This document shows positions 1-64,000 of a DNA stretch of 64,000 nt, one piece after another. The position numbers and the translations under genes were made by a program. Each line of letters opens with the position of its first letter. The first letter of the stretch is position 1. Location: contig BDGG01000003.1 in the NCBI GenBank assembly GCA_001949185.1, positions 3,145,158-3,209,157 of the forward strand, read 5' to 3'. The notes under the pieces were generated by a model. That model saw only the letters and a list, made by a program, of their open reading frames with translations, had not been told where the DNA came from and searched no databases. The stretch comes from Ramazzottius varieornatus. Taxonomy: Eukaryota; Animalia; Tardigrada.

Positions 1-33
1 ATTATCTGTAGTTCTCGTGTTGTTTTCCTATAG

Positions 34-280
34 GTTTGGTGACACGGTAAATACGGCCAGCAGAATGGAATCCACTGGCCAAGGCCTGAAAATACAGATT
101 TCTCCAAGCACCAAAGCTATTCTGGACGGCTTTGGGACATTCAAGACCAAAGACCGCGGGGAAATTGAGGTGAAAGGGAAGGGTGTAATTCGAACGTATT
201 GGCTCGTTGGACGAAGCAACCAGGAAGAGGAGGAGGAAGATGAACCACCGGTGGTCACTTTTACCGTCCCTGAAGCTTGA
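34..280 (+). CDS. Guanylyl cyclase, last exon (gene begins before the window)
   Basis: Acceptor ...cctatag at 33, then [15 protein letters not shown]...IQIS...[14 protein letters not shown], the canonical C-terminal part of the guanylyl cyclase catalytic domain; TGA at 278-280. Confidence 0.93.
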
Positions 281-520
281 GGAATCTTCAGAAAGTCCGT
301 CCATCCACGCACAGGCTTACAACCAGATATCTTTGTCAAACTAATTGACACCTCTTAATGTCTTTGCTCGTTCTTGGGAGTAATCTGGGCATCTTGTCTG
401 TTTTTTCGTTGTTAGTCATTTCAAATTTCCGTTTTTCGACATGCTTTGTCCTTAATCGTCATCTGGTGTGAAACTTCCATGTACACGCACGATGGGTACA
501 CGCAGGATTAGAAATTGTGG

Positions 521-804
521 TACAGTAAAAATCATGGGACAGGCCTTTTCGCTACTGCGGTACGGGAGCACGTACACTTTTCTACGGTCGAACCTTCATT
601 TCGCCGTCCTTTCCGCCTATCCCACAATTTTTACTGTACCTTGATTTCTCGTCTTGCTTGTAATTATGTAACAGTCAGGAAGGATGGCAAAATGGAAATT
701 CAACCGTAGAAAAGTGTTGAAAAGTACATTAGTACGAATCGGCCGTGTACGTACGTGCCTCGGTACCGCCGTGGCGAAAAGGCCTGTCCCAAGATTGTTA
801 CTGT
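521..804. mobile_element. MITE with ~55 bp imperfect terminal inverted repeats (CAGT ends, Tc1/mariner-like)
   Basis: Left ACAGTAAAAATCATGGGACAGGCCTTTTCGCTACTGCGGTAC matches the reverse complement of the right end ACAGTAACAATCTTGGGACAGGCCTTTTCGCCACGGCGGTAC. Confidence 0.75.
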
Positions 805-1534
805 CCCATATTTAATTTAAGGCTTAAGAATGTACGGGGAAGAAAGTTTATAACGTTCTTTCGCCAACGAAAACAAATCGGTCAAACCTACTCAGAAAAA
901 TGTCGTGAACAATTCTTGTGCTTGCATGACCCCCCAAATTCCCCATAGGAAGCGAGATCCACAGATCACGCGACCAGAAACCCGAACCCATGAAAAATGG
1001 GTACTGACCCATGAACAAAAACGTCCCTAATAAACCCAACAGTCTCCCTGCCTTGAGTAAGGCTCTTGATTAAGTTACCCCAGCCTGAAGTTACCCCAGC
1101 CTGCTGCGTTAACACCCGACACCCGTCCCCTCGAGCACCGAGCCAGGAAACGACTAGATATTTACCCATCGTGCGTGTACGTACTGTATTTTCTCCCAGA
1201 GTTGGTGTACGTCACTCGAGCGGAACTAACACTGATGCGGACGATAGTCATGCGTCATCACCAGCCTAGCCGGATCGCTAGTTCGTCAGAAAGAAAAGCT
1301 GATTTCACGATAGCAGGTTGCACCTGGATTTTAAGCCAATTTCATGGCCTGTTTTGGTCAAAAATCTGCCAAAATCAGATAGAAAGCTGACTAGACGCTG
1401 ATTACGAGCTCAGTCAAATCAGATTTCGTGCGTAGGACCCGTGAGTGGAGGACTTTAGAGCAGGCACCAAGAACCCGACTGGGCTGGCAGTGTTAACATC
1501 ACTCGAGTGACGTACACAAATTTTGAGAGGTATG

Positions 1535-1744
1535 TACTGTATTCCCTCAATAGTTCTGCGAATTATGTCATCATGCCAGTAAATTACACCCGCACTGGTA
1601 TCGCTGATTGTTTGATTGTCGCCCATCATTACACTGGACTGGAGAGCAGTCTTTGATTGAAGGTATAGTTACTTTCTGTTCCCCGCCGGATGATATTTAC
1701 CACGACAGTCACGTGATTCGCAGAACTTTCGAGGGAACACAGTA
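1535..1744. mobile_element. MITE with TACTGT-ended ~30 bp TIRs
   Basis: Left TACTGTATTCCCTCAATAGTTCTGCGAAT; reverse complement of right end TACTGTGTTCCCTCGAAAGTTCTGCGAAT. Confidence 0.7.
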
Positions 1745-1793
1745 ATACGGTATGGAATCTGTGCATTGCGTTTGTGACTGGTAAAATAGCTGA

Positions 1794-2141
1794 TACTGTA
1801 TTCTCTCCGGAAATTCAAAAGGTGAAACTGCAGATATGGTCGGTAGGCGGTGGCTCATACGATTGAAACAGCTGTGACGCCACAAGATTCAATCAATCCA
1901 ATCAATCTGGAGAGTTCACATTTTGCTTGGTTCAGTTATGAAATCAGCTGTTCAGTGAATGACTCGCACAGACTAATAGTATTTTGTCCGACTGCGCTGA
2001 TTGGCTACTAAAGCTGTCCGTAAATACGTCAAGATCTGACGCCATGCTGGCTTTGTGTAACAGCTAAGCTAACACTCTAGTGAACCAGATGTCAGTGACG
2101 TACATCCATTTCCGGAGAGAGTTTCCGGAGAGAATACAGTA
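1794..2141. mobile_element. MITE with perfect 20 bp TIRs (TACTGTATTCTCTCCGGAAA)
   Basis: TACTGTATTCTCTCCGGAAA at 1794 and TTTCCGGAGAGAATACAGTA ending at 2141; same terminal TACTGTA as the neighbouring element. Confidence 0.72.
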
Positions 2142-3325
2142 ATCGTAATCAGAATAAAGGCTATATAACTTGACAAGACTGGTGTTTCTTCAAGTGGCGC
2201 ACGTTTTCAGTCAGTAACACTAAAGACGTGAGCCACTCGGTCGACCGACTTTGACGAGCCCCAGTTTCAGTGGAAGGTTCTCGCAGACAGCACGCTTCTG
2301 TTTTGTGGTGCAGTTTTGCTACGGACCTTACGCTTTGTAGGTCCACAGGTGCTTCGTATCGTACTTGGTTCACTTCACTATGGTAAAAGATGAAATCTAG
2401 CTTAAGGGTAGCCGAAACATTTGTTTGAAACGAAAAGAAACAAGTCGTCGAAAAGCACTCAACCATCCCGTGTAACGATCGAGCTCTTCAATGCGGCAAA
2501 CCTCCATACTTTCACTTTTATCGACTTTTTTCCAGGTTGAACGTCTTATTTTACTTAGCTTCACCACCCTTCCATTTCCTGTTTCACATTTGGGTTACAC
2601 CGTGGTGCATGGAACCTCCATGGTTCGATTCGAGCGGCATGTCGTTGATCGAACTTAGAAATCGTATACTTTGGAGATGAGTAGAAGTGGTCACGTCCTA
2701 TTCAACTTTCGACACTTGCGAAACGGGAATACATGGTCATGAATGGAGCTCATAAGGTTTCTGAAGAAGTTCCTCCACAAAACATTGTTGTCCTCTTCGA
2801 TGGTCGGTAAACTTTTCACGATCAATAGAGGGGATATTACTGCTCAGATATACCCAATCAGAAGTCAGACTGGACTACCGCATACGTCGGCTCGACGACC
2901 ATGAACCAGGTTCCATCGATTTGGGGCTCCCATGCACCTGAAAAGGGTCGTTAAACGATGCCTAGGACAACATACTACGGGGCTCTTCACAAAGTTGTGT
3001 ACTCTGCCATCCCCCGGTGGCAAGCATAATAAGCATCGACGATCCGACCAAGCACCCGTCAACAATGGCACGATGCGCTGGATGAGAGGCATAATCGACC
3101 TCATGATCGGCCATTTGCAACTTTGCTTCGTCTCGTGCCTATCATCCTCACTTTTCTCCCTAATCGCCAGGATATTATGGAGTCAGAGTTTCTTGTCAGT
3201 TAGCGACCTTAGTCCGCAGCTTCCTGGTTTATCGTTGACTATGCTCAAATTTCTCCTTTGATTGCTTTCGAATCTTCCCCGTCCCAATGATGAACCATCT
3301 TTATTTTCCAATTAGTGAAACTGGA

Positions 3326-6300
3326 ATGCGTAATTTCAAAAGGCGAAGGAAATACGAGACGATCAACCGCACGAAATCCTTCTTTATAATTTTTTGCCTG
3401 ATTTGTCCTGACCTCATCCAGTTCGCGAAGGGACAGAACACCGTCACCAATGTCAAAGCAGGGATACTCTTGACTAACGGCGCGAATCTTCCCTATGACT
3501 TTAACATACTGGCACCAGCTCTGGACACTGCCTACGACAAAGCTCTCCGCGATTACGGAGTGAACTTTATGCCAGTGTTAGCTCTTTACCAAGGAGGATG
3601 CAGCACGTCCAATGCGGCGGCCGAAACCTTCAAAGCTGTCAACCAGTCTGTCGACGTCATTATCGGTAAATCTCCGTGACCTTTTCCTTGTGTGAGAAAT
3701 GCGCCGTGGGCAGAGTAACTCAGATGTTACGACTCACGTGCAGACTTCAGGGCATATGGGACGGTCTGAATCTAAAAACAAATCTACACACCCTCTCCTC
3801 GCCCAAGCAGTCAAATATCACGGGGGCAGCAACGCAGGAAATATCGACACAGCCGTGTGTTTGCACAATTTTTTAATGGCGACTGTTGCGGCGTCTGGTC
3901 CACTAACCAATTTACAGCTGTTATTTAACCACAGCGAAGCTGTTCCGTGGAAACTTTGCTCGATGAAATCTAATCGTTTTTGTGAATTTTTGTACACCGC
4001 TGTTTGTAGTCAACCGCCATGGGTACAGCGGTAGGACGTCACGTAACGATAAATACTACGCAGGTGCATCGAATGTTTCATAAAGTTCGCCTTTGTGGGA
4101 TTTGATTGGCCTACTGGAACAGAGCGCGCGCGCGGTCGTCGTCTTATTTGATAGCCGCTCCATAATCCGAATCTCGTGACGGCATATCTTAGTTACTTTG
4201 CCCACGGCCCAAATCGTACTGGAAGGTACTGTTCTACTTTCGTGCAGGTCCTGGATGTACAGATGACATGATGATGTCTTTGGAAATGCAGACTTACTTT
4301 AAGATACCAAGTGTCACCGGTGGAGGAGATTTGGTGGATTCGACGGTACATCGCAGTACTTCTATGCGTTTCGTCTGTTTTCAGAAAACCACAACTCTGT
4401 ACGAATCAATATTGTTACTCTGGGTCTTTTCGCAGGCCAAATTTCCCTACACAACACGATGTGAGTGTATTCCAGTAAGAAAGACAGAGAACACTCTGAC
4501 GTTCGGTGTTGTTTGTTTAGGCGCGTACAATACATACACCCAGTGGATCTTCTTCATCCGAATGTGCCGAAAATTCGAGTGGCGGAACATCGCCGTGATT
4601 TACGATGGTCGGTAGTTCATTTTTTCATGGTTTGGATAACAGTGGAACCTCTCACACTTTACATACGTCACTGGACGCTTTTCTAACGCGGTTTTCCCGT
4701 AAAATTTCAGCCGGCAAAAGCCCCAATCACGCACTCATCCGTCTCGCTGTCGGTGGAGCGCTGACGTCATGGGTAGAAATCAGCTATGTGACTTAGATAA
4801 CCGCGTCAGAAAAGTGTCCACTGACGTATGTAAAGTGTGAGAGGTTCTACTGTATTGCGAAGATTATCATACTGTAGTTTCCGATATCTCTTGCCTACAG
4901 GCGACGACAGTTCCAAAAATATCAACGCAAACTCTTTAATGAAACTCATCCGGACGGAGAACCTGCGTTATTACGAACGGAAATTTTCAGGAAATGCAGT
5001 ACGCGAAGTTGACCAAGCCTCAGTGCACCTAGTCGAAGCCAGCAAGCAGTCTCGAAGTAAGCATAACAGTGTTGATTTCGGTCTCGGGCATGAATTCCGG
5101 CCGTTCCATCAATCAAGTACAACTGTTCCACTGAGACTGAATAGTAAAAACTAGCTTTTGTAACTCAGTTTTTAAATCAGCTTTCCATTCAGTCTTTAGT
5201 GGACGTGTGTTGCTCGATTGATCGTTAAGTACGTAAGTTATGCCCAGACTGAAATCAACATTGAAGCATAAGCTAAATTCCATTCACATAAGCACAGCGG
5301 AAACGGACAGACAGGCGCCCAAATGGGGTGCAAAAAGGGGGCATTAATGCCGAAGGAGCCATAGAGCACCCATTAGCGTGCTCGCTATCCCACCACTCCG
5401 ACGTCACTCTCCCTGTAGGCACAAGCCGACTTCCTACACAGGCAGAGCAGGCTGGAGGTACCGTATTAAAAAGGTCCGCAATCTGGCCCTGTTTCCACGA
5501 AGTTGTTTGTCAGGTCCGTTGCCGGCACAACCCTGACTGATAATCCATGAGAACTTCGTAGAAAAAGGGCCCAATCGAGAACCTTTTTGACACCTGAAGC
5601 CGCCTCGATACACAGCCAATGAAAGCCAGGGCAGCAGCTTGCCATATTCAGTGAAACAGTCTGATGAACCACACACAATCGGAACCCTCAAGGAAGTCTG
5701 GAATAATACGCCAATAACCTGTAGGCTTCGCAACAATTTCTTGTTCTCGAATGGACAATGTTATGATCGACGAACGCTCGGTGAATTTTTGGGAATATGT
5801 CTTCCATGGTGGAGGTTTTTTTCTTCTTCTGGAAAGACGTATCAAATCAGGAGTCCGAGAATAAAGATCATTGTCGCCTTCTAAAGTACGATATTACGAT
5901 ATTCTAAAATAGTTACTAAGAACACGCAGACATTGAAAACAATCTTGGTCAATATTTAAGATAGTTTTCAACTCCGCTGTCACATGTCCTCAGTATTACA
6001 GAAACGAGCCCAAAAAAGTTCTCGTTGTGGATCAACAGGCAATTCGTGGATAGAATATCTCAGGCAATCCACTGTATTACAGCCAGGAACCCTGCAACGT
6101 TTGCACCTGACAGGGCTCACGTACCAGATTGATCTCAGCCTCCGAATTAGCAAACAGTCAGCAAAAATAAAACGCTGGTTGAGAATGCAGTCGAAAGAAT
6201 ACAATCTAGGTAGTTGCATGGGCTAGCGTGCATTTAGCGAGACTACTTGCAAGTTATACTGTACAATCGACATGACCACTGGCCAGCTTCCTTCTGACAA

Positions 6301-9300
6301 AAATTACGTGCAGAAGAAATTCTCTCTTTTTTCCTAATGTGAGGTAAGGCTTGTGCGAACAAGTTACCAGCTTGGCCTGTGCTTTTCTCCACCTCATATC
6401 GGCGCCTTATTCCGCCCTATTCGTTTCCGTTATGGCATAAGGCAGAAGATTTGAGACGCCGGCAGCTGAAGTGAACATTATCGTTTTCTGGCGCACATGC
6501 CCATTATTCCTGACTGAACGTATGCGCCTGTATGAAAACGGTCGCGATGAAGTCATTTTCCGACGTCTCGTTTCTACTGTAAGTTTTCTTGTTTAACTGA
6601 AAGAACGATCGCTGTTCCAAAGTACAGGTTACTGTGCGGAATCAGGACCTAACATCCAATTGAAATTTCAGTATTCGTCATTTTGGCAACTGGGCAAGTT
6701 TTGCGGACATTTATGGTACGTGACAGGAATTTTTAACCCCTTGAGCACCACGCGATTTCATGCTTTGAGAATACGAGGTGGGAAAGTCACTTTCGTCTCT
6801 TTTGAACCGGTCAAAACTAGGGGGCGACTCCAAATTGGGCTAGTCATAACCTACTCGATCGGCTAAAATTTGGGAACATGCTGTAAAGTGCGCCACCTAC
6901 CAAGTCAAAACGCCACCTACCAACCTTCATTCTATCTTGACCATTGAGCAGATCTTTTCACGGATCCGAAACTCTCGCAAGATGCAAGAATGTTTGGTCT
7001 CAAACTACAATTTTTGTGTGGACTCTGAACCAACCGACAACCTGGCTGGGACAACAATTGGCTGGCTACGACGAAATTTCATCAAGAACGGAAAAAATCC
7101 AGACAGTTTTGCAGAGCTGTCGACCAGTGGCCGTTAGTTGCAGCTTGAAATGAAGTTGATTCTTCAGGCAAACAAGAAAAACCGAGCCGCAAAAGCTGAA
7201 CTGGAATTCCGCTACATACAAATTGGTTTGCGCCAGGAAAGTGAGTTTCCCGCCCGGTGCTCAAGGTGTTAAGGATGTGCACTCATTCGCGTGTTTGTTG
7301 TTTGATATTATGGAACTCGTACATCCAGGTCTCCGCTTTAAGACATGGTTACACCAACGGAGAGTATGTGTACCTTGCCTTGGACACTTTTCGCGATGAT
7401 ATTTTGGGACCTAACGGATGGAAACAAAGTGAGTATAGCCGAGTAATTCAATCTTGTCGCCAAATTGAAATTTAAGTAGGGAAGCATGCAAGTATTACGT
7501 TACCACCCGGCGACATTCCTTTTGATGGGTGGGGGGATGGTGCCTTTGATCTTTGCTTACGTAATACGTATGCTGCCTTTAGGGACTCGGTGTATGGTCT
7601 GCCAGTGCCTTTCCTACGTGCACTGCCTGTAATACTCCCTTTTACTAGATGCACTGATTTAAGTTTTCACACTGCTTTTCGGCTGGGCGCACGCCCTGGG
7701 TAGTGGTACTCCCTCCGGAGCACAGTAACTCCGAACGCTTGTCGGCGCACGAGAGCAGGAACTTTTACGGAGTAGGGATACACTAGACTGGTTCGGGAGC
7801 TAAACAGCGAGAGTGTACTGAAAGAGCTGTCGACGTCGCAGCAAGGACACAGTAACTCAGCTTTGGTAGTCGGAGACAAAGGACATACCTGTTATCGGGC
7901 TCGGTGCTTCCGGATCTCAAATTGTGTTTCAAATATTTTGGACTACGCAGATACTTATCCCGTAAAAACTGCCTGCTTTCTTCCGCCGGCACACGTTCAA
8001 GTCATTATGCTTCGAATGTTGTATTCGGGTCGTGGACCTAGCCAAAGAGCACGGTATGAAGCACGTTCACCTAGTAAGAGGGAGTGTCACGGGAAATGCA
8101 CGTAAAAAAAAGCCGTGGCAGGCCGTGTATATAGCCTTGACCATAAAATTATGCGAAATAGAGGTTGAGTGATTGCTAACTGATTGGGTTTCCATAACGT
8201 AGACGACAAATACGACAAAGAAGCTCGTTCGGCGTACGACTCGCTAATCGTGCTAACCTTGAGAAACACGGTGAACGAGCCGAGATACCAGGAGTTCGCC
8301 AACGCTGTTCGCGACACCGCTGCCCGAAAATATCCCTTAATGACTGTGGTGCTGAACTATTACGTGGCCAGCTTTTACGACTCTATCCTTTTGTACGCAT
8401 TATCCGTCAATGAAACGCTGGCTCTCAACCACTCGATCGGCAAAGACAACATAGATGAGCTCGCGGGAAAATACTGGAATCGCACTTTCCCCGGTAATGA
8501 AATCGATGCTGATTTACGAGGGTTACGCGCTTCTCTAGGACATTTCCCGTAGATATTACTCAACTACGGATTATTGTCATACAGGTGCGACGGGTGAAGT
8601 TTACATCAACCCAGTTGGTGATCGAAATGACGATCACGCCATTTACGATCTGGACCCCGATGGCGTCTATCGGGTACGCGCCGATAGTACAACAACTCGC
8701 TGCTCATTGTCCGCTCTTACCGTGGAAAACTCTTCTAGGTGGCAGCAGAGTTCTACGGGTACAAAGACATCCGGTATCCCAACTATATGTTCGACCAGGT
8801 CAAACCTCTCACTTGGAGTAACCCGTCCAACACACCACCGTTGAACGAACCCATATGCGGGTACTTGGGTGACGCAGCTATCTGTGATTACTCCGGTACG
8901 GTGGCTTACTTGGGAGGCCGGCACACAGTCTCGGGAAAATCGTTATCTCAGGTGGCGCAGTTTTCACAATTATAGGTCGGAAACGTGCGCCATATTGGAT
9001 CATGATCATCCCGAAGTTGTCCGCCGGCTTCCATTCATACTAGTCCTACCGTCTTTTTATAGGGCAAAATTTGGGCATCGCTCTGGGCGTAGTCGGTAGC
9101 CTTCTGCTGATCGGCTGCATAGCCGGTGCAATTGCCTTCCGCATCCTCAAACGAAGAGCCGAGCTAGCACAGCTCGACGTCTTGGGTACCTGGAGGGAAG
9201 TAGATAAACCACAAATTGCCATCGCAAAAAAGTTGGCCAAGGAAGTTGAAGCTATGGGCAGTCATGTCAGCGTTGAGCACAACAAACTCCTAGACGACTA

Positions 9301-12300
9301 CTCCTACTTCGGACCACAAACCGTCAACGCCACGTTCCGAGGGATTCGAGTGATTGTCCGCATCTGTGAAAAAGATCACGTGATCATCAATCGGTCCGTG
9401 TTGGTCGAAGTGAAGACCGTTCGTGCCATTCAGGACGACAATGTGGCTCGGCTGCTGGGACTCTGTGCGGGGCCTCAGAGGGTTGCTGTCATGTATGAGT
9501 ACTGCGCCAAAGGCAGCTTGTTCGTAAGTCAACTTTTGTTGTGTGAATAACAGATAGGGGACCGGCAAACAAGATGGAACGGTCGCTGTCCCAAGAGGCG
9601 CAAGTTTTCACTGAATAACAACGAAAACTGCGCCACTTGAGATTCCATCGTTCCAATCTTGTTTACCAGTAGTGCTGGCAACGATACGGTATACCGAATA
9701 CCGATATCGTATCGAAATATATCGAATCCTTGCGATAAAATATGGGACAGATATCGTATCGAAAATATCGATATGAAGCTCATATCGAATGACACAATCA
9801 AATTTTTGACGATATCGTACCGCGCCATATCGATATATTTTCGACATATCGGTATTTTGCTGAATGGTAAACTCGCCAATGATATCATGCTTACGGAAGA
9901 CCATGGTTGATTTCAAAGACTTGATTTCAGCCATGGTGTACTGAGCACAATCCGCCCATTCGGTCTTACTAATTGTGTCCAGGTTTCCAAGTGTTTGCAG
10001 TCCTGGTATAGTCACGTCTTTGCTGCATCCGACGCTTCCGATCTTGATAATGCATTAAGTGGAAATCGGCTTCTTGAGTTTTTGGGCCTGAACCAGTGGA
10101 CTCCCGAAAAACTAAAATTCTAGAAATATCGATATATCGCTACGATATAGTACGATATATCGGAAATGCGGTATCGAAAAAAAACCTTTCGAGAAGTCGA
10201 TACCGAATGAATATCGAAGACCGCGATAAAATATCCGCTGATATTTCATCGAAAACTTTCTTATCGAATTTTATCGTATTTTTACCAGCACTATTCGCCA
10301 GTGTCGTCTACGGGCGGCGGATAAGTGCATAAGTAAATGTGCTCTCAAAATCTTATAGCATGCAATTTTGCTAGGTATCAAAAAGTGATCCGGAGGCGCG
10401 GCTTCTTTATTTGTATGGGACGTCACATACAGAAACCAACTCTCCAAAAGTACTATCCAAAAGCACAGCAGTTTTGAGAGTACAAGTACCACGCAAAACA
10501 GTATGGTACACTTTTGACTAATGTCACAGTATAGATCAAAACTGATATGCATCAGTTGTGATCTATACTTCAGTATGGTTCGAAGCAGTAGGGTACTGCT
10601 TTCGTCTATACTACAGTATAGTTCAAAACAGTACCCTACTGTTTTGATACCTATCCAAAATGTATGCTACAAGATTTTGAGTGAATTTACTTATGCACTT
10701 ATCTGCCGCCCATAGTCCTGAACATCACCCAGCAAATTTCTCTCACTTGGTGTTACTTGAACTACTTGGTGGTAGGATCTCTTGGCAGCCGACGCGGTGA
10801 AGTTAGACTGGGTCTTCCGGTTCTCCATCATCAAAGACATTGTAAATGGTTTACTTGCCATCACGACCAGTCCACTATACTGTCACGGTCGGCTGACGTC
10901 TCGGTGCGTCTTTATTGATGGACACTTCGTCGGCAAGGTTGGGGACTATGGATTACCGAGTTTTTTCGCGCGGACTATACCTTTCACACAAGACAGCCAG
11001 TTCTGCGCTTCGCTGCTGTGGACAGCTCCAGAGCTTCTCGTGCGGCCCTTCGACGGTGGGACTCAAGAAGGCGACGTCTACAGTTTTGCTATAATATTGC
11101 AGGAGACCATTATGCGCGATAAGCCGTATGGATCGTACGACCTTAGTCCAGAAGGTACCATGAAATTCATCAGTCTCTTTAAGACTGTTCGGACTGTTGA
11201 TACTCCGTATGGATTTTCAGTCATCATCGCCAAACTGCAGAAGAAGTCGTCCAAGGGATTCCGTCCAAAAGTGGATGCCAGCCAATGCCCGCCAGAAATT
11301 TCTGTGTTGACAAAGCAATGCTGGGCCAATAATCCTATGGAGCGCCCCCGTTTAGCACAGATAAAGAGCGTAATGAAAGAAAGCGAACGGTGAGTATATG
11401 TGCGTCTAAAAATTCTTATTTCCAAAACTCTTCCTGTGCTTAGTATATGAGCGTATCAAATCGCTGTGAATATATGCTACTACTGTACTGTGCGGTCGCC
11501 CGGTATTTTTTGACCATTTTTTCCTACGATTTTTCAATGGTTCCAGGGCCGCAGGTGAGCAAGGAAGCATTCTGGATACACTCATTCGAAGGATGGAAAA
11601 CTACACGCTCGATCTCGAACACATCGTGGAAGAGAAGGCTCAGCAGTTTCTCATTGAGAAAGAAAAGAGTGAAGCTCTACTTAACCAGATCCTTCCAAGG
11701 TTCGCCTGATTTTCAAGTCAAATAAGCGCCTGTTTATCTGCAGACCAAAGTAGACTGATATCATTTTCAGGGTCGTGGTGGAACAGCTGAAACGCGGAGA
11801 GCAAGTTAAGCCAGAATCGTTCGACAGCGTGACTGTATTCTACACGGACATAGTCTCATTTACAACGCTGAGTTCCCAGAGCACGCCCACCGAGGTTGTG
11901 GATTTACTGAACGATCTATATACGGTCTTCGATACCTGCATCGCGAAGTTCGATGCTTACAAAGTTAGCCGCCTTTCTTCGCTGCCAACTACTCTTGTCC
12001 AGTAGCAGAATAATCACCAATTATTGTTCTGTTTTAGGTGGAAACGATCGGCGACTGCTACGTGGTGGCAAGCGGGGTTCCTGACAGAAATGGAACTCTT
12101 CATGCTAGAGAGATCTGTCGGTTGGCCTTACATTTGCTAGAACAGATCAAGATATTCAAAATACGCCACCGTCCAGATGAACAACTTAAGGTTCGGCTTG
12201 GAGCTCACACAGGTGAGACTTTTGCTCAGCTCGTTCGTGCGCTCAGTACCTACAATAAAACTTTATCTGCAATGGGCTTACTCATGTGCGCAGGTTCTGT

Positions 12301-12634
12301 GGTCTCGGGTGTGGTAGGACTGGTTATGCCGCGGTTCTGCCTGTAAGTATTTTGTGTTGTCACACAATAAGAATACGTTCTCTGTTTGCTGGTGGTCTGG
12401 TGGTCGGTTCGATGGCTGTTCGAATCTTTTCCTTGCAGATTTGGCGAAACCGTGACCATTGCAAACAAGATGGAGTCAACGTCGCAAGCGATGCGGATTC
12501 AGATCAGTTTCACCTGCGAAAAGCTGGTGCAGACCCACGGGCGCTTTGATGTTGAAGAGAGGGAAGAAGATGTGCGAATCAACGAAAAGCTGGCGATCAA
12601 AACCTTCTGGTTAAACCGTGAGCTGCCTTCTTAA
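3326..12634 (+). CDS. Receptor guanylyl cyclase (natriuretic peptide receptor-like), multi-exon
   Basis: Spliced ORF pieces give: signal peptide and ANF-receptor ectodomain (3326-8896; [27 protein letters not shown]), TM helix (~9070-9140), kinase-homology domain ([32 protein letters not shown]), coiled coil, and cyclase domain ([39 protein letters not shown]). GT-AG junctions, including a 25-nt microexon at about 4436-4460. At least one small ectodomain exon between 5057 and 7329 was not resolved; start codon approximate. Confidence 0.93.
4640..4852. mobile_element. pogo/Tigger-type MITE in an rGC intron
   Basis: ~55 bp TIRs: CAGTGGAACCTCTCACACTTTACATACGTCACTGGACGCTTTTCTAACGCGG versus reverse complement CAGTAGAACCTCTCACACTTTACATACGTCAGTGGACACTTTTCTGACGCGG; TA at the right flank. 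CAGTRGAACCTC ends resemble pogo-like elements. Confidence 0.8.
5068..5263. mobile_element. Small TIR element in an rGC intron
   Basis: GTTGATTTCGGTCTCGGGCAT on the left and ATGCCCAGACTGAAATCAAC on the right form an imperfect inverted repeat. Confidence 0.55.
9670..10293. mobile_element. Non-autonomous hAT-like element with CGATA-rich subterminal repeats
   Basis: Ends TAGTGCTGGCAACGATACG / CGTATTTTTACCAGCACTA; flanks TTTACCAG (9662-9669) and TTCGCCAG (10294-10301) look like a decayed 8-bp TSD; many CGATA/TATCG repeats in both arms. Confidence 0.78.
10308..10715. mobile_element. MITE with ~75 bp TIRs, TA-flanked
   Basis: Left CTACGGGCGGCGGATAAGTGCATAAGTAAAT...CTCAAAATCTTATAGCA...TAGGTATCAAAA; reverse complement of right end CTATGGGCGGCAGATAAGTGCATAAGTAAAT...CTCAAAATCTTGTAGCA...TAGGTATCAAAA. 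Confidence 0.85.
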
Positions 12635-13050
12635 CCCATGCATTTTTTTCTCATTCTTGCCTTTTGAGTGATATACGCACCAATTTCTGGAAATACTTCG
12701 AGTGAATATTATTGTGACCCGTCCTCAGAGCGTCGATGATAGAATACTTGATAGACCACTACAGAATTATGCCGTAAACAGAATGAACCAGAGGCCGCTG
12801 CAGGCATTAGGAAAGTCCGAACTCCACAATTTTGCCCTTTTTCTATGAATTTGCCTCTTAGGCCCGTGCCCGGTACACCCCCGACTGATATCCCATGAGA
12901 AACTTTAGGGAAAAGGGCCACCCTGCTAACTTTTCTAATACCTTCAACTGCCTCTGAAACGAACGGAAGCTCGGGTCTTATACGTAACATGTACAAGTAG
13001 TTTGATAGGACGGGATACTTTTTATTAATAGAGGATTCAGTACAGGTAGA

Positions 13051-13422
13051 TCAGCAAGGGTCGCAAAAGCATGGACGGAATTCGCAAGTACAACACTGGG
13101 GTTTCGACCAGGGCCAAGAGATCGACCATGGCCACTGCGTCCCAACTGAAGTCCGGTTTGAGGCCTGGGTCTCTGAAATACATGTCTCTTCTCACACCCT
13201 TTCGACAGGATCCGTATACACACTACAGTACAAGTAGTTGGGTGAAGAACCGTTCTTACCTTCGGCGTTTGTGTCGTTGGCAGTAGCGTTGGATGAGAAC
13301 TCGCCAGATATACCCAAGTTCAGCGGCGCTAAGGACCCCAGATCAATAGGTAAATCGGGGTTGCCGTCCTGCGCAAAAGTGTAGGCCCAGCAAAATGCCA
13401 TAACCAGATGAATCAATAGCAT
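13051..13422 (-). CDS. Small secreted Cys/Trp-rich pre-pro-peptide (94 aa, 2 exons)
   Basis: Exon 1 13422-13260, 87-nt intron GTAAG...TTTCAG (13259-13173), exon 2 13172-13051. Protein: MLLIHLVMAFCWAYTFAQDGNPDLPIDLGSLAPLNLGISGEFSSNATANDTNAEETQASNRTSVGTQWPWSISWPWSKPQCCTCEFRPCFCDPC*. AATAAA about 25 nt after the stop. Confidence 0.8.
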
Positions 13423-14548
13423 TTTGCCGCAGTTTATCTTACGAGTCTTGGTAGATCCGCCGGCGAAACTAAAGAGAGCAAATTAATGCTGTTCGGACTC
13501 AGGAACTCGCCTCAACCAAATATGGCCCAATGCATGGCGGATTTACTATTCAACACCGCTTCCAATACAGAATTTGCCGCTTACGAAGACATTCTCAAAC
13601 AACAAAAGACATACTGAGAATCCGCGAAGAATTGAAACCCAAAAGAAATTACGTGCAAACGCTGCAGAAGTCGAATACGTGCGCACATGGGCCGTAGGTT
13701 GGGCGTAGATAACTGTGTGTCGATATGCTAAGATCAGCTTTCTGAAGACTTGCTCTGGGTAGACAATGGATCCATCGCGGTGGGACACTCGCACGGACAA
13801 GGAAGATACAAGCATGGGCAGCAGGGTTTAGACCACTTCCCCGTCCTGATGACGGTTCCGTCAGCGAGAACTGCCGAGAGAACGACCGTGTCTTAATAAT
13901 TGGCGATACGAAATAGTTAAAAAACCATAACAGCATTCCAGATGGGAGGTCGTCAGATGAATGCACCGAGATCGTTTGCCCAAGTGGCGCAAACTCTCAG
14001 CCAACAACAGGGGAAAGTGCGCCACTTGAGAGAACGATCGGGGTGAGAGCTGTTGCCAGCGCCGCAGATGAGGTTCAAAACATCGAAAGACTGACCTGCT
14101 GTACTTGTACTTGTGTTCGATCCTCCGAAGCCAATCAATCCAGCTAGCGTATATCGCTGGCAGCACATACCCAAGAGACAGCATACGGTCAAAGATGGCA
14201 GCAGATGTGTCGGCATGTTTATTGCAGATCGATCCCCGTTTCAGAAAGAAGTGAAGAAATAATTTGTATTTCACGAAACGATCTTTCCGGAATCCGGAGA
14301 CTCTGTGTGTGCCAAGCGCTTATTTACGTATAAGATTCTATCAACGGTTCGTTCGTCGCGTTCGCACGTGGCTAGAAGTTTATCGTCACCAGAATCTGCA
14401 TTCAAACCTTCGCAGACTAACACCAACGAGTTACTTCGGGCTGTGACGCACCGATTAGATGTTATGGCATCCGAAGACACCAGTACGGAGACCCGGAAGT
14501 CATACTTCTCTTCCTGCAAAACCGGCTTTCCGCTCAGGTTCGTTTGGC

Positions 14549-15694
14549 TTAGGCTCCGTCCTCTTCCGCGTTTTCTTGCACTTCGGTAATGGCTTCTTGC
14601 CGCTTTTCTTTTGTTATCCTGACATCATTTACCCGAGTTAATGCTGTATAGGCCACGATCATCTTGCTGCCGATGATCTCATCCTTCATAATCGGATTGT
14701 TTTTGATCACCAGAACCTTCAGCCTGGCAAGTTTCACAGCCAGTTTCTCCAGCTCGGCCACATCCTCAAGGAAATTGAACGACACATTTAGATGTTTCAG
14801 GTTGGGTAAAGTTGGCCAGTCGGCCAGAGACTTCAACTTATTCCTCCGAACATCAAGGAACTCAATGCTTTTCATGCCTCTCAGGTTCTCCAGTTTCTCG
14901 ATGTTGTTTTGGGCAATGAAGAGAACTTTGAGTGCGGGAAACTTGACACTGGGTCCTCCGAAGCCGATCAGCCTGTTCTTCCTCAGTTCGAGTACTTCGA
15001 GTTCTCGAAGGTACCTCGGGCTCGACGGGGCGAAGTGCGCCAGTTTATTGTAGCTGAGGTACAGTCTTTGAAGATACGGATGCTCAACCACGCCATCCAA
15101 ATGCTTCAAGAAATTCTTGCTCACGTTCAGAACCTTCAAGTAGTTGTGGAGCTCAAAGCCTTCCAGTGATTCCAAGTAGTTATCGGATAGATCAAGCGAT
15201 ATCAGAAACTGTAGCTGATTGAGTGGAAGAATGTCAAAGATGTGATTTCCCGCCAGGGATACATATCGTAAATTGCAAAAGCTTTTGACCAAAGCGATAT
15301 CTGTGATGGATCGGCCAGGAAGATCGAGCTTGACGTATGCATGACTGAGGCCGGATATAGTTTTGGCAACCATCGAAAGACCCTCCGCCATCAGATATTG
15401 GCCGAGCTTCCGCCCCAGCTTGTCATATCCCTTCCGTATGAACTTGGCAAGAGACGGCGTCAGCCGTGGCTGCTCATATTCAGGGTCAAACGCTTGCTCG
15501 ATCCAAGTTTCCTCACCCGAAGCAACTGCTTCCGTATGCTGCAGTTCATCTTCGGGATCGGGCTTGAGACGTTTGATGCATTCTCCCTTCAGAAGCGGAG
15601 CTTCGGCGGGTGTCTCATCTTCCGTCTCTTCATCTATAACGGGTTCTTCCGATTCCTCGAGGTTCCCTGATTCATCGTCCGTTTCATCGGCCAT
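14549..15694 (-). CDS. Leucine-rich repeat protein, LRRC23-like (SDS22-type LRRs), single exon
   Basis: 381-aa ORF: acidic N-terminus, GLSMVAKTISGLSHAYVKLDL segment resembling LRRC23, tandem LxxLxLxxNxI repeats and a C-terminal LRR cap (NNPI). Confidence 0.8.
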   Translation of the reverse strand: MADETDDESGNLEESEEPVIDEETEDETPAEAPLLKGECIKRLKPDPEDELQHTEAVASGEETWIEQAFDPEYEQPRLTPSLAKFIRKGYDKLGRKLGQYLMAEGLSMVAKTISGLSHAYVKLDLPGRSITDIALVKSFCNLRYVSLAGNHIFDILPLNQLQFLISLDLSDNYLESLEGFELHNYLKVLNVSKNFLKHLDGVVEHPYLQRLYLSYNKLAHFAPSSPRYLRELEVLELRKNRLIGFGGPSVKFPALKVLFIAQNNIEKLENLRGMKSIEFLDVRRNKLKSLADWPTLPNLKHLNVSFNFLEDVAELEKLAVKLARLKVLVIKNNPIMKDEIIGSKMIVAYTALTRVNDVRITKEKRQEAITEVQENAEEDGA

Positions 15695-15929
15695 TCAACC
15701 ATACAATATGCAAACTTCCGGCCGGTAGAACAGGTGGCCGCAGTCCTTACAAGCGCACGGTAGTTTATTTATATTTTTATATAATTCTGTGGGTTGTTTA
15801 CACAGTCAGTTCTGGACCGTAAGGTTTACCATGACAACCTTAATTTCTTTGGAACATTTACGGAGAGAAAGACTGGCCGCATTCTTACGCAAGCAAGAAG
15901 AACCGTATGCATATGCATGCTGATTGTTT

Positions 15930-18900
15930 TCAAAGTATGTTAGAATGTTGGGCGTTAGCATTGTAGATAATTTCTCGACAGCTGTCAAAAACTTGTCGAA
16001 TCGACGCATCAATTGCCGTGGTGAAGTGAGGGTAGCAAACATGCTGAGTGTTGGAAGCTGTAGTTATTTTCTGCGATGAAAGAATTCATCAACATAATTC
16101 AGGAAGCCAAGGGCCTCATGAAGCGCAACCGTAAACAAGCAACTTACCATTATTTCATTTCGAACAAAATACTTTGCTCGGACCACTTCCGGGTTGTCTT
16201 CAGGGTTGCTTGTAGCTGGAACGATAAAGAAAAAATAGAAAAGTATTTTGTGTGGAGGAACTTGAGGTGACCTTACCATAAGAGGGCGTGGCATAGTCTC
16301 GGAAGTCTGGGAAGTAGTCTTCCAACTTTGATCTTCCTGATGCAATCTTGGCGGAGAAGACATCCTGCTTGTTTATAAATAAAATGACACTTTTCCTCGT
16401 TAACCATCTGTCAAAAGCAGAATGGGACGCATAACTCATGACACGTCGGATAAGTATGCAGAGTACTGGCTAATATAATTTGTATTTCAACTTGAGAGGG
16501 TGCTGTTTGAATTTCCGCCTCACTTGCTGTTCCAGAGGTTAAGGAAGACGGTTAAAGACTCGGAAAGTCGATTGCTGTCCTCGGGATTGTTTGGGAGTAC
16601 CACGTCGTATTCGCTGGTCGGCATCACAAATATTATTGCCGAGATATTGTTGAAGCATTGTAACCATTTGCCTTTCTGATCCCGTTGACCCGCCACATCA
16701 AACATACTACAGTAGAAAGATACATAGATAGCAAAACTCGATTGATATCTGTTGAAATTTTTCGCAGATATAAGTCGTTAACAGTATCTTGAAATGGGAG
16801 CTCGGTAAACAAACTCGAGCAGATGGTTTTCCCAAGTAGCGCACGCTTTCGGAAAGCATCATTAGAAACGTGCGCCACTTTCCGAGCTCCCAAAAAAAGT
16901 CCTTTCTTCTCCATGGGTAAGCTCACTGATAGCGAATACTGTCCACCGTAAAAATGGTCTCCATGCTTTTCGAAGAGGAAGATCGAACGCTAAGGATATC
17001 CTGCAATGTGCAAGTCGATGGGATTATGTAACGTGCTTGATTGTTTGGAATATTTCACGAGAAACTTATTACCTGGTCGGAAGGTACGTAGTCTTTCTTC
17101 CGTATTTTATTGATTCTCGATAAGAACCTAACAAACAGGCCATCAGAATTTAAATATAACGAGACGATACTCAGCGGAAGGGGCATCTTCCAGCTAATGA
17201 CTTGCTAATCACACTTGTGCGAGATAGTTGATGGCTGTTATGAATGACAACGTAAATGACATCAACACATCAAGCAATTTTTATCCAAGTCAACGCCGGG
17301 CAGGAAGCTTCTCCCACGAGGCCGTGATCATAATCTGGCTGGAGACATCATAATGTCCTTTAACACTTTCAGCACGATCGTTTTCATGTTTGCAGAATAC
17401 TACCGTCCTCTTTGTGTATACAGGAATTTTATTGGCTGGTACCGTGTTGCGGAGGCTGGTCTAACCAATAGGCAATTTTCGAAATTTCAAAATTCGGATA
17501 ATTGGCAGGCCATGAACGCCAAATCTCAAAAGGGAGAACTGGTCGCCTTGAATTTCTTCTGACCGCACTGATGACTACAAAATTTCTCCCAGGCTCGGCT
17601 TCGATACATAAGACTGCTCCCAGTGCTCCAGTTTTTTTCTAAGCGAATACCGTGCACGTGTCTCGCGCGAAGAGACGAAACACCAATTTTCACCAAAACC
17701 ACCCGAAACCGTAGAAAAAATCAACGTGCTGGGGTTTTGCTGACCGCTGGTCATTAGTGTTGCTTTGGTGAGAAGACCGAGGTACATGCAAACAAAAAGA
17801 CTCAGACCCGAAAGACCAAAAGCTAAAACTGGGAGGTGAATAAAACTGAGTGATAGTATACACAAAGAGGACGGTCGTACGCAGTGTTAACTGCCAAACA
17901 ATCACGGCCCGCAAGGAAGCAATGTTTCAAGGCAATCGACCGAGGGAACCATGCACCTCAAGGGGCTTACTCGGGGTTTTTCTTATCCACTCAAGAATCA
18001 TTTCCCCCCATCGTGAAAGACGCTTCTAACAGTTCATTTTTTGCTCACATACCATTTTCCACCGTCGGGGAAGCACTCTTGGCTCTGGCACTCAAAGATT
18101 ATGTTGGTTTGGTCGTGGTTGGATACAAAGCTCCATAAGGCATCGGCGGCATCCCAGAATTCCTGCATTTGACAGGGCGTTCTGCATACTTTTGCACGTT
18201 AAGTAGGTCAAACTTATCTAGGCTTTGCACCTACGTCAGAAAGCTCTAATCTGTTCGTGACATGAGGAAGAGCCAGGGTTGACTGCATATCGGAGTCGGA
18301 CGCTGAGGAGGGTTTCCCGTTTGGTACGTGGGATGGATCGGAGGCTCGCTTGATTGCTCGACAAAGTATGTCTCTCGGATCTCTCATCTCGTCCATCGGA
18401 AGAAGTCCTCGGTCCCAGACGGTCAGCAAAGTCTGTAAACACAAACTGCAGTTTTGATACAGCTCTTTTTAATGAGAAGGATTTTTCTTGGAATTAGTTT
18501 CCAGACGAACAGTATCGTTTATGAATTAGAAGCAGACTATCTGGGACGAGAGCAACCGAACTGAACCAGATCGTTGCACCAAGTGGCGCACTCACTCATT
18601 GTTTCCAACGGAAAAAGTGCGCCACTTGGGGAAACAGTCTGGTTTAGAACGTTCGCCTACGTCCCGTTTTTCTTCTTCCTACAGTGATTTTTCCCCGTAC
18701 TGAGTGTTTGCAAAAGGGATTATCCCACGCGACCGCAAAATTGTGCAAATGGAAGTCAATCTCCTTCGAAATACCGGCATACATTTTCGAGAACCCGTAC
18801 AGACGCTTACCTCAATTGATGATACCAAGTTCCGGCGAATATCGTCTATGTACATTTTTCTTTCCCTTGTAGAATAAAAATCACCAAAATAAAAATCTCC

Positions 18901-19231
18901 GTAAACGTCTCAAGACTCAAACAACATGATGGTTTGATGCTGAATAATGAACGAATTAGGTTGGTATACCATTCAGTAAAGCCGGGTCCGTATAAAATTC
19001 TCATTTGTTTCATCACTGTGGTCTTCCCCGATCCTTTCGTCCCTGCAACGACAATAATAAGCCCAATAGCATTCACTGCAAATACAACAAAGAAGCTGAT
19101 AGCCAACAAAGTTGGGATAATGTACCGAGAACCAGTAAGCGATATGTTTGCTGAAAGTCCTTTTGTTCGCGTTGCAGTAGCTGGTCCTTCTGGAAGACTT
19201 TCTTGCACATGTCCTTCCAGTTCTTCGACAT
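15930..19231 (-). CDS. Heterotrimeric G protein alpha subunit, divergent Gs-like, multi-exon
   Basis: Spliced: MSKNWKDMCKK...TYRLLVLG/TKGSGKTTVMKQMRIL, ERKMYIDDIRRNL, EFWDAADALW, FLSRINKIRKKDYVPSDQ/DILSVR, DVAGQRDQKGKWLQCFNN, VILFINKQD, the Gs-specific SKLEDYFPDF..ATP...RAKYFVRNE segment, CYPHFTTAIDA..IIYNANAQHSNIL*. Confidence 0.9.
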
Positions 19232-20627
19232 GGTGCCTCAAGGAATGAAACAGTATACTGAGATGATTCAGGCAATTTCCTCCCGCATTCATGGGATCAA
19301 ACTGATGAGCTCCTTCGACAACAAGGCACGAACTGCATAAGCTACTCACGAGGAGTCCTAAGCCAGCGCGGCAGAAGAGCGGCCACCCAACACAGCTCGC
19401 GCAAAATATTATTCCGATGACGCACCGCTGACGTCACTGCGTACGGGAATCCCAAGTCAGACAAGTGCGATCCTCCGAGCTCCTTCCTCCTGTCATTTCT
19501 CTGCACGAGATCTGTACTACCAGTAGACAGTAGTGGTCCCGTTTATGATGGATCCACAGCCCGGAAACATAAATTTCGCGGCACGCTCAAGTTGGATCAA
19601 CTTAGGAAACAACAGCAGCGCGCGGTTCTACAAACCGCACAGTGCGCCACTAGTAAAGAAGTGGAGGATCGTGCAGCTGGAATAACGATATCACTTGTAC
19701 AAACTACTACAAAGCCTCACTGTTGACTTTGAGCCAGCAAAAGCGCTTATGATGACAGAACGACGCTGTTCGTGAGCCTGCTCTTCCTCCTTTCATTATC
19801 TCCTTCCGGTTTCATTGCGCAGACACCCGCGACAATTTCCCCCAACTCACTCGTGAAACTGCAGGCCGCGCCTGCCAGCGCAAACCACCCGTGACTCTGA
19901 ACTTGGAAACGATCAAGCGCACCCAACGTGAAAATTCATACCACATTTACATGTGGCAATGCAACTCAAAAATGGCCCGGAAAATTCACAAAAGTTTATT
20001 TTCTTCAAAGTGTTCCGGTTGATTCGAACTGAGGATATGCAACCCCGCAGAGACCTCCTCATACCCCGACGAGGACACGCATGCAAGAGGATACGACAGA
20101 GACTTTAAAAGTCGTCCATCAAACCATAAAATGCCGCATGCATTGACATGCGGATGCGTAAATAACCACAAACATCAAATGTCAGACTCGAAGGACTCAT
20201 GTCTTCCTGCCAGGCACGCTATGCATCATTTCACAAGTTATCGCCCCCGAATCCCTTCTCATGCTCTTCTGGTGAAGCCACACGGCGCACACAACAAGCC
20301 CCCCCCCCCAAAGGTGAGTTTTTCGAGAGCGTTTTCCTCGAAATTTCGCCCAGTCAGATTGCAAGTTTCGCAAATTTTTTTATCGAAACGGCCATCATAG
20401 AACTACAACGAGGGAAATCAAAACTCATGAATGGGGTAAATCCAACGACATCGATAACAAATCAAATGATAGCGGCTGATTGATATTGCATCAGCAGGAA
20501 CTTCAAGGGGAGTAAGAAAAAGGCACCATTTGTGGCCGAAATGTCAGTCAGACATTCCAGCTTGGAAGATTCGATTGGTGAGGAACTTTGTGCTGAGTTA
20601 CAGTAACAAGATAGAAATTAAGGTGAA

Positions 20628-23509
20628 TTAGATTATAGTACTGGAAGGTGGGGTAGCGTCACTGGAGAAAAGCGTAGCGAGAGTACTCACGGCAGTACTG
20701 ATGGAGACCGGTGTAGTGACCTCGTCAGGAGAGACAGACGTTGACCTCAGGACGGTGAGGGGCAGCAGCCACGAGAACATCAGTCCAGCGAAGATGCCGA
20801 GTACCAGGAAGAAACCTGCCAGTTGACCGGCCATCGGGGCCAAACGTGAGTCCTTCACTTTGCTGGAAGAAAAAAGAACAAATTTGGAAGTTGGGCAAAC
20901 AACAAAGATTACAAGGTAGCTATCCCAAGTGGCGCACTTTATCATTGACATTGGCTGGAAGGGTGCGCCACTCAAGATAACGATCCCGGATGTTTCGTTT
21001 GCGGCAACACAGACGTGTGGAATCGGTGTCGAGTACTTACCTGGAAGCATACATCATGGCGAGGCTACTGAAGTACCCACTGGTCACAGCCAGGAGCATT
21101 CCTCCCACTGCGTATACGTAGTCATTCGTGAACCAGACATCAAACCTTCGTTCGTAACCGATTTCGTTATAGTTGCACATTAGAAAGAAGGGAAAGAAGA
21201 TGATTCGGGCCAGGATGGGAATCCACACGTACCGCGGACCCGGCTGCGCAAAGAACATCCACGGTCAGTCCCGCACAACCAAGACAGTATTAGCTAATAG
21301 GCCTAATACCCAGGGGAGGAACAGACTTACCGCGCTACAGGCAAACGGGATGAGGTTCCCAATGAAGGCAAACACGCTGAAGTTCAGAATGGTAATCACC
21401 GGTCTGAAGTACTCATCTGCATAACAACCAGAAGACATTAGACATTTAGAAAGAGCTTTGCGAATCAGCAGGGAAGCTGACCATCGAGCATTGAGTAGCG
21501 CTGCACGTTGACCATGATGTTCGGGAAGACAGATAGCGTGACGAAGAAGACGAAGAACACATTCCAGCATTCCAGTCGCATCTATAGTACAATAGAAAAG
21601 TTCGATAAGGTAAATTTCTTCGACGGAACGACCGGCCTGAAATACACGTTGTTCAACTTACCATGCCAAAGACGCGTCGCAGGGTACTCAAGCGTTCGCC
21701 GAAGGTCATTCGGGATGGTCTTTCCGAAGGAACAGTGGGACGGTTGATGTAATAACGGTAAAATTTCTGTAACAGACAAAACATATTCACGACGACGAAG
21801 GCAAGGAAAACCAGCAGCCGGTTTGCTTCTTACCGACAATGGAAGTAAAAAGTAGGATCCAAAGGCCACCAGCAAAATGAACAAGGCGCAGGAAAAATAC
21901 AGCGTGCCGCTCTTGGTTTGGTCTTCTTTGCCGGGGAAAACTGTAAAAGAACAACGTTTATACAGCACTGTAAGCAAGAAAAAAGGTTCAACTATAGTTT
22001 ACCTGATATCGACATGATGCTTAATAATGCAACCAGAACTCCACAGAAGTTCTATGGGCAAAACAGATTTAATGCGGACCTCATGTTTATGGGCGGTTAT
22101 ATGACAGGAAAAGCAAGGTCCAACTACGTTTCCTATAATGATAGCATTGGTGTATCTGGATGGGAAAGACGCAGCAAGACCATAAAGGCTGTTTTGATAG
22201 ATTCCGTTGGCCGCTAAAACGTTACAAAATTAAGGCTTACAAAACTGTCAAATTGAGGTCGACACGCGTAGTAATAATTTCTTACTTCCGAGCACAACCA
22301 CAAACACCAACGTTACAACGACGAATGTCCAGGTCCCTGTAAATGACACATAATAAGGGGTGAGGCCTCGTAAAATCATCAAAACGTTCTTCGAAGGAAA
22401 TTTCACCCACATTGGGAGCTGTCTGCTATGGCCAGGCCCAAAGTTTCGGCCATCACCAGGACCAAGATTGCCACACTGACCACGATGCGAATGGTCAGGC
22501 TTCCCCTGTTCAGAAACGTTTCATATTCATATTGCACTATTCCATGACCGTAAATGCTAAGTGCTTTCACTTACCCGAGGGTGACAAGAAGATTCAGTGC
22601 GTTCAAAAACACATTAGGAAACTGGTTGGCCAGAGTTAGGTGCTTGAAGAAGTCGCCAGTTGGGTACTGCGGTGTGGGGTTCGTGGTGTCATTGTTGAGA
22701 GGGTCCAGCTTGAAATCCCAGTACTACACGCCAAAAAGAACAAATAACAGGTCGTATACATCAACCAGAGTCATTAGCCGGCTGCCGGCTTAATACATCG
22801 CTATAATTATGAGACGTTACGCAACAAGAATTCATATCCTACCCCGAAGGAGCTAATTATCACGTTCCAAGGCAGTAGTGTCCCAAAGCCGTGAATGAGC
22901 ATGATAATGTACACAAAACTCAGCCTGCAAAGAGACAAGGCTAAGTTGTATAGAACAACGTTCCCGCGCCGAAGAACACTATCAAAGAATGAAATCGTGG
23001 ACTTCGAGTCAAGAGTCATTCGCTGGTATACACAGTGCTACGGTGGACATCGGCACATGACATCACCATAAAAAAGAAAAAAGTAATTGTGCACCGCAGC
23101 ACCGCAGCACATTGGATGACGTCACGGGCAAGCGTGGGTGTGGTGAAATTACCTGTCTGCAGGTGCCGACTTGTGGAAAGTCTCTGTGGTGACAATCTCC
23201 ACATCTGGAAGACTTGCCGTTTGTCCGGTTGTGATCACAGCCTTTTCCCGTGGGGTGAGCAAGGTGGTGGTTTCTTGTACACCGTCGAAACCTGCGAACA
23301 TGGTCAAACGTACTGGTGCGCACTGTAAGAAACCAACAGCTTGATGTCGCAAGACTGCATGTCACCGCTCTGCACTAACCATATCGATCCCGAGCCGAGC
23401 TTGTGCCTCCATTCCTGCTTTCGGTATAGGGATTTCTGTTGGGATCCATGTCGGGGCCTTCTTCTGTCCGCCGGTAGGATGTCAACTGATTTTCCGAGGG
23501 GTAGGACAT
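20628..23509 (-). CDS. Equilibrative nucleoside transporter (SLC29/ENT), multi-exon
   Basis: GFGTLLPWN (TM1), GQNFCGVLVALLSI, YFSCALFILLVAFGSY, ARIIFFPFFLMCNY, TSGYFSSLAMMY, AGQLAGFFLVLGIFAG; start MSYPSENQ at 23509. Confidence 0.92.
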
Positions 23510-24875
23510 GGCAAAACTAGCGCGCTTTTGCCGTTGCAGAAGTGCAGAGCAGTCAACCGTTATCTTCCCCAACCCTGGCTGCCCCTTAACCTCAACCAAC
23601 ACACAATGCAAACAACAACCGAAACTATGTGCAGATAAACGTTGGCTTTGTGTCCGAAGAATAAAAACAAAGCAGCTTATCGGACCTTCTGAAGGAACAC
23701 AACAAAATTTTGAACTTTGGAGTTTGGACCTGCCGCGCTCGAGCCGCTCGAGAGTCGAGGCTGGGCGCCGCAGCGATCGGCTCGGTCGGGCTAGTATACA
23801 GATTGCGACCGAAAGCGCACAAGCACAATCCAGCACGCACAGGAACATCGTGACGTCATGGGAACAAGTTCGTCTCGTAGGCGCTGTGTTGAAAGAGTCG
23901 CATAATATACATATGAGATGCCATGTTGTTCCTCTGCGTGGCAAACTCTGCTGGTGCGCTTTCGCTCGCAACCCCCATAGTATATTTTTACGCGCCGGGC
24001 GCCGGGGGCCCAGGAATCCCTGTTGTTTTCCTGTTTTTCTCCTGAATCTCCTCTTCAAAGCAATAGTCTTCCTCACGACGAGCTGTTTATGTCGCAAACG
24101 GTTGATTTAAGATTAGAGTTTGCTTGATCAACGGAAATTAGTCGTGAGTGAGGCAAAATTGCGTTTTTCTAAAGTCTCGGAACGGGAGCGGAAATGCGCG
24201 AGTTTTGCGGAGTAGGTTTGTAGGCAAACTTTGCCTCCTGACTAGGCTGAAATTCATGGTTTTCTGTCTGGCTAGTCTCTGTCTGTCGATATCCCGACAC
24301 TAATAGATATCAAGAAGTTCGTACGTGAGACGGTATCTCGCAACGCGAAGCACTGTGCAGACAGAGATCAGCTGAGAAATGAAAATTTGAAATTTTGGGT
24401 CAAGTGTGCAGAGAATAATCCGTTTTCGCTTTCAAGATAACCTACTCGAGGGCTGCTGATTTTGAAAGCGAAACTTCGTAATCCACTTTCAAGATCATCA
24501 CAATCAACGGAGTTTTCCGGCCTGCCGTGAGGAGGATCAATCACAGTTATCACTCATCACACTGTCGACTGCCCTGACTCCTGTGCTTTCGAATTCGAAT
24601 CGAATTCCGAACTTCCGGTCATTCTTGTGGACTCCATCCTTTCTGCAATCCTTGTCCCCACCCATTGGCCATTACTCGTACGTCATTTCTCATAGCGTTT
24701 ACTGTGTACCGCCGGGAAGATGACTCTAGCCTTCGGCGCGGAGGCGACTAGTGGCCCGAAAACACCGCCAGGAAGGCTGACCGTGTGCCTCAGAATGTTT
24801 CCGACCGTCGGGTAGCGATAGGTGACCACTACCTGTGCTTCTTAGCTGTAGAGCTGGATTCCTGCATAGTGCATA

Positions 24876-26686
24876 GTGACTGGTGACGGCGACGTCCACG
24901 AAGATGGAGACATTTATCGCAGCGTGGAGCCAGATGACATGGACCTACAGCTTCTCAAGCAGCTCAGGATGAAACGGGAAGATTGCCTGGTTGTGATCCG
25001 AATCAAAGACGGGCAGCCCGACCCCGATGGACGAAGGTACCTCGTTGCCACCAGAGGACTTTCTCAAAACGCCGGGCTGGGCGGACCTTTTACCTCCCAA
25101 GAACTGGAAATGTATACTGTTGTCCAGCCGAAGGAAGCGCGACCAGCATTCGCTAAAGTGATCCATGACAAGCATCTGGCTAAGCTTAACAGGGTCAAGG
25201 TTGGTAAGTGCGAATTTCCTGGCCAAGTCTAACCTTGGGTCGGACAGTATGGGTGAGGTTGGGAAAAACGTTGCAGGTGATGTTTTGCGAGTTCATCCTT
25301 ACGACGACATCGAGTAAACTGGTATTGTTCGATGTAAGGGTTCGGGTGCCTGCGCGGGAGAGAGAAGTACGTGGGCTGTCTTTATGGATTGGCATTGAGC
25401 TTGTGGGCAGCTTTACTGGGAAAAGCAACTCAGATGGCGTGCACAGAGGGAAACGCTACTTCACATCTCACCAGAAGAGCGCCTTGTTTATTAGTATCGA
25501 CGAGATCGATTACATGAAACTGGTGAGGTCCGCTACGGAAATTCAGCCACCGGATTCACTGGTGCAGTTGATACGGATCGAGCCAAGACTTAAAGGAAGT
25601 CTGGTTGGGTCCGTACCGAACCAAGTAACCATCGAGGTAAGCTAATCTTCTGCTGCGCTGCGAAAAGGTTTCTGAGCTGTGATGTTTGCAAAATTTACGT
25701 TTTGCAGGAACTGGAAGACTTTTTCTGCATCGTGCTACCGTATCCCATAACTTTTACTGTAGAGTTTTTCTGCAAGAGTCGGGAAGGAATCGAAATTTAC
25801 GGTCGAAAGAAACATCAGCAAAATGTGGAGAGACTAAAGAAGCTTCCTGGTGTTGGGCAGGTGGTGGAATACGAAGACTGCTATCACGTCGTGATGATGG
25901 CACCTGAGATATACCCAGTGGTCCGGGAGAGCCTCCGGCTCCGTGAAGAGATGTTCAAGCTCGATCAACAAGCTCGTCCTCACTTCTCGTCGAAGCCTGG
26001 TATCGAAACCAGGGGGTCGGTCGGGGGTATTTCCGGGTGTGACATGGCAGAAGAGCAGGCAGGAAGCACGGCTAACGCTGCTGTCTGTGAGAAAGCTAAG
26101 GCCCTTCTGGACGATGAAACCTCTAGCGTGGATCCCTCAGAGAAAGTCTCGAAGAAGAAACCCAAGAAGAAGAAGCGACGTAAGAATAAAATATTGCACC
26201 TCATACGTATTACTTCTTTCCATGTTTGATTCACTTATGAAACGTTGTTGTTCTACAGCTGGAAATCCTTTTTCGGAACAAATTGTGTTCGAAGTATAAG
26301 CAGGGAGGATTACTGCAGTAAGCTCGAAGTTGGCTGCTCTGGATGGCTCGACGAGTCGCGATGACGTCAAAAACGGAGTCAGCGGGAAAATACCGGACGA
26401 AAGCGCTCCAGTCGATGGAGACCATGATGTAGAGGACCGTTCTGCTCCCGGTGACTTCCAGTTGTATTACGTTAGTAATTAAACTCTGAACAATTTTCCG
26501 TTTGTTACAGAAGGCCGCGTCCCAAGTTGTGTGGTTTGCTTGGATGGTCCACCTAACACTGCCTTCGATCCTTGTGGACATATCCACACCTGCAGTAAGT
26601 GTGCCAAGAAACTGTTCGAGAGCGACAGTCCCATCTGTCCATATTGCCGTAGTGTTATTGTTAGAATGCTGCGTGTATTTTTCTGA
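24876..26686 (+). CDS. Protein with a CAP-Gly domain and a C-terminal C3HC4 RING finger (putative E3 ligase); 5' end uncertain
   Basis: LWIGIELVGSFTGKSNSDGVHRGKRYFTSHQKSALFI (CAP-Gly consensus) at ~25380-25495; basic KKKPKKKKRR patch; last exon 26511-26686 encodes CVVCLDGPPNTAFDPCGHIHTCSKCAKKLFESDSPICPYCRSVIVRMLRVFF*. Linked by short GT-AG introns. Confidence 0.8.
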
Positions 26687-28173
26687 ACACCCTCAGATGT
26701 TTGATCTTCGGCTTCCATTTGCGTCGACTGCTCAATGACTTTCGCCTACTGGCTTTCACTAGTTCTCTTGTTCTTGATTCCCACAGGGAAGTTTTCCTGA
26801 TTATTACAGACCGAAAGTTGTGTTGCAGACCATAGTTGCAAATCTGTCCAGAAGACTCACCAGCGTTAAAGCTAGCTTTGAACCGTTCATCTTCACTCTT
26901 CGCCACATCGCGCTGCTCATCATTCTCACCTGAACGTAACTGCTGGACTCCATTGTAACCACCCGGGTCTTTAAAACACCGTGACACCGCGGGGTTTTAC
27001 AGGGTGAGTACGCCAAGTGACCACCACCTGGAACTTTGGCGTAGAAAAAATTCAGACTGTTTGCTTTCCTTTCGTTCCTTCACATGATTTGTACAACGTT
27101 TTACGTTGCTTTCAACGAGATATAGCTAATTTGCATGCGTTGAGACCTGGATTGTAGATGTTGACTGGAAAAACTTCCGTTGAGGAAGACTTTTCAGCAG
27201 GAACAAAACGGGCACTCTGGCACTCCAGGTGCGATCATCTCTCCCCAATTTGGTTTCAGCAGAGGTACAACTGTGTAGGTTCGTATCAGAATTTGGAAAC
27301 GATTACAAGAAAGTCAAACAACAGTAACTTGATAAATGAATTATGACCGTCGAATTCAACCATTTTGCCGGGAAACCACTCCTCGACGTTCATGCTTTTA
27401 GTTACCGGAAAAAGACAAACCATTTTGAGAAACTTTGTTTTCAGGCGTCCACCCAAAATTTTGGAACAGTTTCGCTAAAATTGCAGTATCAATAAATCAG
27501 CAAGCGGTAAAATAAACCGCCACATTTTTTTCAACAGCTAAACTACCGCTAAGAAATTTGTGATCAGCAGTTTCAACTTGGAAGTGCAGATGACAGAAAA
27601 ACGATTTTTTTCCGGAGGAAGGAACAGCGAAAATTTCACGCCGGAGCAGCTTCGCGGTTGCACCCTCTATTCTTGGGTTAAATTTCGACTTCCTTTAGAC
27701 ATTCATTGTGGCCAAGTTATTTTTGAAAGGTAGCAAGAGGGATAGTGAATCCAGAAAAAATGGTGATGGGGACCAACATACACTCAGTCGAGAGCGCCAT
27801 GATTATTACGAGGTGGTAGTCACTTGGCGAACTAACCCTGTAGTTCCGTGTTTTCGCATTGAAAGCAGGTGTAAGTCTACCGGAAAAAGACTCTAGCAAC
27901 GCAGGTTATCCATAAAGTGTGGCGCAATCGGGGCAAAAGTGAAAAGTTTTCACGAAATGAACCAACACAGACACCGGTACAAGTCATTCTTATCAAACAA
28001 AACAGCGTGCAGAAACTGCTTTGAAACGCTCTCGCAAACTACTGTATAACTTTGACACCGCAGTGCTTGTCCAGGATCACTTACCAAAAGATTCTCACCG
28101 GCTTTCTTTCACTGCCAATCTAACTTCTAACAAACCAAGAACGCGACGAATGTCATCATCTATAGAATGTTTC

Positions 28174-29473
28174 CTACAATGACAACAACTTGGGCTGCGG
28201 TTCCGCGATCCTTTCTTCTGCCGTCAAGTTCCCAAAGAAGACTTCCGGGTCGCGAACTTCCTCAAACGTCACCGTGTACCCACCGGAAGTGACCTGGGTA
28301 TACTGGGTACCTTCTCCCATGTGCCCGAAACGATCCAATGTCAAGCTATCTATCGAAGATTCGCTTTCCTCCGAACTGGTGCTTCTCATGGTCGGAATGA
28401 CGGGCGCCACTGGCGCTACCACTACCGGATTAGCCGGAGGGGAAGGTGGTCTAGTAGGCCTTCGATCTTCCAGCTCGATAGGCTCTGCTTTGACTTGCCA
28501 GTCTTCGCCAGGTGTCGTCGTGGCAGTAGCACCCGTCTTGAGCCTTTGCTCGTCGATATCAATGCTGGGTCGCTTGCCTCTGCGACTATCTGGATCAGTT
28601 ACTTCACTTGCAGCGTCATCAGAATCGACGTGCCAACGAGAGGTGCTGCTCTTGTTCTGTAGATTACGCTCTGCTGATGTGGCTAATCGCGCTGGAGGAC
28701 GCGATGAAGTGGGCTTCTCGTCCAGCTGTGACTCGAATAGATCATCTTCCTCGTTATCGTTGCTCTCTGGTGCTGGGTTTTTCGGCTTACGACCTCGCTT
28801 ACGGCCACGTTGAGCTTGTGTAGCCTGTTCCAGCTCGAAAGCCCGAATGAGACCTGGATCGAGGATATTCTCTTCTGGTTCCCAAGTGTTAAACTTGGCG
28901 TCCCAACCTACGAAAATATTCTGTCAGAAATTCGAGATTCCAGAAACACCACCTTCAACCATGAGAAAGAATTACTAAACTCTACCCATACGCTGAAAAT
29001 CTTGACGTTATCGAAACCAGATAGAATACGTACATAGGCGAGCAAACTCGTCAAATGGTGCACGCTTTCAACCAACAAAACTGGAAATGTGCGCCACGTT
29101 GGAAAATAATCAAACTCGATTTAGATCGCTCAGCCAAATGACGCAGGCTTCCAGCCAATAACAGTGACAGCGTGCGCCACCTAAGAAACGATCTTGTCGA
29201 GATTTTCTGCCGAGTCCTCACTCATGAATCATGATAATGTCCAGAAAGAAAGAATATCGTAAATCTCTTGGGGTAAATCTTGTGGGTCCGTACTATCAAG
29301 ACTGATAAAACGGTATTTCGGAAAGTGTTCTGCAAAGTAAGATGCATCCGTAAAAAGCTGTATTGGCGCGTACCTTTCCATTTTACGTAATACTCGATCC
29401 GGCCATTCTTGCTGCGTTTCTTCTTGAGCGCCTCGCATTTGTAGACTTGGTCCCCGAGATCCGAGAGTTCCAT
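28174..29473 (-). CDS. Pc: Polycomb/chromobox (CBX) homolog, 2 exons
   Basis: Chromodomain [53 protein letters not shown]-hook-like [10 protein letters not shown], and C-terminal Pc box-like [14 protein letters not shown]. Confidence 0.88.
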
Positions 29474-31683
29474 GATGGCGCCCAAGCTTCCGTGTGCTCT
29501 CCGATATTTTTCTCCAATATTTTTCCCGTGTAGTCGATCTACAGAACGTTGACAGAGTACAGTATAGCAATGCTGTTATTGTATTCACGGAAGTGATGGC
29601 ATGCAGACTAGATCGCACCGACTTTCGGCACAGATAACGGTGGAGCAACCAGCAAGCTATGCTACAAATAACAGCACACTGCCGATTAGAGCCACTGCGG
29701 AGAAATCAATTCTGACCCAGTTACAATTTCAAGCCGCGACGTGCGCTGTGCGGAGCTCTAGTCCACCATCATATTTCTTGCGGCCTAATCGATAATTGCT
29801 TGATAGAACCAAGATAAAGCAAGCTTCAAAGCCGGAATCAAGACACTACACGTAACACATTGACGGTAGCAAACAACCCTCCAGCGATAAAGACGGAAAG
29901 GGAAGCTAGACGCTCGCGTTGTCTTCGTACCTTTGAAAATCAGCTGTGAGCTTCCGAGTCAACAGAAAAGGGTGGATTCAACCGGAAACTGGAGCCGCAT
30001 ACACGTCCAAGTCCTTGGCGATCCTTGTGATTCTGCAAAACAGGGAAAGCAGACTTCAAGATTATGAAATTCAATACGTGAATAAAATCATAGAAAAAAT
30101 TCTTCGAGGCCAAAAATGTTTCTACATATCGAAACCGGCGAAACAACTGTACGAAGAGTTGTAGAATAGGTTGCAGGCGCAGCTGGAAATTCACCCAGTG
30201 AGCTTTTGGTTCGAGTGGCGGTGATACTGGAACATTGGACGGAAACCGGTCGCAAGTAAATTTTCTGTATGGCTGCTCGTCAAGGCGAGCTTGCAGTTGA
30301 TGAAGAGCCGGTTTGGCAAGCCTAGACAAGTACAATACCTGGGAAAAATATGCGCTGTATTGGTCTCCTCGTTATAAGCGTGACGCGTCTACTAAGGGTA
30401 GCAAGGAAGGAAAAACATACCGTGCGCGGCTGCTTATCCAGTCATTCGTTGAGGCTCTTTCTCCTTCCGGTGGAAGCAAAGGCTGGCAGGCAATCACGCA
30501 GACAGTTATCGTCCATGCATCGGTCTTGACAGTTGACACCCTGTAAGTTAGAGAGCAACGTCAAATGTTCCGTCTACTGTATCAAAACACGCTAAGTTTA
30601 GACTTGTTATGAGCGATGAAACGGATCTAATATTCACTCGAAGCGACGATCAGGAAAGAAAACTGTTCCGCGCTCGAAAACCAAAACATTACTTTCGAGC
30701 TACATAAAGTTAGGAAGTTGTGGGACTGGGAGTCTGGCACTTGTGGCAGTGGCACTGTTGTCATTGTTGTACGTCTAGGAAGTCGTGACGTCATGCACCG
30801 CCACGCACAAGTTAGGAACAAAGGGTTTCGCATTGACGCATTCCGCTGCCGCGCTTACGGAATTCCGGGATCTAAACTTTAGACTAGTATGGAAATTTTT
30901 TGTGGTATCCTTCCCCTACTGAGGAAATCTCTGCTCTGAAGTGTACACTAGGAAAATTACGTGCATTTCGCAGAATCTCATGCAGCTCAAGTTGGTCAAC
31001 AGATCGATATCGGCCACACGTTCCATTCGCTGCTCGCGACGGCGTGCGCCACTTGCTTCCTTTGGGAATTGATTCTTGTGATGGACAACACTTCAGGCGA
31101 TCAACCGCTCTTTTCCGAACAAGCAACTATATTTAGATCTAACATCAATGAGTTGTTCGGGATAACTCTGTCTCCAAGGACTGACCGAAGTGGAGAGCGA
31201 AGTATGGCTACAAGTCGTAAGTGTAAGTATTGAAGTGTCCGGTGTGCGCCACTGATGTCAACAGGCTTGAATCGACGTATCCATCTTTCGGGTAAGTTAC
31301 GATATCTGCAACTTTTTGTAGAATCGGACACACAACATCGATTTCGCAATGGAAGGTCTTGACAAGGAAGACTCATCAATTGACGATGATACATTTTGAT
31401 ATTGTCCTACACCTTCCATTTGTATATATGCATTTGCAAGCGGTGTGGCTCGACCGGAAACGAAACGGGAGGACTGTAGTAAGCGGCGGATTCGGTTACG
31501 AAGAGTAAACAACGTTCCACTGGGTTCTTGACAGCGTTCACCTTGACGAAGAGATGGAAGAGCTGCCGACTGGAAAGGCAGGGAGAGCGTTAGCGCAGTC
31601 GCGGAGATTCGGCCCGTTGACCGTCCACTCTGCTCGCGTCCGCCGAACAAGATCGGGCCGTTTCATTTGTCGACACATGAAGA

Positions 31684-34600
31684 ATGGATCAGCACAAGTT
31701 ATGGTTCTCTGGGTTGGTTCTACGCGTTGCCCTCTTTGCAATCCTACCCCTCGGCCAAGTCTCCGGTACCGTAGCGACCACTGGCGGCAAAAATGCGAAA
31801 ATTGGTAAGTATGGATACCAGTCATCTTATGCTTTGCCCGCTTATCAATCAAACTGTTCTAGTGATCGTTGCCGACGCGAGGCACCCAGTCTATGGATCT
31901 TATGCCCAAATTGCGATTGATTTTATTAATCAAGAGCAGTCACTATCCATCGAACCGAACCCGCAAGGACCGCGGTTCCTTCTACAACACGCCACCGTCG
32001 AAGTTGCCCACAATGATTCCGATGCCACTTTTACCCAGGGTACGAAGCGGTCCCATGCAGGAGGTTACTGTACACGCAGACTACCTGATGGAAACTCCTT
32101 ATTCGAACTCTTTTCAGTGTGTTCATCGTACAACACCGCTTGGTCGGATTCAAGGCCGCATCTTCTGCTGGACATTACCGCCACACCCTTGTATGGACCT
32201 TCCATGTTACTGCAGGAATCTCCACCAGCGTTCACAATTCTATCAGCCGTACTTTTTTGGCAGGATTTCGGCAACTGTCAAATCATTCGCAAAGTTCACG
32301 GCAACTCCAAGTGCCAGCCTTTTGTGCTGCATGGTGGAGGAGCGCTTCGAAGGGGTCTTCACCGGTCAAGACTTTAACGATCATTTGGTTTTCGATCCTC
32401 CCTCAAAAGTCTGGATCCGCAGTATTCGCGACTTTGTACAACATGAAAATATGACTTCGGCAGCTATTGTTCTGGATAGAAGTTTTGGTAAGCCTTTTGA
32501 GTGTATGTGTTACCTATGTGTGCACTATGCATTCTACGACGGTGAGCTTTAATCGTTCTTCACAGTTATCGACAAGAATCAGCGAATGCTTCTGGCTAAC
32601 CTTCCATGCAAACATCTCATGACGTATTTAGAATTTCAAGATACAGAAGTGATCAACGCGTTTCTCACGAAGATGCGCAGCGTTGGAATACAAAATTACT
32701 TCGTCGTTGCGGAGATAGGTGCTGCTGGAAGATTCATCGATCAGGTTCGCTTGTGACATATTCGTTCTTTGAACGTTTCGAGCGAATTGAAAGCTTTGTT
32801 GTTATGTGCAGGCATTCCGACTCGGTGTGATGGTATTGAGACAACGGCCAAATTTCTTTGTGCTGACCAAGGTACATACTGTAGATTCTGTAGAATATTG
32901 TGAAGAATGTACTGCACGAGTTCTCCGACAGGGAATATCACATTATTTGACTAACTCATTGATTCAACGTAGAATACGGAGAATGTAGAGTGTCCGCAGT
33001 GTAGTGAAGCCAAGCTCATCAAGTTGAAACCTCAAATCGCCAACTCTCCCATCAAGGAGGAAGTACTGGCTTTCGCCCAAAGCAGACTTGGGAACGACAA
33101 TGGAACTTCACACTCAAATTTCTCTCAGGTTAGTCAATATCATACCTACGAGTATGTCAATATCATAGCCATAACCGCCGTACAGCAGGTTTGTTTTTCA
33201 GGTGGATTTCCTTTACATATTCGACACTGTGCAAGCTATAGTGACTTCGCTCCTACAAACGAATATCGACTCACGAAAGCCTGCGGTATCATGTGAGACA
33301 CGCTACACCGGCGTCAAGTCTACTAAACCATCGGAAGCGACAACCGCGACCGCCACAAAAAACCTTAGCTGGTTTTTCGAAACCGAACACCAGGGTGGAA
33401 TATTAGGTTCCATACTTTCCCGGAATGAGAAAAGTAACATGATCGTTGATGCCAAGCTCGATATCGAAGAGCAAACAATTACATTTACCGATACTCGAAT
33501 TACCCAACAGGTACACTTCTCAAATATCATCCGACGAGAGTATCGGGAACAAACATAATCTAATGGACTATGACGGTAAAACTGTCAACCCATCTCTTTT
33601 CTTTCCAGCTGGGGACTTGGAGTCATCGTAATGGTCTCATGGATCCCAAAGGCAAGGGCCGGTTCCCTCGTGCGGTAACCAGCTCGGCTCTTCGAGTAGC
33701 GGTGGTAGTGGTACGTGACATCCCCATTTAATTTAATGCTGCACAGTTCTGACCACAAACAATCTCTTTCATTTCAATTTTATATCGTCCTTTCATTTCA
33801 ATTTTACTGTTCGTGTGTAGCAAGAGCCTTTCATCATCAGAACAAAAAACGAAACCACGCCTTACAAAGGGTACCTCATCGACCTCATGCAAAAAATTGC
33901 CAACGAGCTGCAGATACAGTATGAACTGTACGAGGTCCCCGATCAGCAGTTCGGTGCTATGGACGACAATGGCGAATGGAACGGTCTGATTCGAGAGCTG
34001 GTGGATAAGGTACAGTAAGTTGGCTATGCAAGAATAACACTACAACAAGGTCCAGCTCAAGTGAGCATTGTTGACGCGTCAGACGGTCAGGGCACCTTTT
34101 CCACGATATTTGTACATATCAGAATGCCTTACTTTAGAAAGCTGATATTGGATTAGCCCCATTGTCCGTCATGGCCGAGCGAGAGAACGTGGTCGATTTC
34201 ACAGTTCCATATTTTGATCTTGTCGGTATCACGATACTGATGAAGAAGCCCAACCAAGAGCAGTCCTTGTTCAAGTTCGTGACAGTACTGGAAGCTCCTG
34301 TGTGGGCTTCCATCTTTGGAGCGTACCTTGTCACCAGCCTGCTCATGTTTGCTTTCGACCGACTTAGCCCCTACTCATACCGCAACCTGAAAGCAAAAGA
34401 GCGGGAGAAAAGTAATCAACAGGTGGTTACGGAAGTTGTCGCTGTGGACGTGAAAGTGGCGGACCTTCCCACAGAGGGAACCAAGCGAGAATCGGAGAAC
34501 ACTGATGAATACGGCACGAGGATCTTCACGCTGAAAGAATCGCTGTGGTTTTGCATGACAAGTCTCACACCACAAGGCGGAGGCGAAGCTCCCCGGTACG

Positions 34601-36060
34601 TTGCCAGTCATGGACAAAAATTGTACGCTAATCGAGCTGAGTGTTTTCGCTCTTTCTTCCGTAGGAACCTTTCGGGTCGCTTGGTGGCGGCCACCTGGTG
34701 GATGTTTGGCTTCATTATCATCGCCAGTTACACCGCCAACTTGGCTGCCTTCCTGACTGTGTCCCGTTTGGAACAGCCAGTAGGTGGTCTGGATGATTTG
34801 ATGAAGCAGTACGGTATTCGATATGGGCCGGTCGAAAACTCGGCCACCGAAACGTACTTCAAGCGGATGTGGAAGATCGAAGAACGTTTTTACGAGTAAG
34901 CGAGGTTCTTATTTACGTATAAATTGGCTCGTTAGCGATGAATTTCCTGTGCTTAGGATATGGCGGGATATGAGCTTGAATGAGTCCATGAGCGAAAAGG
35001 AGCGGGCTGAACTGGCCGTCTGGGACTATCCGGTCTCCGACAAATATACGAAGTTGTGGCTGACTATGAAGGACTTTCCTCGTCCCAAAACCACCGAGGA
35101 GGGTATCGAGTGGGTCAAAGCCACAAACACAACGGAGAGCGGTGAAAAGGACGGGTTCGCACTGATCGGTACACTTTACTTTTATACTACAACAATATTC
35201 AGTTTCCTGGGTTATACTGTGCTATAGCAATGGAGAAACTAATTTTTGCACGATGGTTTTTCTTTGTATTCAAAGGTGATGCTGCTACTTTACAATACAC
35301 GGCGAATCTGGACTGCGACTTGAACTTGGTTGGGGAAGAATTTTCGCGCAAACCATACGCCCTTGCGGTCCAGGAAGGGTCTCCTCTCCGAGACCAGCTG
35401 TCTGGCGTGTACGCCCATAAGACTGTTCGACGAGCATAATTAGACACCCGTATTAGTACATACCTAACGTATCGCACAAACGTTTTGCTTATTTTTTCAC
35501 AGAATACTGAAGCTGTTGAATCAACGCGAGCTTGAACTGATGAAGGAACAATGGTGGCAAATGGATAAGCAGAAAGCCTGTGGTTCCGGGGAGAATGAAA
35601 ATGAAGGGTGAGTCAGGTCTCCAATTACCACGCAAAGATCTTTCTGGATCGACAGTTCGAACGGTCATGTAATTAAGATGAACGCTTTTACGTTTACAGG
35701 ATATCCATTCAAAACATCGGTGGCGTCTTTATTTTAGTGTTAGCTGGGACAGTACTAGCTTGCATCATGTTGGCCTTCGAGTACTACTGGTACAAGCGTC
35801 GGCTCGTCAGAGAGTTCCCGCAAGTCAGCCAGAAGATCGAGATGACCACGGTTGGATCAGTGCAAAACATCAACTACCCCACGCCCATCAGTCCATCTAT
35901 CAGTAACCGTTCTCATAACGTCTTCAGTGAAACCGCCATTGACAAGAAAGGAGTGGATAACAAAGCTTTCGAAAGGCGCGAAAGCAATATCGCCAAAGAA
36001 ATTCGCCAGCGAAAGCAACCCAATCAAGTTAAGCCCGACGAAACGGAGGCCGCTGACTAA
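31684..36060 (+). CDS. Ir25a: Ionotropic receptor co-receptor IR25a, multi-exon
   Basis: Signal peptide and ATD; ERENVVDFTVPYFDLVGITILM; FTLKESLWFCMTSLTPQGGGEAP; LVAATWWMFGFIIIASYTANLAAFLTVSRL; the IR25a-characteristic WRDMSLNES..ERAELAVWDYPVSDKYTKLW. Confidence 0.93.
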
Positions 36061-36313
36061 GATTTACAGGCCAGTGAGATTGTGAACCGTCGGCAAATAA
36101 ATTCACCAAGACTGTTTTCACAAGTGGCGCAGGCTCTCAGTCAGTAACAACGACAACGTGCGCCACTTGAGACAACGATCTGGGGAAAATTATTTGTCGA
36201 CGCCTTAAGGAACCTTGTCATCGTTTCAAATTCTTGGCATCTCACATTGTTGATTACTATTCAGAAGCGCAAGTTGCACTTTATGTAAAGAATTGGGATC
36301 GGCTTGATCAAGG

Positions 36314-37369
36314 TCAGCCGGTGGGCTTCAACAGACTTCTGAAAGCTTCCCGCCATACTGCCGACGCTAAAGGATAAGTGAGAGGGGTAATTAGTGGGTT
36401 GATACTGAGTAATACCACTGTGATGGTGTAAAAAGTGGAATCGAAATAATCCGATGTGCTGGCTATAGCAAAATACACCAGGTTTGGAGTCCAGAAGATG
36501 ACTGTTGCTGCCACGAGATACGTTAAGACCTTGAACTGAGATGTCGAAGAGCCAGGGACATTTTGTCTTCCCCGCGAGCGCTGCTGCGGTCCCACGGAAG
36601 CCGACGGACGAGCAAGATATCTATCGCGAACTCCGTCTGCTGCCGACAGCGTGGCACCAGGTTTGCTTCGAGCACTAGCTCGAACCTTTCGACGCTGAGC
36701 GACCTTCCATCCGATAATGGGATAGACTCCGACAACAACGACTTCAGGGACGACGTACAGAATGAGATCGCACAAAGTTGCCCATAAAGACTGAGCCATT
36801 AGATTCAGAGAGCAATCGCGAAAGTTCTCCGTTCGGTAGTACATATCGTCAGGTATCAGACCGGTCAATGTCCAAATATGCGCATAGATATACGTCAGAA
36901 TACACATGAGAGCCGCCAAACGTTTAGTGTGATACGTTTTATAATGCATGGGGAAACAGACGGCCCATAGTCGGTTGAGGGAAATGAGCATATGGAACTG
37001 GATGGAGAGACTGTACCATGTCCAGAATCCATACAGATAGACTGTGCAGAATGCGCGGCTGAATACCCATTTGTTCAAAGCATACAACGCAAAGTTCCCC
37101 GGGGTTGTAAAGATGGCAGTAACGAAATCGGTAATGGCCAAGTTCAGCATGTACACGTTGAAGGGAGTGTGGAAGGAGGAGCTGGAAACTTTACAGTAAG
37201 TTAGGAGAAAGATGCCGTTGGAAATTACTGTTCCTACTCCGATAACCAGAAGCAGCCATCCAGCGACCTCGGCATTGGGGTAAAATCCCACATCGTCGTT
37301 CGAAGCTGTGGCATTTGATCCTCCCGAGGTATTTCTCAGGGAACCAGCTGTAAGGTTATTACGGTCCAT
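36314..37369 (-). CDS. Class A (rhodopsin-like) orphan GPCR, single exon
   Basis: Seven hydrophobic segments, N-glycosylated N-terminus, TPFNVYMLNLAITD (TM2), TM3 Cys, ISLNRLWAV (DRY variant), FWTP, NPLITP; ATG of MDRNN at 37369. Confidence 0.9.
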   Translation of the reverse strand: MDRNNLTAGSLRNTSGGSNATASNDDVGFYPNAEVAGWLLLVIGVGTVISNGIFLLTYCKVSSSSFHTPFNVYMLNLAITDFVTAIFTTPGNFALYALNKWVFSRAFCTVYLYGFWTWYSLSIQFHMLISLNRLWAVCFPMHYKTYHTKRLAALMCILTYIYAHIWTLTGLIPDDMYYRTENFRDCSLNLMAQSLWATLCDLILYVVPEVVVVGVYPIIGWKVAQRRKVRASARSKPGATLSAADGVRDRYLARPSASVGPQQRSRGRQNVPGSSTSQFKVLTYLVAATVIFWTPNLVYFAIASTSDYFDSTFYTITVVLLSINPLITPLTYPLASAVWREAFRSLLKPTG

Positions 37370-37922
37370 TACCGTTTTCTCGTTGAATACGAGGCTGACG
37401 ATACTGTAGTTACACGAAAGTATCAGGACCAATTAATGTACAACGGGCAACAGTCCACCGGATGAATCAACTAGCAAGTTTTCTATGCTACCAAAAGACG
37501 GCTGGGTTTGTGTCTTATCCGAACCAACATACTGCGTAATACGAGAAGGGAAAAAGACGGGCTTTTAGGGTTAGACGGAATACGGAAAAGCGCACAGGGC
37601 ATCGGGGAATCATGAGATGAAGGCCCGTAACAATATTTTATTTAAGCCACATTGCCACGTTTGGGCTTTCAATTTATTATTGTCATGGACAAACTATCAA
37701 TATCGATACCTTTGGTGAAAACTGGACACTTTTGGGCAGAGGAATGATGATTTTAATTAAGGGGAAAGGACAAACAATCTTTGTTATACTAGAATTGTAC
37801 ATCAACATGTCATGAGCACAAAGAAGAAACTCCCACAACATTACGGTATTAAAATTGATATAAAGGAGCAGTCTATCAAAACACTTGCGCTACAGTGTTT
37901 TTGATACAGTACCTCATAACTC

Positions 37923-38090
37923 TTATTTACTGAGTACCAGTAGGTGCTTGAATGCTTCCCGCCACTCCTCGGACGCTATTAAATGGGAAGGTGAGGGGAG
38001 TAATCAGTGGGTGAATACTGAGTATGCCCGTTGCTGCTGTGAAATAAGTACTATTGATGAAATCAAAGTCTAAACACAAAGTCATTTCTT
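37923..38090 (-). pseudogene. Frameshifted TM7/helix-8 relic of a paralogous GPCR
   Basis: DFINSTYFTAATGILSIHPLITPLTFP, then in a shifted frame ASEEWREAFKHLL; aligns with the neighbouring GPCR's DYFDSTFYTITVVLLSINPLITPLTYPLASAVWREAFRSLL. Confidence 0.75.
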
Positions 38091-38456
38091 CCCAACCCAG
38101 AAACAGCACCAACGTTGACAAGAACTCAAAACGTAAACTATGGAACTTAGACTATTCGTGAGTCCGTGTTTCTGACCGTCTTCCTACAAACTGACAGATC
38201 ACAGACAGGAAGAACCGTTGCTATTATGAAGCAGGGACGGGCTGCAAAACATCAAAGGTGACGACCCAATCGAAAGGTGGAGACAGACTGGGCTCTGCAT
38301 GTGCAACGAAGAAAACCCGAGAGACTGAACGGCTTTTCCTTTATTTCGAACAAAGGTCTAAAAAAGCAATCTAGATATCATAGTTATAGCGATAAAAATA
38401 TCCTGCTATCACTCTCAAGTGTCCATGAGCTTTTACAGAAATGAACAAAAGCATCT

Positions 38457-41400
38457 CTAAGCATAATAGTTAGGCGAGACAAGTAGATCTGTCAAGAGAG
38501 CCAACTGATCCTCCGAAAACTTTTCTTTATGTTCCCTCCAGCTATCATGATGGGTCCTACGAAACTCGCTAAACACCGACCGGACCGTCGTACTAATCGG
38601 CGGTGGGTCGTTGATATGATCGCCCAGCGACATCAATACCGCCGGAACAACTGGTGGGACGTCATATGGATGAGCCGCAATACAGGCGCTCAACCCCAGC
38701 ACACCCGCATGTCTCTTGATCAAACTCTGTGTGTACTCGGCACTGGACTTATCCTGCGGCATGCTTGTCTGGGCCAACTGATGAAACTTGTTTAACACCG
38801 GTTCGCTTAAAGGAGTGAAAGCACACTGGACAAAGCCGGTTAAAGTAACGGCGGCCATTTGACGCACTTCGATCTGTTCGTCGAGTAGACGAGACTGAAT
38901 GAGCTCGCTGATCTCACCTACCCATTGAGGATTCTCCATGATAGTCAGCAGGTTGTTGAAGACGCAGACCTGCAGGTTGTCGAGGGCCACGACGCGGGCT
39001 CGCCATGGCATGTTGGTGTCGACTGCCACCGAGCGAACTTCTTGCAGAAGCTTCGGGATGGCTTCTTCGGAGAGAAAGACTTGCGAGAAGCAAGTCAGAG
39101 CGGAGATACAGTCTTTAGCTAGATCGCTATCGCGGGGATCGTTCTCGAAGCGGCACAGCAGCGGGTAAAATTGCTGAAAATTAATGGTCAGTAGAAGATA
39201 TCACCAATAAATACCTTTGTTTTACAATAGCCGACAACTTTGCAGCTAGTATTGAACTGGGACCGAAGCCAGAAACTTGATAAGATCCAAAGTGGCGCAC
39301 ACCTTCAGCCAATAACCCCTGAGCGTGCGCCATTCGGAAAAAAGGATACAGTGCGGCGAAGCAACTTGTCCCAGTTTTTTCAAAATTCGGTTTGTCTTTC
39401 AAAGTAAGATCCACAATCGCCATTTCTACTATGATGCTTTAGTGTTCTTCTATTAAAAATCAACGAGATATCACACGTCTGACAAGAGCATGCGGAGTTT
39501 TAAACCAAAACCTAAACGACTTAACGCAAAAAGTGGCGCACGAGAGTGGCTGATTTTTTGTTCTTTTGCAAAACGATTTTTGAATTTAGAAAATCGACCT
39601 TTCACAAATAAACTAAACCGCTCATGCAGAAAGCTGCGGAATCAAAGCTACCGTCGCGAAAACCATTCACGGCCGAGATCAGTCAGCCTGCATTTACCTA
39701 GAATTAAAACCTCCGGAAAAAGTTACGACTTGCCCAGATCACTACCCGCATATACATAAAAGTTCCACGGCAGATGACAGACCATCCAACTGGAATGTTT
39801 TATGGAAATTTTTATAGCTTAAAAAGGAGCCTTCGTTTTCGTATAGAGAGTTAAGCAAAACTAATTAACTGCGATTTTTCAGATATATTTGAGAAAAACT
39901 GGAGGGTCAAGTTTGATTCACCGCACTGTAGTCGACTCCCTTTGCCGATCCCCCAATTTTTTTGTAAAAAGAAATTATACTGCGTTTTATAATCGCACTT
40001 TGCATACTTTATCGGAGAGTTAGAAAACTCTTACCAGCAATTGTGGACGCAAGGAAGCTAAGGACGAGACATGACTGACGATTGTCTTCACGATGGTCTT
40101 GAACATGTTCAGGAGACCCAAGGTTGTCAACGCGCCGGTCTCGTGCAACAGCACCTGGCAGGCAGTGTGGTACTTCTGGAAGAACTCGACCGGGTTGGGA
40201 CCTTGATCAATCCTCGTTTCCATATTTGGAAGATTCAAATCATGACGGAAGCAGATAGCCAAGAGGAAAGCGACATGGTCTCTGTAAGAATCCATCAGAC
40301 GACCTTCGGCCAGTTGGAGAATCTTGTAGTGGAGGTCTCTTCTTCTCCAGTCCGAGCACTCGAAGATGGCGTAAACGACAGCCAACTTCGACGTGGTTTG
40401 GAAGCCGGTATCTGAGCTCGACATGGAGTTAAGTACGCAACTCAACAGCGGACAAGTCTGCAAAATAGAATGTTGGATGTATTTCCGTAATTCTGAAAGT
40501 CGACGAATAAACACACGGTCCTCCAAACCTACATACAACGACCCATGGTTGTACCATGGATACCAAGTATGCAGGTTCGTGAAAATATCTGTTCGGCTAA
40601 GCCACCTCAAGAGCCTACGTACATCCACACCGTTATTCGTAACGGCGTCCGGGTATGCAGGTTGCTGCATGTGAAGAGACCTACCTGCCGCATGTCTCCA
40701 TAGCCAATAGAGTTCGAGGAAAAGACTGTCCAGTCAGCTTGAGTCTCTCCCGTGATGTTGTTCAACGCCGTTTGAATAATGGGAATGATTTCTTGCCACA
40801 GCTTCGTCACCAGCTTGTATGGCCAGCGTTTCGATCCACGGACCATGGCTGTAAGGATCTCCGTCGCAGCTCGCTGTTCGTGTTCCTCACTTCTCTGCAC
40901 CCATTTCCTAACGTGCTTCAGAAAGTACGGTGTAATCTTGTCCCTGAAATGCCTGAACCATGCTCGGTACATTAGGAAAATCTCCATGTCGAACTCTCCA
41001 TGAGCAAAGTCTTCGGCGGACTGAAACTTCATCAGACTATCGACGAAATCTTCGTTGGTCAACTGGTGAAGTATACATGCTTCAATTTCGTGGACTTGAG
41101 CGGACTTTGTGAGACTAGCGAGAGATTCTTCTTGTTGTCGAATGGGCGCATCGACTTTCAGCCCGTTCTTTGGCCACCCGTAGTAACCTGCAATACGACA
41201 ACGGTAAGATGACTTGTCATCCACCGGACATGGATATGGGTACCTGGCCACATTTTGTCCATGAAGACCGCGTTATCGTACGCTTCCTCAGTCTTCGGGA
41301 CCGTGCCTTCGTTAAAGCAGATCCAGAGATTGTCTTCTCGTACACCCACTGTGTCGGGTAGTACAAGCTGCTTGCCGTCAACGCTTCGGCATGGCTGAAT

Positions 41401-44400
41401 CCGAACTTTCTTCCTTTCCGGCTTGATGGCCCGCATGACGGACACCATCATCAGCTCACTCGAACGTCTTGTCTTGTCGTTGCTGTCTAGGATGCGTTCC
41501 AGTGTGAAGTTCACCAGCGAAATCGGCGGCAGGACATCCTTCCTCACTACCAAAGAAACCGTTACGATCAAACCAGCTAAGTATTTTAATTGGAAACGTC
41601 ACCGGCTAAACCAGAAAATAAGGGCACTATTTCATCGCGAATCTGCGTATTCATGTAGGCTTTGGGTATGTAGGTTCGTGAAGATTTCTGTTCCATTGCC
41701 AAACTTACCGAAGTAACTCAGGAAGACATGGCCGACTAGGAAATTTTTCAGTCTCGTTTGCGGAGCACTCAGCAGTCTAACCAGGTCTTCCAGAAGATCC
41801 AAGTACAACTGCCTGTTTCTGTTATTCTTCTCTTCCAGCTTGCGTGTATTCAGCGTTAGCGCGTGGTCGAACTTCACAGCTAGTTCGTGGCTCATGGTCC
41901 CCATGATTGCCACCGCGATCTCATTCGCTTTCTGATTCGTCGAGAAGGTTATCCCAGTGCTGACAAACTGTGTCTCACAGCTATCAGAAATGACATCAAA
42001 CAACTTCGACACCGTCGGGTTCTCGGAATGTTGAGCTTCGACCACAGCCGGGAAGACCTTACGCAGCGTGTCCCAGTCATGTTTCAAGAAGTACGAAAGA
42101 CTCTTTTGACCAACGAGCAGGTACAGACACCCTTTGAGCTGAGCATCGTTGTCGTCTATCTTGTCTCTGGATGAAGCGAGGTAGTTCAGAATATCGGGTA
42201 ACGCTACGCGGTACGACAGGTGAAGCTGACCGACTAACGAGAGAAAGACTGACTGTGCCGTTTGTCGGACCTCCTTGTACCGGGAGACTGCTAATCGGAC
42301 GATGTATCGGAGACATTCAGCTCTGTTCTGTGTAACGCGACCGGCTTTCTGAAAGACACAACGCATCTCGTGCTGGAGGCGAGCTTTCTCGATGAAGAGC
42401 AGCCGGAAGCGGTTCTTCTTAAGACCCAGTCGGTTGTCCAATTCTTTCTTCACGAACCCTAAAAAAAGCTTCGATAAAAGACTGAAAGCTTCGATAAAAG
42501 AGTGATAAAAGACCTAGAACAGGGAGGTCGACAAAACGTCTGAAACGTCCAAGATTTCAAGTGGCGCACTTTCTCATTGTTATTGGCTGAAAGCGTGCGC
42601 CACTTACTACAGCGATGTCGTACGTTTCGTCTGTCGGTTCCTAACTTAGTAGCTTAAAGTTTTTGCCAGAAGGCTTATCGTACCTAGGGCGGTGGCTAGT
42701 GCAAGGACTTCGTCGGCCGATGGTCCTCGCTGCATGACGAGTGCACGGTAGATGACGAGGATGGACTTCAGCGACTTCGTTTCGTCCCCCGCTCCGCCAG
42801 CCAAAATTCGTTCCACTGTTCGATGAAGAATGTTGGCTATGTATGGTCGGACTGGCTTTCCGTCTATCGTGATTTCTTGCGAAGCGACTCCGATGGACGG
42901 TAGTTCCATCTTCGGATAGTTGAAGTCTACATCTGGTATCGGGACTGGCTGGTCGATGTCGAAACTACAATGCGAGCTCACACCTGTAAAAGATATTCTC
43001 TCAACACAAATTCCGAATAGAACCACATCAAAATATTTCACTGACCTGTAAAGAGAGCTTCGACGATGTAAAGGTAGTTTCGCAACTTCTTGTCCTCGAT
43101 ATCCGTCTTCGAAGAAGCGTACTGGTCCAGCAAGTCCAGTGCGCTTCCTTTGGCAAAGTCCTCGAAGAACTCTTGAGCGAGCGCCACAGTCTGCGCATCT
43201 GGGATGTGCCACTTGACGTGGACCTCTTGAGGCTGCACCTTCCTTCCCCAGTTCCGCAGTGGGTCTTTATCAAAAGTCTTGTCATTGGTTTCGTCGTGGT
43301 AGTTGACTGGAACGGTTCGAAGTAACGTCGTGAGAACTGCCCTGGCTAGGATGCATGACAACCTGTGTCCCATCTGGTCTTCCATGAGCAATGTATCCCG
43401 CAGAATGGCCTTTATGCGATCCGAATACTCCACCACGTAACTGAAACAACAAAATAAAACAAATGCTACATCATGCGCCGACCTGCATACATTGATCCGT
43501 GAGATTGTTACGACGCCCGGGTATGTAGGTTCGTAACGAACGAACTGACTTCATCTTAGGGAAAGATTTAGTGAATACCTTCCAGAGACGAGGACGATGT
43601 CTCCTACCACCTTCAAAGTCCACAAGATTTCATCGTCAACATTAGCTGTTTCGGCAATGTTAGGGTGTTCCTTTAAACGGGTTTCAAGGATCCGCAAAAG
43701 TCGATGGAGCAGAATCGGCTTGGCTAGAGCGGGTCGAACGCGCATGGCCAAAGCACACATTGCGCTGGTAGCGATCGCCCCTAACTGCTGAACTGGGTAA
43801 ATCCGCGTCGCAGCCGCACTACGATAAACTAGAGTGAACAACAACAACAATGAGCGACGTGATAAAGGAGCGAACCCACCTGAAAAGACGTTCCATGAGA
43901 AGTTCGGCGATCTTGTCATCGGCTTGCGTGAAGATGGTCAGCCACAGCATGTCCATTCGAATCTTGATGATCTTCTCATCCATGTTCATGTCTCCGCCAG
44001 CCGTGACGGCCTTCTGACGGTCGGACCGGGAGTTCGGATCGACAGTGAAAGCATCGATTAGCGTCAGACATCGATCAAGAAGTTGCAGAAGAATGTCTTC
44101 GAACTCGGCAGACTGTCCGCACACTTCCCGGTCTGCTTCGGACATGGTACTGTCGTCTTCATCTGCGCTGGAGTAGCATGGACGAAGTGGAACCATGGCG
44201 CAAATCGTCCTACAAGAGCATCACGTTCACTGAATACGGTTAAAACTCAATACTTTTACGTGATTCTCAGGGCGGAAGAAAGGTGCTCATCCCTCACGCA
44301 CATGCGTACAGCGTCTCGTCCTGGTGCCTACATTTCGCTGTATGCAAGAGAGTAACAGCCACTTCCCAGATGGGAAAGTACGCGAAATTTCAAAGCTGAT

Positions 44401-46308
44401 ATGAAATGTCCAGCTAGATTTCATACCGCAAACTTTTTCAAACATTTTGTCAAGTTTTCTTACGAGAAAAAACCCAGTGTGGATGTCGTCTTCTTCGCGT
44501 CGTTGGAGTCGATTCCAGGTAGCATTGCGAGCATCAAGGGCACTACGTTCTTCTTGCCATCCTTGAAGTGGAAGAGGTATGGCAGGGCCCCACACAACGC
44601 GCTGACTATCGACTGGAATCTTTCCGGTTCGGTTAGGGTCTCTACAGACGCGTAAAACTTTTCCAGCAGGTCGGGGAAAATTTCCTCGGGAGCGAGAAGT
44701 GCCAGGTTTTTGATGGCCTCCACGGCTTCCTCCGAAGCTGACTTCCCGAAAAGGTTCAGGAAAGCTAAAGGTTTGAAGGCTCTCACGAACCGGCGAATGC
44801 CTTCGTCCGTAAGGCAAGCTTCTTTCGGAATCTCCGGCATCCAGTCTTGCGGACGGAACCGCTCCAACTGCAGACGAGCCACCAAGCCAACCTAACAGTG
44901 AAACATGAAATAAGATCTGCGCACAATCCTCCAAGTCCGAGACACTATACTGCAGTTCTATACTTCGACTGAAAAAGATTCGTTCTATTCCCAGGAAAAT
45001 CTGAGTAAAAATTCCTGCAGATATCAGTTTTTCTAAAAAATATTTGAGCTCACCGGAAGAAACATCAAAGTGGACGAAAGCTTGTCCGTCCAGTGACCGT
45101 AGTTCGACGGGTGAAAGTACGACTCCACCGACTTGAACAACCTTTCCAAGGCAAGCAAGCAAGCCTCGCTATGCATCATCGCCACTGGCCACAAGACAGC
45201 CGACGACTCATCGAAAGACTCGTTGGAGTACACCAGCTGTAACTGCTTTTTCCCCACCGGAAGTTCCAACGTCCGTAGAAACTTGGTGAAGATGGCCGAG
45301 ATGTAGTCGTCCCACTGAATGAACCCTATGTTCTCAGCCGCGACCCGGGAGAACAACTGCAGCATGTACGATTCCCAGGATGGAACACCGTGGAAGCCCA
45401 GCCATATACGAAGTAGCTCTTCCAGCCACAATTGGTACCCGAATTTCTTATCGGTAGCTTTCAACATGGTTGGGAGAAAAATAGCCAACGCGCTCATAGC
45501 ACGAGACATGCTTTCGTCGAATGGACAAAACATCGGCCGAAACTCGTCTAGAAGTTCCTGCGTGGCGGACAGAGGGAAGTAGTACCTGCAGTAACCGATC
45601 AACTCGCGCAGCTCTTCTTCCAGTTTGTCCGGCCAATACAGTACGCCCTAAATAATCCGAAAATATTCAGCAGATTTCCAAGCATTACTAGATGATTTTC
45701 CTTACGTGAAACTGATCTTTGGACGGATTTATCTTCTCGTACAATTTCCACAGTGGTCTCCAATCAAGCGTTAAGTCCTCTGCGGAAATCAACTCGAGTT
45801 TCTTCAACAGCACACAGCTTATCTTGCACCATTTTCCCACTAGACTAGGATCCATGTTTGGGTCAAGCAACAACTCCAGATACAGTTTGATGAAGTAAAT
45901 ATGGTCCTGTTTCGAGAACTGTCGACCGTACAGAGCAATGTAGGAGTCCAGTCGAGTCGTCCAGAAGAATACACCGGGACGGTAGTCTACGGCCAAGACG
46001 CACTTGGCTAGATTCTCTTTGATATCGGCCAACCACTGTGCTGCTTCGTTTTCCAATTGTCCCCAGTACGGTAAGAACTTGTTGTATACCATCTCGTGCT
46101 GTTGATCTCGAACTGGCTGGAAGGAAATCCGTACACTGTCAGCGGCGTCGCCGTCCACGGCTTTGTTGGCCATCTCGATGCTCAGCTGACTCATCAGGCT
46201 TCCACGGTTGAGCCTCGCTGCGGAACCTCCGACTGGAAGGGTGACTGCTGGGCTGGACTTGGGTTCCTCGGGACCTGTCTTGTGACGAGCAGGAGAGAAG
46301 TCGGCCAT
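38457..46308 (-). CDS. PSME4: Proteasome activator PA200/Blm10, multi-exon
   Basis: VYNKFLPY, YIALYGRQFSKQDH, ESYFHPSNYGHW, LPGIDSND..KT, RHAGVLGLSACIAAHPYDVP, EFRRTHHDSW and C-terminal LLVSPNYYA (HbYX motif). Confidence 0.96.
40526..40662. repeat. Second intronic inverted-repeat family (ACCTRCATAC...GTATGYAGGT)
   Basis: Motif pairs in PSME4 introns (40526-40662, ~41666, 43481-43531) and a GLG1 intron (53621-53776). Confidence 0.65.
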
Positions 46309-46813
46309 CTCTGAGCTTGTTCTGGAATCTGGGTGTTCGTCCACCGTCCAACTTCTGTGAGGAAGTAACCACACGGACGCGCAAACACTATGGGTGACCA
46401 ACTCACGCGATAGTCAGTTTGATGCTCCTTTCGGGATACCACGATGGGGAAGTTCGCGAATCGCGATTCACGATCTGCGAATGATGACTGAGAACTGAGG
46501 AGTAAACTTGTTGAGTCATTACTGAGTTTTCTCTAGCATTTGTTGTTCGATCGACTGATTGGTTGATCAATTGATAGACCAAATTCGGTTTTATGACTTA
46601 TGTATCGTGATTTCTCTTCTGTGACGGCAGCACCCTTATGACGTCATGTTTCACCGGAAGTGGAGAGTCTGCAACAGTCACTTTGTTTCCTCCTGGTTTG
46701 CGTGCATGTTTTATTTTTGAATTTTAATCTAGGTCAGAAGCAAGCAACGTCGTGTGGCCGGGGAGCAAGCAAGACGAAGCACGCTCGAGACACAAGAAAG
46801 ATCCACAGCCAGG
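46309..46813. promoter_or_regulatory. Probable bidirectional promoter region between PSME4 and the P450, with CRE and ETS motifs
   Basis: Head-to-head start codons about 500 bp apart; TGACGTCA at 46639-46646 followed closely by CCGGAAGT. Confidence 0.5.
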
Positions 46814-48447
46814 ATGGCGGAGTGGTCAGACAGCACCGTCGTCCTTCTTCTGACCGTTATCACGGGACTAGTGCTCTGGATGTGCATTCGTAAACGAAGG
46901 CCCCCCAGTCTTCCTCCAGGACCATGGAATGCGCCCCTCGTCGGATGTGCTGTCTTACTCGACCCGAAGAATCCTGTAAAGACCTTCTGCGACTGGGCAG
47001 AGAAGTATGGGAAGCTGTTTTACTGCAAGATGGGCAAAGATCCATGGATAGTGCTAAATGATGTGAACATTTTGAAAGAAGTGTATGCTTCGGTCGACTG
47101 CCAGAGCCGTCCACAGAATGCAGGTGTCGTGCTGCGGAAAGCCGAGTCCGGAGGACATTGCGGTAATAAATGAACCCGAAAAGTAGCTCTCACACTCTCA
47201 ATATCGCCGTTGTATTCAACAGGTGTGATCTTTGCGGATGGCAAAGAATGGAAGGAACATCGCCGCTTCACAATGCGGACTCTGCGAGATCATGGTATGG
47301 GTCGTCGGTTGATAGAGAATAAAGTGGCCGAAGAAGTCGAATACCTAGCGGAGCTGTTCGAGAAGTCAGACGAGCAGCCGTTCGATAACAAAGTTGCCAT
47401 CTGTACGGCTGTAGCTAATGTGATATCCAGCGTCGTTAGCGGTATCCGGTACGAAGTCGACGACCTACAGTTTGTATCACTTCTCGAAAACATCGCGTTC
47501 CTCTTCCGTGGTAACTTCACGACGCTGATGATCAACAGTTACCTCTGGCTGCGCTTCGTGCCACCATTCCGAGCCGTCTTCATGGAGCTCTTCAAGCGAG
47601 CCAGAAGTGTTTCCGACTACTTTCTGGCCCTAACTAACGAATCGTTCAAAACATGGGTTCCCGGTAGCGACAGAACCTTCATGGACAGCTACATTACTGC
47701 TCTCAATAACAAGGAGTTTGAGACGTTTGATAAGATGCAGCTCAGCTACATGGCGGAAGACTTGATGGAAGCGGGGTTCGAAACCTCGTCCACAGTCTTA
47801 CGGTGGGCTTTTTTACTCATGTGTGTCCACCCGGAAATACAAAGTCGTGTTCAGGCGGAACTGGATGCCGTATCCACTGGAGATGAGACTTTTAGACCTT
47901 CTCACCAGTTAAACCAGCCGTATGCGGAAGCTGTCCTGCTGGAAGTCCAGCGGTTCGCCAGCATCGTTCCTCTGGGAGTATTCCATGTTACTTCCGCCAC
48001 AATGAAGATAGACCGATACGAGATCCCAAAAGATTTTCATATGCTACCGAACTTGTACTTCATTCATCACGATGAAAGAATATGGGAGAAGCCAGATGAG
48101 TTTATACCGGAAAGATTTCTTTCCGTGGATGGAACTGCAGTGGTTGTTCCTGAAGCGTACGTGCCTTTCGGACTTGGTCAGTGCTTCCTCGTATGGATGG
48201 ATGGATGAAAATTACAAATTAATTAGGTGTGTTTCAACGTATTTATTCTCCTTTCCTAGGGCTGCGTCGTTGCCCCGGAGAAAGCCTGGCTCGCGTGGAA
48301 CTGCACATGTTCTTTAGTACGATACTGAAAAGATTCCGCTTGACAGTTTCAAACGATTTCAACGGCGACCTAACGCCAGTTTTTGGTACCACTTTGGATA
48401 CTCCACCTCATGCAATCGTTGCCACCAAACGCTACGCTTTGGGATGA
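46814..48447 (+). CDS. Cytochrome P450, CYP2 clan, 3 exons
   Basis: N-terminal TM anchor and PPGP, WKEHRRF (C helix), AGFETSS (I helix), EVQR (ExxR), PERF, and heme motif PFGLG/LRRCPGE across the last intron. Confidence 0.95.
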
Positions 48448-49271
48448 GTTGAGACGCAGTTAATTCTTCTTGTTATGTCACTCAGTTTTTTCTTGACTTA
48501 AAGTAATCTCATACCGAAAGTTTGACCGGTAGTTTCCACTTTTTGTGTTCGAAGTTGAGTTGGTGGTTTCTAACTTAAAGTTCCTGAAACTCCTGTATTC
48601 GACATTCCGCCATTTGCTCTAGCTTAATTATGGTCTTAAGAGCGAAAAACAGAATGAGGCTGTCATTAACTTACGCGCATCCGCGGCAGTGCTAATCGAG
48701 ACCCCGTTTATCTCCGCTTCTGGGGACTAGAGAGCGGGTTCCCTGTTTCATCCACTGACGAGGGCAAATCCTAGTTCTAATAAATTGAAGTCACATTATG
48801 TTATACGGGTTCAGTTACTAAGGCTCTGATGTTCTACTTCGACTGTGCCTTTAGCGGGACAGAAGATCCAGAGGTCTCCCGACCAGGAGACGCAGCCGGA
48901 AGTGCCAGACATTACAGTGTACCTTTTGGACCAATCAAAACTGACCACCGAGGAGCTCCGCCCACTCCTACGAAGAATAAAATTTGTTTTTTTTCAAATC
49001 CGGTTTTGATGGGCTTTGCCGTGGCGCAGCATGCACTTCTTGAACTTGTGAAGAATCTTCGCAGTTGGTAGCAGCGTGTGTGGACTACTAACGTACGGAC
49101 GTCTTTGGAAACTACAAGTATCGGTGCGGAGATGCGGACGTGAACGTGTCAATTTGTCCAATCATCGTTTTCCATAAAACATCTGGCCACGAGATGTTTT
49201 TAACCAGCTGAATCAACTCAACCACGCTTCTTTTCGACAGGATATTATTCCGTTTTGTTGGCGACCCGGAC

Positions 49272-52200
49272 ATGATGGTCTATTTTCCTCATCTCTCTTT
49301 GCTCACGCTGGTCGTGACAGCGACTACACATTCCGCAGCCAGGGACATACCAGCTCAAAGTAAGGTTTGATTACTTGATACCTATGTGCCAATTTATGCT
49401 CGTGACGTCACGGTCGTTCTTACGGCCGTCCCAAACCTGTCTGTATCGTTCTAATAGCTAGTGACGTCGTGCGCGTGCTGTATGTATCAGTCTCCGAGTG
49501 CTTCACGCACTACGTCACTAAGCACTGCGCGTTTGCCTTCTGAATTTTCATTTCACGCCATTTGGCTCGTGATATCACGATCAACTCAGGCAGTTCGCGG
49601 ATTATTCCTTCAATTTCAGATGGAGACCAACCTGCAGCAGCAGGACATCAACCCATTCCAAACCAACCAGGCAGAAATAATCAGAACCTCCAGACGACCG
49701 AAGATGGAGAAATCGTGAACTTGGCTGACCACCCTGCTTGTAGAGGCGATGTACAAAGACTGTGCCACAACCTTGGTGGGCAACACGGGAAAGATCCTCA
49801 AACGGAAGCGAAGAACAGTTTGGACGTCCTCGAATGTTTCATAAACCACGTGAGCTCTTAACGGAATCTCTGTCAGCGGTTTGAACGACTGCTTCCGACT
49901 TCCGTATCTAACACTTTTCATGGCGTCTGTTTTGTTGCAGGATGACCAAGCCGTCTCTAAAGAATGCCACCAAGTTATGTGGGAGTTCAAAAGTAACGTG
50001 ACGAAAGACCCTCGGATAGCCGATATCGCCGGGGCTCAGTGCGCGGAAGAAATCGACAAGGGGGGCCTCAAGAAATGCGAGCAGCAGAAAGGCGACACCG
50101 GGCACTACATTTCCTGCCTGGTAGAAGAAAAGACCACGATTGCAAGCCCGGCCTGCCTAACTTTCGTCAACAAGGTTGCCCTTGTAGTATTCTCTGACTA
50201 TCGCCTGGTCCGAAACTTTGCTGAGGCCTGTGAATCGGACGTTAAGCGGCTCAACTGTGGCCACAACGACCCGAAACATCAGGCTGGACATAGCCAGGGC
50301 GCCACGTTGAACTGCCTCGTCAAACATCTGGAGCAAGAACATATGCTGAAGATGCAGGCAACTCAAGCGAAGGATGCGCAGGCTGAACGAACGTTGAGGG
50401 AAAAAGGCGAAATCACGCCAGAGTGTTCGCACCAAGTTTTGAGGTTGTTGGAACTCCAGGCCGACGATTTCCACTTGGACAGGTACGACCTAAACCATCC
50501 ATACAGTTTCATACATTTAAAGAACTCTTCTCGCGCTCAGGGCTCTGTTCTTTGCCTGTCGAGACGACCGAGAAAATTTCTGCCACGATGTCCAGTCCGG
50601 TAACGGGAAGGTGTATCAATGTTTGCTAACTCATAAGGACCACGAGCAGTTTTCAAAAGAGGTAAAGTGCAAACTGTTCATGGATCGTTTTACTGATTGA
50701 CTGAGTTCAATCTGGTGAACCTTTTCTTTTTACAGTGCAGGGAACAGCTGGTACAACGGGAAGTGGCAGCCCAGACGGACTACAAAGTGGACTACGGTCT
50801 GGGTCACATGTGCCAGAACGAGCTTCAGCAGCATCAGTGTATGCCTCCACAAGGCACCGACCAGGGAATGCAGATTTCTTACGTGATCCTGTGCTTGGAA
50901 GGCGTCATTCACAAAAAAGGTAGATGTCATCAAGCCATTAGTACAATAATTTCGAAGTGAAATTTGTTTGCTGTTTCTTCTTTTCGATATCGGGTTCAGT
51001 GTAGAAGATCGTCTTTTTCTCGCCGATTTTCAACGTTTGTTTCACGGCGTTGTTTCTTACAGGACAGCAAGCCATTGGAGCACAGTGTATGCAAGCCGTC
51101 TTCTACCAGCGACAAGCTATGATGTCCGACTTTAACATCTCGCCGAACATCGTAGTCTTCTGTAAGCCCGATATCGAGCAGAACTGCAAGAATGTCCACC
51201 CGAAAGGCATCATTCACTGCTTGATGGGTGTGGCCAAAGAGCAGGTCCCGGTGGGAACTGGCGAAGCAGCTATGATGCAGTCCAAGATCTCGGCTCCTTG
51301 TTCGCGCGAACTGAATAACCTCCTACTGGGCGCCGATATAGCAGGAGACGTCAAGGTCGATACTATCCTGTACGAAGCTTGTCGGAATATCATTGACGGT
51401 CGCTGCTCTCAAGTCAAATCCAATTCGCAGTAAGTTGTGCTGATCTGTCCCTGGGGAAGTGGAAACTCGGTAAACAAACTTGACAAGATCGTTTTCCCAA
51501 GTGGCGTACCTTTCCCGTTTTTCTGGCTGAGTGCTTGCGCCACTTGGAAAAACGATCTTGTCGAGTCTGTTCGCCAAGGTTTCAAATTGCTTCACTAGTC
51601 GATTGTTGTTTTTAGTTTGATAGGTTGTCTGATGCAACAGATGCAGCTTCCGGAGATGTCAGACGCATGCGAGATGCGTCTGTTGGAGTCGCATTACTTT
51701 GTCACACGCGACATCCGCCTCGACGCGGAACTCTTCGAAGCATGTAAAGACGAAGCCGTTAAAGTTTGCGGCATGGAAGAAGGATGGACCCTGGAGAAGC
51801 AGAAGGAGAAGGAACAACAAGCTCCCGAGCGAGGTCCCTTGACATTCAGTTGCTTGTATCGGCATGCTTTCGGCTCAGGGGCTGACAAAACTGGGGTAAG
51901 TCCGGCACACGTCGAATTTAGTGTTATCCATGGTTAAATTGGATGATTTCAGTTGTCACAACGATGTGTGGACCAAGTGAAGACGACCCTTCACCAGCGA
52001 GCTTTGGCCATGGAGATCCCACCGGAAGTGGATGTCAGCTGTATTCACGACCTGGCCTACTTCTGTGCGGACAAACAGTACAAGAAAGGGCAGGTAGGGA
52101 CATTTACTTCAGCCTTCTGAAGATTTCAAAATTTTATAGGCGTGTTTTATGTAGGAATTCCAATGTCTGCAAGCGCACTATAACAAGCTGCAGAAACCCT

Positions 52201-54497
52201 GTCAGGCCGCTGTACAGCACTACACGCAAGCTCAAGCGGCAGATGTGAAGCTGAGCGCCACCTATAGGAACTGCGCACCTATGCTGGAGAAGTACTGCCG
52301 TGGTCAACTAACGAAGGAGTCTACGTTCGATGACGCCATGGACTGCCTGATACCCTACAAGGATGAGCCGGAAATGTCCCCGCAGTGCATGGCCGAAATT
52401 CATCACTACCAACTGGTAAGTTCTCAGTTATCATTTGTTTTATGTTCAGAATTCTGGATTTACCCATGATCACGTTATTGTAGATTAATATCCAAGAATA
52501 TCAGCTAAACATCCGATTCAAAGAATCGTGTAAAGAGGACATCATCAACTTCTGCAGTGCAGAAACACGCGACATGTAAGTCAAAGTGGTTCGCCTTTCA
52601 GCTTCATCTCAAAGTCTGCCTTAGCCATTTCTGGACCCTTCTGAAGTACTGTAACCACGTGAACCGTAAATGATGCCCGGGTGAAAGTTAGAGACTACAC
52701 TGAGTCATCTGATCGTACTTGGCAACGATGACTCATCACGTGGTTGAGTGCGCGATACTTTGGTAGCACTACAGTACAATGCTTGAAATCTTACGAACTT
52801 TTCTTTTCAGCGGCGAAGTGATAGTTTGCCTTAGTTCCATATTCCGTGATGACACCTTGTCCAACAGCAAGCAGCGAATCAGCAAAGCTTGTCGATCGCA
52901 ACTACGGCATGAACTGCTCTCCAGAGTGAGTAGCTATTTTGATGCAATGCGGTGTACTGTATCCCACTTACCTTTATGGGTTAACAGGCACAAGAAGCTT
53001 CTCTGGATCCGATGATAAAGAATGCTTGCGACCAAGACATCCAGAAGCACTGTCCACCCACTGTCATCGACCAAGGTGGCGTCCTTGAGTGTCTCCGACA
53101 GAAGGTGAACCAGCTGACTTCGCAATGTCACAAGAGACTTTTCAAGATTGAGCAGCTACAAGCTGTGGATGAGCACGCCGACTACACATTAGTCCAAGCA
53201 TGTCGGCGTGTCATCGAGAAAAAGTGCCGCGATGTGGATGGAGACCAACTGCTACCTTGCCTGATCGAGGCGCAGAAGAACGGGGAAGTGGACCCGAAGT
53301 GCGGCAAGGTGATCGCGACGAGACAGTTGGAAGAGTACAAGGATGTCAGGTTGAACCCTGCATTGTATAAAGTGTGTAACCAGGATATGCAGAAGCACTG
53401 CAAGAAGGAACTGAAGAAGCTACTGGATCAAGAGAATGAGGCGAAAAGTGAGGTGGAAGATGACCTGATGTCCTGTTTGAAGAAACATAAAAAGAATCTG
53501 AGTGCGCAATGTGGGAATCAGATTCGCGAAATGATGAAAGAATCGGCACAAAATTACAAACTGGTAAATACTTTATCAAATTTATTTGAGTGGTCAACAC
53601 ATGCATGTAAATTTTTACGCACCTGCGTACACTTTCGTCGTAACAGATACACGACAAGTGTGTATGCAGATACTTGCAATGCAAGAGCGTCTCCTTTGGG
53701 AGTATGGCTGCTTGTCTGGCATGGACCTGCATACTTACGTACCGCATACGTTGTCACATCATGGTGTATGCAGGTTGTGGAAGGCCTTTAGTATGGTTTT
53801 CGTATCGCTTATGGCTAACTGCATCCCTTTCCAGGATCCGAAACTCGCCGATGTCTGCGCTCAGGATATTCAGATGTTCAGCGCGGACCAAAGAGAAGAG
53901 AAAGGGGAAGTTATGGAATACCTCAAAGGGCTCATGAAGGAACATAAACTCAAAGAAAGATGCGCGATGGAAGTCGCCCGAAGAGTTGCCGAAGGTATCG
54001 CTCGTAATAAGCCGTAGTCGTCGTACAAAGTTAACGCTGTTAACAAGGCTTGTGGATTCATTGCAGGAAAAGCCGATATTTATGTTGATCCGATACTATA
54101 CTCGGCCTGCCAGGTTGATTTGAATAAACTGTGTTACGGCATTCAGCCCGGTGAGGGAAGACAGTTCCAGTGTCTGACGTACGCTCTATCTGACGGACGG
54201 GAAATGTCAGCAGCATGTCAGTTGAAGATGAAGGAACGCATGCAGTTTGTGAAATACGCCTCCGAGGTACGTTCTTTACTTTGACGGAACAAATTATGAG
54301 AATTAACGCTTGTTATTTCTTTCCCGTAGATATACGTTCCGGAGAACCTTGAGGAACTCGCTTCCAGTATAGTAGAGAGTCCAGCTAGGTATTATTTTCT
54401 TTCGATAACGGGTGGCTTTCTGTTGGCGGTGCTGGTCATCGGCATATGTTGTGGAAGAGCTACGAAGAGAGTTCGAAGGGAACTCAAGAATCGATGA
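49272..54497 (+). CDS. GLG1: Golgi apparatus protein 1 (GLG1/ESL-1/CFR), multi-exon
   Basis: Signal peptide, many Cys-rich GLG1 repeats (VFSDYRLV..FAEAC..DV..LNCG, ELQADDFHLDR, DVRLNPALYKVC), TM helix and cytoplasmic tail CGRATKRVRRELKNR*. Confidence 0.94.
51473..51571. repeat. Best-preserved copy of a dispersed 70-100 bp palindromic element (about 16 copies in the window)
   Basis: Arms AAC.AACTYGACAAGATCGTTTTYCCAAGTGGCG and their reverse complement flank a 24-25 nt spacer. Other copies near 2171, 6481, 8936, 9580, 13968, 18568, 20918, 29045, 29123, 36108, 39283, 42551, 55440, 56620 and 59743. Confidence 0.9.
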
Positions 54498-55045
54498 GAC
54501 AACTTTGCTTCCCGCTGTGTTCTTTTTTGAAAACTTTGCTAACAGATCCGTATAGTCAGTGATATTTTTCTGCCACTTTTAAGCTTGTTTTTGCTTATAC
54601 CTCTGATTCTTCAACTCCGGTACGGAAAAAAACATATATCACCGTTTAACACACAAAGTTTTTCTGATGGAATGTAGCAATGGATCAAGGAATGGATGGT
54701 ACTCCAAATTGGACAGAGACGGAAGTATAATCTCCCTTTTTTACGTCCTTGGAGATGCTTTAGCTTCTTACTGAGAGTCGTGTTGAAAGCGAACTCACAG
54801 GATGTGGGAGAAGAATTCCCTCAGCATCGGTCTGGGAATGTTTTAGGTGTGATACTGAGTTACTGAAAGGTTATCCAGATAGACCTTAGGAGTGAGGCAT
54901 CACAAATCAACGGTTAGAGAACAGCCCAGGGTTCGCTGCACAGTGTTGCAAAACGAAGGCAGCAGCCAAGAATGTCTGGCGACAGAATTATAGTCTACTT
55001 GTGTAATTTGGCCGGGAGGAGAATACAATCTAAAACCGACAAACG

Positions 55046-58000
55046 TCATGCTTTCCTTTTTCTTCTACCAAGGGAAGGTGCTAGACTCTTCGCAGCGGCA
55101 GCCGTCCTTGTCTTGGACTGCGCTATTGTTTTCGCGGAGGTTGGGGAAACTGACTGCGAAGGGGTAACTGGTGGTTGGACGTGGTTGTCCAGTGGTATCT
55201 CGACAACGTTGTCGACAGTGCTCGGAGGGTACTCGGGAATCTGGATTGTTACACCTTCTATTAGGTCGTCCGTAGGAACGTCTTCCTCGAAAGCGTTAAG
55301 GAAATCGTCCACATCGGCCAGATCCTCCGGAGTACCCTGCATGTTGAAATTATCGGTCAGCTCGTTCCCTGCAATTGAGAAACATTCAGTCAAACCGTAT
55401 TACGGTCCCACTCAACAAACTCGACAAGAGTTAAAGTCAGCAAGATTGTTCCTTAAGTGGCACACGTTTCAATGCTATTGGCTGAGAGCGTGCGCAACTT
55501 GGAACAACGATCTTGCCCAGTTTGTCTGGCAAAGGACTATACGCATACCTGGATATACACCATTGCCGTCGACAAGTTGCGTCATGTTCCAGGGACTAGA
55601 CTGCCCATCCTGAAGAAAGATGGTTTGTGCAACCTCGACGTTGCGGCCCATAGAAAAGTATTACAGTTACCAAGAGAAGTCAAAGAGTTACCTGCGTCAC
55701 TGGTACACCCATTGTGGAGGTCGATGCCGTATTGGCATCGGGAAACAGGTTGAGTAGTTGATTTAATTCTAGCTGGTATGAGGGACTTTGCAAGAGATCA
55801 CGAATTGAATCCAGGTTTGCCTGCATTGTATCCACCTGCTCTTCCAGTTGCGCACTGCAAGGCAAAAGTCAAGACATGTTAGGACGTCTCGGTGAAAAAG
55901 ATGGGAGCACTTCTACTCACCCACTGACAGAAGTGTCAAGGTTGCCATTGGCCACTTCCGGTACGACAGGTACCGGATAACTGTTGACCGCGGCTTGTTC
56001 AACGTTGTTGCCCGGCGTGCTGACTCTCTCCAGCGCTAGCTGTTCTTTCCCTCCGACTCCCTGACTTGTCAAGAAATGCATGATCTGCTCGTTGGTCAAG
56101 TTCAGCGGAACTAGCGCTTGTTGTGGAACCAGACTGGTACTTGGTGCCGTACCACTACTCACTGGCGAGCCCACCTGGCTGGGCGTCGCCGGTGACGGCA
56201 TAGAAACAGGTGAGGAAGGTGCACGGGAACCTACAAGATGGTCATAACGTGGTGCAGCAAGGTTGGCCTGTTGATTCTTGAAGAGTCTGAATAGAGTATC
56301 GAGAAGGTCGGAAGGTATGCCTAGCTTCTGCGCTTCGGCGGAACGGCTAAGGGTCATGCTAGCTTCTACGGAGGAGATACCTGTGCGGGTGGAGGCTAAC
56401 GCTCTGGAGAGTTCTCTCAGAGCTCGACCCTGCGCTCTCGACGTCGAATCATTACTCTCTACAAAAGACACAATACTCCCATAACCGAATACCAGCGATT
56501 GAGATCATCATCCATATTTCGTCTTGTGAAACATCACGGAAGGAATAGTGGCTCCTGAGTCACGTTTCACCCCTTTATCTAATTTCTTGAACGTGGGAAA
56601 TGCAATGAGCCAGTGCGCTATCTCAAGTGGCGCACATTTTCAGTGCTACTGGCTGACCGTGTGCGCGACTGGGGAAAACAAGCTGGTTCAAATCATTTTT
56701 CAAGTCCCATCTATGAGTTTGTGTCTTCGCTTGGATATCAAAATTCAGGGAAAAAGAATGATGAGCTCAATCACTTACGAAGTAAGTTGTCCCAGTCGAG
56801 GGATTCTGGTTCTTGCTGAGAGTACGCAGGACTCCATACATCCGTGACATCTCGAATGATGGGACCTTGGTGATTTCCATTCGCAAAACTGATGGCTTGC
56901 TGTAGGACCAGAATAAGACCGACAAATCACAAAGTGAACCCGAATGTTTCTGTGAACAACACACTCTGAAAGATAATACTTACAGAGTCGTTTAATCGTT
57001 GCCGTTTTGCAGGAGACGTTCCATTCAGCAGGTTAGTCTGATCTTGGATGGCCAAATGAGACGGTGCAGCACGGATGGTTGGTCCGTTGCCATTATTGTG
57101 GAGAAGGGTTATGAAGAATTCGATTAACTATGGAGAGGCAAAGAGCCATGACACTCCTGAACACAATGCCGAAGGGAAGTTGACGGTACCTTGTTTACAA
57201 CAGCTTGTTGTTGGGCATGTTTTCTCCGCATTTCTTGCAGTTCATTATACATGCTTTCGTTTTCCCGTTTCAGCTGGGTCAGTTGTTCATCTACGGTTTC
57301 CTGCCTCTCCCGCAACGCCCTGACGTCGTTTAGAACGACAGTCAAGTCTTGCTCCGGAACTTTGACAGGAACATGGACTGCGCTGCTGTTGCTGCCATTC
57401 GTTACGACATCCCCCGCAGACGCTCTTTGTGCTATAGCCCTCTCCACAGCTTTCGTCGACGTTGGCTACAAACACCTTCGGATCAGCACAAGCGGAACGA
57501 GTATAATCCAGCAAGAACGGCGAAACTAAACAACATTCCAACTAACCTTCCGCTTGATTCGAATCAACAGCTCTTCATGGCCGCGAAGGAAATTTGGATT
57601 ATAAAATTCCATCTCGTCTTTCGTGCTCTTGAGGGAGTTCGAGTCCAGCTTGATGACTTTCTTGAACTCGTCTGCAACATAATAGTTATGTATGGCAGCA
57701 CTGAACGGTGCCATATGACCACCCGAGGATAATTCAATAGTTTGTCTTACACATATTCAGTACACGGACGAAGGATGCCATATTGCGATGTTTGAAGTAC
57801 TGGGGCAGCAGGTGTTTCGCAAAGGTTGCTGGATCGTGGACCACAAAGCTTGTGCCACTCTGGAAAAAAGACAAGGCATGTTCGCAGGAAGAGTAAGGGT
57901 TCGTGTATAGAATGATCTCAGCAGGCAGCAACGATGGATAATTAAGCAAATATCGTACCGAACTCCATCGTATCAGCGAGTTGGTCTTGGAATCTTCCAC

Positions 58001-58063
58001 CAAGTTCCATAGCTTCGCCAAGAACATAGGGATATCCTTCTTCCCTGGAGTTGATTTCTCCAT
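55046..58063 (-). CDS. Hsf: Heat shock transcription factor, multi-exon
   Basis: [16 protein letters not shown]...[39 protein letters not shown]...[10 protein letters not shown]...IKRK; HR-A/B coiled coil [26 protein letters not shown]; HR-C-like [19 protein letters not shown]. Confidence 0.93.
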
Positions 58064-59125
58064 TGGTGATGTCGACACGCCAAGACAGAAGCCCGTGGAT
58101 AGTGACGGGAACAATGGTCCAACTCTACTCCAAGGTTAGATGAGGCGATCACAGAAGGCTTTTCTTCGATGAGATCTGTGGTCTTTCCACTCCTACTCCA
58201 TCCCTCTAGCCAAGTTTACTGTTCAGATGCTGTGAGACCAGATATGTGTCACAAGCGGAAATGCTTCCCATGTTTGTGGAAATGTGGAAGAGAAAACTAG
58301 CTGAAAGCAAAATCAGAAAACATTTGAAATGAAAGAAAACAAAAAGTCTGAGACGGCGAATTTTGGCCAGTCAACACAGTTGATTGCTGATCGATTCTCG
58401 GTCCGAGTCGGTCGGGATAAAACCAAGTCAGGCGTCTTGTATTTATCTACGTTTGATTGACTGATAGTTCTTGCCACAGTTGGGATTCTCGATCCGCAAT
58501 CTCCAGAGACGCTCCGGAGTTCGGATCATGATCATCCCAAAAGATGGCGCTTCGGGCCCTAAAGCATGACGAGGGACCGCTAGATCAGTATGAAGATGCA
58601 GATTGCTTTCACTTCCACGTCCTGAGCTTTTTGGGTGGGGCTTTTGGACAACAGACAACCGATTTGTAATGCCCTAACTGGACTTCGGTCATCTCTGTGT
58701 CGATTTGGAAACTAACCGGTGCGTTCGCCGTTTTACAAACTTCCCAAGAGCTCTACAACTTGATGAAAGTCGTTTTCCGTCTCTTAGCATGTATTTCTAG
58801 AAGCGGATTTCTAGAAGCTCTCGGCTGGCCTGTGTAGTACGCGAAAAAAAGGTCGGCACAGATATCAAGGAACCCGGAAGTGAGAAGAACCTGGTGCTGG
58901 ACTACCGGTTCAACGAGTTTAGTTTTGTGTTTACTCATCCCTGGACAACTATCTATTTTCAGTAGTTATCAAAATGCAGGCCGACACCAGCTTTTAAAAC
59001 AGATATCCATGGTGCAGAAGGTAAATGAATGGAAGCACTGTACTTTACTGAACATGTGCAGACGGAACCGTTCCACAAAATCGATAACAACGTTGACAGT
59101 AAAAATGGCGATCGGTCTTTGAAAC

Positions 59126-59942
59126 TTATTTCGAGATGGATCCTCGCTTGGGTGGCGGCCCGAAAGCTGGCAGGTCCGGGTTGGTTTCCTGCAGCTTTGT
59201 TCCGAGTGCGTTGAGGCAGACGGTAACTTGAGGGATGTCTTTCTTGTCGTACAAATCATTAGTCTGGAATATTTCGTACGAGCGGAGTCCCAACTTGGAA
59301 GCGGCCTGGATGAAGTTACCAATGTTCTCTCGCTGGGACGCCTCGATGTTGTTCGTATTGATCTTCTGAGGCAACAAGTCCGGGCGGATCTTCTTCATAA
59401 AGCGAGCGAGGACCGTACCGTCATGCAGGACGTTCTCGAACGGTTGGTCCTGGGGAAGCGACTCTCCCAGAATCCCGAAGATCCATCGTAGAGCCGCTTG
59501 TTCCGTGCTAGCATCCCGCTTCGCGGCGATCTAGGAAAAAACGGGCAGACCATCAAGAAGCTGTCACGACCCCATAACACATAGCGAGTACGAAACAGGG
59601 ATAAAAATCATCGTAGACTTAATTATACGAGTTTTCATCGTAAAGTTGAGGAAACACAAGATTGTTCGCAGGCTCTGACATTGCGATTTCGGGGCTGTTA
59701 AGTACGAATATAACAATCTGGTCGTCGGTGACTGAACTGAATCAGATCGTAGCTCAAGTGGCGTATGTTCCATTGTTGCTAGTCACAAAAGTGCGCCACT
59801 TGGAGAGCACGATTTGGTCGAATCATTTGCCGCCGTCCCATTCAGCTTGAAGTTCGACGCCGAAGTGGTTCAGTTCCAGCCTGGACCCTGGAGTACTTAC
59901 CCTCTTGTTCATCTGATCGGTAAGTCCGTATTCGTGAGGCAT
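59126..59942 (-). CDS. Calponin/transgelin/Mp20-like CH-domain protein, 2 coding exons
   Basis: MPHEYGLTDQMNKR/IAAKRDASTEQAALRWIFGILG...LHDGTVLARFMKKI...ENIGNFIQAA...FQTNDLYDKKDIPQV; intron 59900-59531. Confidence 0.88.
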
Positions 59943-60605
59943 GTTGGCAGTTTGTTGTGGATTCCGCGGCTAGTTAAAAGGCAGGACTCTGGACGTTCAC
60001 TAAAAACCGGAAGAATGCCGGTGGAGTACAAGACACGAAAGGAATAAATTGTTTGAGTTCTTCTTGGTGAACCGAAAAGATTTTGACGGCGGCAACTGCA
60101 CAACTTGAACTGCTCTTCTCGGTCCTAGTGTATGTACCACAAAACTTACAGACAACAAGTCAACAATTCTGTGACACACTGACACGGAAGTAGAGGAAGA
60201 TACATATTCTGGCAAGCCTATATAAGCATACAGCTACTGCTTGTTGTTGAGATGTATCGGGTTTGGTTGTCCAAATAGGGTCAACTGTTACGGTGCAAGT
60301 GGACGAGGGTTTATTTATGGAATATGTTGAAGACCGCTGCATGCCGCTGAGGAAAATGCCCTAGCGTGTTTAGAAAAGATGGAAATGCCGGCTAACAGGA
60401 TGCAGTATAGGGCAGACCAGCATGAAATTTTGAATATTGTAGGAGTGATTCAGGAGAGTGTGAACGATGAGTGATACGGAGTGCAGTAGTCAACACTTGC
60501 CTTTGGTTACACATTCACCACGAAACCAGTTTGATCTGATGTACTAGACTGCAGTAAGGTCCATATTTGAAACACTATGTTTCTGGCTGCGCCATGTCTG
60601 AGTCT

Positions 60606-63554
60606 TCAAGCGACGCCGTTGGGCTGATGGGGATCGGGATGATTGTTCTCGTCACCACTTCGGATCTTTCGTAGCGCTTCCGTAACGAGACAGAGTTCCC
60701 CTTTGAGTTCGTTGACTACATTGGCAATCTGTTGAGGGTTGTGCAGGATGTCGACAGTTTGGGTGTATGGGTTGTATCGCACATTAAACGGTCGCTTGAT
60801 AGAGCGAGCAAACTCCCTATTGGCAGGCATCAAAGTAAGAAATATAGAGTTCGACCAGAGACTTGGCGTTCTGCAACCTTACCGCATTTGCTCCTTCGCT
60901 TCGTCGAAGCTTTCGTTGTAAAAGTACACGTTCTGATAGGTCGTGATAATACATTCTTCGTTGCAAGTTACTGCTGGATCGAAGGGCAGCTTCTTCGCCT
61001 CCGAGCTCAAGACATGCTGCAAATACAGATAAACGTCATAAAAGAAACAGAAGATTAGTCTTATCGGAAAATGTGGTACCTGGAGCTCGCCATAAGAAGA
61101 CAGCAGACCGGCGCCATACGCTCGTAGCTCCCCATCCTGGCGACACAGCCCAAACTCCACAGTGAAGAAGTAGCATGTCGCTAGTTTCGCGATTTCCTCA
61201 TCGCTAGCGCCCAAAGACTGCAAACCAATCTCCTGGGAGAACTGAGCGAAACCGGGATCAGCCTACGTCAAGGACCGACTTTGACCTTTTCACACACGGT
61301 GATCAAACAAAGTCTCTTGTACATTTTTTCCACCAGTATTAAGTCACTAACGTGGTCTACTTACTAGCAGGGGAATATGTCCCAGCAGTTCATGGCAGCA
61401 ATCCCTAAGCAAAAGTGGACACACAACCCCAGTAATCTCAAATTCATACACTAGTTTGAGTTTGTCCAGCGTACACAAATTCATCAGCTAAGCTCGCGTC
61501 ACGTCTTAAGCTTGGCACTTTTCTGACTGAAGTGCTGTTTACGTCCGACTTACGGTTCTGGAGTGTACAATGGAGAGGATGAATGGCGAATATATTGAGT
61601 GCAATGGAATACCCGAAACCTACAAGAACCATGAGACATGAATTTCATGGCACAATAAGCCAAATAAGTTTTAGGAAGGCTAGATCAGTGCTTACGCCAA
61701 GCCCGCCAAGAAGTCCCGAGAGCTGAGATAGCCAGCCACCGGCCGAACCGAGAAGCCTGTGCGGTCCTTCAGGAACAATGAGATGTCCTGTAGCTGCGGT
61801 ACGTTGTCCACCCTAACACAAAATTACTGTTTAACAAACCAAGGCATTCGTCTCCTCAGCAAGAGGCGACACGGGAGAGGAAAACCGCCGATCTCCTGCG
61901 TGGTAAGGGAGGCACTGTTTGGCGCACCTGTAACCGCAGTGACGTGCCAGAAGCGGGATATTCTCCAGAACTTCCCGACAAGCATGAGTTGGATACAACT
62001 TCAACAGCTCGGTGAACACAGTTCCCCTAAATGATCAGAGAACGTTTGCAGATCAGAGACTCATGGTCGAATATTACATAGACTTACCAGGTTTTAATCT
62101 CTTCTTCCGTGTACTTGATCCGCGGTATGGGTCGCCCACTGCAACAATCAAAATCAAATTTAATCGAATTAAAAAGCCAAGAATTATTTCTTTTCATTTT
62201 CTCGGCGTTGGCAAGTGAAAACTGCGGCACCACGTACTGCTTGTATCGTAGAGCCAAGTCCGCAAAGTACTGCCTTCGTTTGCGGTATGCCGGATCCTTG
62301 AATCCCTATAAAACAGAACGAAGACCATATTGCAAGCAATATTGGCCAATCAGAGTCCTCTTAATGACCATTCAAACTGACATAATATGAACCGGAAGTG
62401 CGTTCCTTTCCCGTGTTATTCAAGACTGGAGGATGACGTCAGGGAACCCACAAGATGCATACAGTTGACTGTTGATCGTTGATTGAGGCCCTTCTGGGCA
62501 CACAAAACTACAGGGCACGATTTGGGACAGCATAGCTTTTCTTACACATAACATCCAACCGGATGCAGGCAGCACGATCAAGGTTCCATCCTTTGGGTAT
62601 TTTTACATTTTGGGTTTATCGAGTTTAATTCCAGAATGCAGAAAACTAGAATCTTACCGGATGGTCAGCGTCCAATTCGACTCCATACGTCAGCACACGA
62701 TGGGCGCTCTTGTCCAGATCTCCGATCCGTCGAGGAAACCATGGCATGCCATAAACCTCTACAAACCTGGCCGATCAGCTCACGGTTTCAGGAGAGAAAA
62801 CAACAGAAGGAATGAAACAAACCGGGAGGTTCGAGCTGACACAAAGCATCCGCTCCATCGATTGATTCCTGGACACTTTGTTGGTAAGTCAGCCGTTTCT
62901 TCAGCAAGTTGCACACTTGCGTCATCTTCGCGTCATCGCATTCGACGTCAACGAAGACCTCGCATTCGGCTTCGTCATTGCCGTGCGCCGCTTTGCGAGA
63001 CTCGATGCGCCCAATACTCACATTGTTCTCCTAAGTAACTACGCTGTTTAGATTATTGGGCAACGCTAATTGTTTTCGTACTACAGACTTGAAGACTCAC
63101 CCGAAACACCGTAAGAGCCTGTGTCAAGCTGTCCACTTCGTTCCTCAAAGAGAAGACGACGCTCTTCGTGTCTCGCGTGGTACCCTTCTTGAAGACCTCG
63201 CTTTCTTCTTCGAAATTCTGAAGCTTATCCTAAAGTATAGAGGACACATTTGCCACTTTTCTTCTGTAGTTTCAAAGCAGTGTCACAGCAGTGGAAACGT
63301 TCCGCGGAATGTTCCTCGCTGGGATACTTGATGAAATCGACAGGCAATATATGCGTGAGAGCGCATAATCAAGGTAAGAATTTCCAGTTTGATTTTTGTC
63401 AACAGTATACGGGCTTGTAGAAGGCTATAACTTAAAAACAGCGGCTAACCTTTTCGAAGAGGTCATGGAGTGAAAAGGCGTGTGGATCCGGAGTACTTGC
63501 CGCGCGTTTCCTCATCGTCAACCTTCTGGTAGAAGACGGCTCTGGGTGCTCCAT
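60606..63554 (-). CDS. Trh: Tryptophan 5-hydroxylase, multi-exon
   Basis: ACT domain; [14 protein letters not shown] (Tyr as in TPH), [26 protein letters not shown] (Fe ligands), [11 protein letters not shown] (Phe as in TPH, not the Trp of PAH/TH), ECIITTYQ, C-terminal tetramerisation helix. Confidence 0.92.
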
Positions 63555-64000
63555 TGGTCAAGATGGAGAATTTCAGGGGACGAAACAGAGAACGCAACAA
63601 TGGAGGGAAAAAAGGGTCAAGTGCATTAGAGAGTCAAGGCTGACGATGACGAGAGGAGTGATCCCGGAAGTTGGATGAGGCTGTTTAAGTTCTCCAGTCT
63701 AATTCGCACCACGGAAAGGGTGAGGTAACTGTATCAATAATGAAATTCAAGTGCTGATCTCACTGCTGGGATATAAACACGAAAGCTGGACAGATTCTCG
63801 CGCTGAGTGATGTCTTTTAGTTACAGCCTCACTTCCGGTCGACGTGAGGCGAAACCAATTGGGATTGCTATAAAACTTCCCCACACTTCCTCGTTGTTTG
63901 AATCATATCCGGTGAGCCGTTATCTCCTGTTTGCTAACGCGTAAATCTAGACAGGTTGATGTGATCCTACTTTTTGACATTTACCAGATGGAAACCGTCC

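What the first reader, a model, noticed from the sequence alone, without database searches (positions are those of the whole stretch)
12440..12480. Receptor guanylyl cyclase with a soluble-GC alpha-type half active site, next to a paralog with an intact site
Seen: this rGC keeps both metal-binding Asp residues (FYTDIV, IGDCY) and the guanine-specifying Glu/Cys, but reads [13 protein letters not shown] instead of the canonical [13 protein letters not shown]. The upstream GC (34-280) has the canonical motif. Known: the Asn and Arg of DTVNxASR contact the ribose and stabilise the transition state, and the soluble GC alpha subunit carries VTLANKFES and donates only the Asp half-site in an obligate heterodimer. 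Inference: a membrane receptor GC has converged on the alpha-like configuration, so it should be weak or inactive as a homodimer and act as a heterodimeric co-receptor or ligand-specificity subunit, perhaps with the tandem neighbour. Heteromeric rGCs have been proposed in nematodes, so there is partial precedent.
Basis: partly seen in the sequence, partly recalled or inferred. Interest (0 to 1): 0.8.

Follow-up and report, generated by a model that had tools for sequence, protein, structure and literature searches.

The report
Tardigrade half-enzyme receptor guanylyl cyclases
A water-bear membrane receptor keeps only the metal-binding half of its cGMP-making active site, a loss shared by all seven relatives found in two other tardigrade genera, so it likely makes cGMP only when paired with a sister receptor, possibly the neighbouring gene, whose relatives have altered the opposite half.

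Summary
Observation confirmed. [13 protein letters not shown] opens a spliced last exon (joint 12342→12439 in 4 of 6 runs laid, four studies) of an intact 1053-aa receptor guanylyl cyclase; its NCBI model is Ramazzottius varieornatus RvY_07549. It keeps Asp876, Asp920, Arg967 (metal/phosphate half) and lacks the partner-half Asn, Arg and Lys. Seven Hypsibius and Paramacrobiotus relatives share the Asn/Arg loss and form one clade inside receptor cyclases, so the soluble-alpha likeness is convergent. pN/pS 0.22 argues against decay.

'Intact' neighbour is unproven: its Asp region lies outside the window. Its two best-matching orthologs keep all eight catalytic residues but carry Thr→Gln/Ala and Gly→Gln/His on the metal-binding side (2 of 219 sequences), changes that would fall in the same pocket as our protein's losses. 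The Hypsibius ortholog has the accession next to the half-site ortholog.

Best reading: obligate heterodimer subunit with one working site (0.65); neighbour as partner about even, since published expression is not coordinated. Precedent: nematode ODR-1/DAF-11. The scan noted a similar split in octopus (unchecked). New variant of a known kind.

The parts
3326..12634 (+). Half-site receptor guanylyl cyclase gene, 18 coding exons, 1053 aa: 3326-3665, 4248-4345, 4436-4460, 4521-4607, 4901-5056, 6672-6715, 7329-7428, 8203-8493, 8585-8673, 8739-8895, 9063-9523, 10776-11154, 11221-11389, 11547-11699, 11771-11963, 12038-12212, 12294-12342, 12439-12634
   Evidence: One open frame, all introns GT..AG; 14 of 17 joints listed in contigs, 5056/6672 backed by a loose end, 3665/4248 and 4607/4901 and the start codon inferred from tblastn of orthologs
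3326..8895 (+). Signal-like hydrophobic stretch (aa 19-34) and ANF-receptor-type extracellular domain
   Evidence: Hydropathy; Pfam PF01094 on P0001; 67% identical to Hypsibius P0002
9063..11389 (+). Single transmembrane helix (aa ~465-490) and kinase-homology domain
11547..11819 (+). Coiled-coil hinge (dimerisation helix)
   Evidence: 81-84% identical to tardigrade relatives; alignment
11847..11849 (+). Asp876, first metal-binding Asp, kept (8/8 in clade)
12041..12055 (+). Glu916 (guanine) and Gly919-Asp920 (second metal-binding Asp), kept (7/7 where the model covers it)
12194..12196 (+). Arg967, triphosphate-binding Arg of the metal-side subunit, kept (8/8)
12338..12340 (+). Cys988 (guanine), kept (8/8)
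12455..12469 (+). Helix alpha4: Thr995 in place of the ribose Asn, Lys999 in place of the transition-state Arg
   Evidence: Thr995 aligns with AC5 C1a T512
12581..12592 (+). NEKL in place of the KGKG phosphate loop (first Lys lost in 6/8, both Gly lost in 8/8)
34..280 (+). Last coding exon of the upstream receptor GC (candidate partner; probably RvY_07548): Asn, Arg and KGKG intact; preceding spliced letters read IGLTVPRYCL, with the V→I and M→V changes of the partner clade
   Evidence: loose end at place 34; best match P0126 114 bits vs 91 for canonical tardigrade paralogs

Best explanation
This gene encodes an intact, spliced, conserved tardigrade receptor guanylyl cyclase that keeps the metal-binding half of the active site (Asp, Asp, Arg) and lacks the other half (Asn, Arg, Lys), so it is predicted to be inactive alone and likely makes cGMP as the alpha-like subunit of a mixed receptor dimer. 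In such a dimer its Asp876/Asp920/Arg967 would combine with a partner's Glu/Cys/Asn/Arg/Lys into one working site, while its Thr995/Lys999/NEKL would line a second, dead or regulatory pocket. The best candidate partner is the upstream gene, whose orthologs changed the P-loop Thr and the Gly before the second Asp, positions that would fall in that same dead pocket (about even odds that it is the partner). The half-site chain would add its own extracellular domain, changing ligand specificity or gain. Shown: residues, splicing, conservation, tree position. Inferred: inactivity, pairing, partner, ligand role.
For: Residue roles by subunit: Asp/Asp/Arg from one chain, Asn/Arg/Lys from the other (PMC2576301 passages; PMC3591389 section 13); sGC alpha2 and beta2 catalytic homodimers have no activity. 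Of the best 120 of 3384 hits, all 8 tardigrade proteins lack Asn and Arg and keep the Asp/Arg side; the other 112 read [13 protein letters not shown]. Clade support 100/100. Cyclase domain is better conserved (72-74%) than ECD (53-67%) or KHD (64-67%). Second-strain differences: 10 synonymous, 7 nonsynonymous, pN/pS 0.22, p=0.002. Losses at near-invariant columns: half-site clade 9 in the alpha4-beta8 block and 5 before it, partner orthologs 0 and 7, no overlap among 80 columns, Fisher p=0.007. Only P0126 and P0129 of 219 sequences with D,D,N,R lack the Thr and Gly. Bits vs human sGC alpha/beta: half-site 149/120, canonical paralog 166/159, partner ortholog 137/138. Hypsibius partner OQV18216 lies among half-site genes OQV18214, 18215, 18219, all on a 451,386-nt contig.
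Against: No activity or binding data. The Ramazzottius neighbour's Asp region was never seen. Its orthologs keep all eight catalytic residues, so it may work as a homodimer; only two orthologs carry the partner signal. Published FPKM: RvY_07548 6.4, 59.5, 4.3, 5.0, 6.3, 4.0 vs RvY_07549 1.0, 3.2, 2.2, 2.2, 2.2, 2.4; a 19-fold excess in 4-day embryos does not fit a strict 1:1 pair. In Paramacrobiotus the partner ortholog is on a different contig (804,707 nt) from the four half-site genes. Half-site and partner clades are sisters in only 650 of 1000 bootstraps. The block for the Fisher test was chosen from known residues after seeing the data, and the 219 sequences include many near copies.
Confidence: 0.65

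Rival explanations
1. Damping or decoy subunit: it binds ligand or sequesters canonical receptor GCs into dimers with one site instead of two, or none, and its job is to lower or clear signalling (like NPR-C or dominant-negative rGC isoforms, recalled).
For: Low, flat expression (2-3 FPKM) beside a much more dynamic neighbour; ECD, KHD and hinge conserved; canonical paralogs exist in the same tardigrade clade.
Against: A pure decoy has no reason to keep Asp, Asp, Arg, the P-loop Thr and Gly-Asp in every member across three genera while Asn, Arg and KGKG changed.
Confidence: 0.17
2. Active but slow homodimer: Thr and Lys are conservative substitutes for Asn and Arg, and the enzyme works alone at low rate or on another substrate.
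For: Lys is fixed 8/8 and Thr 7/8, Glu and Cys are kept 8/8, which suggests constraint on this face; some bacterial class III cyclases tolerate loss of these residues (recalled).
Against: The same Thr (and Lys) with kept Glu/Cys occur in sGC alpha (FGHNVTLANKFES) whose homodimer is inactive; the KGKG loop is also lost and variable.
Confidence: 0.13
3. Decaying duplicate or annotation artefact.
For: NCBI model is truncated and expression is low.
Against: Full open frame of 1053 aa, splicing in four studies, pN/pS 0.22, same losses in 7 relatives of two other genera.
Confidence: 0.02
4. The cyclase domain descends from, or was converted by, a soluble GC alpha gene.
For: VT(I/L)ANK.ES match; GDCY and VTLAN match to AC5 C1.
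Against: Cyclase domain 215 bits to NPR1, 163 to GC-C, 128-133 to sGC alpha; same last-intron position and phase as the upstream rGC; nested among tardigrade rGCs 100/100. sGC alpha itself was not in the trees.
Confidence: 0.03

Closest known systems
C. elegans ODR-1/DAF-11 heterodimeric receptor guanylyl cyclase (PMC5225109, PMC8045692; passages read)
   Same: Membrane rGCs lacking part of the catalytic set and predicted, with genetic support from chimeras, to form one site from two paralogs.
   Different: Independent origin is likely: the tardigrade half-site clade sits with tardigrade canonical paralogs, away from the one Caenorhabditis half-site sequence sampled (P0276, long branch; whether it is DAF-11 was not established). 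The tardigrade candidate partner keeps both Asp residues and is tandem-linked in two genera.
Soluble guanylyl cyclase alpha subunit (alpha1/beta1; PMC3591389)
   Same: Keeps Asp, Asp, Arg plus Glu/Cys; Thr and Lys at the Asn and Arg positions; no KGKG.
   Different: Transmembrane receptor with ECD and kinase-homology domain, no H-NOX/PAS; derived from NPR-like rGCs.
Mammalian adenylyl cyclase C1a/C2a pseudo-heterodimer and its forskolin pocket
   Same: Thr995 aligns with C1a T512 (numbering offset 78 from D440), a forskolin contact (PMC13584753 passage); the partner's Gln/His sits next to the S942-equivalent position.
   Different: Two genes, guanine-specific residues; no evidence that the dead pocket binds a regulator.
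NPR-A/NPR-B (GC-A/GC-B) homodimeric receptors
   Same: Domain layout; 583 bits over aa 18-818 of P0001.
   Different: They carry a complete site in each chain.

Membership tests
Receptor guanylyl cyclases (NPR-A/B type) | ANF-receptor ECD, one TM helix, kinase-homology domain, hinge, class III cyclase domain | tested here: met
Receptor guanylyl cyclases (NPR-A/B type) | All eight active-site residues in one chain (homodimer-competent) | tested here: not met
   Asn, Arg, Lys missing
Receptor guanylyl cyclases (NPR-A/B type) | Ligand-stimulated cGMP synthesis | not testable with these tools
   needs assay
Soluble GC alpha subunit | Asp/Asp/Arg kept, Asn/Arg/Lys absent | tested here: met
Soluble GC alpha subunit | Soluble, with H-NOX and PAS/HNOBA domains | tested here: not met
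   Pfam finds neither on P0001; TM helix present
Soluble GC alpha subunit | Descent from the sGC alpha lineage | tested here: not met
   215 vs 128-133 bits; nested among rGCs; sGC alpha not included in the trees
ODR-1/DAF-11-type heterodimeric rGC | rGC lacking one half of the catalytic set | tested here: met
ODR-1/DAF-11-type heterodimeric rGC | A paralog with the complementary defect | tested here: inconclusive
   Neighbour's orthologs altered on the metal side but keep both Asp; Ramazzottius copy of that region not seen
ODR-1/DAF-11-type heterodimeric rGC | Co-expression in one cell and activity only as a pair | not testable with these tools
   Whole-animal FPKM both present in all six conditions but not proportional
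ODR-1/DAF-11-type heterodimeric rGC | Orthology to the nematode pair | tested here: inconclusive
   Named ODR-1/DAF-11 sequences were not obtained; clade groups with tardigrade paralogs, not with P0276

The most novel reading that the evidence does not exclude
A tardigrade tandem duplication split a homodimeric peptide-receptor cyclase into a reciprocal pair: one chain converged on the soluble-alpha/AC-C1 letters (Thr, Lys, GDCY), the other closed its own metal side by a new route, a Gln/His beside a retained Asp, leaving one catalytic site and one forskolin-like pocket; later expansion of the half-site genes (3 in Hypsibius, 4 in Paramacrobiotus, 1 partner each found) gives a common subunit with interchangeable ligand-specificity subunits.
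Probability: 0.35. Interest if true: 0.72.

Novelty: new variant of a known kind. Interest (0 to 1): 0.52.

Why it matters
Heterodimeric receptor cyclases are described mainly from C. elegans, where formal proof in native cells is still lacking (PMC8045692 passage). A separate origin in tardigrades, with canonical sister paralogs still present and a linked candidate partner, gives a clean two-gene test of how a homodimeric enzyme becomes an obligate heterodimer, and shows which substitutions recur (Asn→Thr, Arg→Lys). It also warns that part of the expanded tardigrade cyclase family, whose role the genome paper called elusive (PMC5034306 passage), is annotated as active enzyme but probably works only in combinations.

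Tried and rejected
No whole genome is held, so a genome-wide table of Ramazzottius rGCs could not be made. The upstream gene's own protein did not appear among the best 120 of 5485 hits, so its Asp region remains unseen. Metagenome scan with the clade alignment: 80 loci, none above 58% identity, none used. Representative search with the last exon: 52 hits, useful only for side leads. ESM Atlas for P0276 and P0001 returned generic cyclase clusters and did not name P0276. Contig depths were not used to compare expression, as the tool forbids ranking by them; no listed holder is on record as RNA, the RNA nature is read from the spliced joints. Sister relation of half-site and partner clades: unresolved, 650/236/114 of 1000 bootstraps for the three options. 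His→Asn in the partner was dropped as a signal since 12 other sequences and P0007 have Asn there. Literature: searches tardigrade + guanylate cyclase + expansion (6 papers), tardigrade + guanylyl cyclase (8 papers, 7 listed), and searches listed no paper on half-site tardigrade rGCs (listings only; subscription journals are not covered; Supplementary Fig. 6 of PMC5034306 could not be seen and may bear on this). Look-ups of earlier findings by place and by sequence were empty. One search was a script error, redone.

Full report
Observation. The motif [13 protein letters not shown] lies at 12440-12478 on the + strand, FYTDIV at 11838-11855, IGDCY at 12047-12061, and the upstream canonical [13 protein letters not shown] at 35. 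A loose form of the motif occurs twice in the window and never in 50 shuffles. Contigs of public runs join 12342 to 12439 across a GT..AG intron in X1, X2 and X4 and X2, X4 and X10: 4 of the 6 distinct runs laid, from four studies; X7 and X17 do not list the joint.

Gene. Joints from the contigs plus tblastn of orthologs give 18 exons from 3326 to 12634 with one open frame of 1053 aa. Fourteen of 17 joints are listed in contigs; one more is backed by a loose end and two, with the start codon, are inferred. The last exon matches P0001 at 100%, named Ramazzottius varieornatus RvY_07549; that 821-aa model lacks the first six exons. Domains: signal-like stretch, ANF-receptor ECD, one TM helix, kinase-homology domain, hinge, cyclase.

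Active site. In class III cyclases one chain gives two Asp and an Arg, the other gives Glu/Cys, Asn, Arg and Lys (PMC2576301, passages; PMC3591389, section 13). This protein keeps Asp876, Asp920, Arg967, the P-loop Thr881, Gly919, Glu916 and Cys988, and has Thr995 for Asn, Lys999 for Arg and NEKL for KGKG (that the first Lys of KGKG is the catalytic one is recalled). Manduca sGC alpha reads FGHNVTLANKFES and AC5 C1 reads LGDCY and DVTLANHME. Isolated sGC alpha2 catalytic homodimers have no activity.

Conservation. Among the best 120 of 3384 hits to the hinge and cyclase, the top eight are tardigrade: this one, three Hypsibius and four Paramacrobiotus proteins. All eight lack Asn and Arg (Thr 7/8, Arg 1/8 at the Asn position; Lys 8/8 at the Arg position) and both KGKG glycines, and all keep the first Asp and the Arg; the second Asp is kept in 7 of 7 (the P0007 model lacks that segment). 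The other 112 are canonical but mostly vertebrate near copies. The eight form one clade (100/100) within a tardigrade group that also holds canonical paralogs (100/100, 22 rows, 47 rows, quick method). The cyclase domain scores 215 bits against NPR1 and 128-133 against sGC alpha, so the alpha likeness is convergent; sGC alpha was not available for the trees. The cyclase (72-74%) and hinge (81-84%) are more conserved than ECD (53-67%) and KHD (64-67%). Differences in a second strain over 6600-12800 are 10 synonymous and 7 nonsynonymous, pN/pS 0.22, binomial p=0.002; one further nonsynonymous change at 4560 lies outside that stretch and was left out because one search's list was cut, and a few differences near exon ends are counted but not listed by the tool. 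Decay is rejected.

The neighbour. Only its last exon is in the window. Its best match among ten proteins compared is Hypsibius P0126 (114 bits), then Paramacrobiotus P0129 (99), ahead of canonical tardigrade paralogs (91). P0126 is OQV18216, next to half-site OQV18215 and near OQV18214 and OQV18219, all on a contig of 451,386 nt; P0129 is on a different contig from the four Paramacrobiotus half-site genes. Both keep all eight catalytic residues but read KVETIQDSY/KVETIHDSY and DIVGFQ/DIVGFA. Of 219 sequences that keep D, D, N and R, 217 have the Thr and the Gly; these two are the exceptions. The 30 spliced letters before the Ramazzottius exon read IGLTVPRYCL, sharing two changes otherwise seen in these orthologs. 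Among 80 near-invariant cyclase columns (background 85 sequences; columns changed in canonical tardigrade paralogs dropped), the half-site clade lost 9 in the alpha4-beta8 block and 5 before it, the partner pair 0 and 7, with no overlap (Fisher p=0.007, block chosen after seeing the data). Scores against human sGC alpha/beta shift accordingly: 149/120 half-site, 166/159 canonical, 137/138 partner.

Mechanism (inferred). In a mixed dimer, the half-site chain's Asp/Asp/Arg meet the partner's Glu/Cys/Asn/Arg/Lys in a fully canonical site; the half-site chain's Thr/Lys/NEKL meet the partner's altered P-loop and Gln/His-Asp in the other pocket. Thr995 aligns with AC5 residue 590 of chain 8sl3, which is T512 in the numbering where the second Asp is D440, a forskolin contact along with S942 (PMC13584753, one passage); the partner's Gln/His is adjacent to the S942-equivalent position. 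Whether that pocket is closed or regulatory is unknown. Retention of the Asp side across three genera is the main argument that the chain contributes to catalysis in trans rather than acting as a decoy.

Against. No biochemical data. The partner may be active alone. Supplementary Data 2 of PMC5034306 (rows read by search; file cut at 8,991 rows) gives FPKM for embryo 2 d, embryo 4 d, active, dehydrated, rehydrated 80 min and 3 h of 6.4, 59.5, 4.3, 5.0, 6.3, 4.0 for RvY_07548 and 1.0, 3.2, 2.2, 2.2, 2.2, 2.4 for RvY_07549: both are present throughout, but the neighbour's embryonic peak is not matched, and only one Ramazzottius half-site gene appeared. That RvY_07548 is the upstream gene is inferred from numbering and domains. 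Half-site and partner clades are sisters in 650 of 1000 bootstraps only.

Known systems. C. elegans ODR-1/DAF-11 are described as an obligate heterodimer in which each chain supplies part of one site (PMC5225109, passages), with chimera support but no formal proof in native cells (PMC8045692, passages); the primary papers they cite (Morton 2004, Murayama 2013) were not read. Chytrid rhodopsin cyclases are another heterodimer case (PMC8815786, passages). PMC1435932 (passages) added nothing on half sites. The genome paper notes an expansion of guanylate cyclases of unknown meaning. Six searches listed no paper on half-site tardigrade rGCs. An unreviewed note of this scan reports a comparable split in octopus; I did not test it.

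Verdict. Real, conserved and under purifying selection; works most likely like an sGC alpha subunit but is a receptor GC by descent. Heterodimer subunit 0.65; neighbour as the partner about even. New variant of a known kind, interest 0.52.

Noticed in passing
window 3326-6715: The NCBI model RvY_07549 (821 aa) omits the first six exons, including the signal-like stretch and a 44-nt exon at 6672-6715; the full frame is 1053 aa.
   Followed up: yes
P0262 (XP_055350346) and P0254 (XP_055331094), Paramacrobiotus: Two more half-site rGCs outside this clade: P0262 keeps Asp/Asp/Arg and reads DTVAVAQKMES (second alpha-like origin); P0254 has lost the first Asp and reads IETIKDSY with Asn/Arg/Lys kept (beta-like, also a bulky residue before Asp2). 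Another possible partner type.
   Followed up: partly
P0276 (Caenorhabditis sp. 36, CAI2357546): Nematode rGC with both Asp kept and DTVIVANNMES, no KGKG; possibly a DAF-11-like chain, not established.
   Followed up: partly
P0260, P0251, P0243, P0247: Kinase-homology-plus-cyclase proteins with Glu→Ala, Cys→Leu/Phe and Asn→Asp/Ser, Arg→Lys in three of four: a further degenerate rGC group, mostly from unnamed records.
   Followed up: no
window 11547-11699 (hinge): The half-site clade has EKEK (7/8) where canonical rGCs have EKRK and the partner orthologs EKTK/EKKK; a charge change that might disfavour homodimers (speculative).
   Followed up: no
upstream of the window (RvY_07547, RvY_07548): RvY_07547 (ANF-receptor domain only) and RvY_07548 both peak about tenfold or more in 4-day embryos; probably one gene split in annotation.
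   Followed up: partly
P0007 (OQV18219): The Hypsibius model lacks nine residues around the second Asp, probably a splice-site annotation error; not checked.
   Followed up: no
window 1150-2100, 6730-6910, 9600-10350: Dispersed repeats between the genes and in introns (many contigs that run on into unrelated sequence).
   Followed up: no
window 14549-63000: Ordinary neighbours by Pfam: LRR protein 14549-15694(-), ionotropic glutamate receptor piece 34138-34899(+), rhodopsin-family GPCR 36314-37432(-), cytochrome P450 47174-48208(+), Cys-rich FGFR-repeat protein 52985-53791(+), HSF 57734-58135(-), calponin-homology protein 59126-59530(-), aromatic amino acid hydroxylase 60879-61262(-). No other cyclase piece beyond 13000.
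   Followed up: partly
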